A DNA stretch of 64,000 nucleotides, taken from assembly GCA_018670895.1 (NCBI GenBank), contig JABHIS010000005.1, positions 3,757 through 67,756 on the forward strand, read 5' to 3'. The notes under the pieces were generated by a model. It was given only the letters and a program-made list of their open reading frames with translations, ran no database searches and was not told the origin of the DNA. Each line of letters starts with the position of its first letter. Position 1 is the stretch's first letter. This DNA comes from Candidatus Falkowbacteria bacterium. Lineage in GTDB: Bacteria; Patescibacteriota; Patescibacteriia; UBA11705; JABHMO01. The position numbers were made by a program, and so were the translations under genes. This document shows, one piece after another, positions 1 through 64,000 of this stretch.

Positions 1-590
1 TGCGCGCCAGTGGCACTATGCAGTAAAGTCGGAGTCTCAACTTCGAAAAAATCTTCTTGCCAATAAAACTCCCGCAGAGCTCTGATAAATTTACTACGGA
101 GTTGAAAGCGTTGCATGGTTTCCGGATTGGAGATCAAATCCAAGTAACGCTGACGGTATGTTGCTTCCACATCTTTCAGTCCATGCCATTTTTCAGGTAA
201 TGGTTTCAAAGCTTTACCAAGAAAGGTCCATTTATTAACAAGGATAGTTAGTTCACCTTTGTGCGTTACAAAAAGCTCACCTTCCACTCCAATAAAATCA
301 CCCAGATCAATTATTTTTTGTAATTGTTTATAATCATCCTTACCTAAATCATCTTGCTTGAACGCAATTTGCATGCGACCAGAAAAGTCACTTAAGTGAG
401 CAAAGGTTAATTTGCCCATATCACGAAACATTACTAAACGACCGGCAGTCTTTACTTTTTTGCCCTCCTTCATTTCTTTACATTCAGCCAGAGTCTGTTT
501 CTTGTCAAACTTAGCTGGATAAGGCTCTACTCCCATTGATTGTAGTTTTTCTAATTTTTGCAGGCGAACTGCTTCTTCGTTTTGTTCCAT
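1..590 (-). CDS. lysS: Lysine--tRNA ligase, N-terminal part (C-terminus lies beyond window start)
   Basis: Reverse-strand translation from the ATG at 588-590 gives MEQNEEAVRLQKLEKLQSMGVEPYPAKFDKK... This continues into the OB-fold anticodon-binding domain with the YRQRYLDLI motif typical of class II LysRS. The ORF runs open to position 1. Confidence 0.85.
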   Translation of the reverse strand, partial: MEQNEEAVRLQKLEKLQSMGVEPYPAKFDKKQTLAECKEMKEGKKVKTAGRLVMFRDMGKLTFAHLSDFSGRMQIAFKQDDLGKDDYKQLQKIIDLGDFIGVEGELFVTHKGELTILVNKWTFLGKALKPLPEKWHGLKDVEATYRQRYLDLISNPETMQRFQLRSKFIRALREFYWQEDFFEVETPTLLHSATGA

Positions 591-651
591 ACAATTGATT
601 ACTGAATTATACTGATTTACTGAACGTAAATATCAGCAAATCTTATTGAAT

Positions 652-927
652 TTATTTTAAATTTACAACACGTCGTATTTTAACACCTTTATTTGAAAAT
701 AAAATTAACAAACCAACTTTTTTTCCAGAAATTCTTAAATAATCATTAATTTGATCGAATTCACTTTTAGCAAGATAACTACCAACCTTCAACTCAACGA
801 CAACCCGCCCATCTATAACGAAATCAAATATTCTTCGACCAATTTTTTCTCCTTTATACAAAAGATCTACTCTAACCTGTTCCTTATACCTTATCTTATT
901 AAGTCTAAACTCTTTAGCAAGTGCCAA
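652..927 (-). CDS. GxxExxY family protein (PD-(D/E)xK-like small protein)
   Basis: 91 aa. The core DFVIDGRVVVELKVG...QINDYLRISGKKVGLLILFSNKG matches the GxxExxY family pattern (D..VE.K.IVELK ... Q.lnYLk.sg.k.GLLiNF). Confidence 0.65.
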   Translation of the reverse strand: MALAKEFRLNKIRYKEQVRVDLLYKGEKIGRRIFDFVIDGRVVVELKVGSYLAKSEFDQINDYLRISGKKVGLLILFSNKGVKIRRVVNLK

Positions 928-1157
928 CTGATAATACTTTTCTCTATGCCCACTGCCTAAGCTATTTTAAACTTCAAATGCTGCACCTATTATTTTATCA
1001 GTTAATTCCGATTCTGGATAATTTTTGTTTACATTAATACTCATAAATATTCAGCATATCAGTATTATTCAGTACTCACTTACAGAATTATACCTGAATT
1101 AGCAAAATTTTGCAAAAAATAAAAAACGTCCCAGATTGCCAGAACGCTTATTGACTT

Positions 1158-1397
1158 CTACTCCAATGCTTCTTCACTCAGGTACCACACGTACACATAA
1201 TAAGAACAACTATTCTCTGAATCCCCAATCGCGGTACTTAACTTAAATTTCTTAATGTCAGCTTTATTTCTATTAACAAACTCTTTGGCCAATCTTTGAC
1301 CAGCATCAAAAGTGTCGTCATAAGTATTACCGTGATCTTTACTGTGTGTTCTGAATACACGTATCTGCCACTCTAGAGGTGTGTCTACTTTTGACAT
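1158..1397 (-). CDS. hypothetical small protein
   Basis: 79-aa ORF with compact spacing to its neighbour. A T-rich tract follows on the minus strand downstream of the stop. No recognisable motif. Confidence 0.4.
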   Translation of the reverse strand: MSKVDTPLEWQIRVFRTHSKDHGNTYDDTFDAGQRLAKEFVNRNKADIKKFKLSTAIGDSENSCSYYVYVWYLSEEALE

Positions 1398-1405
1398 AAC
1401 GCCTC

Positions 1406-1648
1406 CTATTTCAACTCTTCTTCAGCAAAATAGGCCAACTGAATATTCATAAAATCGTCGCCGTTGCCGTCCCTTCCATAGGTTATTGGCACTATCTTAT
1501 AATCAGAACTTCCAATTCCGTGTTTATTCACAAAATCCAGAACAGCTTGCACGCAGCCGTCATTAACTTCAGCGATTCCATCTTTGCTATCTTTATTCGA
1601 TCGCCAAAATGATTTACGAAACCATTGCCTATACTTGCTTTCACTCAT
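1406..1648 (-). CDS. hypothetical small protein
   Basis: 80-aa ORF in tandem with 1158..1397. Both end in an acidic EE(A/E)L(E/K) tail, so they may be paralogs. Confidence 0.4.
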   Translation of the reverse strand: MSESKYRQWFRKSFWRSNKDSKDGIAEVNDGCVQAVLDFVNKHGIGSSDYKIVPITYGRDGNGDDFMNIQLAYFAEEELK

Positions 1649-1770
1649 TATTCACCTCCATATCACTTCAAAAGAGTTTATAATAAACCTTAATTTTTGT
1701 CAACCATTTTTTATCCAAACAAAAAAACAACTAAACTGCTGTTATGTGTTATGTGATACGTATTATGTAA

Positions 1771-2232
1771 TTACTTAATTTCAATAATTTTGAAAACAAT
1801 AGTTCCTCGTGGTGCTTCAAATTCAACGGTCTCACCTGGCTTCTTATTCATAAAAGCTTGCCCAATTGGCGACTCATTGGAAATTCTACCAACTGCAGGA
1901 TCAGCCTCGTTAAACCCCACCACGGTGTATTCTTTTCGATTGCCAGTGGCGTCCTCGGCTATAAAACATGATCCCATCCCAACCTCATCAGTTGAAGTGT
2001 TAGGCTCAGAAATAATTGCTATTTTCAAACAACCTTCAATCTCACTGGCACGTGCCATCATTAAACCCTGCTCATCCTTAGCATCATGATACTCGGCATT
2101 TTCTGATAAATCCCCCATTTCCTTAGCTTGTTCGATTTTTTCAATAACTGCTGGTAATCTTACTTTTTTTATTTGTTCTAACTCTTTCTCTAGCTTGACT
2201 TTACCTTCTTCTGTTAAAATAATGTGGTCTGA
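1771..2232 (-). CDS. greA: Transcription elongation factor GreA
   Basis: From the internal start MSDHIILTEEGKVKLEKELEQIKKVRLPAVIEKIEQAKEMGDLSENAEYHDAKDEQ (GreA N-terminal coiled coil) through to the C-terminal FKBP-like domain. The ORF-track start at 2280 adds 16 implausible residues. Confidence 0.85.
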   Translation of the reverse strand, partial: SDHIILTEEGKVKLEKELEQIKKVRLPAVIEKIEQAKEMGDLSENAEYHDAKDEQGLMMARASEIEGCLKIAIISEPNTSTDEVGMGSCFIAEDATGNRKEYTVVGFNEADPAVGRISNESPIGQAFMNKKPGETVEFEAPRGTIVFKIIEIK

Positions 2233-2462
2233 CATAATACAAATGGGATAAAGGTGACAAAGGAGATAACTTGAGTTCAAATTATCAGCAAAATCACAAC
2301 TCCACTTTTTTCAAAATAAACACAGATACGTTTATTACCTGATTTAATAAAATTTGATTATATTTAAATTATAGTTCATTTTTGGTTAATATACAACAAT
2401 ATAGTAAATAGTAAAGTGTAAAGAGTAAATAGAATTACATTTTACCTTTTACTCGTTACTTT

Positions 2463-4487
2463 TTACTTATAATAGTTAAAATACCAATGCATAAACTCAT
2501 AAGCAATCGGTGCTGCAATCGCACTTCCTTCGCCACCTTCTTCAACCAAAATGGTCACCACAATTTCTGCATCATTATACGGAGCAAATGAAGTAAACCA
2601 AGAATGGGGAGTTTTGTCAGTAGCCCACTGAGCAGTTCCAGTTTTAGCAGCGGCGGTGACCGGCAATGAATTTAAAATCTTAGCACTTCCTTGCGTTACG
2701 GCCTGCCTTAACCCCTGACGAATTATTTGCAAAGTTTTATCAGCCACAAACTGTTCATTGAGTATTTCTGTTTCGATTTGAACTTCTTTCTTTGCAACCT
2801 GATCATAATAACGGTCAATCAATATTGGTTTCAGTAATTTTCCACCATTGGCAAAGACTGCCGTAAAATTTGCTACTTGTAATGGTGTAACTAATAAATC
2901 ACCCTGACCTATAGCCATATGATAGGTGTCACCAATATACCATTGCTCACTTTTGGCTTTTCTTTTCCACTCTGGATCTGGTAAAAATCCTGGCTTTTCA
3001 TTGGGCAAACTTATATTTGTTAATTTATTTAAGCCAAACATTTCAGCAACTTGCTTGATTTGCCGAACGCCCATGCCCTCAAACTCACCATAACCACCAC
3101 CAATGATATAGAAAAAGGTATTAACCGAATCAGCCAGTGCTTTTCGAACATTAGTAATACCATGACCACCAGCCTTCCAATCAGGGAAAAACCACTCGCC
3201 TATTCTAATTCCACCGGCACTCAAAAAGGAAGTATTTTCATTTATGACACCTTCTTCCAATGCACCTGCGGCCACGACCGGTTTAATTGTCGACCCAGAT
3301 GGGTATTCACCACTAATTACCCTATTAAAAAGTGGGTTGTCCTTATTGTTAATCAAATAAGCAAACTCTTTGGAACTAATTCCCTCAGCAAATGAATTAT
3401 TATTAAAACCAGGAAGACTAAGCAAGCTGTAAATTTTTCCAGTTTGAGGATTCATTACGACAGCAGCGGCTTTATTGGTTTTTAACTTTACTAAATATTT
3501 TTCAATTATTTCTTGTAATTTGGCTTGCATCGTCAAATCAATAGCTAAAAATAAATTATCACCCTTAACCATTTCTTCTCTAGCAATAATTTTTATAGCT
3601 TTTCCGCTGGAATCAACTTCAATCTGTTCTCGACCATATTGTCCACGAAGTTGGTTTTCAAAAGATCCTTCTATTCCAGTTTTTCCGATGGAATCATTTA
3701 ACAAATAACCCTGTGAATATAACTTTGAAAATTCTTCAGGATTAATCTTACCAGGATAACCCAAAATATGTGCTAAACTACTTACTGATTGATTGTTTTT
3801 TTTGTCCAAATATTGACGTCGAGCTGCAACTTCAATGTCCACTCCGGGATGATTAGTACTCTGTATACGCATGGTAACAGCTTTTTCATAGGTCAAGCCA
3901 TCAATTAACATCACTGGCTCAAAGTATTCTTTAACAGTTGCTTTTGTCTTCAAAACTTTTTCTAACTTTTCCTGATAATCAGGGTCTTCAATATTTTGTT
4001 TCAACCACGTCAACGTTTCCTCCTGATTCTTATCCGTTTCCAATTTTAAATCATACATGATTATGTAGACTGCAAAGTTAGGCACATTTTTTACCAGCTC
4101 TTGACCATTCAAATCATAAATTATTCCACGTGGAGCTGGCAAATTAATAACTCTAAGGCGATTTTGCTCAGCTAGGCCGTGATAATACTCACCACGTACT
4201 ACCTGCAAAAAGAATGACTGCAAAAACAAAATAAAAAAACAGGCAAGAACAAACATCAAAAACCAAACCAGTTTTTTATTACTCAAACTTAAGCCCAAGT
4301 AATTCTTGCCTGTACGCGCTAATTCATCTTCTGAAAAATCGATATAAGCCTCTTCAACCCAAGCTGTCCTTTTTCTTTTTTTGGAATTTTCATCATTTAT
4401 ATTTAAACCTCCACCCAAAAACAAAAAACCGTCTTCAGGCAGGTTACTTTTATTGTGCTTTTTTCTGAAAAATAAACGCCAACGCAT
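2463..4487 (-). CDS. mrdA: Penicillin-binding protein 2 (peptidoglycan D,D-transpeptidase)
   Basis: 674 aa with an N-terminal TM segment. Has the transpeptidase motifs SGSTIKP (SxxK) and KTGTAQ (KTG). Sits directly downstream of mreBCD. Confidence 0.85.
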   Translation of the reverse strand: MRWRLFFRKKHNKSNLPEDGFLFLGGGLNINDENSKKRKRTAWVEEAYIDFSEDELARTGKNYLGLSLSNKKLVWFLMFVLACFFILFLQSFFLQVVRGEYYHGLAEQNRLRVINLPAPRGIIYDLNGQELVKNVPNFAVYIIMYDLKLETDKNQEETLTWLKQNIEDPDYQEKLEKVLKTKATVKEYFEPVMLIDGLTYEKAVTMRIQSTNHPGVDIEVAARRQYLDKKNNQSVSSLAHILGYPGKINPEEFSKLYSQGYLLNDSIGKTGIEGSFENQLRGQYGREQIEVDSSGKAIKIIAREEMVKGDNLFLAIDLTMQAKLQEIIEKYLVKLKTNKAAAVVMNPQTGKIYSLLSLPGFNNNSFAEGISSKEFAYLINNKDNPLFNRVISGEYPSGSTIKPVVAAGALEEGVINENTSFLSAGGIRIGEWFFPDWKAGGHGITNVRKALADSVNTFFYIIGGGYGEFEGMGVRQIKQVAEMFGLNKLTNISLPNEKPGFLPDPEWKRKAKSEQWYIGDTYHMAIGQGDLLVTPLQVANFTAVFANGGKLLKPILIDRYYDQVAKKEVQIETEILNEQFVADKTLQIIRQGLRQAVTQGSAKILNSLPVTAAAKTGTAQWATDKTPHSWFTSFAPYNDAEIVVTILVEEGGEGSAIAAPIAYEFMHWYFNYYK

Positions 4488-4489
4488 AT

Positions 4490-5029
4490 TTATTGTTTGG
4501 TAGTATCTATAAAGACAGCCTTAAACCTTCGGCTAAATAAGTTAAACACTGCAAATAACAAAACAGAAAGAACTAAATTAAACAAAATTTGCCAGAGTAA
4601 ATCATTTATAGAATTTACAGTTAAATGATTAATCAAAGAATAGTCCTTGACCTTTATCAGGTAATTGACAGCCGTGTACATGTAGAGAAAAGCATTATAA
4701 ACAATCGTGGAAATTACAGTCAGCCCAACTAGCGTATAAAGAGATTTATTAGTAAGAAAATGTACAAATATCTTGTAGGCGACATACATTGTTAATAATA
4801 AACTAACCAGTAAAGCCCCAAAAGGCAAAGCAGAATATAAATCCAAAATTACACCTAGTATAAATGCGTAGGTAGTCCCAATTGAAAACCGACCCACCAT
4901 TGAAATAAAAATCAATACTACTATCAAAACATTAATCTTGCCTAAGTTTGCAGGAAAGAGCGCTACCATTCCTAGCTGTAGACCCGCCAATAATAAAATA
5001 AAAAAAGTGTGTTTGATTAGCTTAATCAT
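4490..5029 (-). CDS. mreD: Rod shape-determining protein MreD (polytopic membrane protein)
   Basis: 179 aa and entirely hydrophobic/multi-TM. Positioned between mreC and PBP2, with 8-bp and 3-bp junctions. Confidence 0.55.
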   Translation of the reverse strand: MIKLIKHTFFILLLAGLQLGMVALFPANLGKINVLIVVLIFISMVGRFSIGTTYAFILGVILDLYSALPFGALLVSLLLTMYVAYKIFVHFLTNKSLYTLVGLTVISTIVYNAFLYMYTAVNYLIKVKDYSLINHLTVNSINDLLWQILFNLVLSVLLFAVFNLFSRRFKAVFIDTTKQ

Positions 5030-5867
5030 CGTCTTGATTATATTTCAAAATATTTACTATATTGATTTTATTGAAATCAACCATGGAGGCCAAAGCGGCC
5101 TCCTGAAACAACTCTTCTGGCTCATTAACAATACTCTTGATCTGACCAATTACAATATTTCCCGGCACTTTTTGTTCTAAACCTGAAGTTACTATTATAT
5201 CGCCCTCTTTTATCATCTCAGTCTGTGGGATTAAACGCATTTTTATTCCCAAGCCAAACTCACCCTCTACCACCCCTATTGTTCGTGATTTATTCTGGAT
5301 CCTCGCAGCTACCTTTGACAAATCATCATTAATTAACAAAACAATAGAACTATTTTTATTGACTTTGATAATTTTGCCAATCAACATATTTTGTTCTGCT
5401 AAAACAGGCTGCCCTACCTCAATTCCGACCTTACTTCCAACATCAAGGATCAAGGCATTTTGTGAACCGTCGGCACTTTGACCAATCACTCTAGCGATTT
5501 CAAACAAATATTGATTTTTGTCTACAAACTGCATTTGTTCACGCAAAAATTGATTTTCTTCTTGTTCAGACACACATCTACTTTTTTCGTTAATCAGCAT
5601 TGCTAATTGATCCTTCAAATCCTTATTCTCTTGGACCAAAGCTTGTTTAGACCTAAAATTCAAATAATTATCCCCCACCCAATAAGAGATTTGGTAAACT
5701 GATCTTAATACTGGTTTAGTAGCTGACACAGCCAAATTTTCAATTGGTCTTAGAACTTTTATGTAATGTAAAAAAAACAGCAGTAGAACAATTACCACTG
5801 AAACAATAATTAATTTTGTTGATTTTCTATTTAACATTACCATGAAAACACCAGAACACGAGAACAC
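5022..5867 (-). CDS. mreC: Rod shape-determining protein MreC
   Basis: 281 aa with an N-terminal TM, a coiled coil (KDLKDQLAMLINEKS...) and C-terminal beta domains. Conserved position after mreB. Confidence 0.7.
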   Translation of the reverse strand: MFSCSGVFMVMLNRKSTKLIIVSVVIVLLLFFLHYIKVLRPIENLAVSATKPVLRSVYQISYWVGDNYLNFRSKQALVQENKDLKDQLAMLINEKSRCVSEQEENQFLREQMQFVDKNQYLFEIARVIGQSADGSQNALILDVGSKVGIEVGQPVLAEQNMLIGKIIKVNKNSSIVLLINDDLSKVAARIQNKSRTIGVVEGEFGLGIKMRLIPQTEMIKEGDIIVTSGLEQKVPGNIVIGQIKSIVNEPEELFQEAALASMVDFNKINIVNILKYNQDDD

Positions 5868-5930
5868 TAGAACACCTATAGCAATTGCTTTAATGCTTTA
5901 ATATTTTAATGCTTTAATGTTTTTATCAAA

Positions 5931-6986
5931 TTACCTCACCATTTTCTCCTCATTCGCTGAAGGTAATAAAACTTGTTCCAATAATTTTTCATCATCCAAA
6001 AGTAAATTAATACCTCGAATTGTGCAGGTTGTTGGATCATCGGCTATTCTCACTGGAATTTCAGTTTCTTTACTAATAGTTTTTTCAATTCCGCGGAGCA
6101 ACGATCCACCGCCACAAAGAATAATTCCTCTTTCATAAATATCAGCGACTAATTCTGGTGGAGTTATTTCCAAAACACTTTTAATTGAATCCACCACCTG
6201 GTTAACCGTTGAGGCCAATGCCTCCCTCACCTGATAATCGTTGATCATAATCTCCCTTGGCAAACCTGTGATTAAATCCCGCCCTCTCATTTCGATAGAA
6301 ATTGATTCTCCTTGTTCATGAGAAGATCCAACTTTTATTTTTATTTGCTCAGCAATCTTTTCACCAATTAACAAATTAAAGTGATCTCGAGCATATTGAA
6401 TAATATTTTTACTTAAATCTTCACCAGCTATTTTTAATGATTTCCAAATAACTACGCCGTGTAATGAGATAACTGCAATCTCAGTTTTACCACCACCCAT
6501 ATTTATCAACATACTACCCGAAGCATCCTGAACCGGCAGACGTGCACCAATAGCGGCGGCCATTATTTCTTCAACCAAGAAAACTTTTCCCGCTCCTGCA
6601 CCCAGAGCTGCATCTTCGACAGCCTTTTTTTCTACCTCGGTAACGTCCAGAGGGATGCCAATAATCACACTAGGCCTAGCTGTAAAATTAAGATTCTCTT
6701 GGAAAATTTTGTCAAAAAAATACTTTAGCATTTTTTCAGTTACTTCAAAATCAGAAATAACCCCTCGAACCAAGGGATATGCCAAAGTAATATATGCTGG
6801 GTTTTTGCCAACCATCTTGCGAGCATCTTCGCCCACTGCGATAATCTGATCCAAACGATTATTCACAGCTACAATTGATGGTTCACGAATAATTATTCCT
6901 TTATCCTGCAAACACAAAATTGTATTAGCTGTGCCTAAATCAATCCCAATCTTTTTTGAAAACCTATTTAAGAATTTTCTAAACAT
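5931..6986 (-). CDS. mreB: Rod shape-determining protein MreB (actin-like ATPase)
   Basis: 351 aa. N-terminus ...IGIDLGTANTILCLQDKGIIIREPSIVAVN... and the phosphate-1/2 actin-fold motifs. Confidence 0.9.
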   Translation of the reverse strand: MFRKFLNRFSKKIGIDLGTANTILCLQDKGIIIREPSIVAVNNRLDQIIAVGEDARKMVGKNPAYITLAYPLVRGVISDFEVTEKMLKYFFDKIFQENLNFTARPSVIIGIPLDVTEVEKKAVEDAALGAGAGKVFLVEEIMAAAIGARLPVQDASGSMLINMGGGKTEIAVISLHGVVIWKSLKIAGEDLSKNIIQYARDHFNLLIGEKIAEQIKIKVGSSHEQGESISIEMRGRDLITGLPREIMINDYQVREALASTVNQVVDSIKSVLEITPPELVADIYERGIILCGGGSLLRGIEKTISKETEIPVRIADDPTTCTIRGINLLLDDEKLLEQVLLPSANEEKMVR

Positions 6987-7005
6987 AAACTAACTCCCTG
7001 CCCTC

Positions 7006-8247
7006 CTATGTCAACTTTTTAACAATTTGATTAAGTTTAATCAATTCCATTTTTTCTTGATTTCGTTGCTTGAATTCTATGCTTTCTTGGGCCAAGGTTT
7101 TTTCACTAACCACAATTCTATATGGCATACCAAGTAAATCGCTATCATTCAATTTCACGCCAGCTGATTCCTCTCTATCATCATATAAAACCTCAATTCC
7201 AGCCTGCTGCAACTCATCATAGAGTTTGTCACTAACAGCCTTAATTTTAGCGTCTTTTCCAAGGAAAAGCAAATGCACCTTGAATGGAGCAATAGACTCA
7301 GGCCAAATCATACCTTTGTCGTCATGGTGAACCTCAATTACAGACCCCATAACCCTAGATGGCCCAATACCATAACAACCCATGATCACTGGTTGTTCCT
7401 TGCCATCTTTATCAGTATATTTAAAATTAAAAGCAGTACTGTATTTGGTTTTTAATGGAAAAATATTTCCAACCTCAATGGCCTTGGCCTCTAAAATTTG
7501 ACCACCACATTTAGGACATTTATCGCCAATTTTAACTTCGCAAATTTCATCATTCTGTGCAAAGTCACATTTATCGCAGTAAAAAACTGTATCTTCTCCG
7601 CTATCAGTAAAAACCTGAAACTCATGTGAGTATTTAGAAAAGTCGCCACCTGAAGCCTCCACTATTTTAGCGTTCAAACCACAACGTTTGAATACATTCA
7701 AATATGCTCCTTTGGATTTTTCATAGTATTGCCACATGTCCTCCTCATTAAGATGAAAACTGTATAAATCTTTCATGCTAAATTCTAAACCACGCAATAT
7801 TCCTGATTTAGCTCTAGGTTCATTGCGGAACTTATCCTGAATTTGATAAACAGCCACAGGCAAGTCCTTATATGATTTAACAAACTTTTGTACCAATGGA
7901 GTAACCACTTCTTCGTGGGTCCAGCCTAAACCATAGTCCTTTTCACTACGACCCTTAAGCTGAAACATTACCTCAGGACCTGGACTTTCCCAACGTCCAG
8001 TTTTTTGCCAGATTTCCTTTGGTGTTAATGCCGGCATTAATATTTCCTGACCATCAATGACCTCCATTTCTTCCCTAACAATCTTTTTCACTTTATCCAA
8101 AACCCTCAATCCCAATGGTAAATATGAATAAACTCCGGCCATTAATTTATCTACAAAACCAGCTCTAATTAATAAGCTTGCATTGGTACTGACTTCATCT
8201 TTTGGTAATTCCTTAATTGTTTTGGTGAATAGTTTTGATTGACGCAT
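7006..8247 (-). CDS. proS: Proline--tRNA ligase (short form without INS editing domain)
   Basis: 413 aa. Class II motif 2 FRNEPRAKSGILRGLEF, a Cys4 zinc insertion CDKCDF...CPKCGG and a C-terminal anticodon-binding domain. Confidence 0.85.
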   Translation of the reverse strand: MRQSKLFTKTIKELPKDEVSTNASLLIRAGFVDKLMAGVYSYLPLGLRVLDKVKKIVREEMEVIDGQEILMPALTPKEIWQKTGRWESPGPEVMFQLKGRSEKDYGLGWTHEEVVTPLVQKFVKSYKDLPVAVYQIQDKFRNEPRAKSGILRGLEFSMKDLYSFHLNEEDMWQYYEKSKGAYLNVFKRCGLNAKIVEASGGDFSKYSHEFQVFTDSGEDTVFYCDKCDFAQNDEICEVKIGDKCPKCGGQILEAKAIEVGNIFPLKTKYSTAFNFKYTDKDGKEQPVIMGCYGIGPSRVMGSVIEVHHDDKGMIWPESIAPFKVHLLFLGKDAKIKAVSDKLYDELQQAGIEVLYDDREESAGVKLNDSDLLGMPYRIVVSEKTLAQESIEFKQRNQEKMELIKLNQIVKKLT

Positions 8248-8324
8248 AATGTTAGTAGATTCAAGTTGATAGATTCAAGTGAACAATTACCAAAATCTTT
8301 AATCTTAAATCATTAATCTGTAAT

Positions 8325-8708
8325 CTAATTGAGTTTTTTATATGAAATGAAAAATAATTCAATAACCGTAGTGAAAGAAATTACAATCAACATCAACCAC
8401 CAGGTCAAATATCTTTGACTTTGTAAAATCAAAGCCATGATGATTATAAAAGTAAATAATATTGCTTGCCTTGAAGCTAGGCTAATACTCTTTTGCGGGA
8501 CTTCATCTTTTTTTAGTAATTTAATTCTGACCCAAATACCGAACAACGACAGCAAAGATCCCAAGGAAAAAGCTAAACTAATGTAAAATAAAAACAAACC
8601 TAATATCCCAGCTTCAAATGGATTTATAAAAATTAAAACCAAAATCCAGGCTGCCCAACAGATAGCACAGCAAACTGATAAAATGATTGAATACCTAGTT
8701 ATGGTCAT
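8325..8708 (-). CDS. hypothetical membrane protein
   Basis: Hydrophobic ORF with 3-4 predicted TM helices. Start taken at the internal Met (MTITRYSII) to avoid a 35-bp overlap with the upstream gene. Confidence 0.4.
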   Translation of the reverse strand: MTITRYSIILSVCCAICWAAWILVLIFINPFEAGILGLFLFYISLAFSLGSLLSLFGIWVRIKLLKKDEVPQKSISLASRQAILFTFIIIMALILQSQRYLTWWLMLIVISFTTVIELFFISYKKLN

Positions 8709-8730
8709 ATTGCCTATATCAATTTTAGCA

Positions 8731-9057
8731 TTAATATACTGGTCTTTCAATAGAGGTTTGTACAATTTTCAGCTTTTTTACTATTTGACCACCAAATTTC
8801 TTGTTGATAGCCTCAATTATTGAATTTTTCTTAAAATTTAGTTCCTGAGCAATAATTGAATTAGCAGTCTCAACTTTCAAGATCTGACTCTTCAATGAAA
8901 TAACTCTAACCAGCTCGTGCCCCTTTTTTCCCCAAAATTCACGCATTAAACCATTGGCAAACTCAACAACCATACCGGACATTATTTGTTTAGCCAGTGG
9001 TTTTTTCTTAAATCTAGAAAGTAATATTTTTTGTAGTGAATCCGCCATAAATTTCAA
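8731..9057 (-). CDS. DUF721-family (DciA-like) small protein
   Basis: 108 aa. The C-terminal segment ILKVETANSIIAQELNFKKNSIIEAINKK matches the DUF721 signature (V.VdSsaWaqEL......il..iN). Confidence 0.5.
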   Translation of the reverse strand: MKFMADSLQKILLSRFKKKPLAKQIMSGMVVEFANGLMREFWGKKGHELVRVISLKSQILKVETANSIIAQELNFKKNSIIEAINKKFGGQIVKKLKIVQTSIERPVY

Positions 9058-9172
9058 TTACGTAGACTAATTTTGTCTAAATTTACTTAACGACTATTGA
9101 CAAAATATATAATCTATGCTATAATACTAAGATTTGATGATTGAAAAATAACTTTCCCTTAAGGAGGATACC

Positions 9173-9850
9173 ATGAGAAAGTTCATCAATTTGTTTGTGA
9201 TTTTAGGAATAATTATGTTTGCCAGCAACGTGCAAGCAAAAGATGTGGATATGTCAAACTTTGACATGCGCGTGCGATTCAGCCGTGCAATAGAGTCCTG
9301 GGCGTTTCACAACTTCGATGTCCTGTTCGAGGCCAATGCATTTATCACTGACTACCAGACGATGAATGCCATGTTTGGTCTGTTGTACCACGTCGATCGG
9401 AACAGTAAACTGGTTCTGATGATTGGTCAACAGTTGGGCGCAGGCGTGAGCAGCAACAATGTAGCTCTGACCGGTCGCTGGCATCAACGTGTAAGTCGGG
9501 TTGTAGGTTTCAAGTTGGAGGCGGATCTTTTCATTCCCATCCAGGCCAACAATGCCGAGAGCCAACCCACGGTCGGCTTCAGAACCTACGAGTCACTTGA
9601 CTTTATGATCGAGCGCAGGATGTTCATCTCGCTCGGACTGGAACAGGAAAAGCTGGACAACTTCCGATATCGGTTCGGACCCAGTTTCACCTGGCAGTGG
9701 CTTCGAGTTTGGGCCGGATACCTTCATCAGGAAGAATCCGGTACAAAGCAAAGTTCCACAAATCAGCCAACGCCGGTGAACGCACAACCTCGCTGTACTG
9801 ACTGCGACTGCGGAGATATGTTCTTCGCCTCAGTAGCGCTAACCTTCTAA
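9173..9850 (+). CDS. Secreted protein with outer-membrane beta-barrel-like features, GC-rich
   Basis: Preceded by the SD GGAGGA. Signal peptide MRKFINLFVILGIIMFASNVQA|KD. Amphipathic beta-like segments and a C-terminal ...FFASVALTF ending in Phe, which is the signature of OMP C-terminal strands. Local GC is far above background. Confidence 0.5.
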   Translation: MRKFINLFVILGIIMFASNVQAKDVDMSNFDMRVRFSRAIESWAFHNFDVLFEANAFITDYQTMNAMFGLLYHVDRNSKLVLMIGQQLGAGVSSNNVALTGRWHQRVSRVVGFKLEADLFIPIQANNAESQPTVGFRTYESLDFMIERRMFISLGLEQEKLDNFRYRFGPSFTWQWLRVWAGYLHQEESGTKQSSTNQPTPVNAQPRCTDCDCGDMFFASVALTF

Positions 9851-9968
9851 TTTCTGACCGCAACGGTCAAGAAAAACTCTTCAATGCATCTATTGGGGAG
9901 TTTTTTTGTCCATTAAAACATAAAAACATGAAAGCATTAAAGCAATTACAGTAAATGTTCTGATGTTT

Positions 9969-11060
9969 TTATGTTTCAATGTAATTCAGCTTCTTAAACA
10001 CTGCCACTAAAATATTCTCCAAAAATTGATCTCGGGTATGAATATCAATGTCCTTATCTACACCTTCATCTTTTTCCATATAACGCCACATTTTCTTTTT
10101 CTTATCCCACAAATCAGTATTCTTCATCCGACACCAATCTATTTCACCCTCGTCTGGATCTTCAACTAACCCATGGGCCAAGCTTCCTAGAAGCTGCACC
10201 CTTGATACGTAGGAATCAGCCTCATCTGACAATTGATCATTCCACATACCCTCCGCTTCTTGGTAACTGACTTTTTTCAAGTCACGATAAACCTGCTCAG
10301 CTTTTTCTTGATTACCTAAAAAATATTCAACTATAACTTGAAGTAAATAGTTTTCAGTCATTTGACTTGAATCTTCACCAAATTCACCTACTCTATTCAT
10401 CCAAACTTCTGCCTCAACGTCATATAACTCGCTTTGCTGTATCTCACTATAAAAATCCTTAGCTCTTGCCATCTGTCCATCAAACACAAATGCCAGGACG
10501 CCATAAAGCTGTGAATTACAATAAAAATTTTCTGGTCCATCAAATCTATGTTTATATAAACCATCACTCTTGCACCTAATATCAATTAAGTGCAGAAAGC
10601 TATCCGTAAAACGCTCTTGCGGCTTAATTAAATTCATATTAATTGCAGATAAAAACTGTGTAGCTGAAGTTACCCGACTGACACCTGATTCAGATTCAAC
10701 GAAATCATCCCATAATCCGGTATCGCCATAAGCCGTTGTTTTAAATAACCTACCTGTATTTTCTTTGACTTCCTCTGATGGCCCGCTTCGTAGCTTTTCT
10801 AATAATTCATTTGGCTTCATCAACGGAAAAAATTCCTTAGTTTCAATAAAATTAACGATTTGTTCTTTTTTTGTTATATAGTCCCGCATTACCTGAAGTG
10901 CCTCCTTACTTCCCGCTTCCGCCTTCGCCTTAAGCTCAGCAAAACCTAAACCGCCTGAAATCACTTCTAACTCAGACATTAATTTATCAAAATGACGTTG
11001 CTGAACTTCAGTGAAGCTAGCGTGGAGTGCTTTTTCTTGTAATTCGGATTCAATTTTCAT
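9969..11060 (-). CDS. Paralog 1 of a three-gene family (conserved about 85-aa N-terminal module, variable C-terminal domain)
   Basis: 363 aa. N-terminus MKIESELQEKALHASFTEVQQRHFDKLMSELEVISGGLGFAELKAKAEAGSKEALQVMRDYITKKEQIVNFIETKE. The C-terminal domain is homologous to that of paralog 3 (YLLQVIVEYFLGNQEKAEQ ... ENILVAVFKKL). Confidence 0.6.
   Translation of the reverse strand: MKIESELQEKALHASFTEVQQRHFDKLMSELEVISGGLGFAELKAKAEAGSKEALQVMRDYITKKEQIVNFIETKEFFPLMKPNELLEKLRSGPSEEVKENTGRLFKTTAYGDTGLWDDFVESESGVSRVTSATQFLSAINMNLIKPQERFTDSFLHLIDIRCKSDGLYKHRFDGPENFYCNSQLYGVLAFVFDGQMARAKDFYSEIQQSELYDVEAEVWMNRVGEFGEDSSQMTENYLLQVIVEYFLGNQEKAEQVYRDLKKVSYQEAEGMWNDQLSDEADSYVSRVQLLGSLAHGLVEDPDEGEIDWCRMKNTDLWDKKKKMWRYMEKDEGVDKDIDIHTRDQFLENILVAVFKKLNYIET
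10820..11060 (-). repeat. about 240-bp direct repeat unit encoding the shared N-terminal module (copy 1)
   Basis: Near-identical nucleotide strings, for example gacattaatttatcaaaatgacgttgctgaacttc.gtgaagctagc.tg.agtgc, occur at 10975-11040 and 11730-11795. A more diverged copy lies at 12850-12936. Confidence 0.6.
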
Positions 11061-11081
11061 AAACCAACTTTATAATTCAAT

Positions 11082-11813
11082 TTATTCAGGAAAATATAGC
11101 ATATAATTATGTTTTCTTGAAGATAGCTCCCCAGTCTGTAATTCTGCTTCGACATGTACCCTTACTTGCTCAGGCTCATTATTAATATGCTCGACTGCTG
11201 TTATGCTTATTGATGTGACTTCTTCTTTATCAAGCAAAGATTGCAATCGACTACCGACAATGTTTTCTGGATTCCTCTTACTCTTATCAAGTTGATAATG
11301 TTTATGCAATTCTAATCCAAAAATCGACTTAACAGCCAACGTAGTGATAAAACCGTTCAAAACTTGTTGAACATGATCAGTCTTAATTAATTGATCTGAA
11401 AAAAGCCAAAGCGGAGTATTGTCAAGCATTTTTACTTTATAGAGTAATCCACGACTATCCTCTTGGGTAACTTCTTCAACTTCACACATCTTCCCATGGT
11501 ATGGTTTACCTGGATGCCAAACCATCCCCTCATCACCAACACCAATAAAATATGACTTCCACTCTAAATTAGTCCCTAAAGGTATTTCTTTAGTTTCAAT
11601 GAATTCAACAATCTTTTCTTTCTTAGCGATATAATCACGCATTACTTGAAGCGCCTCTTTATCCCCTGCTTCTGCCTTTGCCTTAAGCTCAGCAAACCCA
11701 AAACCATCTGAGATTACTTCCAACTCAGACATTAATTTATCAAAATGACGTTGCTGAACTTCGGTGAAGCTAGCATGAAGTGCGCGTTCTTGTATTTGCT
11801 CTAGTGATTTCAT
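11082..11813 (-). CDS. Paralog 2 of the family (same N-terminal module, unrelated shorter C-terminal domain)
   Basis: 243 aa. The first about 80 aa are about 90% identical to paralog 1 at the protein level and near-identical at the nucleotide level. The C-terminus is unrelated. Confidence 0.6.
   Translation of the reverse strand: MKSLEQIQERALHASFTEVQQRHFDKLMSELEVISDGFGFAELKAKAEAGDKEALQVMRDYIAKKEKIVEFIETKEIPLGTNLEWKSYFIGVGDEGMVWHPGKPYHGKMCEVEEVTQEDSRGLLYKVKMLDNTPLWLFSDQLIKTDHVQQVLNGFITTLAVKSIFGLELHKHYQLDKSKRNPENIVGSRLQSLLDKEEVTSISITAVEHINNEPEQVRVHVEAELQTGELSSRKHNYMLYFPE
11575..11813 (-). repeat. direct repeat unit copy 2
   Basis: See copy 1. About 90% nucleotide identity to 10820-11060. Confidence 0.6.
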
Positions 11814-11823
11814 TTTATAATAG

Positions 11824-12936
11824 TTAATTTTTTATTTTTAATTTCTCGAAAATCGCAGTTAAAATAATATCCATTAACTCATCCGAAGTATTATAACCTT
11901 TTACACTGTTCTCTGTAGCTCGCCAACAACCAGACTCAGGCTCAACCCAACGTGGGTCTTTTTTTAATTCCTGCCATTTTTCTTTTGCCTCATAGGGACT
12001 ACCCAAAATGGCTTCAGCCATGATACCCATTAGTTGATCAGTTGAAGTTCTCTCTACCTCTTCATCGTGATGATGGTAATTAGACTGTTTCCAACCAAGT
12101 TTTGGATCATAATATTCCTGTTTAAGATTTCCAAATCCCTGTCGAGCTTCTTCTTCCTGACCAAGAAAAAAGTTTACTAATTGATACAAAAGTTGATCTT
12201 TAGAATACAAACTTAAATCAGTAAAGTTTAATGTTTTATTTTGAGTTGTATCTGGGGTCACACTAGTAAACCATGAATCAAACTCTTCCATATAAAACTT
12301 AAGTTTCTTTAAATCTGACAAGCGCTGACCAGCAGTATCAGCAAGATCATTTTTGGGCTGGATCAAAACCATCAAAATACTCAAAAATTGCCCTTCAGCA
12401 TCATACTCTTCAACCCCAAGACTCAGATCGGCACAATTATATAGCCTGTTTTCTCGGTTATACATTTTACTTTCCCACGGCTGTGTTATTGAAGTTTGTA
12501 TGTCACCTGTCAATTGGCCTGCCAATTCAAGAAGAACACAATTCCTATGGGTCACTGCATTACCTACCCCACCAAGTTTTTGGGTTAACATTTGCTTTTG
12601 CTTATCAAAGGCTGAAGTATATAACAATACTTGTAATTTTTCTTTGGCTTTTTCAGCTGTGCCTTCATTTAAAATATTTCGCATAGTTTCAGCGTCTATA
12701 TATGGCATTCGCTTGGTTTCAATAAACTCCACAATTTTTTCTTTCTTTGTAATGTAATCCCGCATAATTTGAAGTGCTTCTTTACTACCCAACTCAGCCT
12801 TTGCTTTAAGATCAGCAAATCCTAAACCACCTGAAATCACTTCTAATTCAGACATTAATTTGTCAAAATGTTGTTGCTGAGCCCTATTAAAGTCAACCTT
12901 TAGTGCACTTTCCTGAATTTGTTCTAATGTTTTCAT
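11824..12936 (-). CDS. Paralog 3 of the family, translationally coupled to the helicase-nuclease
   Basis: 370 aa. N-terminal module MKTLEQIQESALKVDFNRAQQQHFDKLMSELEVISGGLGFADLKAKAELGSKEALQIMRDYITKKEKIVEFIETK. Its ATG overlaps the stop of 12940..15918 in an ATGA junction. Confidence 0.6.
   Translation of the reverse strand: MKTLEQIQESALKVDFNRAQQQHFDKLMSELEVISGGLGFADLKAKAELGSKEALQIMRDYITKKEKIVEFIETKRMPYIDAETMRNILNEGTAEKAKEKLQVLLYTSAFDKQKQMLTQKLGGVGNAVTHRNCVLLELAGQLTGDIQTSITQPWESKMYNRENRLYNCADLSLGVEEYDAEGQFLSILMVLIQPKNDLADTAGQRLSDLKKLKFYMEEFDSWFTSVTPDTTQNKTLNFTDLSLYSKDQLLYQLVNFFLGQEEEARQGFGNLKQEYYDPKLGWKQSNYHHHDEEVERTSTDQLMGIMAEAILGSPYEAKEKWQELKKDPRWVEPESGCWRATENSVKGYNTSDELMDIILTAIFEKLKIKN
12700..12936 (-). 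repeat. direct repeat unit copy 3 (more diverged)
   Basis: Conserved blocks gcctttgc.ttaag.tcagcaaa.cc.aaacc.cctga.at.acttc.aa.tcagacattaatttgtcaaaatg. Confidence 0.5.
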
Positions 12937-12939
12937 GTT

Positions 12940-15918
12940 TTACAATTTTCGAAATTCACAAATATCTTTAAAGTCACAATGCCCACAAATGTGTTGACTG
13001 GGTTTAGGATCAAAATTTTGCTTTTTAATTTGTTCAATATTATCCAAAAACCTTTGTTTGAGTTTTTCCTTGTCTTTAGAGTTGCCAAGAAAAGAGACTT
13101 GGCTGTCATCATCAAGAAAATAATAGGTTAATTTTTCTAACTTTATATTCAAAACTTCTTCAGCTGCAATCTGATAGAACATTAGCTGGCGTCGGTCCTC
13201 TGTGGATAATTTTTCTTTAACTTGCCCAGTTTTGTAATCAATAATTTCAAACTGCCCTTTTTCTAATTCATCCACTCGGTCAATACGCCCAACAAAGGTG
13301 TATTCCCCAATCTTCAATCGGAACGACTGTTCCAATAATTTAACTTTTGGTTTGTTTTTTTCAAAACCTTGGTGGAAGTTTTTTAATAAATCTTTGCCTT
13401 TTTCTAAATACTCCTCTTTTTGTTTTGCATTAACATACCAATCATCCTGCCAGTTTTCATTATAAACTTCATATAACCTTTCTAACGACAATAATCTATT
13501 TTGGTTTGCTGGTTCGCGAGACATCCCTGTCTCGCTCCCTCCTACCGCAAATATATCTTGTTGGGTATGCAGTCCAACCGTAAAACATTCTTCCAAAAAT
13601 TTTTGTAAAGTATTGTGAATAGTTGAACCAAATGAAAAATAGTGATTACCAAAGGTTGGAATTTTTAAAACATTGGCAAACTTGTACTTCAAAGGACAAG
13701 TTTCATAAGTCTGCATTTGTGAATAACTAAAATTGCGCGGTAGCTGATATTCAAAAGCCTTAGAGTCATCCTTTTGTACTCGCTCAACTGTAGGCTCAGC
13801 TTTTCCAGATTCTTCAGGTTTATTATACCCTAATTCTGTTAAAAAGCGAGACAATTTCTTTTTTCGTGCTCCACCATAGTCATCAGCTGAAGTGAAGAAC
13901 AATCCCCTTTTTGCTCTGGTCATTGCTACATAAAATAATCTCCGTTCTTCCTCTAAATGAAAATCACCTTCTGAGGAGTCTTCTTTTATCAAAGAATCTG
14001 GAATTTCAATTACCTCTTTACGCTGATCGGTCGGAAATTTTCGATCAACCAAACAAGAAACGAACACATAATCAAATTCTAAACCCTTGGCACTGTGAAT
14101 TGTCATAATACGCACCATGTCCGGACCAGTTTCCACGTCAAACGCCAATTTCCCACTTTCGCCCGATTGCATTTCCATATTCAAAAGCTCCATTAAGTCA
14201 CTAAGCCTCGGATCCTCATACGACATTTCCACTTCTTGAATTTTCTTGAAAAATTGTTGAACAAAATCTAGCGTTTCTTTTGCTTTTGCTGGTTCCAAAT
14301 CATTCAAATACTCCAAATAACCTGAGCCGTACAAAAAACTTAATAAAACTTCAGTCGGTTTTTTATTTTGTGCTAACTGAGTATCTTTTTCAACTTGAAC
14401 TAAAATATTGTTAATTGACTTCAAAGTTTGTTCAGTTAAGCCTGGAACTGTTGAAGCCTGCTTTAATGATTCGAATATAGATATTGATTTTCTCTTAGCT
14501 AAATGAACCAATTTAACAATTTGTTCAGGCTCAATATTTAGAAATGGCAAGTTTAGAATTCGATAAACTGCCGCGCTCTCATGATAATTATCCAGCAACT
14601 TGAAATAATTAATAATATCAACCACAACTGATTTATTGTACAACCCTCGCATAGCCAGGAATTGGTACGGAATTTGAGCTTGTTCTAAATAATTAATAAA
14701 AATATTGGCGCTATCATTAGCCCTAACTAAAATTGCTATATCTGACCACTCCGCTTGCTGATCTTGTTTTAATTTTATTATTTTTTGAATTACTGCCTTT
14801 GCCTCTTCCTCAACAGACGACAAATGATAGTGAACAACCTCGCCTTTTTCAGAAACGTTAGATTTTAATTTTTTATCAATACCTAATTTTTCCTCCAATC
14901 GATATGGATTGTTTTGTAAAATAAAATTGTAGGCTAAATCTAGAATTTCCTGTGTAGATCGATAGTTTTCTATTAATACAACTTCTTTAGCCGTTGGGTA
15001 ATCTTTTTTGAACTGCATTATATTAGAAATCGAAGCTCCACGAAACTTGTAAATGCTCTGATCATCATCTCCTACAACTGTGATATTGTTTTTGGGTGTG
15101 GCCAAAAGTTTAATTAACTCGTATTGAACAAAGTTTGTATCCTGAAACTCGTCAACCAAAATGTGTTTGAACTGTTGACGATATTTAGCCAAAATTAATG
15201 GGCGCTTTTTAAATAATTGAATTGTATAATTTATTAAATCAGCGAAATCCAAGCTCTCATTATCAATTAAAATTTGCTGATAAGTCTGATAGGCATTGGC
15301 AATTTCCTCAATTCGAAGAATTTCTTGTTTTAATATTTCTTTTTGATTAGCTTCGTCAACCTTACTGAAATCTATTTTGTTTACGAAATCGTGAACATCA
15401 TCATTTAACTTGATTTCCTGTGCATATTTTAAATAATTTTCAGGATAAATACCTTCATCCTTGCAACGAGAGAAATGCTTTAACAGTGCGTGGATAAACT
15501 TGGTTGGATTACCTAACGGCTGATAATATTCTAATTTGAACTTGTCCAAATTTTTCCTCACCAAGAGCCAGGCCTCCGTCCCATCCACGAGTTTGTAATT
15601 ATTTGGCAAACCAATATCCAGAGCATGCCGTTTCAAAATTTTGTCACAAAAAGCATGAAAAGTTGAAATCCACAAATCAACATAACCATATGGAAGCATT
15701 TGATCCACGCGCTCTTCCATTTCCTGCGCAGATTTTTCAGTAAAAGTTAAAGCTAATACTTCATCAACATTAGCATTTTTTTCAGTAATCAAATATGCAA
15801 TTCTGGCAGTTACAACCCGAGTCTTCCCCGTACCAGCTCCAGCCACAATCAACTGAGGTCCATCTTCGTGAATAATGGCTTGCTTTTGTTGTTCATTTGA
15901 TTCAGAAATTAGACTCAT
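12940..15918 (-). CDS. UvrD/PcrA-family SF1 helicase fused to a C-terminal Cas4/RecB-type PD-(D/E)xK nuclease with a 4-Cys (Fe-S) cluster
   Basis: Walker A AGAGTGKT, Walker B/motif II DEFQDT, motif IV YRST. The C-terminus has GRIDRVD, EIIDYKTG, QLMFYQIA and cysteines ETCPLKY ... CGHCDFKDIC. Start chosen at ATG 15916-15918 (MSLISESNEQQ...). The track start is an upstream GTG. Confidence 0.85.
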   Translation of the reverse strand: MSLISESNEQQKQAIIHEDGPQLIVAGAGTGKTRVVTARIAYLITEKNANVDEVLALTFTEKSAQEMEERVDQMLPYGYVDLWISTFHAFCDKILKRHALDIGLPNNYKLVDGTEAWLLVRKNLDKFKLEYYQPLGNPTKFIHALLKHFSRCKDEGIYPENYLKYAQEIKLNDDVHDFVNKIDFSKVDEANQKEILKQEILRIEEIANAYQTYQQILIDNESLDFADLINYTIQLFKKRPLILAKYRQQFKHILVDEFQDTNFVQYELIKLLATPKNNITVVGDDDQSIYKFRGASISNIMQFKKDYPTAKEVVLIENYRSTQEILDLAYNFILQNNPYRLEEKLGIDKKLKSNVSEKGEVVHYHLSSVEEEAKAVIQKIIKLKQDQQAEWSDIAILVRANDSANIFINYLEQAQIPYQFLAMRGLYNKSVVVDIINYFKLLDNYHESAAVYRILNLPFLNIEPEQIVKLVHLAKRKSISIFESLKQASTVPGLTEQTLKSINNILVQVEKDTQLAQNKKPTEVLLSFLYGSGYLEYLNDLEPAKAKETLDFVQQFFKKIQEVEMSYEDPRLSDLMELLNMEMQSGESGKLAFDVETGPDMVRIMTIHSAKGLEFDYVFVSCLVDRKFPTDQRKEVIEIPDSLIKEDSSEGDFHLEEERRLFYVAMTRAKRGLFFTSADDYGGARKKKLSRFLTELGYNKPEESGKAEPTVERVQKDDSKAFEYQLPRNFSYSQMQTYETCPLKYKFANVLKIPTFGNHYFSFGSTIHNTLQKFLEECFTVGLHTQQDIFAVGGSETGMSREPANQNRLLSLERLYEVYNENWQDDWYVNAKQKEEYLEKGKDLLKNFHQGFEKNKPKVKLLEQSFRLKIGEYTFVGRIDRVDELEKGQFEIIDYKTGQVKEKLSTEDRRQLMFYQIAAEEVLNIKLEKLTYYFLDDDSQVSFLGNSKDKEKLKQRFLDNIEQIKKQNFDPKPSQHICGHCDFKDICEFRKL

Positions 15919-16145
15919 ATGTGTATATATTAGCACAAAAAAGACCCGTCAGACAAGAGACCCAAATCAGGTATCTTTACATGCTCCTGTCTCTCCTAGG
16001 CCACCTTGAGACTTGACATTACTTGAAATAATTGCTAATCTATTGAAATCAAGATTGTACACATTGACACCAAAAACCATAAATGATATTTTAGAAAAGT
16101 ATTTGTACAGCTAGTTCATTTAAACTCTTAGTGTGAGGAGATCAA

Positions 16146-16412
16146 ATGTCGAGATTCTCTGATGGCCGTTTTTGCACTCAGCCCAATGGGCAAGGAGGAA
16201 CATGCAATGCGTTAATGGAGGAAAAATCAGTTTTTTGGCGTTGTCCTAAAGGGCATGATATAGTTTTCATGGAAAGTGAAGAGATAAAGGAAAAACTTGC
16301 TCGTGAACAAGTACGTTCAGAGCATGGTGGTAAAATTGCTTTTCGTAGTGCTTTATCAATGGACGGAAAAGAACTCTTTGCTAGACCAAACACACGCGGT
16401 GGTGCAAAATAA
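16146..16412 (+). CDS. Small zinc-ribbon protein (paralog A)
   Basis: 88 aa. Cys pattern FCTQP...GTCNA...WRCPKGH. SD GAGGAG upstream. GC-rich. Confidence 0.5.
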   Translation: MSRFSDGRFCTQPNGQGGTCNALMEEKSVFWRCPKGHDIVFMESEEIKEKLAREQVRSEHGGKIAFRSALSMDGKELFARPNTRGGAK

Positions 16413-16438
16413 GCTCATCAATGGCTCAGGAGTAAACA

Positions 16439-16747
16439 GTGAGCAAAATATTTGAACAAGGGAACTTTTGTCCAGAGTGTGCTCAACATGGACAGTACAA
16501 ACTGATGCAGAAAGGCATAGTTGTTCTACGTTGTCCTGCTTGCCAACATGCCATGCCACTGCCTAAAGCAGAAATAAAACAACTCTCGGATCAAGCAGAA
16601 CTTGAACTAGTTAGAGAAGAACGAATGAAACGAGCGATTATTAGACCAGACATCGGGGAAATTTCCTCCCGCTTTAATGGCCGAAACCCAAGACCGACCG
16701 ATTCAATGACTACAGAGATGAAGAAAACAGGTTGCAAAACAAGATAG
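16439..16747 (+). CDS. Small zinc-ribbon protein (paralog B)
   Basis: 102 aa. CPECAQHG...LRCPACQH (CxxC-N17-CxxC). Same architecture as paralog A. Charged C-terminal tail. Confidence 0.5.
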   Translation: MSKIFEQGNFCPECAQHGQYKLMQKGIVVLRCPACQHAMPLPKAEIKQLSDQAELELVREERMKRAIIRPDIGEISSRFNGRNPRPTDSMTTEMKKTGCKTR

Positions 16748-16757
16748 AAATACAAAA

Positions 16758-16788
16758 CGCGGTTCGCACCTGAACCCCGTTTTTTTTA
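16758..16788 (+). terminator. Intrinsic terminator after the zinc-ribbon gene pair
   Basis: GC stem ggttc/gaacc with loop gcacct, followed by an 8-nt T-run. Confidence 0.5.
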
Positions 16789-16822
16789 TTTGAACTTTCT
16801 AAAGTTATCTAATTTTGCCCTC

Positions 16823-17320
16823 TTATAATGCCGATTTAATACTCTTCAAAGCTTCGGGAAACAATGGAACAAATACCGAACCAATTACTAACAACACACT
16901 CGCCACGCTAGAAATTGACATTTGCCATAATAACCAATCATTAAGCGGATATTTAAGTAAGAAATGTAAAATCACTGACAAAACAAAGATTCCTTCAACT
17001 AGACCTAGAATTAATCCCAGTAATTTATCAAAACTTGACACAAACGGCAGTATAGTAATAATTCTAAAAATCTTTCCAAACACCCAAAACATTAAACTGA
17101 CTATTTTTATAGAAACGGAAAATATCAAGATAAAAGCTATCACTTTAGAAAAATTCGAATCACCAAACCAAGTAGCTACTACAGGAAAATAACGACTAGC
17201 AATAATAACTGCTACGATTATTCCAATAATAGAACCGAGAGATTCTAGAAATCCTTTTTTGAAGCCCAGCAATCCAATAACTAAGATCAAGCCTAATAAA
17301 ATGTAATCTAGTGAGACCAT
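16823..17320 (-). CDS. cvpA: CvpA-family membrane protein
   Basis: Multi-TM small protein with the CvpA-like pattern (LDYILLGLILVIGLLGFKKGFLESLGSIIGIIVAVIIA...). Start probably the internal Met MVSLDYILL. Confidence 0.6.
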   Translation of the reverse strand: MVSLDYILLGLILVIGLLGFKKGFLESLGSIIGIIVAVIIASRYFPVVATWFGDSNFSKVIAFILIFSVSIKIVSLMFWVFGKIFRIITILPFVSSFDKLLGLILGLVEGIFVLSVILHFLLKYPLNDWLLWQMSISSVASVLLVIGSVFVPLFPEALKSIKSAL

Positions 17321-17444
17321 ATATGAATAATATCTAATATCCAATACCAAATATCCAATAATTTATTTTCACCTAGAGAAATTATACCATATTTTTTAAA
17401 ACAAAAAAACGTCCAGATAAATTTTTATCCAGACGTTATGTTTT

Positions 17445-18296
17445 TTACAAACGGCGTCGTCGCCCACTGGTATTTGACTGCCAGTAAGGATCAACGGTAA
17501 CTGTTGAGGTCTCATCTTCGACTAATACTTCAGACTCAAACTCATCTTCTTCGATTGCTACTTCGACCTCGTCCGCATCAACAAGGATCATACTTTCGAT
17601 TTCATCAATGATAACATCCTCATCATCAAGAATAATAGGATCTAGCACTTCGACTTCATCCGCATCAACAAGGATAACACCCGCGTCATCATCGTAATCA
17701 AGAATAATCTCATCGGGATTTGGTCCGACTTCAATTTCACTTGGATGATCGTCAGTTGTGTCAACCATGACACCTTCATCTTCTTCAGGCTCAGGCGTAA
17801 CTTCAGGCGCCTCAGCTCTGTTAGCCTTGGCGCCTTGGCTAAAATCCGGCGGTCCACCGTGGGCAGTCACCCCAATTGAAGTGTCTTCAGTAAAGTCAAC
17901 CACCCTCCAACGTTCGCCATCAAACACGGCCAGCTTGACCCAGACAGTCAATTTGGGATGCTTGCGCTTGATGTTAGCAACAGCTTTTTCCAGATCAGCT
18001 TTGTAAGCTTTACGCTCAGCTGCTCGATCTCTGAACTTTTGAGTTCCACCATAAGCGCCACAATCATCATGAGCAACCAAGTAAACCTCAGTTACTCCAT
18101 GTAGATCAACTGACAAGTTTACCATCTTCATGGTACTGTCACGAGTTATTACATCGGCCAACATTTTCTGTCCACCAGGAATTGTGACTACATCACAATC
18201 GTCCCGTAGTCCATTATCAATCATGAACTTGTGAACAGCACCTTGGATCCTAAAATCCATACATGTAACCAATAAAGAAGCACAGTTATGCGACAT
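17445..18296 (-). CDS. Beta-carbonic-anhydrase-like protein with a long acidic repetitive C-terminal tail
   Basis: Start at MSHNCASLLVTCMDFR, preceded by the SD AGGAGGG. CxDxR (CMDFR) and HxxC (HDDCGAYGG) zinc-ligand motifs. The tail is D/E/V-rich with (ILVDADEVEV) repeated. The central part is GC-rich. Confidence 0.45.
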   Translation of the reverse strand: MSHNCASLLVTCMDFRIQGAVHKFMIDNGLRDDCDVVTIPGGQKMLADVITRDSTMKMVNLSVDLHGVTEVYLVAHDDCGAYGGTQKFRDRAAERKAYKADLEKAVANIKRKHPKLTVWVKLAVFDGERWRVVDFTEDTSIGVTAHGGPPDFSQGAKANRAEAPEVTPEPEEDEGVMVDTTDDHPSEIEVGPNPDEIILDYDDDAGVILVDADEVEVLDPIILDDEDVIIDEIESMILVDADEVEVAIEEDEFESEVLVEDETSTVTVDPYWQSNTSGRRRRL

Positions 18297-18415
18297 TTTT
18301 TCCCTCCTGTGTAAAGAACTTGACTGATTGTAAAGTTTAGCACATATTATAATATTGTCAAGTACTATTGCAAAATAACTCAAAAAAGCCCCTTTAGGGG
18401 CTTTTAACGTTTATC

Positions 18416-18826
18416 TTAAAGTTCCTTGATCTCAATTTCTTCATCTTCATTAAAAACAACTAGCATTTTACGTACAGCGATATCTGGATATTTTTTCTTT
18501 ACTATTTCTTCTGCCGTTGTCATATCTTCGTCATATTTTGCTTTTTCAGATTCATCATCGTCAAAACTATCACTTCCACCATAGGCACCACAATCCTGAT
18601 GCGCCATAAATATAACTGTATTTATACCGTGGAGTTTTACTGAAAGTTCAATTTGTTTCAAAACTGTAGCACGAGTATCTTCATCCAATAATGCTTTTTG
18701 TGCACCAGCAATAGATACTAAATCATAATCTTTTGTTAATCCGTTCTCATTTACCCAACAACAAATAGCTTTATGAAATCGAAAATCCATGCAGGTAATT
18801 AAAAGATTGTTGCAATTGTGTGACAT
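18416..18826 (-). CDS. Beta-carbonic-anhydrase-like protein (short paralog)
   Basis: 136 aa. MSHNCNNLLITCMDFR ... FMAHQDCGAYGG. Same CxDxR/HxxC spacing as the neighbour. Confidence 0.45.
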   Translation of the reverse strand: MSHNCNNLLITCMDFRFHKAICCWVNENGLTKDYDLVSIAGAQKALLDEDTRATVLKQIELSVKLHGINTVIFMAHQDCGAYGGSDSFDDDESEKAKYDEDMTTAEEIVKKKYPDIAVRKMLVVFNEDEEIEIKEL

Positions 18827-18850
18827 AATTTGAATTTAAAATTATTATTA

Positions 18851-19306
18851 TTAACCTTTATGTTCATAATCTTTAATATTTATTCCCCGCTGTTCAATGC
18901 GTCGTAAATGCTTACGACCGACTCTAATTCGAGCCAGCTCTTTTTCTATTTGTGCAGTCAGGGCTGCAAACTCTCGAGAGTCAACTGCTTTTTGTTCTCT
19001 CAAATCTGTTGCTCTCTGCATAGCAACTTTAGCTCTTTCTAAATCAATTTCCTCTGATCGCTCTGCTCTGTCTGCTAAAACTACAACTTTAGTTGACAAT
19101 ACTTCAAGAAAACCTCCAGCAACTGACACCGTTGTTTCACCTTCTCCCTTCCTAATAATAATTTCACCAGCTTTTAAAATAGAAATTAGCGGAATATGAT
19201 TTGGCAAAATTGTAATTTCACCCATTTCTGTAGGAACAGTAACCGAATCAACGTCGTCTTTGTAAACGACTTTTTCTGGTGTAGCAATTTTAAAATTAAT
19301 TTTCAT
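18851..19306 (-). CDS. atpC: ATP synthase F1 epsilon subunit
   Basis: 151 aa. The N-terminal beta-sandwich sequence (KINFKIATPEKVVYKDDVDSVTVPTEMGEITILPNH) plus a C-terminal helical hairpin. Last gene of the atp operon. Confidence 0.85.
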   Translation of the reverse strand: MKINFKIATPEKVVYKDDVDSVTVPTEMGEITILPNHIPLISILKAGEIIIRKGEGETTVSVAGGFLEVLSTKVVVLADRAERSEEIDLERAKVAMQRATDLREQKAVDSREFAALTAQIEKELARIRVGRKHLRRIEQRGINIKDYEHKG

Positions 19307-19313
19307 GTGTTTT

Positions 19314-20684
<1,371 letters not shown>

Positions 20685-20736
20685 TTATTAGATTAAAGAT
20701 TTATAATTATATAATTACACAAAATTAATTTTCAAT

Positions 20737-21696
20737 TTAAGACTTTGACGCCGCAGCCCCAGAACTAATCTCGGCGATCTCCTGAGTAATGGCAGCTTGT
20801 CTGGCTTGATTAAAAGACAAAGTCAAATCACTAATCATATCCTCTGCAGCATCAGAGGCATTTTTCATCGCCATCATTCGAGCACTATGCTCTGAAGCTT
20901 CTGACTCCAAAACAGCTTGATAAACCTGTACTTCAATTAAACGTGGGAGTAACTGTTCCAATACTTTCTCTGCGCTTGGTTCAAAAAGATATTCATAACT
21001 GTACTTGCCTTTAATTAAATATCTTTTTCTTTTTTCGTCAATAAACTGTTTTCTGGTTCCAACACCAGCACCTTCACTTTTACCTACAACACCTAAATAC
21101 TCATCTGGTTCTGACTCAATTGGCAAAAGCTGTTTTACTCGTACTGTTTGTTTCATACTTGACTCAAAATCTGTAAAAGCCACAAACACTTTATCATACT
21201 TGCCACTACTAAAATCTTTTATGGCAATTGAAGCAACCGGCGCCACCTCATCAGCGGTTAAAGTTAAATCTTGCTTTTGGAAATCTGCCACGATATTATA
21301 TCCAGCGCTTTTAATTATATCCCTTGGTTTCGAGCCCAAAGTTATAACTTCCGTAGTTTTTATATTTTTTTCATGTTTTTTTATTGAAGCAATTGCTTTT
21401 TGTACAACTTGAAGATTAAATCCACCACATAAGCCACGATTTGATCCAATCAAAACCAAAGCGACATTTTCAATCTTATGACGGTTAACCAATAGCACAT
21501 GCTTATCCGAGTCTGTTCGCTCAGCTAAATTCAATACTGTTGCCCAGGCTAAATTTGAATAGTCACGTGTTGCCAAAACTGAATCAACCGCTTTGCGCAT
21601 TTTTGCAGCAGCGACCATTTCCATAGCCTTGGTAATTTTCCTAGTATTACCGACTGATTTTAATCGACGTTTAATTTCTCTTGTACCTTTTGCCAT
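20737..21696 (-). CDS. atpG: ATP synthase F1 gamma subunit
   Basis: 319 aa. N- and C-terminal coiled-coil helices (MAKGTREIKRRLKSVGNTRKITKAMEMVAAAKMRKA ... AAITQEIAEI). Confidence 0.9.
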   Translation of the reverse strand: MAKGTREIKRRLKSVGNTRKITKAMEMVAAAKMRKAVDSVLATRDYSNLAWATVLNLAERTDSDKHVLLVNRHKIENVALVLIGSNRGLCGGFNLQVVQKAIASIKKHEKNIKTTEVITLGSKPRDIIKSAGYNIVADFQKQDLTLTADEVAPVASIAIKDFSSGKYDKVFVAFTDFESSMKQTVRVKQLLPIESEPDEYLGVVGKSEGAGVGTRKQFIDEKRKRYLIKGKYSYEYLFEPSAEKVLEQLLPRLIEVQVYQAVLESEASEHSARMMAMKNASDAAEDMISDLTLSFNQARQAAITQEIAEISSGAAASKS

Positions 21697-21701
21697 AGAT
21701 A

Positions 21702-23234
21702 TTATGCTTTTTCTGTTTTTATTAACATTTCCTCAACAGTTCCCTTATAATCTTTAACAATTTTAACGATATCTTTTTCTAATTTTTCATCAAGTGCACC
21801 CTTCTTTTTTAGATCTAGCAATACATCCTTAGCATTATTATCAAAGTATTTATATAAACCATTTTCAAATTCGCTAACTTTTGCTACTTGTATATCATCC
21901 AAATGACCATTAATTACTGAATAAATAATAATAACTTGCTTTTCAACTTCTACTGGTTGATATTGGCCTTGTTTTAGAATTTCTGTAATTCTCTTTCCAG
22001 TTTCCAATTGCTTTTGAGTTGATTCATCCAGATCAGATCCAAATTGAGCAAAAGCTGCTAATTCACGATATTGAGCAACTTCTAATCGTAATTTCCCAGC
22101 CACTTTTTTCATGGCTTTGATTTGAGCACTTGACCCAACACGAGAAACTGACAAACCAACGTTAACAGCAGGTCTAATACCTTGATTAAATAAATCATTT
22201 TCTAAAAATATTTGACCGTCAGTAATAGAAATAACATTTGTTGGGATGTAAGCTGAAATATCGCCTGCCTGTGTTTCAATTATTGGTAAAGCAGTAATAG
22301 AACCACCACCAAAATCTTCATTCAATTTAGCAGACCGCTCAAGTAGACGTGAATGTAAGTAAAACACATCACCAGGATAAGCTTCACGCCCAGGTGGACG
22401 TTTTAGAAGCAAGGAAATCTCACGATAAGCTACGGCATGCTTGGATAAATCATCATACACAATCAAAACGTCTTTGCCTTGATCCAAAAAGTACTCAGCC
22501 ATGGCACAGCCCGCCTGTGGCGCGATATAACTAATTGAAGCTGGCATAGATGCTCCAGCTAATACAATAATTGTGTGCTCCATTGCACCTTCTTCTTCCA
22601 GCTTAGCAACAATCTTTGCAATTTTTGATTCTTTCTGACCGATAGCCACGTATACACAAATTAAGTCCTTACCTTTTTGATTAATAATAGTATCAATAGC
22701 AATTGCGGTTTTTCCTGTTTGCCTATCACCAATAATTAATTCTCGTTGTCCACGTCCAATTGGAATCATTGAATCAATAGCTTTAATTCCTGTTTGAACA
22801 GGCTGATGCACTGATTTTCTAGTAATAACTCCCGGCGCGATCTTTTCAACAGGATAAAAAGTTTCTGTTTGAATTTTTCCTTTACCGTCTAATGGAGCTC
22901 CCAAAGGATCAAGAACACGACCGATAGTTGCTTCCCCTACTGGAACTTGCAAAATTTTACCTGTACTTTTAACAATTGTCCCTTCCTTAATTTCAAGACA
23001 GTCACCCAAAATCATTGCTCCAACTAATTCTTCCTCTAAATTCAAAGCAACTCCAAATACACCATTGCCAAAATCCAACATTTCAGCAGACATAACCTCA
23101 GAAAGACCAGCTATTTTTGCAATTCCATCACCAACTTCAACAACTCGTCCTGTTTCTTCAACTGACATGTTCTCATCAAAATCAGCAATCTGTTTTTTTA
23201 ATGTTTCAACTACAAAGTCTTTATTTTTCGACAT
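21702..23234 (-). CDS. atpA: ATP synthase F1 alpha subunit
   Basis: 510 aa. P-loop GDRQTGKT. Confidence 0.95.
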
Positions 23235-23270
23235 AATAAATAAAATTATTAAAAATTAATGTTTATATAT

Positions 23271-23810
23271 TTATTCAAAGTTTTCTATTTTTTTCTCAAG
23301 ACGATTTATTTTTCCGTAAACACTACCATCAATAACCATATCACCAATAATTATTTTCAATCCCCCCAACAAGCTTTCATTTATAACATTTCGCAAAACA
23401 ACACTTGAACCGATCTTCTTTTTTACAATTTGGTTTATTGCCTTCTCCATTTCTGGGGTTAATGGGATAACTGACTCCACTACTATTTCTTCAATTTCAT
23501 TATTTTTCAGGTTAGATTTTTTAGTTTGTTGTAAAATTTGGGAAAGATATATTAACTTATTATTTTTGATTAAGAGATACAAAAAATTATAAGTTCTTTT
23601 ACTTAGAAAATCCTGGAAAATATTACTTAATGCTTCCTTTTTTTGAGCAAAAGTAACCTGCTTATTCATTAAATATTTTTTAAAATCCAAATTCTCTGCC
23701 AGCTTTTCTTCTACATTCTTTAATTCGTCAATTATTTGATCGTAGCAGTTGTGTTCCACCCCTAGCTCAATCAACGATTTTGCGTAATGTTTTATTTTGG
23801 CAATTTTCAT
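23271..23810 (-). CDS. atpH: ATP synthase F1 delta (OSCP) subunit
   Basis: 179-aa helical protein located between atpF and atpA. Confidence 0.7.
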   Translation of the reverse strand: MKIAKIKHYAKSLIELGVEHNCYDQIIDELKNVEEKLAENLDFKKYLMNKQVTFAQKKEALSNIFQDFLSKRTYNFLYLLIKNNKLIYLSQILQQTKKSNLKNNEIEEIVVESVIPLTPEMEKAINQIVKKKIGSSVVLRNVINESLLGGLKIIIGDMVIDGSVYGKINRLEKKIENFE

Positions 23811-23812
23811 AG

Positions 23813-24325
23813 TTATTTCAAATCCGCATTTTTCAAGTCCGCGATTGTTTGCTCAATTAATTTCTTATGTTTTTTTTCATCAATTGACCCAGATGCAATT
23901 TTATCCAACGCCAAGGCTATTAGTCCGCCAAGTTCATCTTTAACATCCTTCAACATCAATGTTCGCTCAGCACCGATCTGTGAGCGTGCATCAGTAATAA
24001 TTTTTTCGACTTCCTTTTGTGCTTTAGTTACTTTTTCTGCTCGCACCTCTTCTCCCTGTTTTTCTGACTTAGAAATAATGCCCTGAGCTTCCTTTCTTCC
24101 CTTTTTTACTTCCACTTCTCTTTCTTCTTCAATCTCTAACATTTTTCCCTCAATTTTTTCTGCATCAGTAATACCTTTTTTGATTTTTTCCTCACGTTCT
24201 TTCATTAACTTAACCAAAGGCTTCAAAGCAAAGACTCCAAGCACTACAATAACAATTACAAAATTAACACTTTGCGCTATTAATAATCGCCAGTCAATGT
24301 GAAATGTTTTTATTAAATCATCCAT
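23813..24325 (-). CDS. atpF: ATP synthase Fo subunit b
   Basis: 170 aa. Single N-terminal TM followed by a long charged coiled coil. Confidence 0.75.
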   Translation of the reverse strand: MDDLIKTFHIDWRLLIAQSVNFVIVIVVLGVFALKPLVKLMKEREEKIKKGITDAEKIEGKMLEIEEEREVEVKKGRKEAQGIISKSEKQGEEVRAEKVTKAQKEVEKIITDARSQIGAERTLMLKDVKDELGGLIALALDKIASGSIDEKKHKKLIEQTIADLKNADLK

Positions 24326-24414
24326 ATAAAATAGTTAAAAGTTAAAAGTTTATAAAGCTATAAAGATAATACTCTTGGACCTGCTCCGAATAATTTCGAA
24401 GCAGAACAAAAATA

Positions 24415-24636
<222 letters not shown>

Positions 24637-24705
24637 TTAACTTTCAAATCGACTGGATTGTTTCTTGTTTAAAGTCGTTATTCAGTTAATTATATTAATA
24701 ATTAA

Positions 24706-25605
24706 TTAATGTTCGTCACTCATGGCAATAGAAAAATATACTAAACTCAACATAGCAAATATCAAGGCTTGAATTACACCAACGATTATCTCCAAGAACA
24801 TAAACGGAATTGGCAGACCAAATGCAAAAATAACGGCAATTGACGACAATAGCACTTCACCTGCAAAAACATTCCCAAATAAACGAAATGACAAAGAAGC
24901 AACTTTAGCAATCTCTCCAATTATTTCAACCAACCCAACGAAAAACTTAATTGGATTGACCACCACAATAGTTGGGTCTTTTCTAATTTTCATTGGAATA
25001 TGCGCCAACGCCTTCAAATTAACAAATTTATTCAAATGCTTAAATGTGCCAACTGAGATCATACCAAAAATGTTGGCCACAACTACAGATATTAGAGCAA
25101 GGGCTAAAGTAGTATTCAAATCAGCTGTTCCTCCCCGAAAAAGTGGTACAAAAACTTTATGACCAAGGCCCTCTTGAATAAATCCAATAGACCCGATTCC
25201 AGGCAGTAAGCCCAACCAATTATTCATCAAAATAAAAACGAAAAAGGTTAAGACAATTGGGAACACTTTCATGGATTTTTTATGATCACCGGTAACTGAA
25301 TCACAAAGATTTACACCTCCCTCAACAATCATCTCAAAAATATTTTGAATCCCTTTTGGTATTTGTTTAAGTTTTATTCTTATTGCAACGGCCAAAACAA
25401 CCAAAACCACAACCACAATCCAGGTATTTAACAATGAATTAGTAATAGTAAAATTTCCAACATTAAGAATTGGCTCAGCACCAAGGGTTATTTCATGCCC
25501 TATATGTTCTTTAGTGGCATGTGTCTCCTGATTTCCAACCTCCTCATTATTAATGATTACCTGGAGATTTTCATTCTCATGATTTTCTTCTAGTTGCAAA
25601 TTCAT
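24706..25605 (-). CDS. atpB: ATP synthase Fo subunit a (with N-terminal extension)
   Basis: 299 aa and polytopic. The conserved Arg-containing C-terminal helix region (...SLSFRLFGNVFAGEVLL...). Confidence 0.85.
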   Translation of the reverse strand: MNLQLEENHENENLQVIINNEEVGNQETHATKEHIGHEITLGAEPILNVGNFTITNSLLNTWIVVVVLVVLAVAIRIKLKQIPKGIQNIFEMIVEGGVNLCDSVTGDHKKSMKVFPIVLTFFVFILMNNWLGLLPGIGSIGFIQEGLGHKVFVPLFRGGTADLNTTLALALISVVVANIFGMISVGTFKHLNKFVNLKALAHIPMKIRKDPTIVVVNPIKFFVGLVEIIGEIAKVASLSFRLFGNVFAGEVLLSSIAVIFAFGLPIPFMFLEIIVGVIQALIFAMLSLVYFSIAMSDEH

Positions 25606-25871
25606 ATTTCTTTAGTTTCCTTCGATTTGTTCGGTTTATCCATCTTCTTCATTTCTCGGATTGTTATTACAATCAAACCAATATTGGTAATTAAAAAAGC
25701 CACTGCTAAACAAACGATTAGGTAGAGTGGCTCGCTTTCAAACTTAGTATCAATCCAGCGCCCTAAATAAAGCCCCGCTATAATTGGGAAAACAATCCAT
25801 CCTGAAACCTGCGCAAAAAATTCAATTGCCGGTTTCCACCATAATTTGTCTTGTTTTTTATCTTTAAGCAT
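25602..25871 (-). CDS. AtpI/AtpZ-like small membrane protein
   Basis: 89 aa, two TM helices. First gene of the atp operon, overlapping atpB by 4 bp. Confidence 0.45.
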   Translation of the reverse strand: MLKDKKQDKLWWKPAIEFFAQVSGWIVFPIIAGLYLGRWIDTKFESEPLYLIVCLAVAFLITNIGLIVITIREMKKMDKPNKSKETKEI

Positions 25872-25985
25872 ATGAAAGCAACTTCATTCTATCATTAAAT
25901 TGAAAAAGGGTCAAGAGTTTTGTACACATGCCAGAAATGTAATAAAAAACCTGTTTTTTACATAAACAGGTTTTCTTATATTTTA

Positions 25986-26816
25986 TTATAACTTGAACAA
26001 TTTCTTAGCATTTTCATCAGTTTGTTTTTCAACTTGTTGAACGGACAAACCCTTCAATTCAGCAATCTTGGCAATCACATATTCCACAAAGGCCGGTTCG
26101 TTCCTTTTTCCCCTATGTGGAACAGGAGTTAAATACGGACAATCTGTTTCTGTAACAATTTTTTCTAGTGAGGTTTGTTTAATCACTTCATGATATTTTT
26201 CTGCCTTGTTAAATGTGATCACACCATTAAACCCTAAATAAAAACCTAAATCAACTAATTCAACAGCTTGTTCGGCTGAACCAATAAAACAGTGAATAAC
26301 TCCCCCCTTTTTAATTCGATTATTTTTCAAAATCTGAATTAAATCCTCATACGCTTCACGACAATGAAGAATCATAGGTAAATCCAATTCATTCGCCAGT
26401 TCTATATGTTTGATTAGAACTTGTTTTTGTTTTGTAATCTGCTCATCTTTATCATCTTCTGTTAAATGGTAATAATCCAACCCCGTTTCACCGATAGCGA
26501 CTATTTTATCTGAACTTTTTCCAAGTTGTAAATATTTATCATAATCAAATTCTTCCGCCCGAGAAACAAACTCCACTTTTTCTTTATTATCAACTTGATG
26601 AGAGACTTCCCTTTCTTGTAAATGAATTGGATGCAAGGCAACAGCAACATAAACACCAGATTCATACTTTTCTGCCATTTGAACTGCTCGTTCACTGGTC
26701 GAGTACTGCGAACCAACCAAAATCATTCCAACGCCTTTTTCTTGCGCGCGTTTAATCACTTCGTCTGAGTCTTCTTTGTATGCGCTAAAGTTTACATGCG
26801 CATGAGTATCGAACAT
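25986..26816 (-). CDS. tatD: TatD-family metal-dependent hydrolase (DNase)
   Basis: MFDTHAHVNF... HxH metal motif and TIM-barrel TatD pattern. Confidence 0.8.
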   Translation of the reverse strand: MFDTHAHVNFSAYKEDSDEVIKRAQEKGVGMILVGSQYSTSERAVQMAEKYESGVYVAVALHPIHLQEREVSHQVDNKEKVEFVSRAEEFDYDKYLQLGKSSDKIVAIGETGLDYYHLTEDDKDEQITKQKQVLIKHIELANELDLPMILHCREAYEDLIQILKNNRIKKGGVIHCFIGSAEQAVELVDLGFYLGFNGVITFNKAEKYHEVIKQTSLEKIVTETDCPYLTPVPHRGKRNEPAFVEYVIAKIAELKGLSVQQVEKQTDENAKKLFKL

Positions 26817-26869
26817 ACAATTAATAAGGCTAAATATGGCGAAACAAGGTAATAAGGCACAACATAAAG

Positions 26870-28387
26870 TTATTTACGGATAAATAGTGGTTCACCTTTT
26901 TCAACCTTAGTTCCGGGTTTAATTCGGCCGACTTTTGTAGCTTCTTCATAAGCTAATTCGTCTTCGCCGAGACGCATTAGAATTTCCGCGCTCGTTTCTG
27001 GAAGAATTGGCTTAAGTAACCAACCTAAGTGACGAAGTATTTCTAGAAGATTATATATCACTTGATCAAGTTCGGTTTGCTTATTTTCCTTTCCAAGAAC
27101 CCACGGCTTTGTTTTATCAATGTATCCATCACACCAGCTAATTACATCCCAAACTTCTCTCAGGTTTTCAAAAATCTTATAATCCGTAAAACCTTTATCA
27201 ATTTTTTGCCAGGTTTTTTTTAAATCCAAGTTAGTGTCAAACTTTTTGTTCGGAACCTTTGAATCACAATACTTTTCAGCCATACTTAAAACACGACTAG
27301 TAAGATTACCGATGCCATTCGCCAAATCAGCATTAAACTTAACTGGAAACTCATCAACTTTCACATCACCGTCCTGGCCAAATACAAATTGAGAAATTAT
27401 TAAATAACGAGCCGCATCAGCTCCGTATTCCTCAACCAGGTCATTGGGGTCAATGACATTACCCAACGTTTTACTCATTTTTTTTCCGTTTAAGGTAAAG
27501 AAGCCATGCACAAACAGTTCTTTTGGTTGTTCAATCTCAGCAGCCAGAAGCATTACCGGCCAAATAATACAATGAAATTTCAAAATGTCCTTTGCTAATA
27601 AATGCGTATCAGCCGGCCAAAACTCTTTGAAGTTTTCTCCCGAAGGAAACCCAAGAGCTGAGATATAATTGATCAAAGCGTCAACCCAAACATAAATTGT
27701 TTGCTTTTTATCAAACGGGACCGGAATTCCCCAATCAACATTTGCGCGACTAACAGCAATATCTTCCAAACCGTGTTCAATAAAACTTAACACCTCTTTC
27801 TTTTTGTCAGCCGGTAAAATCTTAATCTCATCTGACTCAATCTTTTTCTTTAATACATCTGCATAGTCAGACAACTTTATATACCAATTTTCTTCAGACA
27901 ATGTTTGAGGTTCTTTGTTATGATCAGGACATTTACCTTCTACCAAATCATCTTCTTTTTTATATGCCTCACAACCAACACAATACAATCCTTCATAAGT
28001 GTCCTTGAAAATAAAATCGTTACCCTTCGGCGTTTTTGCGGATTTTAACTTTGTCAGAACCTCACCAACCACTTTTTCATGTCGATCTTCAGTTGTACGA
28101 ATAAAATCATCAAATGAAATATTTAATTTTCCCCAAGCCGACTTAAACTCAGCAGAGACCTCATCCACAAAAATCTGTGGCTCCTTGTTTTCTGCTTTTG
28201 CTGACTGAGCGACCTTGGCACCATGTTCATCAGTCCCAGTCAAAAACCAAACCTTATCGCTTCCAAGTTTGAAACGATTATAGCGAGCCAACACATCTGC
28301 AACAATTGTAGTATAGGCATGTCCAATGTGTGGCTTGTCATTTACATAGTAAATGGGAGTTGTAATGTAAAATTTATTTTTTTCCAT
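26870..28387 (-). CDS. metG: Methionine--tRNA ligase
   Basis: HIGH motif PHIGHAYT, KMSKS motif KMSKTLGNV and a zinc knuckle CVGCEAY...CPDH. Start at MEKNKFYITTPIYYVN. Confidence 0.9.
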   Translation of the reverse strand: MEKNKFYITTPIYYVNDKPHIGHAYTTIVADVLARYNRFKLGSDKVWFLTGTDEHGAKVAQSAKAENKEPQIFVDEVSAEFKSAWGKLNISFDDFIRTTEDRHEKVVGEVLTKLKSAKTPKGNDFIFKDTYEGLYCVGCEAYKKEDDLVEGKCPDHNKEPQTLSEENWYIKLSDYADVLKKKIESDEIKILPADKKKEVLSFIEHGLEDIAVSRANVDWGIPVPFDKKQTIYVWVDALINYISALGFPSGENFKEFWPADTHLLAKDILKFHCIIWPVMLLAAEIEQPKELFVHGFFTLNGKKMSKTLGNVIDPNDLVEEYGADAARYLIISQFVFGQDGDVKVDEFPVKFNADLANGIGNLTSRVLSMAEKYCDSKVPNKKFDTNLDLKKTWQKIDKGFTDYKIFENLREVWDVISWCDGYIDKTKPWVLGKENKQTELDQVIYNLLEILRHLGWLLKPILPETSAEILMRLGEDELAYEEATKVGRIKPGTKVEKGEPLFIRK

Positions 28388-28388
28388 A

Positions 28389-29033
28389 TTATTTTTTTGG
28401 CGAAATAACAACTGTAAACTCACCTTTTTCTTTTACTTGTTCTAGAATTTCTTCAGCTGTACCTCTATATATTGTTTCAAATTTTTTAGTTAATTCACGA
28501 GCAACTACAATTTGTCGATCTTCTTCAAGTTCAGTTTTCAACTTTTCTAGTGTTTTAATGATTCTGTGTGGTGATTCATAAAAACAAACTGTATATTTTG
28601 AATTTTTCATTAAGTCTAACGTCTTTTGTTGCCCCTTGCGAGGCATAAATCCTAGAAACAGGAACTTATCGGTTGGATAACCTGAAATTGATAAAGCAGA
28701 AGCTACTGCGCTTGGTCCTGGAATTGGACAAACTTCATACCCAGCTTCAATTGCTAATTGAACTAATTTACCACCAGGATCAGAAATTCCTGGGGTTCCA
28801 GCATCGGACACATAAGCGATGTCTTCATATTCAGCAATCAGCCTTTCAATTTTTTCTTCTGATGAATGCTGATGTAAGCTGATTAGCTTTTTCTTCAATT
28901 CAAACTTTTCAACCAACTTTCTAGTTTGCCGGGTATCTTCACAAAGAATAACATCTACATTTTTCAATACTTCAATTGCACGTAATGTCATATCCTGTAA
29001 ATTTCCAATTGGGGTTCCAACAATGTAAATCAT
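28389..29033 (-). CDS. rsmI: 16S rRNA (cytidine1402-2'-O)-methyltransferase
   Basis: MIYIVGTPIGNLQDMTLRAIEVLKNVDVILCEDTRQTRKL. This is the tetrapyrrole-methylase fold of RsmI. Confidence 0.85.
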   Translation of the reverse strand: MIYIVGTPIGNLQDMTLRAIEVLKNVDVILCEDTRQTRKLVEKFELKKKLISLHQHSSEEKIERLIAEYEDIAYVSDAGTPGISDPGGKLVQLAIEAGYEVCPIPGPSAVASALSISGYPTDKFLFLGFMPRKGQQKTLDLMKNSKYTVCFYESPHRIIKTLEKLKTELEEDRQIVVARELTKKFETIYRGTAEEILEQVKEKGEFTVVISPKK

Positions 29034-29085
29034 ATTAACTAAATTATAGCAAAATTTAGCAATTTGTCCATGTATCCCACGGCAC

Positions 29086-29114
29086 TTGACAAGATTATAG
29101 ATTTATGCTATAAT
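29086..29114 (+). promoter_or_regulatory. Consensus sigma70-type promoter (TTGACA-17 bp-TATAAT)
   Basis: ttgaca at 29086-29091, a 17-bp spacer, then tataat at 29109-29114. This is a perfect match to both hexamers. Confidence 0.55.
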
Positions 29115-29120
29115 GTGGCT

Positions 29121-29296
29121 ACATGTTTCATAGAAAAAACTATTGTCGAAAAAAGGAGGTGAACCATGGGGGCATGGCGGAGAAATACCGCAGTTGGTCA
29201 AAGTTAACTCGGTGTAACGAGTCACAGGCCAATAAGCCCAACAATCTACAGAAACAACACATCGCGCCCCGATCAACGTCGGGGCGCACTATTTTT
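29121..29296 (+). ncRNA. Candidate small transcript (sRNA or micro-ORF leader) between the consensus promoter and an intrinsic terminator
   Basis: Predicted TSS about 29121. Contains the strong SD aaaggagg and a 13-codon ORF (MGAWRRNTAVGQS). Ends at the hairpin gcgccccg-atcaacgt-cggggcgc followed by actattttt. Confidence 0.35.
29264..29296 (+). terminator. Rho-independent terminator
   Basis: Perfect 8-bp GC stem (29264-29271 / 29280-29287) with an 8-nt loop, followed by a T-run. Confidence 0.6.
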
Positions 29297-29689
29297 AAAT
29301 TATCCACAATCGTATTGACTCTCGTAATTTGACATGATATTATATAAAAGCCTTTTGAGGAGAAAGGCAAAGGTAAAACTGATTTTGAAAACTGAAGGAG
29401 GGAATCACGCTTAAACCTACAATTAGAGCGAGTAATTAAGGTCAAATGGCCTTACCACTACGAGTTGACGTCAACGTAACGTCCCGTAGGGAAAAAAACA
29501 AAGCACCGCGCTAGGCACACAATCTTTGGAAAGAGGAATAGACAGCTTGTCTGTCAATCCCGATAAGGCAACCTGTCATCCACAAGATGAAAGGAAAACA
29601 AGATTGGTCCAATAAAGCCGGTGCATTTTTTTACAAAAAATTAAAAGGAGACTTTTTGTTGCAAAAAGCCTCCCTTGATAACGTATCAT

Positions 29690-29953
29690 TCACCTAGCAC
29701 ATTCTTCACACTGACCACAATCACATTCGTTAACATTAATTTCCCTGATTGGCCGAATCATTACAGTTTCTTCAATATTAACTAGCGCACCTGTTTCGAC
29801 ATGAACAGCACAACAAACTTCACCTGTTTCTCCATCAATCAACTGATGACGTTCCGGAATTTTCAGAAACAAATCCTCCTGAGTGCCAGACTCATTAAGC
29901 TTAAACAACGTTGTACCATGCTCCTCCGCGTCAAGATCAGCAAAACAGATCAT
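29690..29953 (-). CDS. Small Cys-rich hypothetical protein
   Basis: 87 aa with a C-terminal CDCGQCEEC cluster plus CC..H. Possible metal-binding. Confidence 0.4.
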   Translation of the reverse strand: MICFADLDAEEHGTTLFKLNESGTQEDLFLKIPERHQLIDGETGEVCCAVHVETGALVNIEETVMIRPIREINVNECDCGQCEECAR

Positions 29954-30079
29954 TCAATTCCTCCGAAAAAAGGTTAACCTTGCTTTTAAAACATATCTGA
30001 GTAATACCTAATACTAACAGGTTTCTAAGAAAATGTCAACTCTTTTAAAATCAATCAGACTTGCTATAATAAAGACACT

Positions 30080-30958
30080 ATGAAATCCAAGCGTAACAAA
30101 ACTATAAGCGTCACAAAAGAGGATGAAAAAAACTTTCCAGTTTTTAAAATACACAATACCCAACCTCCAAGACCAAATTTAATCAACAAACTTTTTTATG
30201 GAGACTGCATTAAAGAGATGTCTAAATTACCAGACAGTTTTGTTGACTTAATCGTAACTGACCCACCCTACACCATACGCAAAGATTTCGGTAAAGGCAC
30301 CGTCACCACGAAAGAAAAAGAATTTATAACCTGGTGCGAAAACTGGATTGAACAATGTTTTCGAATACTCAAGCCAAACGGTTCAATTTATATTTGCATA
30401 AACTGGGAAGCTTCAACTATTATTGAAGCTATCTTAAAAAACCATTTCATAATTCGCAATCGCATTACATGGAAGAGAGACAAAGGGCGCGGCGCCAAAA
30501 AGAATTGGAAAAATAACATGGAAGATATCTGGTTTGCAACCAAGGGCGATGATTACACTTTTAATTTAGAGGCTGTTAAAGTTAAAAAAGCTGTTATCGC
30601 CCCATACGTTGACAAAAAAGGAAAACCAAAAGATTGGCAGGAAGTTGATGGCAAGAAATTTCGTATGACTCACCCATCCAACATTTGGACTGATTTAACG
30701 GTCCCCTTTTGGTCAATGCCGGAAAACACTGAACATCCTACCCAAAAACCGGAAAAACTTATTGAAAGAATTATACTAGCAAGTTCGAACAAAGGGGAAT
30801 TAATTTTTGATCCATTCATGGGCTCTGGAACAACCGCTGTAGTTGCTAAACGACTAGAACGAAACTACTTAGGCTTTGAAATTGAAAAACGGTTTTATAT
30901 TTTGGCTCAGAAACGACTCAAAGCATTGAATCAACTCCGCGAAAGCATAGGCATTTAG
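30080..30958 (+). CDS. DNA methyltransferase, beta-class (N6-adenine or N4-cytosine), orphan
   Basis: Motif IV LIVTDPPY precedes motif I FDPFMGSGTTAVVA, which is the beta-group order. No restriction endonuclease candidate nearby. Confidence 0.8.
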   Translation: MKSKRNKTISVTKEDEKNFPVFKIHNTQPPRPNLINKLFYGDCIKEMSKLPDSFVDLIVTDPPYTIRKDFGKGTVTTKEKEFITWCENWIEQCFRILKPNGSIYICINWEASTIIEAILKNHFIIRNRITWKRDKGRGAKKNWKNNMEDIWFATKGDDYTFNLEAVKVKKAVIAPYVDKKGKPKDWQEVDGKKFRMTHPSNIWTDLTVPFWSMPENTEHPTQKPEKLIERIILASSNKGELIFDPFMGSGTTAVVAKRLERNYLGFEIEKRFYILAQKRLKALNQLRESIGI

Positions 30959-31128
30959 AAGTTCAAAACAATAAACAATTTATTACTTGGGGTCTAGGGC
31001 GGAGTTCGCCGAAGCAGACGCTTCAAACATGCCAAGACCCACGCGATTTGAGCCCCAGCGCTTTTTGCGCTACTTTTTGGCGCCAAAAAGTAGCAAAATA
31101 AAAAACGACTCTGCCTCTTCAAATAAAA

Positions 31129-31190
31129 AACACTTTTTATATCCTGAAACAAGTTCAGGATGACAAAAAGTGTTTTTTTGTTGCTGAAAA
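31129..31190. terminator. Bidirectional nested-hairpin terminator
   Basis: acacttttt ... aaaaagtgt outer stem enclosing the palindrome atcctgaa-acaag-ttcaggat, followed by TTTTTTT. A-run on the opposite side. Confidence 0.55.
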
Positions 31191-31196
31191 CTAAAC

Positions 31197-31709
31197 TTAC
31201 TCTGGTTCAGGACCTACTGGATCTGGACTTATAAAATCTTCTGCTTTCTCCTTTAATTCCTGTATGTCCTCGTAAGTATCCTTGGCTTTTTCATAGCCCT
31301 CTTGTACATCCTCAATTGTCTCTTTGGCCTGTTCATACTTCTGCTGAAGATCCTCAAAATTTTCTTTAGTCTCGCCAATCAACTGTTCTCCCTGCTCAAT
31401 CCCCTGTTTAACATCTTCTTTTCCTTGTGGTAAAATCTTTTCAATCTGTTCCTTTTTATTATAGTAATCATCCACTATGTTAGTTTTTATACTCCGCACA
31501 AAATAAAAGATAACAAGAATAGCAAGACACAACACAATAAATATCATCCAGCAACACATCTTGTTCGTTGAATGTTTTCTTTTTTCTTTCTTGCTATCAT
31601 TCGACTCACGTTTCGAATCTTTCAAATGCTTTCTCTTTTCTTCCAAATACTGATGGTTTTCCACTGCAAAATCTATCTCTCGTTTTATTTTTTCATTTGA
31701 ATGTTTCAT
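31197..31709 (-). CDS. Membrane-anchored protein with internal repeats (hypothetical)
   Basis: 170 aa. Basic N-terminus, one TM, then repeats YEQAKETIEDVQEG / YEKAKDTYEDIQEL. Confidence 0.45.
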   Translation of the reverse strand: MKHSNEKIKREIDFAVENHQYLEEKRKHLKDSKRESNDSKKEKRKHSTNKMCCWMIFIVLCLAILVIFYFVRSIKTNIVDDYYNKKEQIEKILPQGKEDVKQGIEQGEQLIGETKENFEDLQQKYEQAKETIEDVQEGYEKAKDTYEDIQELKEKAEDFISPDPVGPEPE

Positions 31710-32281
31710 TTTTCACGAATACTTAAATCATAAAGAATTTGTTGCGCTTTTTGTAATGACCGTTTAGCTTGATCAAACTTAGTTCGCAAGTAACCCCCGT
31801 AATTGTACTGCATAAGTTCATGAATAATACCATCTATAACTTCAGAGGCCTTTTTCACTTTTTCAATCTCACCTCTAGTCGTCCAAAGAATCATCATTCG
31901 AACAATTTCCCCAGTCAAATCTGACAAACCCCCAATATATTCATCTGGCAACACAAAAAATTCTTCAACACCATCAATTTTTCTCCCTTCAATAAAGTCA
32001 CTAAATAATTTAGCTTCTACATATTCTTCTACTGCCGCCTTCCAAGCACCTTCAATTCGGAGCTTACCATCTTTCCCAAAACGCTCTTCTAAACTAATAA
32101 GTCCTTTTTTTGACTCTTTAATTTTTTCTTCGGCTTCAGCCTTATTATCTCTTTGTAAAGCAAAAATTGCCTGTTTCGCTGATTGTAAGGCACCTGAACT
32201 TTCACCGATAATCTTTCGTCTGGAGATGTCATATTCAGTTTGACCTTGCAACACACCTTGCCAGAATTTTTTATTAAGCAT
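31706..32281 (-). CDS. Translin-family-like protein
   Basis: 191 aa, helical. The C-terminus ...YGGYLRTKFDQAKRSLQKAQQILYDLSIREK aligns with the translin C-terminus ...RKRYDGLKYDVKKVEEVVYDLSIRGF (YDLSIR is identical). Confidence 0.5.
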   Translation of the reverse strand: MLNKKFWQGVLQGQTEYDISRRKIIGESSGALQSAKQAIFALQRDNKAEAEEKIKESKKGLISLEERFGKDGKLRIEGAWKAAVEEYVEAKLFSDFIEGRKIDGVEEFFVLPDEYIGGLSDLTGEIVRMMILWTTRGEIEKVKKASEVIDGIIHELMQYNYGGYLRTKFDQAKRSLQKAQQILYDLSIREK

Positions 32282-32372
32282 AATAATTATGAGTAGTAAG
32301 TGATGAGCCCGCCTAATGACAGGCAGGTAGTGAGTGATATATTTAAACCAGTTACTATTTACACTTTACTCT

Positions 32373-33368
32373 TTACTTTAAATATTTATATTTATTAGTT
32401 ACATGTTCATCGTGATTTTTACTGTAAATTATATCGCCTTCAGGAGTATTCAAAAAATACCAATAATTAGTTTTTTCAGGATACACCACCGCCTTAATTG
32501 CTTCAATACTAGGATTACAGATTGGACCTGGTGGCAATCCTGGATATTTGTATGTGTTATACAAACTATCAACCTGAGTATCCACTAAACTCGGAGCAGC
32601 AATCCCCTTGTCAGTTACAAAATTTACAGTAGCATCGGACTGCAAGGCCATACCAATCTCCAATCGCTTATTAAAAATATCAGCAACCACTTGCCGGTTC
32701 TTATAACCAAACATTTCTTTCTCAACTATACTTGCCAAAGTCACAACTTCAAAAACAGTCTTGCCCTGTCTTTTTATTTCTTTTCGTATTTCATCAGTTA
32801 ATTTTGAGTCAAAGTTACTCAACATTTTTTCAGCAATCTTACCCACAGAACTATTTTGATACACTCGATAAGTATCAGGATATAAATATCCTTGTAAGTC
32901 AGCGGACCTTGGCTTATCAATCAAAAAGAAAAAACTTTTGTCATTAAATTTATCACTATATTCAATTAACTCACCGGCTTTAATTAAACCTTCACTTGCC
33001 AGAGACTCGTCCATTTGTTCCACACTCCATCCTTCCAGTAACGTAAATTCAGTTTCTTTTGCGGCACCCATTGTTTCAGTTAAAAAATTCGCAATTTCTT
33101 TCAAGCTAAGGTCTGTACGTAGCTCAAAAGTACCGTCAACAAACTCAGATCTTTTGCCCGAAGAGGCTACATAGACCTTGAACCAAAATGGGCTCTTAAT
33201 AAAACCTTGGGACTGTAAATTGTCTGCAATAGCTTCAACACCCTGCCCTTTTTCAATAATAAACTGCCTTTCTCCAAAAGCATTATCATGTGTAGTATTA
33301 ACCTGCTGATAAAAATAAATTATAAAAATTAAGAATATGACGACAATTACACCAACAACTTTTCTCAT
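32373..33368 (-). CDS. mltG: Endolytic murein transglycosylase MltG (YceG-like)
   Basis: N-terminal TM, then the YceG domain with NTYKYPGLPPGPICNPSIEAIKAV. Confidence 0.8.
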   Translation of the reverse strand: MRKVVGVIVVIFLIFIIYFYQQVNTTHDNAFGERQFIIEKGQGVEAIADNLQSQGFIKSPFWFKVYVASSGKRSEFVDGTFELRTDLSLKEIANFLTETMGAAKETEFTLLEGWSVEQMDESLASEGLIKAGELIEYSDKFNDKSFFFLIDKPRSADLQGYLYPDTYRVYQNSSVGKIAEKMLSNFDSKLTDEIRKEIKRQGKTVFEVVTLASIVEKEMFGYKNRQVVADIFNKRLEIGMALQSDATVNFVTDKGIAAPSLVDTQVDSLYNTYKYPGLPPGPICNPSIEAIKAVVYPEKTNYWYFLNTPEGDIIYSKNHDEHVTNKYKYLK

Positions 33369-33371
33369 ATA

Positions 33372-34454
33372 TTATAAATATTTATTCATGTTATTTTCTT
33401 TAAGTTTTTCCACAACCTTTTTTACCTTTTGAGCTTTTCCTTTGGGACAGATCATCAGCACATCCTCTGTGTCAACTACAACTAAGTCCTCGATTTCAAT
33501 GCCCACAATTAGTTTATCACTCTTGCTATAAATCAAACAGTTTGCACTATCTTGACTGATATAATTACCATTTATCACATTACCATTTTTGTCACTTTTA
33601 GATTTCTGAGATTCATGTAACACATCAAAAGCACCAACATCACTCCAACCAAAATCACCCTTAATAATCAAAACATCTTTAACATCAATCTTTTCAGTTA
33701 TAGCATAGTCAAAAGAAGTTTTTTCCATTTGTGAAAAAGCCAAATTAACTTTACCTAAATCATTTTGCTTAAAAGCTTCTACCATTTGTTCTAAGTATAA
33801 ATAATGTCCTGGACAATATTTCTCAAAAGCCTGTAAAATTTTTCTTGGTGTCCACATGTAATAATTAGCATGCCATAAATAATCTCCAGCTGCTAAATAT
33901 TCTTTTGCCACCTCAAATTCTGGCTTTTCAACATGTCCTTTGAATTCATAAACCTCAATCCCATTATTAGCCTCAACTTTTTTACCAATTCGGGTATAAC
34001 CAAGAACTGTGCTAGGGAAAGTTGGCCAAACAGCAATGTCCAACATTTTTCCAGTATCACGAATCAACTGATCCGCCCGTTTAATCATCCTAATAAATTT
34101 AGTAGTATAACTAATATAATGATCTGAAGGAATAAAAGCAATTGGTTCATCCGGAAATTCAATTGACAACTTTGCGGCCACAAAGCCCATAGCAGCAGCA
34201 GTATCCCTTTTTTCTGGTTCAATAATGTAGTTTTGTTCTGGAATATCTGGAACCAAACTTTTTGCTTGGCTCAACAGCTTATCATTTAAACAAACATAAA
34301 TATCATTGACATCAAAATCATTACGAAACCGGTCAATGGTTGTTTCATACAAAGTTTTGTCGCCTACAAGACGACTGAACTGCTTGGGTTTATTTTGTCG
34401 ACTAAGCGGCCAAAGTCGGGTTCCTCCACCTCCAGCCAAAATGACTATTTTCAT
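33372..34454 (-). CDS. Mannose-1-phosphate guanylyltransferase-like nucleotidyltransferase
   Basis: MKIVILAGGGGTRLWPLSRQNKPKQF... glycosyl-transferase-A/NTP-transferase signature. ManC/CpsB-like. Confidence 0.7.
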   Translation of the reverse strand: MKIVILAGGGGTRLWPLSRQNKPKQFSRLVGDKTLYETTIDRFRNDFDVNDIYVCLNDKLLSQAKSLVPDIPEQNYIIEPEKRDTAAAMGFVAAKLSIEFPDEPIAFIPSDHYISYTTKFIRMIKRADQLIRDTGKMLDIAVWPTFPSTVLGYTRIGKKVEANNGIEVYEFKGHVEKPEFEVAKEYLAAGDYLWHANYYMWTPRKILQAFEKYCPGHYLYLEQMVEAFKQNDLGKVNLAFSQMEKTSFDYAITEKIDVKDVLIIKGDFGWSDVGAFDVLHESQKSKSDKNGNVINGNYISQDSANCLIYSKSDKLIVGIEIEDLVVVDTEDVLMICPKGKAQKVKKVVEKLKENNMNKYL

Positions 34455-34495
34455 ATATATAAAATTTACTGTAAATTTAAGAAAAAATCAAGTTT

Positions 34496-35311
34496 TTATT
34501 TAACTAATAGCCAAATTAACAACAATAATGCTAACCCTAATCTATACCAAGCAAACACATTTAGCTTGTTCTTCTGCAAGAATTTCATCAAAAACTTTAT
34601 TACTATATAACCGACAACAAATGAACTCAAAAAGCCAATAATAAACAAAGCCATTTCAACTGGCGGTAGTTCGCCCCATTCTATATCCAAAAACTTAAAT
34701 AAACCCGCGCCTAAAACCACAGGCACACTCAAAAGGAAGGAAAATCGAGCGGCTTCATAACGCTTCATTTTTGTACTCATTCCTGCTACAATAGTTATAC
34801 CAGAACGAGAAACGCCAGGAATTAGAGCCAAGGCCTGGGCACAACCGATATAAAATGCCTGCCAAAATCCAATTTCCGAAAAATTCTTTTTCTGTCTAGA
34901 AAATCTTTCAGCTGCAAAAAACAGTACTGAAACTAACACTAACGTAATAACAACTGTCCAGGAATTCCGAAAAACATTTTTAATCTGCTCTTCAAAAAGA
35001 AAACCAATTATGGCTGCCGGGATTGTGCCATAAATCAAAAGGCCAACTTCGCTTAAATCCTTTTTATTAACCTGGCGATTCGGAATAAATAGCTCCAAAA
35101 CTGCTACTATATACTTCAGTAATTCAACTCGAAAGTAAATCACCACTGCCAACAATGTCCCCAAATGCAAAGCCACATCAAACGCCAAACTATCTTGAAG
35201 ATTAAATTTTAACAAATCGTGAAGAATCACCAAATGCCCAGAACTGGAAACTGGAATAAACTCAGTTATCCCTTGAACTATTCCTAAAATTAAAGAGTAA
35301 AAATATAACAT
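34496..35311 (-). CDS. uppP: Undecaprenyl-diphosphatase
   Basis: GITEFIPVSSSGHL and the PGVSRSG motif. Polytopic. Confidence 0.85.
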   Translation of the reverse strand: MLYFYSLILGIVQGITEFIPVSSSGHLVILHDLLKFNLQDSLAFDVALHLGTLLAVVIYFRVELLKYIVAVLELFIPNRQVNKKDLSEVGLLIYGTIPAAIIGFLFEEQIKNVFRNSWTVVITLVLVSVLFFAAERFSRQKKNFSEIGFWQAFYIGCAQALALIPGVSRSGITIVAGMSTKMKRYEAARFSFLLSVPVVLGAGLFKFLDIEWGELPPVEMALFIIGFLSSFVVGYIVIKFLMKFLQKNKLNVFAWYRLGLALLLLIWLLVK

Positions 35312-35405
35312 ATTATACTATCAGCAAGACATGTAAGACGAGCAAGACGAGTTTGATCAAAAAACTTGTAACGCTTGTTTCACTTGTCTCGCTTGTCTCG
35401 CTCGT

Positions 35406-35834
35406 ATGAACTATCAACTTATTATTGTGCCGCTAATGGCGGCAATTATTGCTCAACTTATTAAATTAATTATCAACGGAATTCAAGACAAATTTTCCTG
35501 GAAAGACTTGAACAGTTATGGTGGGATGCCCTCATCTCACGCAGCCCTAGTCACAGCATTATTTGCTATCACCGGCCATTTCGAAGGCTGGGATAGTGCT
35601 GCTGCCGCATTAGCTTTAATTCTAGCAGTAATTGTAATTCGCGACGCAGGTGGCTTTAGAATGGTATTAGGTCGACACGCACAAGAACTAAATCTTTTAG
35701 TTCATGGCCTTAAGTCAGCCGAAGGCGCCAAGTTCAACCACTTAAAAGAAAGACTTGGCCACACTCCACTTGAACTATTTTTCGGTGCCTTAACTGGGGT
35801 ATTGATTGTAGTTTTATATATTCTAATTTTTTAG
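35406..35834 (+). CDS. Divergent PAP2-family membrane protein (YuiD/DUF212-like)
   Basis: SYGGMPSSHAALVTALF and the later RDAGGF...GH. These are the hallmark residues of divergent PAP2. Confidence 0.7.
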   Translation: MNYQLIIVPLMAAIIAQLIKLIINGIQDKFSWKDLNSYGGMPSSHAALVTALFAITGHFEGWDSAAAALALILAVIVIRDAGGFRMVLGRHAQELNLLVHGLKSAEGAKFNHLKERLGHTPLELFFGALTGVLIVVLYILIF

Positions 35835-35839
35835 CTTCC

Positions 35840-36709
35840 TTATTTCTGACATTCAGGACAATAGCTGGACGTACGTCCGGCTATTTTTATTCTTCTCAAC
35901 TCAGAGTTCTCACACATCAAACAAGGTTTTCCAACTCTACCGTAAACTTTCAAAAACTTTTGAAATCCTCCAAGTTGTCCTTCACTATTCAGATAATTGC
36001 TAAACGAAGTTCCTTGATATTTTATAGCTTTTTGTAAAATTTTTGTTGTATTAATAAATATTTTTTTTCTTTCAACCTTGCTCAAGGTTTTTATCCGTCT
36101 TTGTGGTTTAACGCCTGCGGCGAAACAAGTTTCATCAACGTAAATATTACCTAAGCCTGAAATGTCCTTTTGTTCAAGAAGCAGTACTTTAATCATTTGG
36201 TTTGGGCGTTTACTCAAGACTTTATTAAAATATTCAAAAGTATAATCTTTATCAATTGGTTCAACCCCATACCGTGCTTTTGCTTGTTCCATTTCAAGTT
36301 TATCAACTAATTTCAAATAACCAAATTTTCTTACATCATTAAAATATAGTCGCGAACCATCAATAAAGTCAAACTGTACTCGCGTAAATTTATTTGGCAA
36401 AACTTCTTGATTTTGAATAGGATGCCCACCTGCCACCAGACTACCCTTACTCGACTGGTAAACTAATTGCCCAGTCATTATCAAATGAACTAGTATAAAA
36501 TCGTCGCTTGTTATTTTAAAAATCAACAACTTTCCCTTTCTTTCGATATCTTTAATTTTCTCATCTTTCAATAATTTAATAAACTTCCCGGCATTTGGGG
36601 AAATTTTATTTTTAAAACTGGATTCAATCCAAACTCTTTTAATTTTTTTATTTAAAACTTTAGAAACTAAACCCAGACGAATTGTTTCAACTTCTGGCAA
36701 TTCTGGCAT
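35840..36709 (-). CDS. mutM: Formamidopyrimidine-DNA glycosylase
   Basis: Start MPELPEVETIR (catalytic Pro2), H2TH domain and the C-terminal zinc finger CLMCEN...YCPECQK. Confidence 0.85.
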   Translation of the reverse strand: MPELPEVETIRLGLVSKVLNKKIKRVWIESSFKNKISPNAGKFIKLLKDEKIKDIERKGKLLIFKITSDDFILVHLIMTGQLVYQSSKGSLVAGGHPIQNQEVLPNKFTRVQFDFIDGSRLYFNDVRKFGYLKLVDKLEMEQAKARYGVEPIDKDYTFEYFNKVLSKRPNQMIKVLLLEQKDISGLGNIYVDETCFAAGVKPQRRIKTLSKVERKKIFINTTKILQKAIKYQGTSFSNYLNSEGQLGGFQKFLKVYGRVGKPCLMCENSELRRIKIAGRTSSYCPECQK

Positions 36710-36815
36710 AGAACACAAATATCGCACAAATATTGCACCAATATTACGCAAATATTATTACAATATTGGTTAAATATCTGTCTAATCTCTGTTTAATATT
36801 TCATAAACTTAAAGC

Positions 36816-38399
36816 CTAAATTAACGACCGCCCTGACATTTCATCAGGAATATCAATATTCATCATTTTTAAAATCGTTGGTGCAACATCAGACAAAAGA
36901 CCAATCGGCTGAACTAAACTTAAATCATTGCCTACCAACTGAACATCCTCGATTGTTTTTCCTTCAAATTGTTTGCCAATCACTAGACACGGCACAGGAT
37001 TAGTACTATGCTCCTTGTCTTTTTCACCTGTTTGTAAGTTCACTAACTCTTCAGCATTACCGTGGTCTGCAACTATCATTGCCTGCCCGCCTTTTGATAA
37101 AATTAAATTCACAACATCGCCCAACAATTTATCAGTATACTCAATTGATTGAACTGTTGGCTTAATTTCACCAGTGTGACTAACCATGTCAGGATTGGCA
37201 TAATTAACCACAATAAAATCATGTTTCTCACTCATAATCTCTTTCATCAAATCATCAGTAACTTTCTTGGCTGACATTTCCGGCTTTTCTGAATATGTTG
37301 CCACCTTTGGAGAAGGAATTACAATTCTGTCTTCGCCTTCGTATGGATCCTCCGTTCCACCACTAAAGAAAAAAGTAACATGGGCATACTTTTCAGTTTC
37401 CGCAATATGCAACTGTTTGTACCCTTTTTGACTTAAAATTTTTGGTAGTGACATCTTGATTTCTTCTTTTGGAAAAATAACTTCTACTGGTAGGCCCTCC
37501 TCATATTCTGTCATTGTAGCAAAAAACAAATTTGCAATTTTTTCACTTCTCTGAAACTTATCAAAATCATCCATAACAAAAGCTTTAGTCAACTGCCTAG
37601 CACGATCAGCTCGATAATTGAAATATATCACCGCATCGTTTTTTTCAACTACAGAAGTTGGCCTTCCATCTTTACCAATTACAACTGGCTCAAACTCTTC
37701 ATCATAAACTTTATGCTTATAAGAACCCTGAACTGCTTTTACTGGATTTTTGTAATACTCTTCACTTTTTCCTTCGACCATTGCTCGATATGTTTTTTCT
37801 ATCCTTTCCCAACGATTATCACGATCCATAGCAAACATACGTCCATGCAGAGAAGCCACTACGCCAACACCAATTTCCTTGAATTTTTCCTCAAGTTCTT
37901 GAATGAATCCTTCACCACTATTATATGGTGAATCACGGCCATCTAAAAATGCATGTACATACACTTCTTTAACTTTATTTTTCTTGGCTAATTCCAAAAG
38001 ACCATAACAATGACTGTTCATACCATGAACCTTACCTTCACTCATCAACCCCACAAGATGCAATTTTGAATTATGTTTTTGTACATGAGCAATTGCCTTC
38101 TTGAGAGTTTCATTTTCAAAGATTGTCTCATCCTCAATTGCCTTGCTAATCCTAGGTAAGTTTTGATAAAAAATCTTCCCTACACCTAAATTCAAATGAC
38201 CAACTTCCGAATTCCCCATTTCACCCCAGGATAACCCCACAGCCTCACCTGAAGCTAACAAAGTCATAGCAGGATAATTTGCTACTAATTTATCAAAATT
38301 AGGTGTTTTGGCCAAAGTCACACCATTACCTTCTGACGCTGGAGCAATTCCCCAACCATCAAGAATTATAAGTACAACTGGTTTAGGTATTTTTTGCAT
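36816..38399 (-). CDS. gpmI: 2,3-bisphosphoglycerate-independent phosphoglycerate mutase (copy 1)
   Basis: 527 aa. VVLIILDGWGIAP, metal-binding SEVGHLNLG, catalytic Ser region. Alkaline-phosphatase superfamily. Confidence 0.85.
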   Translation of the reverse strand: MQKIPKPVVLIILDGWGIAPASEGNGVTLAKTPNFDKLVANYPAMTLLASGEAVGLSWGEMGNSEVGHLNLGVGKIFYQNLPRISKAIEDETIFENETLKKAIAHVQKHNSKLHLVGLMSEGKVHGMNSHCYGLLELAKKNKVKEVYVHAFLDGRDSPYNSGEGFIQELEEKFKEIGVGVVASLHGRMFAMDRDNRWERIEKTYRAMVEGKSEEYYKNPVKAVQGSYKHKVYDEEFEPVVIGKDGRPTSVVEKNDAVIYFNYRADRARQLTKAFVMDDFDKFQRSEKIANLFFATMTEYEEGLPVEVIFPKEEIKMSLPKILSQKGYKQLHIAETEKYAHVTFFFSGGTEDPYEGEDRIVIPSPKVATYSEKPEMSAKKVTDDLMKEIMSEKHDFIVVNYANPDMVSHTGEIKPTVQSIEYTDKLLGDVVNLILSKGGQAMIVADHGNAEELVNLQTGEKDKEHSTNPVPCLVIGKQFEGKTIEDVQLVGNDLSLVQPIGLLSDVAPTILKMMNIDIPDEMSGRSLI

Positions 38400-38406
38400 A
38401 TTTTGT

Positions 38407-39951
38407 TTATTTTATTAGAGATTTTTTTATTTTTTTTGAAATATTTTCTTGATTATATAAATCATATACTGTTGGCGCAATATCACCTAGAATACCTTTT
38501 CTTAATTTAACCCCCTTGTGTTCATCAGAAACTAGAACAAACGGGACTGGATTAGTAGTATGCCCAGTCCAAATCTCATTTGTTTTTAAATCAATCATTT
38601 TTTCAGCATTACCATGGTCAGCAGTTATAATTATAACACCTTTATTTTTTAATACTAGCTTAGTCAATTCACCAATACATTTATCTACATGGTTGACTGC
38701 CTCCACGACTGCCTTCAAATTACCCGTATGACCTATCATGTCTGGATTAGCAAAATTAATTGCAAAGAAATCGAATTTTTTTCTTTCAATAAATTGTTTT
38801 ACTTTGTTAGTTATTTTGTAAACACTCATTTCAGGTTTAAGTGCATAACTTTTCACTCGAGGTGAATTAATTTTAAGCCTTGCTTCACCGTTTACCGGAT
38901 CAGCTGAACCTCCATTCATAAAGTAAGTAACATGGGCATATTTTTCTGTTTCTGCAATATAAAGCTGTTTTTTGTCATCCAAAATTATTGGCAAAGTTGC
39001 ATTTAATTCAGCAGCAGGATAGGCAGTTAAAATATGATCTAAATCTGGGCCAAAATCAGTTAAAGCACAAAACTCCAACCCTTTGTATACTTTAGATCGA
39101 CGAAAAGCACCTTTATTCATTCTATTAAAATCATGTTGAACAAAACATTTGCTCAACTGCCTGGAGCGATCAGAACGCGCATTGAAAAATATCACTCCAT
39201 CTTTTTCTTTTATTCTAGTCTTTTCTGTCTGCTTTTTGTCTTTACCAATAACACACGGCTCGATAAACTCATCCGTTTGCTTTTGATTATAAGCATGTAC
39301 GATCGCATCACGATAATCATTAAAAAATGCTCCTTTTCCAATAGTCATGCAGTCGTAAGCTTTTTGAGTTCGTTTCCAGTTTTTACCTCGATCCATAGCA
39401 TAAAACCTACCAATCAAACTAACAATTACAGCTTTACCGTAAACATTTTTCAATACTTCATCAACAATTTTCAAAGCATGAAACTGCGGCGCATCACGCC
39501 CATCCGTAAACAAGTGTAAATATATTTTCCGAAGCCCTTTACTGTAAGCTAAATCAACCAAAGAATACAAATGATCCAAAGATGAATGTGGACTTTCTCC
39601 ATCTGAAACCATTCCCATCAAGTGCAAGGCTGATTTATTTTTTTTGACTACTTCAATTGTTTGATTTAAAGCTGAATTTTTCTTAAATCGTCCATTCAAA
39701 ATGTCTTCGGAAATCTCAACTGCGTCGTCTTTGACAACTCTTCCTGCGCCTATATTAATATGCCCAGCCTCAGAATTCCCAACATAATGTTTTGGTAAAC
39801 CAACATTAAGACCATGAGCTTTTAATTCTGTATGCGGATACTTTTTCCAAAGCAAATCAAAGTTTGGCTTTTTCGCCAACTCAATTGCATTGCCTTTGCT
39901 TTTTGGTGCAATTCCCCATCCATCTAGAATTAATAATACTACAGGTCCCAT
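38407..39951 (-). CDS. iPGM-family paralog (copy 2, divergent)
   Basis: 514 aa. VVLLILDGWGIAP ... NSEAGHINIG. About 35-40% identity to copy 1. Confidence 0.75.
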   Translation of the reverse strand: MGPVVLLILDGWGIAPKSKGNAIELAKKPNFDLLWKKYPHTELKAHGLNVGLPKHYVGNSEAGHINIGAGRVVKDDAVEISEDILNGRFKKNSALNQTIEVVKKNKSALHLMGMVSDGESPHSSLDHLYSLVDLAYSKGLRKIYLHLFTDGRDAPQFHALKIVDEVLKNVYGKAVIVSLIGRFYAMDRGKNWKRTQKAYDCMTIGKGAFFNDYRDAIVHAYNQKQTDEFIEPCVIGKDKKQTEKTRIKEKDGVIFFNARSDRSRQLSKCFVQHDFNRMNKGAFRRSKVYKGLEFCALTDFGPDLDHILTAYPAAELNATLPIILDDKKQLYIAETEKYAHVTYFMNGGSADPVNGEARLKINSPRVKSYALKPEMSVYKITNKVKQFIERKKFDFFAINFANPDMIGHTGNLKAVVEAVNHVDKCIGELTKLVLKNKGVIIITADHGNAEKMIDLKTNEIWTGHTTNPVPFVLVSDEHKGVKLRKGILGDIAPTVYDLYNQENISKKIKKSLIK

Positions 39952-39960
39952 AGAATAATC

Positions 39961-40206
39961 TTACATTTGTGAATCAAAACCACTGATGGTATTAATAAAA
40001 TCTTCTTCAATTTGTTCAGCAGCTTCCGGATTCGTCTTTTTTAGTTCATCAATCGCCCTGTGTCTGGCACTTTCTGATGCTCTCAAAGCTTCTTTTAACA
40101 TCGTCATTTTTTCCATCACCAAGGCTTTAGCTTTTTCAACTAAAACATCTAAAGTAACTCCCTCTTTTCCTTCAACTGTTCTTGGTATTTCCATCTCTGT
40201 ATTCAT
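39961..40206 (-). CDS. hypothetical small helical protein
   Basis: 81-aa ORF between eno and gpmI. No motif recognised. Confidence 0.35.
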   Translation of the reverse strand: MNTEMEIPRTVEGKEGVTLDVLVEKAKALVMEKMTMLKEALRASESARHRAIDELKKTNPEAAEQIEEDFINTISGFDSQM

Positions 40207-40227
40207 ATTTTTTTTGGAACTTATTAA

Positions 40228-41487
40228 TTATTTTAAGTCTAATTCAATCGACATTAAACGATTATACTTAGCCACTCGCTCACTGCGAGACAAAGATCCG
40301 GTTTTGATAAAATCTGCATTAACCGCAACTGCCAAATCAGCAATAAAGGTATCACAAGTTTCACCTGATCGATGTGAAATGCTAACTTTATACTTATGTT
40401 TTTTTGCTAAGTAAATTGCATTAATGGTCTCTGTTAAACTACCAATCTGATTTAGCTTGATTAAAATCCCATTACCAACTCCCATATCTATCCCCTTTTG
40501 CAGACGTTCAACATTTGTAACAAACAAATCATCGCCAATTAAAGTTACTTGAGAACCAATAAAACCAGTTGCTTTCATCCAGTTAATCCAATCATCCTCA
40601 TCTAATGGATCTTCAAGTGAGATTATTGGATATTTTTTCAACCATTTATCAAGAGTTTTTATAACTTCATCTGCTGAAACTTTTTTCTTTCCGGATTTAT
40701 CATTCAATGAATAATTTCCGGATTTTTTATCATAATATTCAGACAAGGCCAAATCAGATGCTAGAAACGCATCCTTTCCAGGTTTATATCCTGCTTTTTT
40801 AATTGCTTTTATAATAAATTCAAAAGCCTCTTCATTTGATTTTAAATTAGGCGCGAACCCACCTTCATCACCAACCAACGTTTGGTAACCTGCGTCTTTT
40901 AATAACTTTTTAAGAGAATGGAAAACTTCTGCACCAATTCGAACTCGCTTTGCAAAAGAAGGCGCCTTTGGCACAACCATAAACTCCTGAACTGTGACTG
41001 AATTATCAGCATGTTTTCCGCCGTTGATAATATTCATGGTTGGCAATGGCATCTTCCATCCCTTTTCTTTCAGCTTGTAAGTTTCTCGAATATAACGATA
41101 AAGTGGTTTTTTCTTTGCTCTAGCGCCTGCTCGAGCGCACGCTAAAGAGACAGCTAAAATTGCATTAGCACCAAGTTTTGCTTTGTTCGGTGTACCATCA
41201 AGATCAAGCATCAACTGATCAATCTTTTTCTGTAGAGTAACATTGATACCTTTTAACTTAGGTGCGATTTTTCTATTTACATTGTTAACAGCTTTTAATA
41301 CGCCCTTCCCGTTGTATCTTTTTTTGTCACCATCTCTTAATTCTAATGCTTCATGAATTCCAGTAGAAGCTCCGGATGGGACAAAGGCCCTAGCTTTTAT
41401 CCCGTTAGTTAATTCTACCTGTGCTAACACAGTTGGATTACCACGAGAGTCCAAAATTTCACGAGCAAAAACTTTTTTGATTTTCAT
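40228..41487 (-). CDS. eno: Enolase
   Basis: 419 aa. Enolase N/C domains, [10 protein letters not shown](F)IADLAV signature. Confidence 0.95.
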
Positions 41488-41491
41488 AATA

Positions 41492-42649
41492 TTATTTTAA
41501 TAATGATTTAACACCTGGTAAATTTTTTCCAGCTAAAAACTCTAACATGGCCCCACCGCCAGTAGAAATGAAGTCATAATACCGACCCATTCCTGACATT
41601 TCAATTGCCAAGGTTGTTTCGCCACCTCCAGCAATACCAATATTTTTTCCCGATGACCGTGCACCAATTAATTTAGCTAATGCTATAGTGCCATGACTAA
41701 ATTTTTTATTTTCCAGCAAGCCCATTGGACCGCCCCACACAATAGTTCTGGCTTCACGAATATGTTTTGAAAATAATTTAATTGTTTCAGGTCCAATATC
41801 TAAAATCATTTCATTTCTATTGCATAAATTCTTATCTTTTCCGATTTTCTTGACAACAATTTTTCGCATTGATTTATCAGAAATAATAACATCTTTTGGT
41901 AATAATATTTTTCTTGAATTCAACATTTTTTTTGCTTTTGATATTTTTGACACTTCAACCAAAGAATCTCCAATTTTGAAACCTTTCGCTAACAAAAATG
42001 TATTTGCCACACCTCCGGCCACCATAACTTTCGAATAAGTTTTTAGAAAGTTTTCTACTACATCAAACTTTGTTTTTACTTTTGCTCCGCCAATCAAAGC
42101 AACTGCCGGCTTTTTCGGATTCAATGCCTTACTTAAATACTTTACTTCATTCTCAAAATTCAATCCCGCGTAACTTGGTAAAAACTTAGTGATTCCAACA
42201 GTAGAAGCAGTTTTGCGATGACTAACAGCAAACGCCTCGTTTACAAAAACATCACCAAGTTTTGCCAATTCCTTCGCAAGCACTAAGTTATTTTCATCTT
42301 CTCTTTTATCGTAGCGAACATTTTCAAGTAACAACACTGTGGCAGTCCCAGACTTGAATTTGACATCAACACCTTTTAACTGCTTTTTCAAAACCTTGTA
42401 AACTGGCTCCAAACTTAGACTTTTCACACGTCGACCTTCAGGTCTTCCAAAATGAGAGATCAAAACTATTTTACATTTTTGCTTTATTAAATATTTAATA
42501 GTAGGTAAAGCTCTCTCAATCTTAAAATCATCCTGGACCTTGCCTTTAATTATTGGGACATTAAAATCTACACGAAGGACAATTCGTTTATTTTTCAAAT
42601 CCTCCTCCGGCATTCGCCGAACTTTGTTTTTAATTGATTTTAATTTCAT
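41492..42649 (-). CDS. pgk: Phosphoglycerate kinase
   Basis: 385 aa. RVDFNVP N-terminal motif and the C-terminal nucleotide-binding GGGA... Confidence 0.9.
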
Positions 42650-42658
42650 TTTTTTATT

Positions 42659-42913
42659 TTAATCCCCTGCAATCGAAATCAATTCCCAGGAGCTACCGTC
42701 AACTTTGTTAATTTTAACTTTTGCGCCCTCGGCAACTGTATTTCTACTCAACATCTGTAAATTGAACTCTAAATTTTCAGAACTAATATCTGCACCATGT
42801 TCGATCACTGAACCCAAATCAATCAAAATCTTCTTAACCTGCTTGAGGTTATTTTTTTTCGCTTGTTCCAGCACAAGCTTGTGGATTTTGTCCGCTACAT
42901 GAAGATCATGCAT
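42659..42913 (-). CDS. HypA-like nickel-metallochaperone domain protein lacking the C-terminal zinc finger
   Basis: MHDLHVADKIHKLVLEQAKKNNLKQVKKILIDLGSV...SRNTVAEGAKVKI aligns with the HypA N-domain (MHEITL...QAAKHGAKRVTGVWLKIGAF...RGSVAEGCKLHL). It ends without the Cys4 ribbon. Confidence 0.55.
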   Translation of the reverse strand: MHDLHVADKIHKLVLEQAKKNNLKQVKKILIDLGSVIEHGADISSENLEFNLQMLSRNTVAEGAKVKINKVDGSSWELISIAGD

Positions 42914-43046
42914 AATTTTTTGATATATTAATTATAGCATAATATTTATTGTAATTAAAATTACTTTATTGACAAAAGAGGTCTTTATTGTTATATTAAT
43001 AAAAATGAACGTTAACAAGCAGAAATGCTTTATATAGGAGGAGGTT

Positions 43047-43817
43047 ATGGTCTGGACAAGTGCAGATGAAAGCCGAGCACGCAGAGAGGGGTTCAGTGTT
43101 GAGCAAGAAAGAAATCGCCAACGGTATATAGATCACATTAAGGCGAATAATGCTCTACAAGAGAAAGAAAAAGAAAGAAAAAAAAGAGAAAAAGAAAAAG
43201 ATGATGATAAGATGAAAGTCCAGTTAGTATTGATGTTCTTTGTTGCTCCAGTTGTGATTATTTTTATGATTGTCCTTTTAATCATTCAAATATCTGGCAA
43301 CGGTCACATCCTCACCGGTGATTCCAAAATTGCTTCTGAGTATAAGCAAAAGAGAAAGGAAGTAGTAGAACTGCAAGAAAAATTGTCCGAAAAAATAACT
43401 AAACTGGGAGTTGCTGAAACAGAATTCAAAGCAACAATCGCTAGCAATGTTGGGACAATTCAGAGTAACATTAGACGTGGGCAAATCAGGAGCTTCAATG
43501 ATGCAGTAAGGAATCAAGAAAGCAACACCAAACTCAAGATAATTGCCAAAGCACAAGCTTATCTCGAAATCGTGACTGCTGAGAAAAGAGCAGTTGCCAG
43601 AGCGGGTGTTGAGCTTCAAGGAATACGGGCTAATCTTGACCTTGATCTAACAATGCTAAAAGCGACAGATCAAGAAGAAATGGACGATTTGATTAAAAAG
43701 CTTGATAATGTCATCACAAAAATCAAGCCTGTAGCAGAGGAATACGTAATCAATGATTACAACAGAGGTTCCTCAGATCTCAAAAGCACTTGGAATAAAT
43801 ATTTTATTCAGAAGTAG
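43047..43817 (+). CDS. Surface-protein family member A (type II membrane anchor + conserved C-terminal module)
   Basis: SD AGGAGG. N-terminal charged cytoplasmic segment, TM (VQLVLMFFVAPVVIIFMIVLLII), then an ectodomain ending in the family module ...LDLDLTMLKATDQEEMDDLIKKLDNVITKIKPVAEEYVINDYN. Confidence 0.55.
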   Translation: MVWTSADESRARREGFSVEQERNRQRYIDHIKANNALQEKEKERKKREKEKDDDKMKVQLVLMFFVAPVVIIFMIVLLIIQISGNGHILTGDSKIASEYKQKRKEVVELQEKLSEKITKLGVAETEFKATIASNVGTIQSNIRRGQIRSFNDAVRNQESNTKLKIIAKAQAYLEIVTAEKRAVARAGVELQGIRANLDLDLTMLKATDQEEMDDLIKKLDNVITKIKPVAEEYVINDYNRGSSDLKSTWNKYFIQK

Positions 43818-43823
43818 ACGTGG

Positions 43824-43852
43824 ACTCGACAATCTTATTGTCGAGTTTTTAA
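43824..43852 (+). terminator. Intrinsic terminator after family member A
   Basis: ctcgacaa-tctta-ttgtcgag followed by ttttt. Confidence 0.6.
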
Positions 43853-43864
43853 ATTCAGAAAACA

Positions 43865-43893
43865 TTGACAAATAACTAGAAATAAGGGAAAAT
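43865..43893 (+). promoter_or_regulatory. Promoter/5'UTR unit 1 of the surface-protein array
   Basis: TTGACA at 43865-43870. About 85% identical over about 65 bp to the unit at 44524, including aataagggaaaataacctaattg.actttaacaacaa. Confidence 0.5.
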
Positions 43894-43931
43894 AACCTAA
43901 TTGAACTTTAACAACAAAACAAGGGGGAAAC

Positions 43932-44480
43932 ATGCGACATCATACAATATGTTTTTTTACATTAATATTTCTTCTTTGTTTACCCACCTGCAACAAAAGA
44001 GATGCAAAAAAGGAAACTAAGGAAAAATATGAAACTGTAATTTCCTTAATGGAAAAACTACATGAGAAGCATGTCAACATTGACAACACAATAAAAAAGT
44101 TCAAAGACAAAAAAACTGAATTCAAAAAAGCCATCAAAGGGATTAAATCCAAACGTGGAATTTCGTCTTATGCTGAGGCAGAAAACAACAAGCCTTTAAT
44201 GATCCATCTAACAGCCTACCAAAAAGTTGAAGCATATTTAAAAATACTTAAGGAAGAAGATAAAAAAACTGAACAAGCCGCCATTGAATTATATGGTATT
44301 CAGATGCAACTTGAGCTTGACATTGAAATGCTTGAAAGCATAGAAAATGCCGACCTGGAAGAAACACTTAAGCAATTGAATTTAGTGATTGACAAAATCC
44401 AGCCTACAGCAGATAACCTGGTATTAAATGATGAAAACACACCCAAAACGCCACTAGAAAAACTTTTCAATGAACTTTGA
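43932..44480 (+). CDS. Surface-protein family member B (putative lipoprotein, conserved C-terminal module)
   Basis: Signal peptide with Cys (FLLCLPTC|NKRD). C-terminal ...IQMQLELDIEMLESIENADLEETLKQLNLVIDKIQPTADNLVLNDENTPKTPLEKLFNEL. Confidence 0.55.
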   Translation: MRHHTICFFTLIFLLCLPTCNKRDAKKETKEKYETVISLMEKLHEKHVNIDNTIKKFKDKKTEFKKAIKGIKSKRGISSYAEAENNKPLMIHLTAYQKVEAYLKILKEEDKKTEQAAIELYGIQMQLELDIEMLESIENADLEETLKQLNLVIDKIQPTADNLVLNDENTPKTPLEKLFNEL

Positions 44481-44494
44481 AAACAACTCATCAA

Positions 44495-44522
44495 AACCAG
44501 CACCACACCGTGCTGGTTTTTT
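44495..44522 (+). terminator. Intrinsic terminator (duplicated unit)
   Basis: accagcac-cacacc-gtgctggt followed by tttttt. An identical hairpin recurs at 46426-46447. Confidence 0.65.
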
Positions 44523-44523
44523 C

Positions 44524-44552
44524 ATTGACAAATCATAAAAAATAAGGGAAAA
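44524..44552 (+). promoter_or_regulatory. Promoter/5'UTR unit 2
   Basis: TTGACA at 44524-44529. Conserved downstream block and SD GGAGG. Confidence 0.5.
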
Positions 44553-44595
44553 TAACCTAATTGGACTTTGACAACAACCCATTGAGGAGGCCTTA

Positions 44596-46416
44596 ATGAA
44601 ACATTACTTGAATACAATAGTTCTCCTACTTGTTATTATTTTCTTCTCGGTGACCTGCAGTAAAAATGAACAGCCAAATGAAGTCATAGATTCAAAACCC
44701 AACAGCTCCGCTAAACTACTTGCTAAATTCAAGCACACACAAGCAGTTTATGGAATTGACTGGCATCCTGATGGAAAACTAATTGCATCTAGACACTACC
44801 GAGACACAGCTTTCATCTGGAACACTGAAAACAAAACTCGACAATTTGTTCATGATGGCAAGCAACTCACCGACATAAAATTCAGTACTGATGGTAGTTA
44901 CTTAGCCTTTATTGATCACGAAATTTCTAAATATAGCTGTCAGCGCGAATGTCGTTACTCTGACTATGAACGTTGCAATGACTGCAAGAAAAAACACGAG
45001 AACGATTACGATGTGAGATTCTTGTCAAAAGTCTACGACCTTAGACTAAAACATTACTTAAAAGAAATAGCAAGTGGCTCCGCTCAAACAATCTCAGCTG
45101 ACCTCAAGGTATATGTCACCCACGCTCTCGATTCAAAAATAATCTACTTTGATGGGACATACTTCTTTTCCTCCAGCAGTCGTGCAGGGATGGAGACTTT
45201 CATAGAGTCTAGTTCGAAAAATCACTTTTTTCATGAAGTAAAAAGTTATTCTGTGCGAAAAACAGAAGAAACAAAAGAAGGAAATACACACCTCGGCGCA
45301 ATGACAATTTTCTTGTCCACAAAAGGAAATCTGTTAAAGATTTTCAATCAAGCCGACGACGGGAAGGGGCCTCATTGTTCCATAAAACAATGCAGTCATG
45401 ATTACAAAATTATGGCTGCAGAGTGGCAACCCGGAACTAAGAAAATAACAGTTTTAAGTTCTGACAACATTCTAAGTCTTTGGGATAGTTGTTTCTCAGG
45501 TAAACAGCTTTACACCTACAATCACTCTGGCAGTGAAGCAGTGACCCTAAAATGGAATGTATCAGGTGATGTTCTGGCAGTTCAATTCATGAACAATATT
45601 TTACTGTTCAATGAAAAATTGGAACTCCAAAAAACACTGGATATTATGAGTAATGATATTGCCTGGAACAAAGATGGCAATATTTTAGCAGTCATTACCA
45701 AAAATAAAATTTATTTTTGGGACAACCTGAATTCGAATCTAACTTTTCATGAAAGTTCAGAAAAAATTAATGATTTTGCCTGGAATCCGGAATTCAATCA
45801 ATTCGCCCTGGCGACTGAAGTGAATGACGACGAAGGCTTTGTAGAAATTTGGGAGATTGACTCTTCTTATAGAATCATCGTCGCCAACAAAAAGAGAACT
45901 TCCAATAATACAGAACATCAGCTGACAATCAAAGAAGAAACAGTAAAAAAATTAACCACTGTTCGCTCTCTCATAAAACAATTACAAAAAAAGGAAGAAT
46001 CACTATCAGATGATCTTCGATCCTTCCAAACTGACGTAGACAGATACAAATCAACAATCACTGACTTGAAACTACACAACAATATTGCAAGCTATAAAGA
46101 AGCGGTCAAGAATGACCGGATAAACAATTATCTTGTAGCGATGCAAAAAGCTTTGGCCTACATGGACTTTATTAAACATGAGCTTTTAACTACTAGCAAA
46201 AGTTTAGTGGAGTCTGAAGGCACTCAATTACAACTGGAGCTTGATGCAAAAATTCTGGACAGCTTAGACGAGAACAAATTGGACCAGATGATTGCTCAAT
46301 TGGACTTGGTTATCACAAAAATTCAACCAAACGCCCAGGAACTCGTGATTAAAGAAAATGACACACAAAAAATACCATTAGAAAAACTATACAATGAGTA
46401 TTTTGAAGATGAGTAG
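44596..46416 (+). CDS. Surface-protein family member C (lipoprotein-like signal, WD40/beta-propeller repeats, conserved C-terminal module)
   Basis: Signal (FFSVTC|SKNE). WD-like repeats (IDWHPDGKLIAS...IWN, AEWQPGTKKITV...LWD, LKWNVSGDVLAV, DIAWNKDGNILAV...FWD, FAWNPEFNQFALA...IWE). C-terminal ...LQLELDAKILDSLDENKLDQMIAQLDLVITKIQPNAQELVIKENDTQKIPLEKLYNEY. Confidence 0.6.
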   Translation: MKHYLNTIVLLLVIIFFSVTCSKNEQPNEVIDSKPNSSAKLLAKFKHTQAVYGIDWHPDGKLIASRHYRDTAFIWNTENKTRQFVHDGKQLTDIKFSTDGSYLAFIDHEISKYSCQRECRYSDYERCNDCKKKHENDYDVRFLSKVYDLRLKHYLKEIASGSAQTISADLKVYVTHALDSKIIYFDGTYFFSSSSRAGMETFIESSSKNHFFHEVKSYSVRKTEETKEGNTHLGAMTIFLSTKGNLLKIFNQADDGKGPHCSIKQCSHDYKIMAAEWQPGTKKITVLSSDNILSLWDSCFSGKQLYTYNHSGSEAVTLKWNVSGDVLAVQFMNNILLFNEKLELQKTLDIMSNDIAWNKDGNILAVITKNKIYFWDNLNSNLTFHESSEKINDFAWNPEFNQFALATEVNDDEGFVEIWEIDSSYRIIVANKKRTSNNTEHQLTIKEETVKKLTTVRSLIKQLQKKEESLSDDLRSFQTDVDRYKSTITDLKLHNNIASYKEAVKNDRINNYLVAMQKALAYMDFIKHELLTTSKSLVESEGTQLQLELDAKILDSLDENKLDQMIAQLDLVITKIQPNAQELVIKENDTQKIPLEKLYNEYFEDE

Positions 46417-46425
46417 ATAACACAA

Positions 46426-46452
46426 ACCAGCACCACACCGTGCTGGTTTTAT
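46426..46452 (+). terminator. Intrinsic terminator (duplicated unit)
   Basis: Same accagcaccacaccgtgctggt hairpin as at 44495, followed by tttatt. Confidence 0.65.
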
Positions 46453-46454
46453 TA

Positions 46455-46483
46455 TTGACAATAACGTAAAATATTAGTAAGAT
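46455..46483 (+). promoter_or_regulatory. Promoter/5'UTR unit 3
   Basis: TTGACA at 46455-46460, a 17-bp spacer, then TAAGAT. Conserved acttttacaacaaaa block and SD. Confidence 0.5.
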
Positions 46484-46527
46484 ACAATGATTATGAACTT
46501 TTACAACAAAATGACAAGGAGGCCCAA

Positions 46528-48747
46528 ATGTCCAGATGGCTAAAGACAATTATTACTGTTATTATTATCATTTTTGCTTGTTCTTGTAACAAAGACAAAA
46601 AGGCCAAGAAAAATAAGTCAACTCGTCCTGAAGTCGCTGAAAAAAACTCCCCTAACTCCAATACTGAACCAGCTCCCCTCTCACAAGAAAAAGAAGCTCC
46701 ACCAAAGTCAAAAAAAGAAATTTCCGAAGAAAAGCTTGAACATGTAAAGCATCTTCGCAGAAAACTCGAAAGAAAAGAAAGAACCTTGGCTGGCGCACTT
46801 ATTACATACAAAGACAAAATTTCTATTTTTGTTCAAGAAATCAAACAAGAACGTAACCGTAGAAACTTGGTTGAATACAATCAGGCAATTTCAAGTAATT
46901 CAATCAAGCATAATCTCGAGGCAATTCAAAAAGCTGAGGCCTACTGGGGAATTACTAATAGGGAAAAAGTAAAAACAAAACTGGCAATTGTCGACGCAGA
47001 AGGAACTGAAAAACTACTTGATCTAGACATCACCATGTTTAGCACCATGCCTGAAGATGAAATCGACAAACTACTTGATGAACTTGACCTTGTAATTAAT
47101 AGAATCCAACCGACAGCCAGAGATCTTGTTATCACAGACAAGGAAACTGTGCTTACTCCTCTTGATGAGATTTACGAAAAACATATTCGTAAAGAGGAAC
47201 GTGAGCGAGAAAAAAAGGAAATTGAGCGTAAAAAAAAAGCTGAAGCTGACCGGTTAGAACGAGAGCGTCAGGTAAAACTAGCAAAAGAAAAAGCGTTAGC
47301 AGATACCCAGGCTCGTGCAGCCCTTAATGCTGAAGCTCGTCGCCAAGCGTTAATTGCTAGGAAACAAGCCGATGAAGAGGCTGCTAGTCAAGAGAGGACT
47401 GCCAGACTACAAGCAATCGCCGAGGCTACACGCCAAGCAAAAATTGCCAGACAGCAAATAACAGCCGAAGAAAACCGCATAGCTGATGAAGTAGTAAAAC
47501 AAATTGAGTATAAGAAACGCGAAGCTGAAAATCGTGCCCGAGAAAAAGCTGCTGAACTTGCTAGTAAGCAAAAAACAGCAGCAGCGATTGCTAACATCAA
47601 AATTATCAAACCCACTATCTGGACTTCTATTGCATATTACAGACCTGGGGGTGATGGTGCAGGTTACATCCGTTGGTCAAATGATAGCAAAGCAGTGGCT
47701 ATCACCACCTCATCAAAAATGACTATTAAGGGTGTTCCTCAAAGCACAACTTATGAGCTTGAATCTAATTACGATAACAGCGACTATATAACCGACATGA
47801 TCTGGTCTCAAAGCAAAACCAAAATTGCAATCTATTATTCACATTCTTGTGCACTGGAAAGAGGAAACGCCAAGATTGCAATTTACTCGTTAACAAATGA
47901 TAAAGAGCTCTGGAGGGTGGAAGTCGAATGCTCCCAAGCCGCTAGTTTCCTTGGTTGGTTTGGTGATTATATTGTCCTTAAAGCATCCGCTGGGTACAGT
48001 AGAAATTTTCACATTTACATTATCAATACGAAAACCAAGAAAACTCAATCATTCACAGCTGACGCGATAACCCCAGTAAACAACTCCTCTGTCTTTGCTG
48101 CAAGCTCAAAAAGAATAATCCAAGTCAGTCTTTCTGACAGAACAATTCTAAAAGAGTTTAAGTTTTGTCGAGATGATGACGAGTCTCTTTATTATTCTTT
48201 TTGCCCAGGAGAGATTGACATTCATAAACTCGCCTACACGAGCGGGCATCTAATTTCATCAGAGTCGCCACAAAACGGAGAAAGTAGCTTCTCCATTTGG
48301 GACACAACTTCTGGAAATAAACTCCACTGGTTTAAAGGTGACGAACCAAGAGATCTTTGGTGGCTAAAAGACGGCAAAACAGCAGTTATTGCTTTGTCGT
48401 CTGGCACAATTTTTACAGTAAATGCGAAAAGTGGATCAATTTACGAGAAAAAGCTCGTAGATGGTGCGATTGGCTTTTATGGCTATAATGTAAACACTTG
48501 GTCCACTAAAAAACCTCATCTTGTTATCAATAAAAATTCTCCTCAGCACGAAACAGCTCTTAATGAAAAAGCAGGTTCGTACAATACTCTCTTTGTCATG
48601 GATATTAGGGACCAACAAACAAAGGCCGTCTTGGTTATGGAGTCAGATATCTCAGATTCTGTCAGACTTTCATGGAGCCCAAACGGCAAGTACCTCGCAA
48701 TTGGAGACAAGGGACTCCTTCATGTTTTCAATGTAAGCAATATTTGA
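46528..48747 (+). CDS. Surface-protein family member D (lipoprotein-like, conserved module near N-terminus, long coiled coil, C-terminal beta-propeller)
   Basis: Signal IIIFAC|SCNKDKK. Module ...KLLDLDITMFSTMPEDEIDKLLDELDLVINRIQPTARDLVITDKETVLTPLDEIYEK. E/K/R/A-rich coiled coil of about 170 aa. C-terminal repeats SWSPNGKYLAIGD...VFNV, WWLKDGKTAVIAL...FTVN. Confidence 0.6.
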   Translation: MSRWLKTIITVIIIIFACSCNKDKKAKKNKSTRPEVAEKNSPNSNTEPAPLSQEKEAPPKSKKEISEEKLEHVKHLRRKLERKERTLAGALITYKDKISIFVQEIKQERNRRNLVEYNQAISSNSIKHNLEAIQKAEAYWGITNREKVKTKLAIVDAEGTEKLLDLDITMFSTMPEDEIDKLLDELDLVINRIQPTARDLVITDKETVLTPLDEIYEKHIRKEEREREKKEIERKKKAEADRLERERQVKLAKEKALADTQARAALNAEARRQALIARKQADEEAASQERTARLQAIAEATRQAKIARQQITAEENRIADEVVKQIEYKKREAENRAREKAAELASKQKTAAAIANIKIIKPTIWTSIAYYRPGGDGAGYIRWSNDSKAVAITTSSKMTIKGVPQSTTYELESNYDNSDYITDMIWSQSKTKIAIYYSHSCALERGNAKIAIYSLTNDKELWRVEVECSQAASFLGWFGDYIVLKASAGYSRNFHIYIINTKTKKTQSFTADAITPVNNSSVFAASSKRIIQVSLSDRTILKEFKFCRDDDESLYYSFCPGEIDIHKLAYTSGHLISSESPQNGESSFSIWDTTSGNKLHWFKGDEPRDLWWLKDGKTAVIALSSGTIFTVNAKSGSIYEKKLVDGAIGFYGYNVNTWSTKKPHLVINKNSPQHETALNEKAGSYNTLFVMDIRDQQTKAVLVMESDISDSVRLSWSPNGKYLAIGDKGLLHVFNVSNI

Positions 48748-48752
48748 CAATA

Positions 48753-48780
48753 AACCCACCTTCGACAAGGTGGGTTTTTA
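48753..48780 (+). terminator. Intrinsic terminator
   Basis: aacccacc-ttcgacaa-ggtgggtt followed by ttta. Confidence 0.6.
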
Positions 48781-48781
48781 C

Positions 48782-48810
48782 TTGACAAAACCATTAAAAT
48801 GTATAAAACT
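48782..48810 (+). promoter_or_regulatory. Promoter unit 4 (extended -10)
   Basis: TTGACA at 48782-48787 and a tgtataaaa extended -10-like element. Conserved ctttaaca block and SD GGAGG before 48845. Confidence 0.5.
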
Positions 48811-48844
48811 AGTATGAAAGGTTGATCTTTAACAGAAGGAGGTC

Positions 48845-49696
48845 GTGATGACGAAAAGATTAAAATTCTCCAGACTTATCCTAGGTATTATCTGTATCGC
48901 ACTTGCAATTCTGATTTTCATGGCCTTAATTCGTTTTGGCACTGTATTTGCTTTTCTCATGATCTATCCGTGGATTTCCGACGCCTTGCAATCCTCTGCT
49001 GGAATGAATCACTGGCTAGCAAGTATAATCGCCTTTGTTCCGGCAGTCGTCGGGGTAATCGGCATTGGGATGCTTTTCTCCTGGAATAGGAAAAGACGAA
49101 CTATCGGCATGGTCATGGCGGGTATCGCCTATCTCACCACGTGCGCCTTTATGTACTCCATTGAGGCAGATCGCTCATTTGACCCCATTACAGGAAAAGC
49201 AAATAAATGCTATGCTGCAGGCTTAAACGGTTATGAAGAAATTTCTTGTGAATGGAAATTCCATCCCGAGACTGGCAATCCCGTCATCACAGACCTTGGT
49301 GAAATTAAAAAAATCATCACCTCAATGAATGTTTCAGAAAGTGAACCAAGGATCTCCAATAAGGTCCGTCCAAACAAAAACCTACGTTTCTTCTCTGTTG
49401 ATGGAACACCTATGTATTGGTACTATGAATTTCCAGATGGCGTAATTGACATGTTTGACTCCCCTGGTAGACATCCACACTTCAACACAGTACTGCAGCC
49501 CATCACGCCAGAAATTGTAAAAATCGTTCTTTATCCTCAAGATAATTGGGATATTGAAAGAGTTAATTTGCCAGACTCAAAGCCCATCAGCCAGGGTGAC
49601 CCAAAAGCGCTTTCATCTGCCAACAGCGGAAACGATAGCGCTATGGAAGAACTTCGCGATCTCTATATCGAGAGAAAAAAGCAACTAAAACAGTAA
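48845..49696 (+). CDS. hypothetical membrane protein with extracytoplasmic C-terminal domain (GC-rich)
   Basis: 283 aa. 3-4 TM helices, then a soluble domain. Higher GC than background. Confidence 0.45.
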   Translation: MMTKRLKFSRLILGIICIALAILIFMALIRFGTVFAFLMIYPWISDALQSSAGMNHWLASIIAFVPAVVGVIGIGMLFSWNRKRRTIGMVMAGIAYLTTCAFMYSIEADRSFDPITGKANKCYAAGLNGYEEISCEWKFHPETGNPVITDLGEIKKIITSMNVSESEPRISNKVRPNKNLRFFSVDGTPMYWYYEFPDGVIDMFDSPGRHPHFNTVLQPITPEIVKIVLYPQDNWDIERVNLPDSKPISQGDPKALSSANSGNDSAMEELRDLYIERKKQLKQ

Positions 49697-49756
49697 ATCA
49701 CAAACACAAGGCCCACCGTAACACGGAGGGTCTTTTTTATACTTGGTAATTAAAAT

Positions 49757-51034
49757 TTAATGCGTCGCGCAACTGATACATGGATCGTATGCCCGAATCA
49801 AAGTTTTTATTAACGAATCTCTCTTCTTATCTGACAACTTTTTAATTTGCGGCAAATATTTCTCAAGATCTTTTTCCAAATTAGCCAAAAACATAGCGGT
49901 TGGTGTAATTACATTGCAATGAATAATTTCGCCCACCTTGTTAAATTCATATTCATGATACAAGATCCCACGAGGTGCCTCCATCACAGCATAACCCTTA
50001 CCAGCCTTAACTATGAAATCAACTTTTAGGTTTTTCATAAACTTCGGTTTTGCTCGCAGTTTCTCATATTGGACAAAAAGTTTATTTATCTCCTCAATTG
50101 AATTAATAATCTCAGTTGTCTGGGCTACTATATTATAGAATGAATTATAACACGGCAAGTTCACTTTTAGCTTATTCCAAGAAGCTTTTGCCTCTTTGTT
50201 CAGCTGAGCATAATTATTGTTCACTCGAGCAAGAGCGCCAACCATGAACGTTTCTTTCATATGATGTGAGCGTTTAACTTTTTCATATGGTAAAACAGTT
50301 TCTTGCACGTCACTTAGGAAATCCTCGACTTTATCATAACTATCATTATCTGAGAAATAAATGCTCCCATCATAAACTGCATATTCATTTTTATTTTTCA
50401 AAGAAACATAATTTGTTGGTCTTTGAAACTTTGGTAATTTATATTTCAAAACCACATCATGAATTTGCCTAGCTTGTAATAGAACTTGCTTTTGTTTTTG
50501 CATTAATTCTTTAAGTTCAACAAAGTCTGGCTCAACATTAAATCCACCAACTACACTATTAATCGGATGAACGGTTCGACCTCCAACAACTCGCGCTAAC
50601 TGCACTCCCCAATCACGAACTTGAAGAGCAATTTTTGACTCTTTGGTATACTTATTTATCAAAGCAAAATTATTACTAACACCTACGATATCAGGAAACG
50701 AGAAAAAGAAAGCATGTACTGCATGACTATGAATTATTTGCGCATTTTCTAGGATCTTACGAAGCAATATTATTTCCGGAGTTACCCTGACACTAAAAGC
50801 TGCCTCAACGGCCTTAATTGAAGTTAAATTATGCACAATCGGGCATACACCACAAATCCGCGAAGTTACAATCGGAGCTTCGTAATATTTTCTATTTAAT
50901 AATATTCCTTCGATCAAACGAGCTCCCTCTTCTGTGTCCACGCGAGCTTGAGCAAAATCATTACCAAGCAAAGCCCCAACGAAACTCAGGTGGCCTTCAG
51001 TTTTGGCGATGTGATTTATTTTAATAGTTTTCAT
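49757..51034 (-). CDS. [NiFe]-hydrogenase large (alpha) subunit, group-3-like, without C-terminal cleavable extension
   Basis: N-terminal RICGVCPIVH (RxCGxCxxxH). The C-terminus ends exactly at DPCISCATH (DPCxxCxxH). Confidence 0.85.
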   Translation of the reverse strand: MKTIKINHIAKTEGHLSFVGALLGNDFAQARVDTEEGARLIEGILLNRKYYEAPIVTSRICGVCPIVHNLTSIKAVEAAFSVRVTPEIILLRKILENAQIIHSHAVHAFFFSFPDIVGVSNNFALINKYTKESKIALQVRDWGVQLARVVGGRTVHPINSVVGGFNVEPDFVELKELMQKQKQVLLQARQIHDVVLKYKLPKFQRPTNYVSLKNKNEYAVYDGSIYFSDNDSYDKVEDFLSDVQETVLPYEKVKRSHHMKETFMVGALARVNNNYAQLNKEAKASWNKLKVNLPCYNSFYNIVAQTTEIINSIEEINKLFVQYEKLRAKPKFMKNLKVDFIVKAGKGYAVMEAPRGILYHEYEFNKVGEIIHCNVITPTAMFLANLEKDLEKYLPQIKKLSDKKRDSLIKTLIRAYDPCISCATH

Positions 51035-52053
51035 AAAGGATATTTTATTTTACCTGTATTAACAATTAACATTTTTTTATCTTTCGGTAATTTGTTTTTC
51101 AATTGAAGCATCAACGCCAACCCAGCAATACCAGAGGCCTCACAATCTATTTGTTGGCACGCAGCAACTCTCAAGGCCTCATCAATAAATTGTTCTTTAA
51201 CGTTATAAACATCCGATTTCGAACCACAATAACCAGCATAGCGATAAAGTTTAATCCACTGCTCATCATAATTAACAAAGGGCAAATGAGGGGAAAACAA
51301 TTTATTAGCCTTAGTCTTCGGATTGTTAGTGGTCGACCCAAAAAAATTACAAGCTCTCAATTTATTCACTCTACCCCTAAACCTTGGGTCATGATGACTT
51401 GTCACAACCTCCCGTTTATTAATATTTAAAATATTTTCAAATAAATGTCCCGACCCAAACGGAACAAAACAATAGTCAGGAGAACTGTTAATAATTTCAT
51501 AACTTAACCAGTCATAATATCTAGTTGTCGGATCAAGTGCTTCACTTGACGTAATATCGAAACCATTTTTATTTTTTGTTAATCGCAAAATTTCATTCCA
51601 AGAAAACGCTTTTTCACTTAAATCAGTTTTAAATATCTTGCAACCAGTTTTATACAAAAATTTCAGAATTTCATCATCAATGTGATTATCAACTAGTACT
51701 CGCAAATTAGGTAATTTATACTTTTTCAATTGCACCTGAATGGCAATCGCTGCTGAACCTGATGAGATTATTGAAACATCGGGTAATTTACTTATTTGTC
51801 CCCCTTTTTTTGACAACAAGAAATCACGATAAGTCACTACCATTTCCCAAGCCATTCTATCTTTATGCGTCCCCGTTGGATTATGACTTTCATCCTTCAA
51901 CCAAACATTATTAAATCCAGGTACTTTTATTTTGTAAGTTGGAGTAGCGGGAAACTTCGGATCATCAACTGGAAATTCGGGCTTTTCTGGATTATTTTCC
52001 GATGCAATTACAATTGACTTTAATATTTTTTCTTCTTGCTTGGTTAATGCCAT
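51031..52053 (-). CDS. PLP-dependent fold-type II enzyme, threonine-synthase-like, embedded in the hydrogenase operon
   Basis: LKDESHNPTGTHKDRMAW. Compare the threonine synthase / cysteate synthase motif NPTGSFKDRG, where the Lys binds the cofactor as a Schiff base. 4-bp overlaps on both sides. Confidence 0.6.
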   Translation of the reverse strand: MALTKQEEKILKSIVIASENNPEKPEFPVDDPKFPATPTYKIKVPGFNNVWLKDESHNPTGTHKDRMAWEMVVTYRDFLLSKKGGQISKLPDVSIISSGSAAIAIQVQLKKYKLPNLRVLVDNHIDDEILKFLYKTGCKIFKTDLSEKAFSWNEILRLTKNKNGFDITSSEALDPTTRYYDWLSYEIINSSPDYCFVPFGSGHLFENILNINKREVVTSHHDPRFRGRVNKLRACNFFGSTTNNPKTKANKLFSPHLPFVNYDEQWIKLYRYAGYCGSKSDVYNVKEQFIDEALRVAACQQIDCEASGIAGLALMLQLKNKLPKDKKMLIVNTGKIKYPL

Positions 52054-52066
52054 AAATAATTTCTAA

Positions 52067-52834
52067 TTATTTTCTAAGTTTATTTCTTTTCTTCCAAACT
52101 AACTCTTTAACGCCAAAAACTTCAAAAAATTTAGAGATTTCTTTATCTGAATATTTTTCTTTTAATTTTTTGATTAAATTATCTACTTCCGCATCTTCAA
52201 CTAAACCACGACAACCCCAACAGCCTTGCATTGATTTTGTACAAATAGCATCACATCCGCCTTGCGTAATTGGCCCCATACAGACCTCACCATATTGCAA
52301 AACACACTTTTGTCCCCTCACTTGGCACTCATAACAAACTGGATTTTGAGTAATAGCTGGTTCTTTGCCAATTAATAGCTGGTATACAAAATCATAAAAT
52401 TCTTCTCCTGTTATTGGACATCCTGGGATAGAAAAATCCACCTTAACGTATGCACTTAGTGGCTTGACATCCAAATTCTCAATTCCCTTTTCACCTTGAT
52501 AAACATAATCATGAATTTTGTTTTTATCTTGATACATTTTTAAATGATAAATTCCACCCATATGTGCGCAACTACCAATTGAGATGACATACTTTGAATT
52601 TTTCCTAACCAACTTTAACTGTTTGATATCTCGCGTGGTCAAAGGGCTACCTTCAACAAAAACAATATCGTACTTTTCATCTGGTGAGTGTTCGTCCTCT
52701 TCAAATAAACGAAAATTTACTATTTCAATTTTTTCATTCAATTCAAGTAACTTATTTGGTAAATCTAAAATCGCAACACAGCAACCTTCACAGCCGGTCA
52801 ATGGGAATATTCCTACTTTTATTTTGTTATTCAT
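52067..52834 (-). CDS. [NiFe]-hydrogenase small (delta) subunit with extra C-terminal Fe-S clusters
   Basis: LTGCEGCCVAI ... SIGSCAHMGG ... IPGCPITGEEF. C-terminal Cys clusters CYECQ...CVLQYGEVC...GGCDAIC...GCWGC. Confidence 0.8.
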   Translation of the reverse strand: MNNKIKVGIFPLTGCEGCCVAILDLPNKLLELNEKIEIVNFRLFEEDEHSPDEKYDIVFVEGSPLTTRDIKQLKLVRKNSKYVISIGSCAHMGGIYHLKMYQDKNKIHDYVYQGEKGIENLDVKPLSAYVKVDFSIPGCPITGEEFYDFVYQLLIGKEPAITQNPVCYECQVRGQKCVLQYGEVCMGPITQGGCDAICTKSMQGCWGCRGLVEDAEVDNLIKKLKEKYSDKEISKFFEVFGVKELVWKKRNKLRK

Positions 52835-52867
52835 AGTAATAAGTAAAATGTAAAAGGTAAAAAGTAA

Positions 52868-53236
52868 TCACAACTGTTTTTGAATTGATTTTATCAAACC
52901 ATTTATAAGTCTTTTCACCTCATCTGCATGATTTACTAACTCTTCACAAAAACTGCTTTCTAATATATTAAGACCTCTTGAAACAAGTAAAAAACTTTGC
53001 ACTTCTGACAACGAACCCCTCGCTTGATAATAAAATCGAATCTTATCTTTGAAATAATAGCGAGAAAATCCTTCAGCAATGTTGGCGGTGATCGATATTG
53101 AAGCTCTTCGGATTTGACTTATAAGTCCAAATTTTTCTTCAGCAGGAAAATCCGATGTCACCTCATAAACTTTTAAAGTAAATTTATATGCACGTTGCCA
53201 AGCCTTTAAATCGTAATAATTATTTATTTTATTCAT
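52868..53236 (-). CDS. Four-helix-bundle protein (TIGR02436-like)
   Basis: 122 aa. ...ASISITANIAEGFSRYYFKDKIRFYYQARGSLSEV... Confidence 0.7.
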   Translation of the reverse strand: MNKINNYYDLKAWQRAYKFTLKVYEVTSDFPAEEKFGLISQIRRASISITANIAEGFSRYYFKDKIRFYYQARGSLSEVQSFLLVSRGLNILESSFCEELVNHADEVKRLINGLIKSIQKQL

Positions 53237-53269
53237 AACAGTCCCTTATTACCCTTTACACTTTACTGG

Positions 53270-53743
53270 TTACTTTTTACGTTGTTCCAAAATTGCCTTT
53301 AATTCTTCAGGTCGATTGGTTACAAAAAAGTATGGTCGTCTTTGGCCAGCAACTGTAATAACTAAACCTTTACCTCCCCGAGGCACATAACCAACTGTTT
53401 TGTCACGACCAAATCGAATACCGTAACCTAAATAATTTTGAAACTTATACTCACTAAATTCTATTTTTTTTATTTTACTTATTAAAATACGCTTGCGGAA
53501 TTTCATAAACCCGAAGATTAAATGCGTATCACTTACCTTGATGTTTAACTCTCGAAAAGACGCCAAAATGAAAACATTCAACAATAAAATAATTGCTAAT
53601 ACAGTTTTTGAAGCGTTGTCCAAAGCAATTGGTTTATCTGTGTACTGCGACATTAGAATTATAAGAAAAATCAAACAGGTGATTACCAGAATCGCAGTAA
53701 TTAAATGATAAGTTTGAACCTTGTCTTTGAAAATTGTTGGCAT
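53270..53743 (-). CDS. Membrane protein with bacterial PH-like (YdbS-type) domain
   Basis: 157 aa. Two N-terminal TM helices, then a soluble domain of about 90 aa. Architecture like bPH_2 proteins. Low certainty. Confidence 0.4.
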   Translation of the reverse strand: MPTIFKDKVQTYHLITAILVITCLIFLIILMSQYTDKPIALDNASKTVLAIILLLNVFILASFRELNIKVSDTHLIFGFMKFRKRILISKIKKIEFSEYKFQNYLGYGIRFGRDKTVGYVPRGGKGLVITVAGQRRPYFFVTNRPEELKAILEQRKK

Positions 53744-53763
53744 ATTTTTTATCTATTCACTCA

Positions 53764-54561
53764 TTAAAAATAATTTACACTTCTTAAAAATTCATAATTA
53801 AACACAGGACCATCTTTGCAAATATACTTGGACCCAATAGCACAATGCTGACACACTCCTACTCCGCAATGCATTCTTTTTTCCAATGAAAAATACATAT
53901 TAGCTGGCTCAACCTTTTTGGCCAAAAGTTCTTTCACAACGAACTTGTACATTATCGCTGGCCCACAGACAAACACTAACGAATTCTTCAATAACTTCTT
54001 TTTCTTTATTAAGTCCGTAACAAATCCTTTTTGTTTAGCAAACCCGGGAATAGTTTCATTTTCCAAAATCAATCCAAAATCATGTTTGTTTTTTATTTTT
54101 GAATACTCTCTTTTGAATACTAGTGATTCCTGTGTCGAACAACCAACCAACACTTGAAGCTTAATATCTTTACGATTGCGATTTTCTTCGAACACGCTTC
54201 GCAATGGAATAAAACCACAACCACCACCGATCAGAATTAAATTTTTAGTAACCTCAGGAAATCCGTTACCAAAAGGTCCACGCACAAAAGCTTTATCGCC
54301 AACCTTCAGGTTATTTAATTTAGCAGTTAATTCTCCAACACTACGAATTGTTAAACAAAAATGTTTATCTGACAACTTTGGGCTCGAAGAAATTGAAATA
54401 GGGCATTCACCAAAACCTGGTAAGCCAATTTGCATAAACTGCCCTGCCAAAAATTTTAATTCATTTTGCTTGTCCAAACTAAAATAAAAAGTATTGGTAA
54501 TTGAATTTTCTTTAACTACTTTAATAACCTTTGCTGGTTGTAGGGCATATTGATTTTTCAT
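53764..54561 (-). CDS. Hydrogenase gamma subunit (FAD/NAD(P)-binding ferredoxin-reductase-like with C-terminal 2Fe-2S)
   Basis: 265 aa. PyrK/HydG-like. C-terminal CGVGVCQHCAIGSKYICKDGP. Confidence 0.75.
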   Translation of the reverse strand: MKNQYALQPAKVIKVVKENSITNTFYFSLDKQNELKFLAGQFMQIGLPGFGECPISISSSPKLSDKHFCLTIRSVGELTAKLNNLKVGDKAFVRGPFGNGFPEVTKNLILIGGGCGFIPLRSVFEENRNRKDIKLQVLVGCSTQESLVFKREYSKIKNKHDFGLILENETIPGFAKQKGFVTDLIKKKKLLKNSLVFVCGPAIMYKFVVKELLAKKVEPANMYFSLEKRMHCGVGVCQHCAIGSKYICKDGPVFNYEFLRSVNYF

Positions 54562-55532
54562 ACTTTTTTCAATTCTTGCAAATTCTCAGCAATATTAATT
54601 TCAACTGGGCAAGTTTTGTAACAACGCATACAACTAACACAACCATAGTAATCGAACTCATCAGGAATGCGTACAAATTTATGATAATACCAAAAATATA
54701 ATTTCTTTTTTACTGAATCCAATTCTTTATTACCACCCGTTATTTCAGAAAACTTTGGATAAAAACAGGTTGTCCATTGTCGTGTTTTCACGACTTGATC
54801 AAATTCAACCTTATCCTTCTGGTCAAAGCAAAAACAGGTTGGACAATGGATTGAGCACTTCCCGCAACTAAGACAAATTTTAGCTAATTTATCCCATAGT
54901 GGGTGGTCAGGATTGTTCAATATTGCTAGCTTTTTTTGTTCAATCAAAGGATTGGGACCATGCTCAGGTATAAATCCAGCAAATTCAATATTTTCGTAGT
55001 CTTCAATTTTACTTTTTTCCAGAAGCTGTTGACCTTTTTCCGAGCCGGAAAACAAAATCAAATTACCACTCTTCTGTCTTTCAACAAAAACATCAAAAAT
55101 AAGATGCTCTAACACATCTTCTTCATATTTTTTATTAAACACTTTGTATTTACGTAAATCATCCTCAATGCCATTAGTTAAACCAATATAATGTAAGGAT
55201 TGTCGACGCTTTTGAAAATAATAATCTTTAGCAAAAACCTGTTCAAATAAAGCCAAGGCTCGTAAATCTAAAATATTTAATCCAAGAATAAAAATAGGCT
55301 TTATTTTTTCATTAATAACTTTAGCTACGTCCTTGGAATATGTCGCCATATCTTGTTTAGCTGGCAAAACAATTGACTTGAATGAATTCAATGGTATGTC
55401 ACCAGACCAGTCCATATCCCCCGGTTTAAAAATTTGTTTAACTAAAACCATTTCTCCATCTTTAACTGGAGAATAAACGAAACCCTTTTCTAGCAATTTT
55501 GCTACAAATTTATCAAATTCAGACTTTTTCAT
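54558..55532 (-). CDS. Hydrogenase beta subunit (4Fe-4S dicluster protein, sulfhydrogenase HydB-like)
   Basis: 324 aa. CLSCGKCSIHCPTCFCFDQKD and CVSCMRCYKTCPVEI. Confidence 0.75.
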   Translation of the reverse strand: MKKSEFDKFVAKLLEKGFVYSPVKDGEMVLVKQIFKPGDMDWSGDIPLNSFKSIVLPAKQDMATYSKDVAKVINEKIKPIFILGLNILDLRALALFEQVFAKDYYFQKRRQSLHYIGLTNGIEDDLRKYKVFNKKYEEDVLEHLIFDVFVERQKSGNLILFSGSEKGQQLLEKSKIEDYENIEFAGFIPEHGPNPLIEQKKLAILNNPDHPLWDKLAKICLSCGKCSIHCPTCFCFDQKDKVEFDQVVKTRQWTTCFYPKFSEITGGNKELDSVKKKLYFWYYHKFVRIPDEFDYYGCVSCMRCYKTCPVEINIAENLQELKKV

Positions 55533-55560
55533 ATAATAGGATTATAACAAAATTTTCACC

Positions 55561-55610
55561 TAAACAAAAGAACGAGCTGTGATTAACCTGCTTACAGCAG
55601 GTAGGCTCGT
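55561..55610 (-). terminator. Nested hairpin, probable terminator of the dinB transcript
   Basis: acgagc ... gctcgt enclosing cctgct-tac-agcagg. Followed on the minus strand by a T-rich tract. Confidence 0.45.
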
Positions 55611-55624
55611 CCTTTCAACTATGA

Positions 55625-55711
55625 CTATTTACACTTACAGGTCTTACAACCACAGCTGGTACATTTAGATTTACACTTGCAAGGAGCGCATTTACATTTG
55701 TCACATTTCAT
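55625..55711 (-). CDS. Metallothionein-like Cys-rich micro-protein (28 aa), below the ORF-track cutoff
   Basis: Minus-strand ORF atg aaa tgt gac aaa tgt aaa tgc gct cct tgc aag tgt aaa tct aaa tgt acc agc tgt ggt tgt aag acc tgt aag tgt aaa tag = MKCDKCKCAPCKCKSKCTSCGCKTCKCK. 11 Cys in C-K-C / C-x-C arrangement. Weak RBS. Confidence 0.35.
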   Translation of the reverse strand: MKCDKCKCAPCKCKSKCTSCGCKTCKCK

Positions 55712-55748
55712 AATAATACTTTATTTTTATAGTTAAATTATAACACAA

Positions 55749-56966
55749 CTAATCCTGCAAGCGAAATCCACCAACTTTATTACGCAAGCGATTGAGTTTC
55801 AATAAAAATGCAGGTTTAATAGTTAATTCCCCATAGCGATCATTAATTTCATCAAGATATGGTAAAAGTTTTTTTTGTTGACGATCTTTTGAGAATAACG
55901 GCAACTGTTGGTAATCTTTTACTAAATTACTAACATGAATTCCAAGTAAACGTACAGCATTGGGAAATTTGAAATTTGAAATCTTCTTTTTTCCAAGTTC
56001 ATAAAACCGAAAACTATCATTCAAATAACCTGGAAAAGTTTTACGTACTCCACCGTGAGTAAAATCAGCATACCTCCAATAAACAACTATTGTCTTACCA
56101 GCCAAATTATTACGACGCAGTTCACGGCCGGTCTTTTCACATAGATGCAGTAATACAGTGAGTATCTCAGTTTTATCAAATGTGTTCTTAGCTAAAGTAT
56201 ATGACCGGCCAACAGATTTTGCTTCTGCTTGTTGTAAATAAGAGGTGACTGGCTCGTTATCTTCACCCCACGACATGTTCTGAAGTTTCTCACCATAAAA
56301 AGGACCGAAAATCCTGCATAGTTCCGCCTTTGGATATTCTCTAAGCTTGCTAACAGTATCAACACCTAAATCACTCAAATGCTTTTTTATCCGCCTACCA
56401 ATACCACAAAAATCATCTAATTCAATATTGCTCAAAACTGCCTCTTTATTTTGATCATTAATAAAAAACAAACCATCTGGCTTGTCTAATCCTGAGGCTA
56501 ATTTAGCCAATAATTTATTTTTCGCAACACCTACTGAACAAGTAACCCACTCCCCTAACTCGGCCTTAATTTGGGCTTTGATTCTCCTAGCTGAACAACT
56601 TATTTGTTCAGCATCTTTGCAATAACCAGTCATATCCAAAAAGGCTTCATCAATACTAAAAACCTCTACTTTTTCAGTATACTGCTTGAATATTTCTATC
56701 ATTTTCCTAGAAGCGTTTTCGTACTTTAATCCATCTGGTTCTACAAAAATAAGAGCCTTACAAAGAGCCTTAGCCTCAAATGGCAACATGCCCGTTTTGA
56801 TCCCCAACTTCTTAGCCTCCACAGATGAAGCTACAATTACGCTCCGCGAACCTTCCTTGCCAGAAACAACGATCGGCCTACCGCGAAGGTATGGCCGGGC
56901 TTGCTGTTCAATGGTGGCAAAAAACGAATCCATGTCTATGTGAAAAATTGTTCTCTCAATTATCAT
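55749..56966 (-). CDS. dinB: DNA polymerase IV (Y-family)
   Basis: MIIERTIFHIDMDSFFATIEQ... palm, finger, thumb and little-finger domains. Confidence 0.9.
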   Translation of the reverse strand: MIIERTIFHIDMDSFFATIEQQARPYLRGRPIVVSGKEGSRSVIVASSVEAKKLGIKTGMLPFEAKALCKALIFVEPDGLKYENASRKMIEIFKQYTEKVEVFSIDEAFLDMTGYCKDAEQISCSARRIKAQIKAELGEWVTCSVGVAKNKLLAKLASGLDKPDGLFFINDQNKEAVLSNIELDDFCGIGRRIKKHLSDLGVDTVSKLREYPKAELCRIFGPFYGEKLQNMSWGEDNEPVTSYLQQAEAKSVGRSYTLAKNTFDKTEILTVLLHLCEKTGRELRRNNLAGKTIVVYWRYADFTHGGVRKTFPGYLNDSFRFYELGKKKISNFKFPNAVRLLGIHVSNLVKDYQQLPLFSKDRQQKKLLPYLDEINDRYGELTIKPAFLLKLNRLRNKVGGFRLQD

Positions 56967-57204
56967 AGTATGCTTCTGATAATAACCATTTATTACTTTC
57001 TGTATTGAAACACAATTTGAAATAATTCCCGTTCGAACTTACTGAATAATAATAAACCTTGTCCCGGCCGATTCTTTCGCTATTAACCAAATTCACTTTA
57101 TTTATTGAATGTTTTTTATTATTCCAAGAAAAAGAAAGCGGCATCACCCGATCCCGCATAAAAGCAACTAAAACTTCGATTTGTTGATTGATTTGTTCTA
57201 ACAT
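56956..57204 (-). CDS. hypothetical small protein translationally coupled to dinB
   Basis: 82 aa, with an 11-bp overlap with the dinB start. No motif recognised. Confidence 0.35.
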   Translation of the reverse strand: MLEQINQQIEVLVAFMRDRVMPLSFSWNNKKHSINKVNLVNSERIGRDKVYYYSVSSNGNYFKLCFNTESNKWLLSEAYYDN

Positions 57205-57701
57205 ATCATCATTCTAAACTACCCGATAAACTTCACCAAGTTTTAAAAGGAAAATCAGGTAGTATTTTTTTATTCCGACAATCTCTTTAGAAATTTTAAA
57301 ATTGATTTCTTGATATCTTCAGTATTCATACAAATAATAAGGCTAAACAAAGCTAGACACGGCAATAAGGCTCCACTGCCAAAGACTAACCAAGTTTAAA
57401 GATTAATCTTAATAATTAATTCTGGAGTTAAAGGGATGTAGGTTGGTGTCATAAAAATAATAGGGCTAAACAAGGCTAGATAGGGCAACAAAATTCAATT
57501 ACAATTTGTTCTCCAAATTTAAACCTTGAATCATTAGTTTATAATAGTACTCGATTAAACATTAATTGTTAAATCCTGCCACAGGGCAACTACTGTACGA
57601 TAAGCTTTTTTCATTTTTCTTTTATGCATATTTTTGAAAGGTGGAGGAGAGTTAAATATCCCATGCTTATAAAATATCTAACCCTCTCTCCTTATGACTT
57701 A

Positions 57702-58166
57702 TTATTTTAAATAAATTACTTTACCAATTGGCATACGATCATGTCCAGTATATTCCATAAAAACACTGCTTGCCTTAGTTGTCATCATGTACACTCGCGT
57801 AATGTTGTGGTGACGAACTTTTATTGCTTTCAGCCCTTCCGGAGTTTTGAACCATTTTTTCTTTTCATAGCCCATTACACTAGGAACAGTCACCACCTTT
57901 GGTGCTAGCCAGTCCCAACGGCCATCTTGAAGTGATTCTTGCTTAGCCCAACCTGTCTTCGGTAGCTTCAACAGACTATCTCGATTACCCCAATGATATA
58001 GCTTCACTCCATCATCTTCTTCTACTGGTAAAAATGGTTTATCTTGCCAAAAGAATGATTGCACTAACCTGCCCTTGCGCTGTTTTTCAAACTCTTTGCT
58101 CGTAAAAAATTGTTCTAGCTCTACAGGGTTAATCTTATCAATATAAAATGAAATTCCTGCACACAT
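57702..58166 (-). CDS. SRAP-like (SOS-response-associated peptidase / YedK-HMCES family), short form
   Basis: N-terminal Cys2 (MCAG...) and the C-terminal GHDRMPIG matching the SRAP HDRMP motif. Located between lexA and dinB. Confidence 0.5.
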   Translation of the reverse strand: MCAGISFYIDKINPVELEQFFTSKEFEKQRKGRLVQSFFWQDKPFLPVEEDDGVKLYHWGNRDSLLKLPKTGWAKQESLQDGRWDWLAPKVVTVPSVMGYEKKKWFKTPEGLKAIKVRHHNITRVYMMTTKASSVFMEYTGHDRMPIGKVIYLK

Positions 58167-58259
58167 AAAATAAGTAATTGGTAATTAGTCCCGATAAATC
58201 AGCAAAGCTGATTATCGGGATCCCTCCTTCCGTCGGGATAATGAGTAACTTGTAATAAC

Positions 58260-58862
58260 CTAGGCGAATTTACGAATAATGGCTCTAACTACTCCACGAA
58301 TTGCAACATCTTTGCAATAAATAGGTTTCATGGTAGCATTTGCTGGTTGTAGTCGAATCCGATTAGTTTCTCGATAAAATTTCTTTAGAGTAGCAAAAGC
58401 ATTATTCAAAAGAGCTACTACCACGTCTCCATTTCTTGGAGAATGATTTCTTTCAACAACTACGAAATCACCGTCCAAAATTCCTTCTTCAATCATCGAC
58501 TCCCCGCTGACTTTTAAGACAAATGCATTCTCATCTGGAACTAAATCTGCTGGGACTGCCATAGTTTCATGATCTTCGACAGCTTCAATTGGTTGACCAG
58601 CGGTAATTAGTCCAACTAGTGGTAATTCAATTGACTTACTGAGTTGCATAACTTTTGATGTCAATCCAATCCCCCTTGGTGTATCAGAACTTAAATCTAG
58701 ATATCCCTTACTTTTCAATGTCTGTAAATGTTGATGTACAGTCGCTGGAGAGGATAACCCCATACCTTCGGCAATCTCTCTATAACTTGGTGAATAATCA
58801 TAGTCTTGCATGAAACTTTTCACGAAGTTAAGTATTTCTGATTGTCTCTTAGTTAAAGTCAT
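58260..58862 (-). CDS. lexA: LexA repressor
   Basis: N-terminal winged HTH (SYREIAEGMGLSSPATVHQHLQTLKSKGYL). C-terminal S24 peptidase with GESM (Ser) and a downstream Lys. Confidence 0.85.
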   Translation of the reverse strand: MTLTKRQSEILNFVKSFMQDYDYSPSYREIAEGMGLSSPATVHQHLQTLKSKGYLDLSSDTPRGIGLTSKVMQLSKSIELPLVGLITAGQPIEAVEDHETMAVPADLVPDENAFVLKVSGESMIEEGILDGDFVVVERNHSPRNGDVVVALLNNAFATLKKFYRETNRIRLQPANATMKPIYCKDVAIRGVVRAIIRKFA

Positions 58863-58928
58863 ACGAGTTGATGTTTAATTTATAATTTCCAATTTTTCAA
58901 TTTTCATTAAATTTGTAATTTTCAATTT

Positions 58929-59327
58929 TCAAACCTTTTTACCATCCAAAGAACTAGTTATCTTTTGAAAAATAAATACTAATTCTTGGACTTCATTTGC
59001 TAAATACTCTATTTTTTGTTTTCTACTAGAAACAGCCTTCTTCATCATACGTAACCAATGCTTTGTTTCCTGCGCTTCCTTTTTACAAATATAAATTTTA
59101 TTACGAAAATCTTTTTTTGAACTAGCACCATTTGCTTCCATATAATTCGCCCCAATAGAAGTTCCTGAACGAAGCAGCTGGTTCAATATTGGACGATTCA
59201 TAAAACATTGTTGTATATTCTGGCACAAATCAATAATATCCTCGCCGAACTTGGCAGTTCTTTCTTCTAAATCATATTTATTATTTTTTTTGTTATTATC
59301 AGTAATCATATTTGAAAATTTTATCAT
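58929..59327 (-). CDS. Four-helix-bundle protein (TIGR02436-like), second copy
   Basis: ...LLRSGTSIGANYMEANGASSKKDFRNKIYICKKEAQETKHWL... Confidence 0.7.
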   Translation of the reverse strand: MIKFSNMITDNNKKNNKYDLEERTAKFGEDIIDLCQNIQQCFMNRPILNQLLRSGTSIGANYMEANGASSKKDFRNKIYICKKEAQETKHWLRMMKKAVSSRKQKIEYLANEVQELVFIFQKITSSLDGKKV

Positions 59328-59375
59328 TGAAAATTTACTGTAAATTAGAAATTGTAAATTGAAAATTTTATTTTA

Positions 59376-59428
59376 TAGTTCGGTTTCTGTTCGCATCTAC
59401 TACCATTATACCGAACAGAAACCGAACG
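59376..59428. promoter_or_regulatory. Perfect 16-bp inverted repeat containing GTTC-N7-GTTC; candidate operator upstream of the 4HB-lexA-SRAP cluster
   Basis: gttcggtttctgttcg (59379-59394) and cgaacagaaaccgaac (59412-59427), separated by an 18-nt spacer. Each arm reads GTTC-N7-GTTC. Confidence 0.4.
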
Positions 59429-59461
59429 TCAATGATTAGCTGTGGATAACTTTTAAAAACA

Positions 59462-59505
59462 AAAAAAGCCCCAGAAGTACATACTCATAACACTCGTATG
59501 ACTTC
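59462..59505 (-). terminator. Imperfect hairpin + T-run terminator after 59525..59803
   Basis: Minus strand ccctgaagtcata...gtacttctgggg followed by cttttttt. Confidence 0.45.
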
Positions 59506-59524
59506 AGGGCAAGCCTTTTATATC

Positions 59525-59803
59525 TTAATCGTCTAATTTATCAAATACATCTTTTTCAGTAGAAATAAACTTGTTCCATTCAGCCTCCGTTTTTCCTTGT
59601 TGAAGAAAATCTTTTTTGATCTGAAAGCATTTACAAAAATTTTCAAACAAACCAGGAAATCGCTCCAGCAAATCCATAATCTTAGAAAACTGTGGTTGCT
59701 CAGCAATAGAATTAAAAAATTGTCGCATTAATTCCTGCGAACGATTATCAAGTTCGGATTTTGTTAACAAAGATTCAACTTTGTTTACTTGATCATCATT
59801 CAT
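59525..59803 (-). CDS. hypothetical helical protein
   Basis: 92-aa ORF. No motif. Confidence 0.4.
   Translation of the reverse strand: MNDDQVNKVESLLTKSELDNRSQELMRQFFNSIAEQPQFSKIMDLLERFPGLFENFCKCFQIKKDFLQQGKTEAEWNKFISTEKDVFDKLDD

Positions 59804-64000: not shown

Follow-up and report, generated by a model that had tools for sequence, protein, structure and literature searches.

Several described protein families share features with the genes reported here. The mycobacterial PE/PPE proteins and the LXG/WXG100 proteins likewise join a short helical N-terminal constant domain to unrelated C-terminal domains, and they too form tandem arrays, expand within restricted lineages and evolve fast. In the eukaryotic F-box (SOCS-box/BTB) substrate-receptor families, and in proteins with the effector-associated domains (EADs) reportedly found in bacteria, a small helical constant domain is combined with WD40, LRR or other binding modules; these families are large, turn over by birth and death, and use one docking domain to serve many specificities. 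Polymorphic toxins (Rhs, CDI, MafB, MuF), also arranged in arrays, exchange their C-terminal domains behind an N-terminal region that stays constant. Double-glycine leader, NHLP and Nif11 families comprise many paralogues with a highly conserved N-terminal segment carrying an ELxxIxGG-like motif, ELxxIxGG being the core of the double-glycine leader. We describe three tandem genes of constant head and variable tail in a 64,000-nt stretch of a Candidatus Falkowbacteria bacterium (GCA_018670895.1 JABHIS010000005.1:3757-67756), hereafter the window, which contains the following features.

12940..15918, minus strand: UvrD/PcrA-type SF1 helicase fused to a RecB/Cas4-type PD-(D/E)XK Fe-S nuclease (HEL), from Pfam/NCBIfam domains, motifs and 20 orthologues
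11824..12936, minus strand: P1, 370 aa, head (residues 1-76) and a tail of ~294 aa, from the ORF and tail homology to P3
11082..11813, minus strand: P2, 243 aa, head and a beta-rich tail of ~166 aa, probably an SH3/KOW/Tudor-like barrel
9969..11060, minus strand: P3, 363 aa, head and an (alpha/alpha)6-barrel tail of ~287 aa
12709..12936, minus strand: head-coding repeat in P1, from direct-repeat family D1, tblastn and pairwise identities
11586..11813, minus strand: head-coding repeat in P2, on the same evidence
10833..11060, minus strand: head-coding repeat in P3, on the same evidence
9911..9981, no strand assigned: AT-rich hairpin with 28-bp arms between the convergent P3 and orf225, from inverted repeat I2 and RNA folding
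15927..15956, minus strand: promoter-like TTGTCT-18 nt-TGcTAATAT upstream of HEL, read by eye
9173..9850, plus strand: orf225, convergent 225-aa signal-peptide protein, from its N-terminal hydrophobic segment
8731..9057, minus strand: DciA, from Pfam DciA and synteny
60209-63124: major-vault-protein (MVP) homologue, from Pfam MVP_shoulder (3e-28) and Vault_3 (4e-9)

ORF calls confirmed the four co-directional minus-strand ORFs. The initial annotation had placed an ATGA overlap between HEL and the first paralogue; the sequence there is TAA-AAC-ATG, with 3 nt of spacer, and gaps of 10 nt (P1-P2) and 21 nt (P2-P3) follow. A terminator scan called nothing between HEL and P1-P3, and the array is probably co-transcribed with HEL simply through its position. 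The hairpin announced downstream of P3 is real (9911-9981; -23.4 kcal/mol, z -5.2 by RNA folding) and its span includes the P3 stop codon. It was not called in the terminator scan, and the minus strand has no U-run after it; it is likely a bidirectional transcript end for P3 and orf225. Although the HEL open frame reaches farther, to GTG 15936, public gene calls and orthologues agree on ATG 15918, which is therefore most likely the start (992 aa). The leaderless promoter proposed at ~15937-15990 thus gave way to a promoter-like element at 15927-15956, ending 8 nt ahead of this ATG and, with a score of 8/12, under the scan threshold; it would be compatible with a near-leaderless HEL transcript.

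HEL is, as first described, a helicase-nuclease fusion, with the motor domains PF00580 UvrD-helicase (1.4e-80) and PF13361 UvrD_C (4.6e-54) and the nuclease domain PF12705 PDDEXK_1/Cas4 (1.6e-37); it scored 63.5 bits against NCBIfam TIGR00372 cas4, for which the cut-off is 65. Walker A (GAGTGKT) lies at residue 27 and DEFQD at 256, the nuclease motifs GRIDRVD, IIDYK and FYQIA are present, and C740 together with CGHCDFKDIC at 978 forms a predicted four-cysteine Fe-S signature. Considered apart from P1-P3, HEL has the domain order of AddA, RecB and AdnB, an SF1 motor with a C-terminal RecB-family nuclease, with intact Walker A/B, D..(D/E)xK and QxxxY motifs, and it shares the Fe-S signature with AddB and Cas4. 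It differs in being a single polypeptide, with no AddB, RecC/RecD or AdnA partner among adjacent genes, in falling far under all NCBIfam equivalog cut-offs, and in having DciA as its conserved neighbor. Downstream lie P1-P3, orf225 and DciA, and upstream two small Zn-ribbon proteins and CvpA. With 20 orthologues at 42-73% identity in other Patescibacteria, HEL is a conserved housekeeping gene of that group.

The constant head of P1-P3 is real: 50 columns of the alignment are invariant over residues 1-76. The sharing of an N-terminal module thus stood, while its length came down from ~85 to ~76 aa. It is encoded, as had been noticed, by direct repeats of ~240 bp: three repeats of 239 nt (tblastn E 5e-36 to 2e-47). 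Their DNA is 75%, 75% and 80% identical among the P1/P2/P3 pairs, reaching 95% only at nt 31-90 of P2 versus P3, and not ~90% as given for copies 1 and 2. The head is N-terminal in every family member and is a predicted four-helix module kept by purifying selection. Its hydrophobic invariant positions are heptad-like and its invariant polar residues are QQ20-21, E30, E32, R59 and KKE64-66. P1, P2 and P3 had no match in Pfam, NCBIfam, PADLOC or PHROGs, in agreement with the initial annotation, whose view of the module as a candidate novelty is upheld. The head had no match among PDB sequences, a comparison by sequence, and it may still have a known fold.

The tails of P1 and P3 are homologous (26% identity, E 2e-8) and unrelated to that of P2 (E > 0.2), as had been proposed. 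P3 has the (alpha/alpha)6 barrel of the six-hairpin glycosidase/epimerase superfamily, at an identity of 12% or less to every match, and the P1 tail is assigned the same fold because of its homology to P3; only five homologues of this tail type were available. The P2 tail is probably an SH3/KOW/Tudor-like barrel. Across 56 head proteins the tails formed 24 clusters, giving at least 24 mutually unrelated classes. Those that could be classified include (alpha/alpha)6 barrels, SH3/Tudor-like barrels, WD40 and other beta-propellers and, by eye, LRR-like tails, folds known chiefly for binding ligands or proteins. As (alpha/alpha)6 barrels typically belong to enzymes, catalysis rather than binding may be the role of some tails. 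P1-P3 are acidic (pI 4.8-5.4), with no signal peptide or transmembrane segment.

The head occurs far beyond this locus. Within the ~150 kb of loci covered for this organism, about 30 head genes lie in at least eight tandem arrays: HMM matches numbered 3 in the window, 3 in locus L003, 5 in L004, 3 more in L017, 4 in L005, 8 in L039/L016, 2 in L012 and 1 each in L014 and L015. Roughly 27 of the ~30 (~90%) are outside the HEL array, and the other arrays adjoin unrelated housekeeping genes (MurI/RseP, PBP/Mur ligase, MurB, Map/RuvX/RecO, TyrRS/ArgRS). Arrays consist of head genes only, each an intact ORF that has a start codon of its own, and their content varies between species and possibly between strains. 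A search of 1.84e9 representative proteins returned 54 head matches, and none was found in GTDB species representatives or IMG/VR; the family is confined to a single genus-level group of Candidatus Falkowbacteria.

Comparison with head-free relatives showed how the trio came to lie beside HEL. The six closest syntenic relatives read CvpA-HEL-DciA-orf146-ProRS-MreB, with DciA directly 3' of HEL (at a gap of 4 nt in L026), and from this order we take P1-P3 to be a genus-level insertion. Its downstream edge is marked by orf225, an older occupant of the HEL-DciA gap: L018 and L019 have a signal-peptide protein of similar size and orientation at this position. BLASTP at 1e-5 found no link between orf225 and these counterparts, and orf225 had no Pfam match. 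No head gene was found within 5 kb of the 20 HEL orthologues in other Patescibacteria (head HMM, E <= 10), and HEL and head genes adjoin elsewhere only in one congeneric species (species B), whose HEL is 92% identical. Descent alone explains this adjacency, which is weak evidence for some link.

Among 23 head copies from two species the median dS was ~1.2 and dN ~0.12; because synonymous sites are near saturation, the duplication or gene conversion was not recent, contrary to the first reading. Head identity was about equal within (0.757) and between (0.741) genomes, which argues against concerted evolution. Comparing species A with B, omega was 0.04-0.07 for housekeeping genes, 0.11-0.15 for heads and 0.17-0.43 for tails, the tails evolving 3-6 times faster than neighboring genes.

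The initial annotation had likened the coupling of P1-P3 with the helicase-nuclease to cassette-switching, specificity-subunit and defence systems. On this view P1-P3 would serve HEL as accessory subunits, conferring specificity or acting as sensors, in a novel defence or switching module. Co-directional genes, a 3-nt gap with no terminator after HEL, the recurrence of head genes behind HEL in species B, and strong scores of the HEL core against PADLOC GajB and DRT helicase models all agree with this reading, which is nevertheless largely refuted and very improbable. HEL sits among housekeeping genes and not in an island. The PADLOC matches are generic UvrD-core matches confined to HEL, P1-P3 having none, and neither GajA (OLD-family ATPase-nuclease) nor a reverse transcriptase lies beside HEL in the window or at the 20 orthologous loci. 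Different paralogues stand behind HEL in the two species (P3/P0002 dS 2.4; HEL dS 1.0). The annotation had called for a survey of head and UvrD-Cas4 co-occurrence, and because the head proved to have no consistent linkage to the HEL operon, functional coupling is rejected. Switching of the hsdS-shufflon or pilin and tail-fibre inverton type has no support: the heads are encoded by direct repeats, with no inverted ones, a stretch of +/-10 kb contains no recombinase, and there are no silent cassettes, all three copies being complete ORFs with ATG starts and well-diverged head DNA. Most improbable is that the head is a cargo tag targeting tails into a vault-like shell built from the MVP homologue of the same genome. 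In eukaryotes, vault cargo enters by way of a dedicated interaction domain, and an MVP homologue is present in both head-bearing species, in species B 5 kb from a head array; in the window, however, the two are 47 kb apart, MVP homologues are widespread among head-free bacteria (> 1,700 matches, many phyla), and the head resembled the vault INT domain in no search.

It is unlikely that the head is an N-terminal export or delivery signal, recognized by a secretion or translocation route, and the family a set of exported effectors that an episymbiotic CPR bacterium directs at hosts or competitors; PE/PPE, LXG and the double-glycine or NHLP leader families would be the analogues. The family has expanded in one lineage despite a small genome, and its turnover and fast evolution fit such effectors as well as they fit adaptors, while SH3-like and (alpha/alpha)6 folds are also found in extracellular cell-wall-binding and glycan-active proteins. 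The head contains SELEVISGG, which matches ELxxIxGG and closes a predicted amphipathic helix, and one head matched ComC weakly (E 0.035). Yet the GG is not invariant, G36 being D in ~9 of 55 members, P2 included, and residues 38-76 are conserved as much as 10-37, so that conservation runs 40 residues past the GG, unlike a cleaved leader; these features do not fit a PCAT double-glycine leader. Unlike the cores of the leader, NHLP and Nif11 families, the parts behind the head are folded domains of 130-400 aa, and no modifying enzyme lies near the head genes. Some ten annotated loci contained no C39 peptidase/ABC exporter, type VII or other secretion gene, and 20 heads searched against Pfam at E <= 10 gave sub-threshold Pan3_PK and TraM matches and none to PE, PPE, LXG or WXG100. 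The tails are of binding-type folds rather than toxins, lipases or PGRS repeats. Polymorphic toxins were rejected as an identity, given tails with (alpha/alpha)6, SH3-like and WD40 folds and arrays that hold head genes only, with no recognizable toxin domain, interleaved immunity gene or 5'-truncated orphan cassette. Less probable still is a head that homo- or hetero-oligomerizes, gathering different tails into mixed multivalent assemblies or a scaffold that needs no separate partner. A short helical head with heptad-like positions, its only matches being weak and to coiled-coil-like regions (Pan3, TraM, V-ATPase subunit G), and tandem, probably co-expressed genes favor it, but the invariant polar residues suggest a specific interface and not generic coiled-coil packing.

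We are confident that P1-P3 belong to a fast-evolving, lineage-restricted modular family and are not accessories of HEL. The fuller account, an inserted array of this head-tail family acting as adaptors, is our best explanation, held at slightly less than even confidence. The array entered directly 3' of HEL, separating it from its ancestral neighbors, the orf225-type gene and DciA. Each member is a soluble, acidic protein of two parts, the N-terminal head and a tail drawn from 24 or more unrelated kinds. The adaptor mechanism itself, with heads docking to one shared partner, is tentative. Invariant polar and hydrophobic positions, strict N-terminal placement and binding-type tails suggest that the head may be a common docking module attaching all members to one partner encoded elsewhere; we lean towards a cytoplasmic partner, and it is not HEL. 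Similarity to F-box and EAD proteins is an architectural analogy only: the family has neither homology to F-box proteins nor a ubiquitin system, and no STAND/NTPase protein with the same head was found. Tails would supply different targets, and the family would therefore be an interchangeable set of adaptors or receptors that evolves through gene birth and death.

The region from 9969 to 15936 holds four ORFs, all co-directional on the minus strand. The leading gene (HEL) encodes a UvrD/PcrA SF1 helicase joined to a RecB/Cas4-type nuclease, as the initial annotation had recognized (Pfam UvrD-helicase 1.4e-80, UvrD_C 4.6e-54, PDDEXK_1 1.6e-37; NCBIfam cas4, 63.5 bits), and its sequence carries the motifs GAGTGKT, DEFQD, GRIDRVD, IIDYK, FYQIA, C740 and CGHCDFKDIC. 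Public gene calls and orthologues place its start at the ATG at 15918 (992 aa), not at the GTG at 15936. Three genes follow, whose products are acidic and lack a TM segment or signal peptide:

11824-12936, minus strand: P1, 370 aa
11082-11813, minus strand: P2, 243 aa
9969-11060, minus strand: P3, 363 aa

All three products share an N-terminal module, the head, as first described, but it spans 76 residues rather than about 85. It is encoded by three direct repeats of 239 nt; their DNA identity, put at about 90%, is 75%, 75% and 80%, with 95% confined to nt 31-90 of P2 versus P3. The C-terminal remainders, or tails, bear out the original reading: those of P1 and P3 are distantly homologous (26% identity, E 2e-8), that of P2 is unrelated to both, and no known domain was matched in P1-P3 in Pfam, NCBIfam, PADLOC or PHROGs. 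The predicted hairpin is also real (9911-9981, z -5.2). The ATGA overlap reported where the helicase gene ends and P1 begins is absent; the junction reads TAA-AAC-ATG, and the gaps HEL-P1, P1-P2 and P2-P3 are 3, 10 and 21 nt.

The same annotation took P1-P3 to be coupled to the helicase-nuclease as a candidate novel module, which the comparison of orthologous loci contradicts. None of 20 loci with HEL orthologues from other Patescibacteria (42-73% identity) carried a head gene within 5 kb (head HMM, E <= 10), and head genes are dispersed elsewhere. The six closest orthologues share the order CvpA-HEL-DciA-orf146-ProRS-MreB, where orf146 encodes a 146-aa protein. At L026, 4 nt separate HEL from DciA; at L018 and L019 the gap is filled solely by a convergent signal-peptide gene that resembles orf225 of the window in signal peptide, size and orientation, although BLASTP found no link. 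P1-P3 lie exactly between HEL and orf225/DciA, and their position next to HEL is an insertion. The sole other case of head genes after the helicase is in a congeneric sister species (species B; HEL 92% identical), with the order HEL, P0002, and a second head gene of (alpha/alpha)6 type. The dS of P3/P0002 is saturated (2.4) against 0.5-1.0 for flanking genes, indicating that the two arrays behind HEL hold different paralogues. We conclude that HEL encodes a single-chain helicase-nuclease of AddA/AdnB-like type, ordinary for Patescibacteria and with DciA as its conserved neighbor; it is a conserved repair or replication gene rather than the center of a novel defence system.

Across Patescibacteria (window 8325-15918, minus strand; L018-L037) the synteny reads helicase-nuclease, (DciA), 146-aa four-TM-like protein, ProRS, MreB, MreC, MreD, PBP2; genomes farther away, whose helicase is 42-46% identical, have the orf146 homologue directly behind it. 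Such conservation suggests that the helicase-nuclease is linked to replication/repair. The convergent protein of about 210-225 aa, with its clear signal peptide, occurs in the HEL-DciA gap of three genomes, without a Pfam or PHROG match. Its C-terminal end is hydrophobic/aromatic (..LTF, ..LNL, ..LTL). Possibly it is an envelope protein of beta-barrel-like type, an unexpected find in a CPR cell, supposedly single-membrane. Divergent from the helicase is a pair of small Zn-ribbon-like paralogues (88 and 102 aa, CxxC...CxxC), both kept in species B and one with a homologue in L026.

Features flanking the helicase-nuclease gene
Window 9173-9850, plus strand: signal-peptide protein of the HEL-DciA gap (orf225)
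L018 8008-8634, minus strand: the same
L019 9155-9787, minus strand: the same
Window 16146-16412 and 16439-16747, plus strand: Zn-ribbon-like pair
L038 194-790: Zn-ribbon-like pair

P1-P3 are members of a much larger family. With P3 as query, 55 proteins were returned, all with the head at the extreme N-terminus and every named one from Candidatus Falkowbacteria MAGs (locus tags HN858_, HOM83_, HN643_, HOL46_). Members span 200-480 aa; head identity is 70-84% in a sample of 20 sequences, and the tails fall into 24 clusters (BLASTP 1e-4), three members carrying Pfam WD40 propellers. When 1.84 billion representative proteins were searched exhaustively with a profile, only 54 matched the head; GTDB species representatives and IMG/VR had none, and a divergent-head profile intended to widen the family added only 12 short matches. 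Our literature search found no paper describing such a family in Falkowbacteria or CPR.

Head genes in the window's organism (species A), from head HMM scans of fetched loci
Window: 3, beside the helicase-nuclease, orf225 and DciA
L003: 3, beside MurI and an M50 protease
L004: 5, behind a PBP
L017: 3 more, around a Mur ligase
L005: 4, ahead of a Mur ligase and MurB
L039/L016: 8, one before TyrRS and seven after, up to ArgRS
L012: 2
L014: 1
L015: 1, a WD40 member behind the ribosomal operon, with Map on one side and RuvX/RecO on the other

The total is about 30 copies, roughly 2% of genes if the genome is about 1-1.5 Mb; species B has 8-9 on a single 30-kb contig (L001). The tandem arrays are probably co-transcribed with whatever gene stands upstream. 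A link to peptidoglycan was not established; several arrays have PBP, Mur ligases, MurI, MurB or Alr as neighbors, and others have genes for ribosomal proteins, tRNA synthetases or repair. The gene just upstream of the eight-gene array encodes an 861-aa P-loop protein (L039 654-3239; AAA_5 2e-9, weak nSTAND3), which was rejected as a head-bearing partner because it lacks the head.

AF2 models of P3 (pLDDT 84, pTM 0.78) and P2 (pLDDT 77) render the head as four helices, at about 4-13, 18-35, 40-48 and 52-74. Most members of 200-270 aa fit the P2-type pattern loosely, with two 'GD'-containing beta units. Neither Pfam (20 heads, E <= 10) nor the PDB sequences gave a significant match to the head, and PDB sequence searches with three other family members returned nothing. 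A DNA-binding role is unlikely, since the head is acidic (pI 5.2-6.6). The segment SELEVISGG (head residues 29-37; e.g. window 10950-10976, minus strand) closes helix 2 and fits ELxxIxGG, the core of double-glycine leaders; about 9 of the 55 members, P2 included, have D in place of G36, and one head gave a weak ComC match (E 0.035).

Recent duplication or gene conversion, proposed from the repeats, is not what the head copies record. Among 23 copies from the two species, the median is about 1.2 for dS and about 0.12 for dN, and identity within a genome (0.757) equals that between genomes (0.741). Purifying selection on the protein therefore maintains the head, and concerted evolution is rejected, identity being no higher within than between genomes. 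Recent adjacent pairs are few (e.g. 213/217 aa in L005, 94%). Cassette switching is likewise rejected: the locus has no inverted repeats, recombinase or silent copies.

Divergence between species A and species B
Housekeeping neighbors: amino-acid identity 88-94%, omega 0.04-0.07
Orthologous family members, whole: amino-acid identity 71-79%
Heads: amino-acid identity 81-88%, omega 0.11-0.15
Tails: amino-acid identity 67-75%, omega 0.17-0.43

The two species also differ in array content. L004 and L017 are 99.7% identical over 7.2 kb (Band_7, PBP, head genes of 421, 230 and 352 aa) and then split at a gene boundary inside the array (L004 ~9970/L017 ~7245) into different head genes and neighbors, reflecting either strain-level rearrangement or chimeric assembly from head repeats. 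Gene death inside an array is seen directly in species B, where a head-family pseudogene (L001 2855-3544) is broken into a head fragment of 56 aa and an ORF of 137 aa. Rates, turnover, break and pseudogene together indicate a family that evolves by birth and death, the pressure on it being relaxed or diversifying.

The remaining window is ordinary chromosome, with genes for ATP synthase, tRNA synthetases, MreBCD-PBP2, glycolysis and hydrogenase. It includes a 971-aa major vault protein (MVP) homologue (60209-63124, minus strand; Pfam MVP_shoulder 3e-28, Vault_3 4e-9) in a patch where GC rises to 0.43-0.48 from about 0.35 elsewhere; the species B orthologue (L001 16050-18965) is 83% identical in the same HD / bAvd-like / LexA context. 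A full-text literature search found no paper linking MVP and 'candidate phyla radiation'. Genes for 23S_rRNA_IVP / bAvd-like four-helix bundles occur in many copies, near several head arrays and beside the MVP gene, one in L004 being fused to alanine racemase. In the longer of two tandem Pro_CA_2 paralogues (putative carbonic anhydrase-like), the C-terminus is extended by a highly acidic stretch of about 150 aa in which motifs of ILVDADEVEV type recur. The opposite strand encodes two large headless WD40/beta-propeller proteins (606 and 739 aa) where AT and GC skew switch sign. NiFe-hydrogenase large-subunit, Oxidored_q6, Fer4 and FAD/NAD-binding subunit genes, interleaved with a PALP and a bAvd-like gene, look like a cytoplasmic group-3-type hydrogenase cluster.

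Other features of the window and fetched loci
Window 17445-18383 and 18416-18826, minus strand: Pro_CA_2 paralogues
Window 44596-46416 and 46528-48747, plus strand: WD40/beta-propeller proteins
Window 49757-55532, minus strand: hydrogenase cluster
Window 58929-59327 and 52868-53236, minus strand: 23S_rRNA_IVP / bAvd-like
L004 2127-2504 and 14358-15929; L005 3133-3522: 23S_rRNA_IVP / bAvd-like

The head is strictly N-terminal, small, helical and strongly constrained, the proteins are soluble, the tails are many and unrelated, and those that can be classified have binding-type folds. As the mechanism that we favor, we infer that the head would dock every family member to one shared partner, the tails supplying different targets. 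A partner in the cytoplasm seems the likelier: the proteins lack a signal peptide, no exporter appeared in the roughly 10 annotated loci, and modules of the WD40, Tudor-like and LRR types usually work inside cells. The head might instead be an export or delivery signal, a possibility we regard as appreciable though doubtful: fast evolution, the CPR lifestyle and the resemblance of SELEVISGG to a leader core speak for it, but the substitutions at G36 and a head conservation that runs 40 aa past the GG speak against it. With similar reserve, the head may be the recognition domain of an undescribed CPR protein-sorting route, either delivery of a diversifying set of effectors to the host cell or cargo loading into a vault-like shell of the MVP that these genomes encode; if so, a 76-residue tag would send about 30 different binding or enzymatic domains to one destination.

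That the head is a putative self-assembly domain seems unlikely, although it is short and helical with heptad-like hydrophobic positions. A helicase accessory or defence role for P1-P3, which their place behind HEL had suggested, is largely refuted by the synteny of the 20 loci and the dispersal of the family and is highly improbable; a defence island or mobile element is also rejected, given the housekeeping surroundings, the lack of PADLOC/PHROG matches for P1-P3 and the absence of the head from IMG/VR. Least probable is a vault cargo tag, as MVP homologues are far commoner than the head and widespread in bacteria (more than 1,700 matches, Parcubacteria included).

A constant head with variable tails in multigene arrays is also the architecture of PE/PPE, LXG, F-box, EADs and polymorphic toxins, but every feature of membership in these that could be tested was lacking here. 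P1-P3 belong to no described family: the architecture is of a known kind, the head domain is new, and its taxonomic range is very narrow. The proposed docking head would parallel F-box receptor families and bacterial effector-associated domains.

These results remove a false lead, HEL as the core of a novel defence module, and put in its place an unusually large, real and unannotated expansion in a reduced genome, whose function we infer. CPR/Patescibacteria genomes are tiny and, to our knowledge, little is known of how these organisms deal with hosts. With a single, unannotated and strictly conserved head, at least 24 kinds of tail, evolution several times as fast as that of its neighbors and turnover between sister species, the family is a strong candidate for lineage-specific biology, possibly in host interaction, conflict or regulated targeting. 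The partner of the head, once found, would establish the head as a new type of docking domain and might reveal a sorting or adaptor system that is new as well.

Follow-up and report, generated by a model that had tools for sequence, protein, structure and literature searches.

Organization of the array

The window, by which we mean the whole stretch of 64,000 nucleotides that was analysed, belongs to Candidatus Falkowbacteria, a CPR bacterium; a reduced, possibly episymbiotic bacterium had already been suspected from the letters. It contains five back-to-back genes on the plus strand, A to E, each a separate unit, flanked by hypA on one side and by a [NiFe]-hydrogenase operon on the other. The initial, sequence-only reading had described an array of four consecutive genes. 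All four of those open reading frames (A to D, 43047-48747) were confirmed, but the number of units is five, as gene E (48845-49696) belongs to the array too. Features are given below, with promoters, transcription starts and terminators assigned by pattern matching alone.

42969-43041, plus strand: promoter and 5'UTR of A (-35 TTGACA 42969-42974; -10 TATATT 42992-42997; UTR box TTAACAA 43012-43018; Shine-Dalgarno GGAGG 43037-43041)
43047-43817, plus strand: gene A, 256 aa
43822-43850, plus strand: hairpin and T-run after A, intrinsic-terminator-like
43863-43928, plus strand: promoter/5'UTR cassette of B (-35 TTGACA at 43865; -10-like GAAAAT 43888-43893; UTR box TTAACAA 43908-43914)
43932-44480, plus strand: gene B, 182 aa
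44496-44520, plus strand: terminator hairpin after B
44523-44588, plus strand: promoter/5'UTR cassette of C (-35 TTGACA at 44525; UTR box TTGACAA 44568-44574)
44596-46416, plus strand: gene C, 606 aa
46426-46450, plus strand: terminator hairpin after C, identical to that after B
46455-46522, plus strand: promoter and 5'UTR of D (-35 TTGACA at 46455; -10 TAAGAT 46478-46483; UTR box TTTACAA 46500-46506; Shine-Dalgarno 46518-46522)
46528-48747, plus strand: gene D, 739 aa
48755-48779, plus strand: terminator hairpin after D
48782-48842, plus strand: promoter and 5'UTR of E (TTGACA 48782-48787; UTR box TTAACAG 48829-48835; Shine-Dalgarno 48838-48842)
48845-49696, plus strand: gene E, 283 aa, GTG start
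49710-49738, plus strand: hairpin and T-run after E, between E and the convergent hydrogenase large-subunit gene

In protein A, a charged tail of about 55 aa at the N terminus precedes one transmembrane (TM) helix (about residues 56-82, oriented N-in by the positive-inside rule), and the C-terminal part (93-256) is a helical module shared with B, C and D. In B, a signal peptide ending in Cys20 is followed by the module only. Protein C begins with a signal peptide (Cys21); its WD40 propeller spans about 26-440, and its module occupies the C terminus (444-606). The position of this module, far in sequence from the anchor, is a counterpoint to the assembly that we propose below. In D the order is lipobox (IFAC, Cys18), Pro/Lys-rich linker, module (60-223), a long helix and a propeller (about 381-739). 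Protein E is different: it is a polytopic membrane protein that lacks the module and is not homologous to A-D. Its N terminus contributes three TM helices; a conserved soluble domain, about 175 aa long, is placed on the outer side by prediction, and the structure model of this domain is of low confidence (pLDDT 60).

WD40-like propellers had been proposed for both C and D. That of C is clear, scoring 42 bits with Pfam WD40 where the cutoff is 27, and that of D is a divergent WD40. The Cys-rich segment noticed in C proved to be an insert of four cysteines in the propeller (C115, C119, C127 and C130), which are conserved in the orthologue from the close relative L004. The coiled coil expected after the module of D is present as a long helix, free of Pro and Gly and rich in A, E, K and R, but it measures about 145 aa (roughly residues 218-362) and not 170.

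A conserved helical module

Pairwise BLASTP linked all six pairs among A-D over 110-189 residues at 31-39% identity, with E-values of 1e-16 to 4e-30 (five-sequence database, composition correction), which bears out the proposal of a paralogous, modular family. The shared module is longer than the 100-150 aa first estimated, at about 160 aa. When the four copies are aligned, 24 columns are invariant, and the motif L(D/N)xVI..I.P.A..V is among them. Nor is the module confined to the window: an exhaustive HMMER search identified 306 cluster representatives, and in a library of 1.8 billion proteins the module profile matched relatives over its full length at 1e-40 to 1e-65.

The module had been called unrecognised, and it was without a match in Pfam 2025, NCBIfam 2026, PADLOC and the PDB sequences. 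When the four window proteins and 126 relatives were compared with family libraries, the module matched none; PHROGs gave a weak match only, in the N-terminal region of A and outside the module. In the AlphaFold model three helices form an elongated antiparallel bundle, about 8 nm in length, through which conserved polar residues (K, N, Q, Y, D, P) are scattered. Fold searches, which had been suggested at the outset, returned generic helical matches, none of them at an E-value of 1e-3 or better in Foldseek. The resemblance to three-helix bundles such as tektin, TraC, Fap1 NR-alpha, the IpaB N-terminal domain and BAR domains, at 2-18% identity, is one of architecture and no evidence of homology or shared function. 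The module of A-D defines a new domain family, on a theme that is familiar.

Since helices make up the whole module and K, E and L abound in it, one might ask whether biased coiled-coil composition alone produces the similarity, with no real domain family behind it. Some small members (in the P0095 cluster) are indeed labelled in IMG as COG1340 or "uncharacterized coiled-coil DUF342 family protein". Yet the full-length profile matches reach 1e-65 with the HMMER bias filter on, contradicting a similarity limited to low-complexity coiled coil; non-heptad residues (Y, D, G, P) and the IQ+..AY and Y.P.A motifs are conserved; and the position of the module relative to the anchor is consistent. An artefact is thus scarcely credible. 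As to the label itself, 0/126 members match Pfam DUF342 (at an E-value of 0.001 or better) or any Pfam coiled-coil family, and we regard it as a low-specificity automatic assignment.

Membrane anchors

As first proposed for A-D, every array product has a predicted membrane anchor (a TM helix in A, Cys-bearing signal peptides in B, C and D, three TM helices in E), and the soluble parts are predicted to lie outside the membrane. The description of B, C and D as lipoprotein-like holds in that a Cys ends each signal peptide, but the canonical lipobox is found in D only, B (LPTC) and C (VTC) having Thr at -1. Relatives vary similarly, several having D, Y, H or R at that position, and a strict lipobox is present in 32 of 152 representatives, whereas a Cys ends the hydrophobic core in all signal-peptide-type members of the fetched loci. 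B, C and D may be lipidated, to judge from their sequences; the variation at -1 and the absence of lgt and lspA genes from the window count against it. In each of the 22 long acidic members checked, a single TM helix precedes the module by 40-60 residues, and in the inspected representatives the module usually follows a lipobox or a transmembrane anchor.

Promoter and terminator cassettes

Each unit opens with a predicted promoter of the sigma-70 type and a short 5'UTR with a strong Shine-Dalgarno sequence, and it closes with a predicted hairpin terminator. This agrees with the original description of A-D, in all four of which TTGACA is followed 17 nt downstream by a -10-like hexamer, although over the whole region such pattern matches are no commoner than in shuffles. 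In L004 the A orthologue retains both the promoter layout on its 5' side and the hairpin and T-run on its 3' side, and the D promoter resembles that of a D-like gene in L001. About 25 nt 5' of the start codon, the array units carry a TT(G/A/T)ACAA box, and B and D have in common the box TGAACTTT[A/T]ACAACAAAA. Across eight genomes, a UTR box at -18 to -39 was present in 20/26 independently promoted array genes versus 3/45 control ORFs, related genes being counted here as if independent.

The duplication of promoter and terminator units, also noticed earlier, is borne out by two repeats. The cassettes of B and C are copies 1 and 2 of a 66-nt promoter and 5'UTR repeat (83% identity), and a 38-nt repeat of terminator and -35 element follows both genes (95% identity), in which the hairpin ACCAGCACCACACCGTGCTGGTTTT has the same letters each time. 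Identity between B and C is 81-89% in the flanks, versus 58% in the coding modules. A search for phase-variation signals at the promoters found no invertible segments and no slippage tracts.

Related arrays and the neighbouring hydrogenase

In the fetched loci, module genes stand in tandem arrays that have expanded or contracted between genomes, from 2 genes to at least 10: four in the window, six in L012, four each in L013 and L014, two each in L008 and L009, at least 10 and three in L017 (Parcubacteria) and L016, and two each in the non-CPR loci L010 and L015. The non-CPR relatives, whose genomes are larger and of higher GC (0.47-0.51), retain a large-plus-small pair. Many relatives consist of a membrane anchor and the module alone, with no binding domain; others carry Ank, TPR or LRR-like repeats, and some have long cytoplasmic N-terminal regions.

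Gene E, found in Falkowbacteria/Patescibacteria only, lies beside module genes in 5/7 fetched Falkowbacteria-type loci, and one of the other two ends before that position. It is inside the array in the window and in five further loci (L001, L008, L012, L013 and L014), where a small lipoprotein-type gene comes after it; a TM-type module gene abuts E in L014 and is separated from it by a short gap in other loci. A neighbour-joining tree clusters the paralogue subtypes across genomes, and these subtypes (TM-anchored, small lipoprotein, large propeller lipoprotein) recur together with E.

The same six arrays keep their place, with hypA or pgk on one side and the NiFe large-subunit gene on the other, which would suit a role as accessory to the hydrogenase, for example as membrane anchor or maturation factor. 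We consider such a role very improbable. The array occupies the opposite strand and has promoters and terminators of its own, its products are predicted to lie outside the membrane, and the hydrogenase subunits (Fer4, FAD/NAD-binding, Oxidored_q6 and large subunit) presumably resemble soluble group-3-type enzymes. Moreover, the module pair of L009 is located among NAD-metabolism genes without a hydrogenase, and L010, L015, L016 and L017 lack hydrogenase genes.

Evolution and proposed role of the array

The array genes evolve several-fold faster than the flanking housekeeping genes (dN/dS 0.13-0.32 versus 0.02-0.06), as is usual for exposed proteins. The A orthologue P0003 is 69-72% identical, and B has no counterpart in L004. 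When orthologues are compared, conservation is highest in the module, at 88% versus 70% for the propeller of C and 73% versus 21% for the helix of D.

These data bear on the initial reading, an interchangeable repertoire of surface proteins or adhesins, in which each paralogue would act alone in host attachment or as a coat protein, the module would be merely a common stalk, and tandem duplication would supply variants. Predicted independent transcription, the range in copy number, B as a lineage-specific addition and the rapid evolution are all in keeping with it. So are the partner domains, which are binding repeats (WD40, Ank, TPR), and weak structural neighbours that include the three-helix surface proteins Borrelia BBH37, trypanosome ISG75 and Fap1, although these structural matches are not significant. 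It remains a tentative alternative: the subtypes and E are kept together across genomes, the module is not the variable part, many members are only anchor and module, and the promoters lack the signals sought above.

Four observations, namely the joint recurrence of the subtypes and E, the highest conservation in the module, the lack of phase-variation signals at the promoters and the existence of module-only relatives, lead us to favour an assembly with the module as its functional core. We propose, with a probability of about one half, that the island encodes a co-regulated, outward-facing, membrane-anchored set, possibly a heteromeric assembly. The module would be the constant membrane-proximal stalk and assembly domain, through which different subtypes, probably with E, may join into a complex. 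On it would hang the variable parts, namely the WD40 propeller in C, a rigid helix of about 20 nm with a WD40 propeller in D, and the Ank, TPR or LRR-like repeats of relatives, so that surfaces for binding would be presented beyond the wall. Through the promoter/UTR cassette that they share, one signal could switch all units, while separate promoters and terminators could set different subunit amounts. On the predicted features, a co-regulated assembly presenting WD40 propellers would fit better than interchangeable adhesins. We note as a counterpoint that independent promoters and terminators, copy numbers of 2 to at least 10, the gain of B and fast evolution also fit an independently acting repertoire.

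A doubtful third possibility is an apparatus that organizes the envelope or senses but takes no part in contact with a host. It might be a tether for the wall or S-layer, or a sensor close to the membrane whose helical module would be a ligand- or partner-sensing bundle. The module is always beside the membrane, the non-CPR relatives keep their pair, the conserved polar positions are scattered through the bundle, and the long cytoplasmic N-terminal regions of some relatives would suit signalling across the membrane. Against this, the 126 members scanned have no kinase, GGDEF or HTH output domain, and the module lacks the second, bracketing TM helix of classical sensor bundles.

Resemblance to known systems

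Multigene surface-lipoprotein families are known from Mycoplasma (Vlp/Vsa/Vsp) and from Borrelia (paralogous lipoproteins such as PFam12/BBH37, BBH37 being among the weak fold neighbours of the module). Like the array, they comprise tandem monocistronic paralogues with near-identical promoter, 5'UTR and signal-peptide regions and lipid-anchored, largely helical ectodomains, in copy numbers that differ between strains. There is no sequence relationship, however, and the array differs in its lack of phase-variation machinery at the promoters, in a shared part that is a conserved domain more constrained than the rest, in its TM-anchored member and polytopic partner E, and in the conservation of its subtypes across genomes.

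Beta-propellers of the envelope, whether lipoproteins or periplasmic (BamB, TolB, YncE), and long helical spacers (TolA domain II, ER/K single alpha-helices) offer a second comparison. CPR bacteria are generally considered single-membraned, and no Tol, Bam or Pal genes lie near the array. Its propellers are of the WD40 type, not PQQ-like or TolB-type, but like those of the BamB group they are predicted to be tethered to the membrane by a lipid anchor, and the long charged helix of D, between anchor and globular head, resembles TolA domain II and the ER/K helices.

A forward-strand gene array in a reverse-strand region

The window is transcribed almost wholly from the reverse strand, and the sole exception is a 6.7-kb run of five forward-strand ORFs, over exactly which the GC skew is flat. 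Four of these ORFs (A to D) are paralogues that share a helical module of about 160 residues, and the fifth (E) encodes a polytopic membrane protein that does not contain it. The array and its flanking genes are as follows:

42659-42913, reverse strand, hypA, on one flank of the array
43047-43817, forward strand, A, module protein with a single transmembrane (TM) anchor
43932-44480, forward strand, B, module protein with a signal peptide and Cys
44596-46416, forward strand, C, module protein with a signal peptide, Cys and a WD40 propeller
46528-48747, forward strand, D, module protein with a signal peptide, Cys and a WD40 propeller
48845-49696, forward strand, E, polytopic membrane protein
49757-51034, reverse strand, [NiFe]-hydrogenase large-subunit gene, on the other flank

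Proteins identical to A and to E are annotated in Candidatus Falkowbacteria MAGs, which makes this a CPR/Patescibacteria genome. The neighboring [NiFe]-hydrogenase operon (49757-55532, reverse strand) encodes a Fer4 subunit, an FAD/NAD-binding subunit, an Oxidored_q6 small subunit and the large subunit; it is broken up by a PLP-dependent enzyme gene (51031-52053) and a 23S-rRNA-IVP/bAvd-like four-helix gene (52868-53236), and the array parts it from hypA.

We compared the window with loci with module genes that we fetched from other genomes (L001 to L017). In six loci, namely the window, L001, L008, L012, L013 and L014, the array has hypA or pgk on one side and the hydrogenase operon on the other. 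This placement is absent for the module pair of L009 and for the more distant arrays, and we therefore read the adjacency as inherited synteny rather than as a functional link. A functional tie was set aside on the basis of L009, L010 and L015-L017, where there is no hydrogenase context, and a hydrogenase-accessory role for the array is unlikely.

A shared module outside the family libraries

All six pairings of A to D align, over 110-189 residues and with 31-39% identity, and the four-way alignment has 24 invariant columns. To gauge the size of the family we relied on an exhaustive HMMER search, in which a six-sequence profile of 164 positions was run against 1.84 billion cluster representatives. 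It matched 306 proteins at E <=1e-3, 125 at <=1e-10 and 25 at <=1e-30, nearly all of them across the whole profile. A word-indexed protein search with module profiles had returned 3-4 relatives and did not recover B, C or D themselves; the near-orphan status that it implied was overturned by the exhaustive search. A genome-locus search with a narrower module alignment yielded 3 loci.

The sequence-only reading had described the module as unrecognised, and this description held for every collection that we searched. For the module region of the window proteins, Pfam-A 2025 and NCBIfam 20.0 gave only sub-threshold chance matches, none of them on the module in more than one paralogue, and no Pfam family spans the module in 126 relatives. 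The best match of the module among PDB sequences has E = 0.044. PADLOC 2.0 gave no match to the array proteins, and PHROGs v4 gave one weak match, outside the module, on the charged tail and TM helix of A; on these two results we ruled out a defence-system or phage origin. No Pfam SLH family is among the array-protein matches, and the C-termini of A to D are the hydrophilic end of the module or a propeller, not an LPXTG sortase signal. Our literature search found nothing on the family, and the source names of 30 relatives are all "hypothetical" or generic.

An AlphaFold2 model of the B module (mean pLDDT 86, pTM 0.74) predicts three long antiparallel helices (residues 3-56, 68-114 and 120-141) and two short C-terminal turns, with the 54-residue helix extending about 8 nm. 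The fold as modelled is unremarkable. It is unlikely that the similarity among modules is a coiled-coil artefact.

Named members of the family come from Falkowbacteria, Parcubacteria or the "Patescibacteria group". Two further loci, one of which has chemotaxis and PAS genes, derive from genomes of larger size and higher GC content (GC 0.47-0.51), and the family therefore reaches beyond the CPR. Architectures were surveyed in the 150 best of the 306 representatives: the module stands by itself in 41, is followed by a C-terminal extension in 45, is preceded by an N-terminal extension in 45, and lies in the middle of the protein in 23. Across 126 relatives, the partner domains recognized by Pfam are the protein-binding repeats WD40 (about 7 relatives), ankyrin (2) and TPR (1), together with a single pilin-type N-terminus.

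Membrane anchors and additional domains

Protein A begins with a charged N-terminus of about 55 residues, and a Lys/Arg-rich stretch precedes its only TM helix; the module is therefore predicted to lie outside. Each of the 22 long members whose N-terminus is acidic likewise has one TM helix, 40-60 residues ahead of the module. In B, C and D a short basic N-terminus leads into a hydrophobic core, with a Cys at position 18-21. We examined them with a regular expression of the PROSITE PS51257 type (basic n-region, hydrophobic core, [LVI..][ASTVI..][AGS]-C, Cys at about 15-35). D alone has a strict lipobox (IFAC), and B (LPTC) and C (VTC), with Thr at -1, fit a relaxed pattern only. By the same expression, the signal-peptide-type relatives in the fetched loci carry a Cys at the end of the hydrophobic core in 17 of 17 cases and the strict pattern in 9 of 17. 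Lipidation of the signal-peptide-type members is a reasonable prediction from these motifs; no Lgt- or LspA-like motif (lgt, lspA) occurs within the 64-kb window. In most members inspected the module directly adjoins the membrane anchor, C being an exception in linear order.

WD40-like propellers had been proposed for C and D from sequence alone, and both proteins pass family thresholds. The match is clear for C, which scores 42.4 bits with PF00400 (cutoff 27) and 42.9 bits with PF12894 (cutoff 22.9); D reaches 24.6 bits with PF12894 (cutoff 22.9) and matches several propeller families at 1e-5 to 1e-6. A profile of D-type C-terminal regions, compared with the PDB, found WD40 chains only (best ATG16L1, 1e-6, and WDR1, 2.5e-5), and the C-terminal region of D aligns with the first blades of C with an hhalign probability of 91%. 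The C propeller contains a four-Cys insert, CxxxC-x7-CxxC (residues 115-130), all four Cys of which are retained in the orthologue. In D the module (60-223) leads into a Pro- and Gly-free helix of about 145 residues, after which comes the WD40-type region; A, E, K and R make up about 57% of a 181-residue stretch around this helix, which if continuous would span about 20 nm.

Three TM helices are predicted in protein E, along with a conserved soluble domain of about 175 residues that contains two invariant Cys and, by the positive-inside rule, should face outward. The E sequence has no match in Pfam, NCBIfam or the PDB, and its AlphaFold model is poor (pLDDT 60, with the soluble domain <50).

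Predicted transcription units and a position-specific 5'UTR box

As the pattern for a transcription unit we took a -35/-10 pair with 16-18 nt spacing upstream of each gene and a GC-rich hairpin with a T-run downstream. Pattern matching places a perfect TTGACA upstream of all five array genes (for E at 48782), and a -10-like hexamer lies 17 nt past it in A (TATATT), B and C (both GAAAAT) and D (TAAGAT). All five genes have a GGAGG-type ribosome-binding site 5' and a GC-rich hairpin with a T-run 3'. At the level of such patterns, A to E are predicted to be independent transcription units, each with a sigma-70 promoter and an intrinsic terminator. Promoter- and terminator-type matches are no commoner region-wide than in shuffled sequence; what is non-random about them is their placement and conservation.

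The repeats of promoter and terminator segments along the array, also seen in the sequence-only reading, are real. B and C have in common a 66-nt promoter and 5'UTR cassette with 83% identity (43863-43928 and 44523-44588), and a 38-nt segment of terminator plus -35 element follows both genes with 95% identity (44494-44531 and 46424-46461), including the identical hairpin ACCAGCACCACACCGTGCTGGTTTT at 44496 and 46426. An 18-nt box is common to B and D. Nucleotide identity between B and C is 81-89% in the non-coding flanks but only 58% in the coding modules, so that the cassettes are either under stronger constraint than the proteins or homogenised by recombination. In L004, a close relative of the window that lacks B, the D orthologue bears a C-type rather than a D-type promoter cassette. 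Together, the flank identity and this difference suggest that promoter cassettes have undergone recombination or gene conversion.

The layout is conserved in L001, L004, L009, L012-L014, L016 and L017, and it recurs upstream of non-homologous E genes in related genomes. Its consensus order is terminator, TTGAC(A/T), 17 nt, (T/C)AAGAT, about 15 nt, TT(G/A/T)ACAA(C), about 10 nt and GGAGG. Of 26 independently promoted array genes, drawn from eight genomes, 20 have the box TT[GAT]A[CT]AA 18-39 nt 5' of the start codon, as against 3 of 45 control ORFs in the window (Fisher's test, p ~1e-9, with independence overstated since the genes are related). Its 8-mer is not enriched across the window (39 observed, 31 expected), and its 13-mer (<=1 mismatch) is found in the window only within the array; the box is therefore position-specific rather than genome-wide. 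It may act as an operator, an RNA element or a translational element. We considered whether the second TTGACA, within the box, might be a downstream promoter in Falkowbacteria, and rejected this, as the corresponding -10 would coincide with the Shine-Dalgarno sequence or the start codon. In L016 (about 7900-12860), three module genes have nearly identical promoter cassettes of about 100 nt, each with a second TTGACAAT about 30 nt past the -10, the same double-TTGACA design as in Falkowbacteria.

Phase variation of the Vlp/Vsa kind was also considered, the signs of which would be homopolymeric or short tandem tracts, either in a promoter or in the 5' part of a coding region, or else an invertible promoter bracketed by inverted repeats. 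It was ruled out, as the array contains no tracts or invertible promoter repeats of that kind: its tandem repeats are all in-frame tracts that code for Lys and Glu (43159-43201 and 47191-47239), and the sole notable inverted pair is that of the two palindromic terminators. The first tract is an imperfect AAGAAA repeat of about 7.7 copies, in-frame and slippage-prone, that codes for the Lys/Glu-rich cytoplasmic tail of A.

Module arrays in other genomes

Apart from L011, with its single module gene, all loci examined have their module genes in clusters.

Module genes and E in fetched loci
L001: three module genes and E
L004: A', C' and D'; no B
L008: two module genes and E
L009: two module genes
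L010 (non-CPR): one large and one small module gene
L012: six module genes and E
L013: four module genes and E
L014: four module genes and E
L015 (non-CPR): one large and one small module gene
L016: three module genes
L017 (Parcubacteria): at least 10 module genes in 12 kb, all with separate terminators and TTGACA promoters

The gene just 5' of E in L012-L014 is a TM-type module gene (in L014 the two abut), and E is in turn followed, no more than 20 nt on, by a small gene of the lipoprotein type. A neighbor-joining tree of modules clusters subtypes across genomes and places the B of the window beside C, which fits B being a lineage-specific derivative.

Sequence divergence and possible functions

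We are confident that the module defines a domain family that is new and moderately widespread, comprising at least 306 cluster representatives, and whose members are membrane-anchored, predicted to face outward, and encoded in the fetched loci as tandem arrays of separately promoted genes. In Falkowbacteria the arrays add a conserved membrane partner and a common regulatory cassette. The array is of a kind familiar from Mycoplasma and Borrelia, in which lipid- or TM-anchored paralogues that have a region in common lie in tandem under separate promoters. The shared domain, the partner E and the 5'UTR box appear to be undescribed, since we found no coverage of them in the family libraries or literature searched.

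A comparison of the window with L004 gives amino-acid identities of 95% for enolase, 89% for Pgk and 94% for HypA, and of 69% for A, 74% for C and 47% for the N-terminal part of D. Values of dN/dS are 0.13-0.32 for array genes versus 0.02-0.06 for housekeeping genes, although these ratios are rough because dS is near saturation. Conservation within the array proteins is highest in the module: 88% in C versus 70% for the propeller, 73% in D versus 21% for the helix and 46% for the linker, and 71% in A versus 60% for the cytoplasmic tail.

Such fast evolution, together with independent units and changing copy number, supports the adhesin repertoire proposed in the sequence-only reading, in which the paralogues would be displayed as alternative surface proteins. 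We regard that proposal as a live but less likely rival, weakened by several features: the subtypes and E are retained jointly, the constrained part is the module, many relatives consist of anchor and module only, all units have one regulatory cassette in common, and the array lacks phase-variation signals. On the first four of these features we prefer to see the array as a co-regulated, possibly heteromeric assembly, a reading to which we give a probability of about 0.5. In such an assembly the module would be the stalk next to the membrane that the members have in common and the element through which they assemble, while the propellers would be the binding parts turned outward. A role in envelope organisation or sensing without host contact is possible, at a low probability.

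According to a preprint, all cultivated Patescibacteria (CPR) live attached to other microbes (bioRxiv 10.1101/2024.11.25.624915). A more elaborate form of the assembly reading, which we would call unlikely, makes the module the hetero-oligomerisation core of an undescribed envelope machine, widespread in Patescibacteria and with remote relatives in other bacteria; subtype-specific paralogues and E would assemble through it and project WD40, Ank or TPR heads to a host cell, and the conserved, operator-like TTGACAA box of the 5'UTRs would switch all units jointly. Apart from type IV pili, we know of few surface molecules by which CPR bacteria attach. The array is a solid, searchable lead for CPR surface biology, its functional roles being predicted ones, and the family is a concrete marker with which to search uncultivated lineages for candidate envelope or attachment systems. 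It yields testable predictions of lipidation, assembly and co-regulation, and should the module prove to be an assembly domain, it would merit its own family entry and could guide cryo-ET and proteomics of CPR surfaces.

Additional observations

The contig of L001 and L007 (CAYSUN010000045.1) was deposited in an "uncultured Gammaproteobacteria" MAG, yet in its module genes, E and NiFe hydrogenase it shows synteny with the Falkowbacteria loci, and it is probably mis-binned. A D-like gene in L001 (1069-3005) is split into a 240-aa module lipoprotein, 190 nt without a promoter, and a 340-aa WD40 ORF without a signal peptide; WD40-like sequence extends 5' of the ATG of the latter, and the split may be a frameshift, a pseudogene or an assembly error.

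Transglutaminase-core (papain-fold) genes lie in or beside the module arrays of two distant genomes (L016, 15402-16196; L017, 6494-8216) and are a possible recurrent partner; the window has no such gene. Elsewhere in the window, a 971-aa ORF (60209-63124, reverse strand) matches Pfam MVP_shoulder (3e-28) and a Vault_3 repeat (3.5e-9) and is thus major-vault-protein-like; it lies in a locally GC-rich stretch (0.48, versus about 0.35 elsewhere).

What the first reader, a model, noticed from the sequence alone, without database searches (positions are those of the whole stretch)
49757..55532. Group-3-like [NiFe] hydrogenase operon with three embedded non-hydrogenase genes and a large subunit lacking a C-terminal extension
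Seen: beta, gamma, small and large subunit genes are present on one strand. The gamma-to-small interval carries a bacterial-PH-like membrane protein and a four-helix-bundle gene. The small-to-large interval carries a threonine-synthase-like PLP enzyme (NPTGTHKDR) with 4-bp overlaps on both sides, implying co-translation with the hydrogenase.

The large subunit terminates exactly at the DPCISCATH His. There is therefore no peptide for a HycI/HybD-type maturation protease to remove. No hyp genes other than a truncated hypA-like gene (42659..42913) occur in the window. The operon promoter places TATAAT only about 9 nt before the ATG, so the mRNA may be leaderless.

Established: 3b-type sulfhydrogenases are typical of CPR genomes.

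Inference: the PLP enzyme (threonine/cysteate-synthase-like) may be metabolically coupled, for example to sulfide produced by the hydrogenase.
Basis: partly seen in the sequence, partly recalled or inferred. Interest (0 to 1): 0.55.

Follow-up and report, generated by a model that had tools for sequence, protein, structure and literature searches.

The report
CPR hydrogenase operon with hitch-hiking genes
This is a typical cytoplasmic nickel-iron hydrogenase operon of a tiny candidate-phyla-radiation (CPR) bacterium; the vitamin-B6 (PLP) enzyme gene inside it moved there recently and is probably not a metabolic partner, while the missing tail on the catalytic subunit is a real trait of the whole clade.

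Summary
One detail is wrong: small and PLP genes are separated by 13 nt and do not overlap.

The enzyme is a CPR 'hyd1' group 3b hydrogenase, a kind described by Jaffe et al. 2020. It lies in a conserved DinB–hydrogenase–HypA–PGK–enolase neighbourhood.

The three embedded genes differ in status.
- The 157-aa protein (two transmembrane helices plus a PH-like domain) is a conserved member of the operon in this clade.
- The four-helix gene is a stem-flanked, intervening-sequence-like cassette.
- The PLP gene sits in a hypervariable slot between small and large. The contig whose large subunit is 94% identical lacks it, a related contig carries it next to GlyRS, and 80 other species carry it away from any hydrogenase.

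The large subunit ending at DPCISCATH is shared by 119 of the 120 nearest homologues, so it is not a sequencing error. A cysteine-free 84-aa HypA accompanies it. The -10 box 8–9 nt before the first ATG is conserved in seven genomes, which supports a leaderless mRNA.

How the enzyme matures without canonical factors remains open.

The parts
55541..55549 (-). Extended -10 promoter element TGtTATAAT, 8 nt upstream of the beta ATG (55532); predicts a leaderless or near-leaderless operon mRNA
   Evidence: Sequence. The same TGnTATAAT-type box lies 8-9 nt before the beta ATG in L086, L092, L094, L095, L100 and L101. The generic promoter scan is at chance level, so the support is comparative.
54558..55532 (-). 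Hydrogenase beta subunit (HydB/ShyB-like Fe-S protein, 324 aa)
   Evidence: PF17179 Fer4_22 1.9e-24. NCBIfam ShyB 1.5e-25, AsrA 3.9e-22, both far below the equivalog cut-offs.
53764..54561 (-). Hydrogenase gamma subunit (FAD/NAD(P)-binding, 2Fe-2S, 265 aa); ATGA overlap with beta
   Evidence: PF10418, PF00175 and PF00970. NCBIfam PRK08345 hydrogenase gamma 7.5e-58.
53270..53743 (-). 157-aa membrane protein: two transmembrane helices plus a C-terminal PH-like (bPH-type) domain. It is a conserved operon member in this clade.
52835..53274 (-). Intervening-sequence-like cassette: four-helix-bundle gene (ORF 53236..52868, 122 aa) bracketed by a long imperfect inverted repeat that closes a stem of about 30 bp in the RNA
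   Evidence: PF05635 1.7e-35 and TIGR02436. The MFE fold closes on the flanks. Flank duplex is -37.3 kcal/mol against -14.4 +/- 4.7 for 43 other genes in the window. Relatives L100, L101 and L105 have p157 and small adjacent without it.
52067..52834 (-). Hydrogenase small (delta) subunit, 255 aa
   Evidence: PF01058 1e-22. NCBIfam ShyD 4e-49.
51031..52053 (-). Fold-type II PLP enzyme (340 aa) of a compact, uncharacterised family found in CPR bacteria and DPANN archaea. It is a recent insertion into the small-large slot: 13-nt spacer upstream, ATGA overlap downstream.
   Evidence: PF00291 4.2e-22. 70-75% identity to proteins of many Patescibacteria and DPANN archaea. Absent from the slot in L104 and L105. 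Junctions confirmed by L108. GC and GC3 equal to those of the neighbouring genes.
49757..51034 (-). [NiFe] hydrogenase large (alpha) subunit, 425 aa, with RICGVC and DPCISCATH ligand motifs and no C-terminal extension
   Evidence: PF00374. HydA/ShyA are the best NCBIfam models. Best PDB matches are 5yxy HyhL and 9e15 SHI alpha, whose precursors have 4 residues after the His. 119 of 120 homologues end at the His.
49710..49732 (-). Terminator-like GC hairpin followed by a T-rich run after the large subunit
   Evidence: Sequence and fold (weak, z = -1.5). The same hairpin follows the large subunit in L104.
42659..42913 (-). Mini-HypA (84 aa): Ni-binding domain with N-terminal MHD, no CxxC zinc site. 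In relatives it lies directly after the large subunit; here it is displaced by a 6.8-kb plus-strand block and has its own TGcTATAAT.
   Evidence: PF01155 41.2 bits, profile positions 1-70 of 112. Matches T. kodakarensis HypA residues 1-64. 15 orthologues are 83-86 aa with 0-1 Cys. Synteny; promoter.

Best explanation
The region is the 'hyd1'-type group 3b (NAD(P)-linked, cytoplasmic) [NiFe] hydrogenase operon of a Falkowbacteria/Kuenenbacteria-like Patescibacterium.

How it most likely works:
- It is transcribed from a conserved extended -10 promoter as a leaderless polycistronic mRNA.
- By homology with the P. furiosus and T. kodakarensis enzymes, electrons pass from NAD(P)H through gamma (FAD, 2Fe-2S), beta (4Fe-4S) and the small subunit to the NiFe site (inferred, not shown here).
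- Its conserved position next to PGK, enolase and iPGM suggests that it balances fermentative reducing equivalents with H2 (inferred).

The three 'embedded' genes are of three kinds:
1. The PH-domain membrane protein is a conserved, clade-specific operon member. It may act as a membrane tether (speculative).
2. The four-helix gene is a self-contained, stem-flanked cassette of the 23S-rRNA intervening-sequence type that inserted between p157 and small. Its stem may be an RNase III target (inferred).
3. The PLP enzyme is a native, single-copy gene of a family shared by CPR and DPANN. In this species it was relocated precisely into the small/large junction, a slot that carries different cargo in almost every lineage. 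It now rides on the operon's transcript and on the ancestral TTATGA coupling signal. Its chemistry is probably beta-replacement or beta-elimination on an amino acid and is independent of the hydrogenase.

The large subunit, like those of its whole clade, is made in 'pre-processed' form. No endopeptidase step is therefore needed. Nickel is presumably delivered by the cysteine-free mini-HypA.
For: Hydrogenase identity:
- 3b identity and complete metal ligands.
- The CPR hyd1 architecture is described in PMC7304191.
- Conserved synteny DinB-beta-gamma-p157-small-[slot]-large-HypA-PGK-enolase-iPGM in L086-L107 and in the window.
- Promoter spacing conserved in 7 genomes.

The slot between small and large:
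- Nudix: L098, L100, L101.
- 414-423 aa membrane protein with or without Nudix: L086, L088, and the contig of P0125.
- 290-302 aa membrane protein: L091, L097.
- IVP-like gene: L099.
- 119 aa membrane protein: L096.
- 95 aa ORF: L095.
- 1.4 kb without ORFs: L092.
- Several unrelated genes: L106, L107.
- Nothing: L090, L094, L104, L105.
- PLP enzyme: only the window and L004.

The PLP gene:
- L104 (94% identical large subunit) has the small subunit's C-terminus overlapping large by ATGA.
- The PLP 3' junction reuses the ancestral TTA-TGA.
- In an NJ tree the window's PLP protein groups with that of a related Patescibacterium, where the gene follows GlyRS.
- Its GC and GC3 match the neighbouring genes.
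- 80 of 80 species loci have the PLP gene away from any hydrogenase.

Other features:
- IVP flank stems.
- Extension-less large subunits in 119 of 120 homologues.
- Mini-HypA conserved in 15 loci.
- Naturally extension-less [NiFe] large subunits are an accepted phenomenon in groups 2b, 2d, 4c, 4e and 4g (PMC7294309).
Against: - The PLP gene also occupies the same slot in L004, whose hydrogenase is only about 47% identical and whose PLP protein groups with archaeal sequences. That looks like an independent second insertion, which chance alone makes somewhat unlikely. The NJ tree on such similar sequences is weak.
- The function of the PLP family is unknown, so a link to sulfide or another hydrogenase product cannot be excluded by sequence.
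- No transcript data exist. Leaderless status, read-through of the cassette stem and co-translation are all inferred.
- Only 64 kb of the genome was seen, so the absence of HypB-F and of a protease in the organism is untested.
Confidence: 0.75

Rival explanations
1. The PLP enzyme is functionally coupled to the hydrogenase. For example, a cysteine-synthase- or O-phosphoserine-sulfhydrylase-like enzyme could fix sulfide made by the 'sulfhydrogenase' activity. On this view selection has placed it in the operon.
For: - Co-transcription and ATGA translational coupling with the large subunit.
- The same family occupies the same slot in the distant L004 operon, apparently through a separate insertion.
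- The weak best matches are to CysM/OASS and archaeal threonine-synthase models, and the Arg of a DPTTR motif is nearly invariant.
Against: - The nearest relatives lack the insertion (L104, L105).
- A related contig keeps the gene next to GlyRS.
- None of 80 species loci shows linkage.
- In sampled DPANN loci the gene sits among unrelated or metal-homeostasis genes with no hydrogenase nearby.
- The slot holds unrelated cargo elsewhere.
- The ATGA coupling signal predates the insertion.
- The substrate loop is SSGSAA rather than the TSGNT recalled for OASS (own knowledge), and all curated cut-offs are missed by a wide margin.
Confidence: 0.12
2. The operon is degenerating. Insertions between structural genes, separation from hypA and the lack of Hyp machinery would mean the hydrogenase is no longer made in active form.
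For: - Three foreign or relocated elements interrupt the operon, and a 6.8-kb block separates it from hypA.
- No hypB-F genes lie in the 64-kb window.
Against: - All seven ORFs are intact.
- All four Ni/Fe cysteine ligands and the promoter are conserved.
- The same genome segment appears in independent assemblies: the identical p157 protein is on 28 contigs, and L108 matches the window.
- Similar interruptions exist throughout a clade that keeps the genes at 46-94% identity, which implies purifying selection.
Confidence: 0.08
3. The PLP enzyme is a novel hydrogenase maturation factor, for example one that supplies a ligand precursor. On this view it compensates for missing Hyp proteins.
For: - It sits immediately before the large subunit in two operons.
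- Maturation genes appear sparse in the window.
- L004 combines it with an unusual HypC-HydE fusion.
Against: - It is absent from the operon in 18 of the 20 operons sampled.
- In all sampled DPANN and most CPR loci it has no hydrogenase gene within 10 kb.
- It is far more conserved (about 72%) than the hydrogenase subunits (46-51%) between the window and L004. That fits a hydrogenase-independent role.
Confidence: 0.03

Closest known systems
CPR-specific 'hyd1' clade of group 3b [NiFe] hydrogenases (Jaffe et al. 2020, BMC Biol 18:69, PMC7304191)
   Same: - Patescibacterial host.
- Large subunit, a small subunit of about 250 aa, and beta and gamma subunits co-located on one strand.
- Variable genomic context, with beta and gamma not always adjacent to small.
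- The nearest homologues of the window's large subunit are almost all from Patescibacteria.
   Different: - That paper does not mention maturation, the missing C-terminal extension, the mini-HypA, the PH-domain protein or the leaderless promoter ('maturation' and 'HypA' occur 0 times).
- The HypC-like family it reports near hyd1 and hyd2 is not present in this window.
Pyrococcus furiosus sulfhydrogenase I and Thermococcus kodakarensis Hyh (characterised group 3b; PDB 9e15, 9nez, 5yxy)
   Same: - Four-subunit alpha-beta-gamma-delta architecture.
- Best sequence match of the large subunit, about 200 bits over its full length.
- Identical ligand motifs.
   Different: - The scores (222 bits against 880 for HydA) are far below the NCBIfam equivalog cut-offs.
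- The archaeal precursors carry 4 residues after the His (chain 428 aa, alignment ends at 424). The CPR protein has none.
- The archaeal HypA is 139 aa and, from own knowledge, carries a zinc domain. Here it is 84 aa with no Cys.
Naturally extension-less [NiFe] large subunits (H2 sensors of groups 2b/2d such as R. eutropha HoxC; CooH, group 4c; Ech, group 4e; group 4g)
   Same: The polypeptide ends at the His of the C-terminal DPCxxCxxH motif, so no endopeptidase cleavage is possible (PMC7294309).
   Different: - Those enzymes belong to other groups; group 3b is not in the published list.
- They are reported to be matured by the canonical Hyp machinery. For this clade the machinery is unknown.
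Fold-type II PLP enzymes (threonine synthase, O-acetylserine sulfhydrylase CysK/CysM, cystathionine beta-synthase, serine/threonine dehydratases, serine racemase)
   Same: - PALP domain, NPxGxxKDR Schiff-base lysine motif, glycine-rich phosphate loop and a C-terminal E(A/P)SG motif.
- The predicted fold matches all of them at TM about 0.55.
   Different: - 13-20% identity to any solved structure. The best sequence E-value is only 1e-3 (CysM), and the best NCBIfam score is 36 bits against a cut-off of 421.
- It forms a compact family of its own: 434 clusters at 50% identity among 1.84 billion representatives.
- Many more distant relatives carry variable N-terminal modules, including TIR domains.
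23S rRNA intervening-sequence (IVS) elements encoding PF05635 four-helix-bundle proteins
   Same: - Same protein family (122 bits).
- An ORF enclosed by a long stem formed from the element's ends. This is the architecture of RNase III-excised rRNA intervening sequences (own knowledge).
   Different: - It is inserted in an mRNA operon between two protein genes, not in 23S rRNA. No rRNA is present in the window.
- Processing has not been tested.

Membership tests
Group 3b [NiFe] hydrogenase | Large subunit with N-terminal RxCGxC and C-terminal DPCxxCxxH Ni/Fe-ligand motifs | tested here: met
   RICGVC and DPCISCATH are present. Both motifs are conserved in 119-120 of 120 homologues.
Group 3b [NiFe] hydrogenase | Closest similarity to characterised 3b enzymes rather than to 3a, 3c, 3d or groups 1, 2 and 4 | tested here: met
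   PDB scores: HyhL and SHI alpha about 200 bits, against Mvh/Vhu (3c) 127-136, NAD-reducing (3d) 104 and Frh (3a) 101 or less. NCBIfam: HydA 222 and ShyA 213, against VhuA 125 and FrhA 116. HydDB and a reference tree were not available.
Group 3b [NiFe] hydrogenase | Heterotetramer gene set: HydB-like Fe-S beta and HydG-like FAD/NAD(P) gamma with small and large subunits | tested here: met
   all four genes are on one strand.
Group 3b [NiFe] hydrogenase | Equivalog-level match to P. furiosus HydA/B/G/D or ShyA/B/C/D (NCBIfam cut-offs) | tested here: not met
   Alpha scores 222 bits against 880, beta 90 against 690, gamma 169 against 600, and delta 167 against 460. It is a divergent clade, not an orthologue of the archaeal enzymes.
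Group 3b [NiFe] hydrogenase | Precursor with a short C-terminal peptide removed by a HybD/HycI-type endopeptidase | tested here: not met
   The stop codon follows the His directly. The same holds in 119 of 120 homologues. No protease gene was found in the window.
Group 3b [NiFe] hydrogenase | NAD(P)H-linked H2 evolution or uptake (and S0 reduction) activity | not testable with these tools
   Needs enzyme assays.
CPR 'hyd1' clade (Jaffe 2020) | CPR host; large, full-length (about 250 aa) small, beta and gamma subunits co-located | tested here: met
   Small subunit is 255 aa. p157 is 100% identical to a Candidatus Falkowbacteria protein. The named homologues are almost all Patescibacteria. Placement in the authors' tree was not tested.
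Threonine synthase | Match to curated TS models above cut-off | tested here: not met
   Best model PRK05638 scores 36.5 bits against a cut-off of 421. By fold it is no closer to TS than to CysM, TdcB or serine racemase.
Cysteine synthase / O-acetylserine sulfhydrylase | Match to curated CysK/CysM models; conserved TSGNT substrate loop | tested here: not met
   CysM scores 19.6 bits against a cut-off of 394, and PDB CysM gives E = 1e-3 over the N-terminal third only. The loop reads SSGSAA, which is invariant in the family. The reference loop is recalled from own knowledge.
Fold-type II PLP-dependent enzymes (PALP superfamily) | PF00291 above the gathering score; Schiff-base Lys in the N-P-x-G-x-x-K-D-R motif; tryptophan-synthase-beta-like fold | tested here: met
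   79.3 bits against a cut-off of 35. K64 is invariant. 425 PDB chains match at E <= 1e-3; all 50 listed are fold-type II enzymes. PLP binding itself was not tested.
HypA nickel metallochaperone | N-terminal M-H-E/D nickel site | tested here: met
   All 15 orthologues start MHD(L/I/F)H. Pfam HypA scores 41.2 against a cut-off of 28.9.
HypA nickel metallochaperone | Zinc-binding domain with two CxxC motifs, which is also the HypB-interaction region (PMC13202556) | tested here: not met
   The window protein has 0 Cys and its orthologues have 0-1. The profile is matched only over positions 1-70 of 112, and the NCBIfam equivalog scores 41.5 against 88.1.
23S rRNA intervening-sequence protein / IVS element | PF05635 protein; ORF enclosed by a long terminal stem; located inside 23S rRNA | tested here: inconclusive
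   Protein family met and flanking stem met. Location not met: the element is in an mRNA operon and the window has no rRNA.
Bacterial PH (bPH) membrane proteins | Two N-terminal transmembrane helices followed by a PH-fold domain; match to bPH Pfam models | tested here: inconclusive
   Architecture and fold are met. Pfam bPH_5 and DUF3093 match only at E = 0.016-0.05 and only in some members.
Leaderless mRNA | Transcription start at or within a few nt of the start codon | not testable with these tools
   Indirect support only: the -10 box is 8-9 nt from the ATG in 7 genomes and no Shine-Dalgarno sequence is visible before the ATG (by eye). 5'-end mapping is needed.

The most novel reading that the evidence does not exclude
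CPR hyd1 hydrogenases may be matured by a reduced, non-canonical route. The steps would be:
- The large subunit is made pre-processed, with no extension and no endopeptidase proofreading.
- Nickel comes from a zinc-free mini-HypA that lacks the HypB-interaction region.
- In some lineages the Fe(CN)2CO unit involves a HypC fused to a HydE-type radical-SAM enzyme (seen in L004), or HypC with DUF6390 and EamA (seen in L106 and L107), instead of HypD, HypE and HypF.

The window's operon would be the most stripped-down example, with only the mini-HypA nearby.
Probability: 0.2. Interest if true: 0.8.

Novelty: new variant of a known kind. Interest (0 to 1): 0.35.

Why it matters
As a coupled hydrogenase-PLP enzyme system it does not hold up, so that part is ordinary genome plasticity.

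What remains useful:
1. A whole clade of group 3b hydrogenases lacks the C-terminal extension and is paired with a cysteine-free mini-HypA. This extends the published list of naturally 'pre-processed' [NiFe] enzymes (groups 2b, 2d, 4c, 4e, 4g). It also offers a minimal natural system for asking what the extension, the protease and the HypA zinc domain are for.
2. The operon shows how CPR genomes tolerate precise insertion of unrelated genes between co-translated subunits, at a recurrent hot spot.
3. The PLP enzyme belongs to a compact, very conserved, uncharacterised family shared by CPR bacteria and DPANN archaea. More distant relatives are fused to TIR and other variable modules. The family deserves study in its own right.

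Tried and rejected
- Sequencing error or chimeric assembly as the cause of the missing extension or of the PLP insertion. Rejected: 119 of 120 homologues end at the His, and the independent contig L108 reproduces both junctions.
- Threonine synthase, cysteate synthase or OASS identity for the PLP enzyme. No curated model or solved structure comes close, and the fold search does not discriminate between subfamilies.
- A conserved gene neighbourhood of the PLP gene as a clue to function. The only recurrent neighbour is a convergent gene of about 319 aa that looks like an AbrB/PhoU-type regulator by eye (11 of 83 loci); Lrp/TrmB-like regulators occur less often. None of this is informative.
- PADLOC defence models on the PLP core. 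No hit; only the TIR parts of fused relatives match weakly.
- Source names for the fused relatives. None are recorded. The N-terminal extension of one cluster has no PDB match.
- Rfam on the window and on the ORF-free L092 slot. No hits. No tRNA in the window.
- Generic promoter and terminator scan. At chance level, so comparative alignment was used instead.
- Search for HypC, HypC-HydE, EamA, DUF6390 and p132 homologues in the window. None found.
- Literature searches for CPR hydrogenase maturation, HypC-HydE fusions, TIR-PLP fusions and IVP cassettes with inverted repeats. Nothing relevant in the held library.
- AFDB fold library. Unavailable.
- Whole-genome search for hyp genes. Not possible, because the collection scans and contig look-ups were capped.

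Full report
**1. What is there**

On the minus strand between 55532 and 49757 lie seven intact ORFs:
- beta, 324 aa
- gamma, 265 aa, ATGA overlap with beta
- a 157-aa protein (p157)
- a 122-aa four-helix-bundle protein
- the small subunit, 255 aa
- a 340-aa PLP enzyme
- the large subunit, 425 aa

Pfam and NCBIfam identify beta, gamma, small and large as the four subunits of a sulfhydrogenase-type enzyme. The models are Fer4_22/ShyB, FAD-NAD-2Fe2S/PRK08345, Oxidored_q6/ShyD and NiFeSe_Hases/HydA-ShyA. All scores are far below the equivalog cut-offs.

The large subunit's best solved relatives are T. kodakarensis HyhL and P. furiosus SHI alpha, at about 200 bits. Group 3c, 3d and 3a enzymes score lower. 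It carries RICGVC and DPCISCATH and stops right after the His.

One detail of the finding is wrong. Small ends at 52067 and the PLP gene starts at 52053, so they are separated by 13 nt and do not overlap. The ATGA overlap between the PLP gene and large is real.

**2. Whose genome, and what is the normal layout**

The 157-aa protein is 100% identical to a protein annotated in 'Candidatus Falkowbacteria bacterium' and seen on 28 contigs. The named nearest homologues of the large subunit are almost all from Patescibacteria.

I compared loci recovered through large-subunit relatives. They show a conserved backbone:

LexA ... DinB – beta – gamma – p157 – small – [slot] – large – HypA(84-87 aa) – PGK – enolase – iPGM – iPGM

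The window has the same backbone: DinB at 56966..55749, hypA at 42913..42659, PGK at 42649..41492 and enolase at 41487..40228. The difference is a 6.8-kb plus-strand block at 43047..49696 that now separates large from hypA. That block encodes WD40 and coiled-coil proteins and has higher GC.

This is the CPR-specific 'hyd1' form of group 3b described by Jaffe et al. 2020, with variable context (PMC7304191). As a hydrogenase operon it is therefore a known kind.

**3. The three embedded genes are three different things**

(b) The four-helix gene (PF05635, 122 bits). It is absent from that position in L100, L101 and L105, where p157 and small abut.
- It is bracketed by an imperfect inverted repeat that closes a long stem in the minimum-energy fold.
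- The flank-flank duplex is -37.3 kcal/mol, against -14.4 +/- 4.7 for 43 other genes in the window.
- Other copies are bracketed in the same way but with unrelated sequences. These include a second one at 59327..58929 and those in L004, L095, L099, L100 and L106.

This is the architecture of rRNA intervening sequences, here sitting in an mRNA.

(c) The PLP enzyme. It is discussed in sections 4 and 5.

**4. The PLP gene is a recent arrival in a hypervariable slot**

Twenty operons were sampled. The small-to-large interval holds the following:
- Nudix hydrolase: L098, L100, L101
- a 414-423-aa membrane protein, with or without Nudix: L086, L088, and the contig carrying P0125
- a 290-302-aa membrane protein: L091, L097
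- a four-helix gene: L099, whose large subunit is 85% identical over the part recovered
- small unknown ORFs: L095, L096
- 1.4 kb without ORFs: L092
- several unrelated genes: L106, L107
- nothing: L090, L094, L104, L105
- the PLP gene: only the window and L004

L104 has a large subunit 94% identical to the window's. There the small subunit's C-terminus (…KEKYSDKEISKFFEVFGVKEL…) runs straight into the large subunit's ATG through TTATGA.

In the window the PLP ORF ends …KYP-L-stop and uses that same TTA-TGA. At its native locus in a related genome the ORF ends …KYP-stop. The translational coupling signal therefore predates the insertion.

Further points:
- The related contig that carries the operon (large subunit 68% identical) has its PLP gene directly after GlyRS.
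- In an NJ tree the window's PLP protein groups with that one. L004's groups with archaeal sequences (weak resolution).
- GC and GC3 of the PLP gene equal those of its neighbours.
- In 80 species-representative loci from CPR and DPANN genomes the PLP gene never has a hydrogenase gene within 10 kb.
- An independent assembly confirms the window's junctions.

The one fact that keeps a small probability on functional coupling is the second, apparently independent, occurrence in L004.

**5. What the PLP enzyme is**

It is a fold-type II (PALP) enzyme.
- Lys64 (the Schiff-base lysine of NPTGTHKDR), an SSGSAA loop and a YDW…YE block are invariant among 38 family members; Arg178 of the DPTTR motif is nearly invariant.
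- Family members are 55-75% identical across many Patescibacteria classes and across Woese-, Micr-, Iain- and Nanoarchaeota. Between the window and L004 they are far better conserved (72%) than the hydrogenase subunits (46-51%).
- By sequence it is barely related to anything solved: CysM at E = 1e-3. The best curated model is an archaeal threonine-synthase model at 36 bits against a cut-off of 421.
- The AF2 model (pLDDT 73) matches serine racemase, CysM, TdcB, CBS and TS about equally, at TM about 0.55 and 13-20% identity.
- An exhaustive profile search of 1.84 billion representatives finds only 434 clusters.
- About three quarters of the 150 best-scoring representatives are longer than the 340-aa core. 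Among 53 with an N-terminal extension of at least 80 aa there are at least eight unrelated extension types plus 16 singletons.
- Pfam recognises TIR_2 in 6 of 99 scanned and a winged-helix domain in one.
- PADLOC does not know the core.

I therefore commit only to beta-replacement or beta-elimination chemistry on an amino acid, unrelated to the hydrogenase. It cannot be filed as threonine, cysteate or cysteine synthase.

**6. The missing C-terminal extension is real and clade-wide**

Of the 120 nearest homologues (46-94% identity), 119 end exactly at DPCxxCxxH. The exception is a fragment. L004's large subunit does too.

The characterised archaeal 3b precursors have only 4 residues after the His, so the step to zero is small. 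Naturally extension-less large subunits are well known in groups 2b, 2d, 4c, 4e and 4g, where the canonical Hyp machinery still operates (PMC7294309). Group 3b is not on that list. This is a new member or variant of a known phenomenon, not a new principle.

The window contains no HycI/HybD-type protease and no HypB-F among the likely genes of at least 100 aa scanned with Pfam. Four genes were placed by synteny only. A 64-kb window cannot speak for the whole genome.

**7. The 'truncated' hypA is a conserved mini-HypA**

Fifteen orthologues are 83-86 aa. All start MHD(L/I/F)H and have 0-1 cysteines. They match the HypA profile and T. kodakarensis HypA only over the nickel domain.

Canonical HypA has an N-terminal MHE nickel site plus a two-CxxC zinc domain that also contacts HypB (PMC13202556). 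The CPR protein lacks the latter. In relatives the gene follows the large subunit directly. Here it has its own TGcTATAAT, 17 nt upstream.

More distant hyd1 operons add HypC, EamA and DUF6390 (L106, L107). L004 adds a HypC fused to a radical-SAM domain that passes the HydE equivalog cut-off, 257 against 254.6 bits. I found no paper on such a fusion. None of these genes is in the window. They motivate the 'novel case' but do not establish it.

**8. Promoter**

TGtTATAAT ends 8 nt before the beta ATG. A TGnTATAAT-type box lies 8-9 nt before the ATG in L086, L092, L094, L095, L100 and L101 as well, in otherwise unalignable intergenic DNA. A generic promoter scan is uninformative. Other genes in the operon also lack Shine-Dalgarno sequences by eye, so that absence alone is not diagnostic. 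The conserved spacing supports a leaderless, or 1-2-nt-leader, mRNA. Only 5'-end mapping can show it.

**9. Verdict**

The operon is a known kind (CPR hyd1, group 3b) carrying lineage-specific hitch-hikers. The worthwhile residue is:
- the clade-wide combination of an extension-less large subunit and a zinc-free mini-HypA
- the conserved leaderless promoter
- the stem-flanked cassette in an mRNA
- the uncharacterised PLP family shared by CPR and DPANN

Interest 0.35.

Noticed in passing
window 55711..55625 (-), between DinB and the operon promoter: A 28-aa Cys/Lys-rich micro-ORF (MKCDKCKCAPCKCKSKCTSCGCKTCKCK, 10 Cys). It has its own TGtTATAAT and is followed by a hairpin and a T run. L100 has the same 28 aa length and Cys pattern; L101 has a shorter Cys/Lys variant. 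It could be a metallothionein-like peptide or a Cys-codon leader.
   Followed up: partly
window 60209..63124 (-): A 971-aa homologue of the eukaryotic major vault protein (MVP_shoulder 3e-28, Vault_3). Its GC is 0.49 against about 0.35 for the genome. The same gene lies upstream of LexA in L101 and L105.
   Followed up: no
window 58929..59327 (-); also L004 8409-8765, L095 566-913, L099 207-593, L100 910-1296 and 10332-10685, L106 4818-5201: Every PF05635 four-helix-bundle gene examined is bracketed by its own long inverted repeat (-25 to -37 kcal/mol), like rRNA intervening sequences, although none of them lies in rRNA. This suggests a family of stem-flanked mobile cassettes in CPR mRNAs.
   Followed up: partly
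L004 2246..3526: A HypC domain fused to a radical-SAM/BATS domain that passes the NCBIfam HydE ([FeFe]-hydrogenase maturase) equivalog cut-off (257 against 254.6 bits). It lies inside a [NiFe] group 3b operon. No report was found in the held literature.
   Followed up: partly
L106 2865..4726; L107 4857..6703: More distant hyd1 operons carry a conserved HypC–EamA transporter–DUF6390 trio between gamma and small. By eye, the C-terminal part of DUF6390 looks HypC-like (…CRISWGKV…GDMVTIHWGF…).
   Followed up: no
L092 8565..10000 (87% identical over the shared part in L093): A 1.4-kb segment without ORFs longer than 68 aa occupies the small-large slot. It has no Rfam match. It could be a decayed gene or an unknown RNA.
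   Followed up: partly
proteins P0252, P0255, P0259, P0271 (relatives of window 51031..52053): Relatives of the PLP enzyme at 30-47% identity carry variable N-terminal modules. These include TIR domains (6 of 99), one winged-helix domain and at least seven unrecognised types. Such a modular pattern is typical of conflict or signalling proteins. The PLP core is not in PADLOC.
   Followed up: partly
L106 1510..1908, L107 4123..4521; L001/L002 about 4484..4891, L084 6837..7223: A 132-aa Cys-rich small membrane protein sits inside hyd1 operons in L106 and L107. In three otherwise unrelated loci, two of them archaeal, it sits 1-3 kb from the PLP gene.
   Followed up: no
window 43047..49696 (+): A 6.8-kb block of five plus-strand genes: a 606-aa WD40 protein, a 739-aa coiled-coil plus WD40 protein, and membrane proteins. 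It has raised GC (0.37-0.43 in four of the five genes) and positive AT skew (up to +0.25). It splits the large subunit from hypA-PGK. The terminator hairpin after large is shared with L104.
   Followed up: partly
L003 1..7923 (Micrarchaeia): In this archaeon the PLP gene sits in a metal-homeostasis cluster: ZnuA/ABC transporter, NikR_C, ArsR, glutaredoxin, the PLP gene, then a cation-efflux protein.
   Followed up: no
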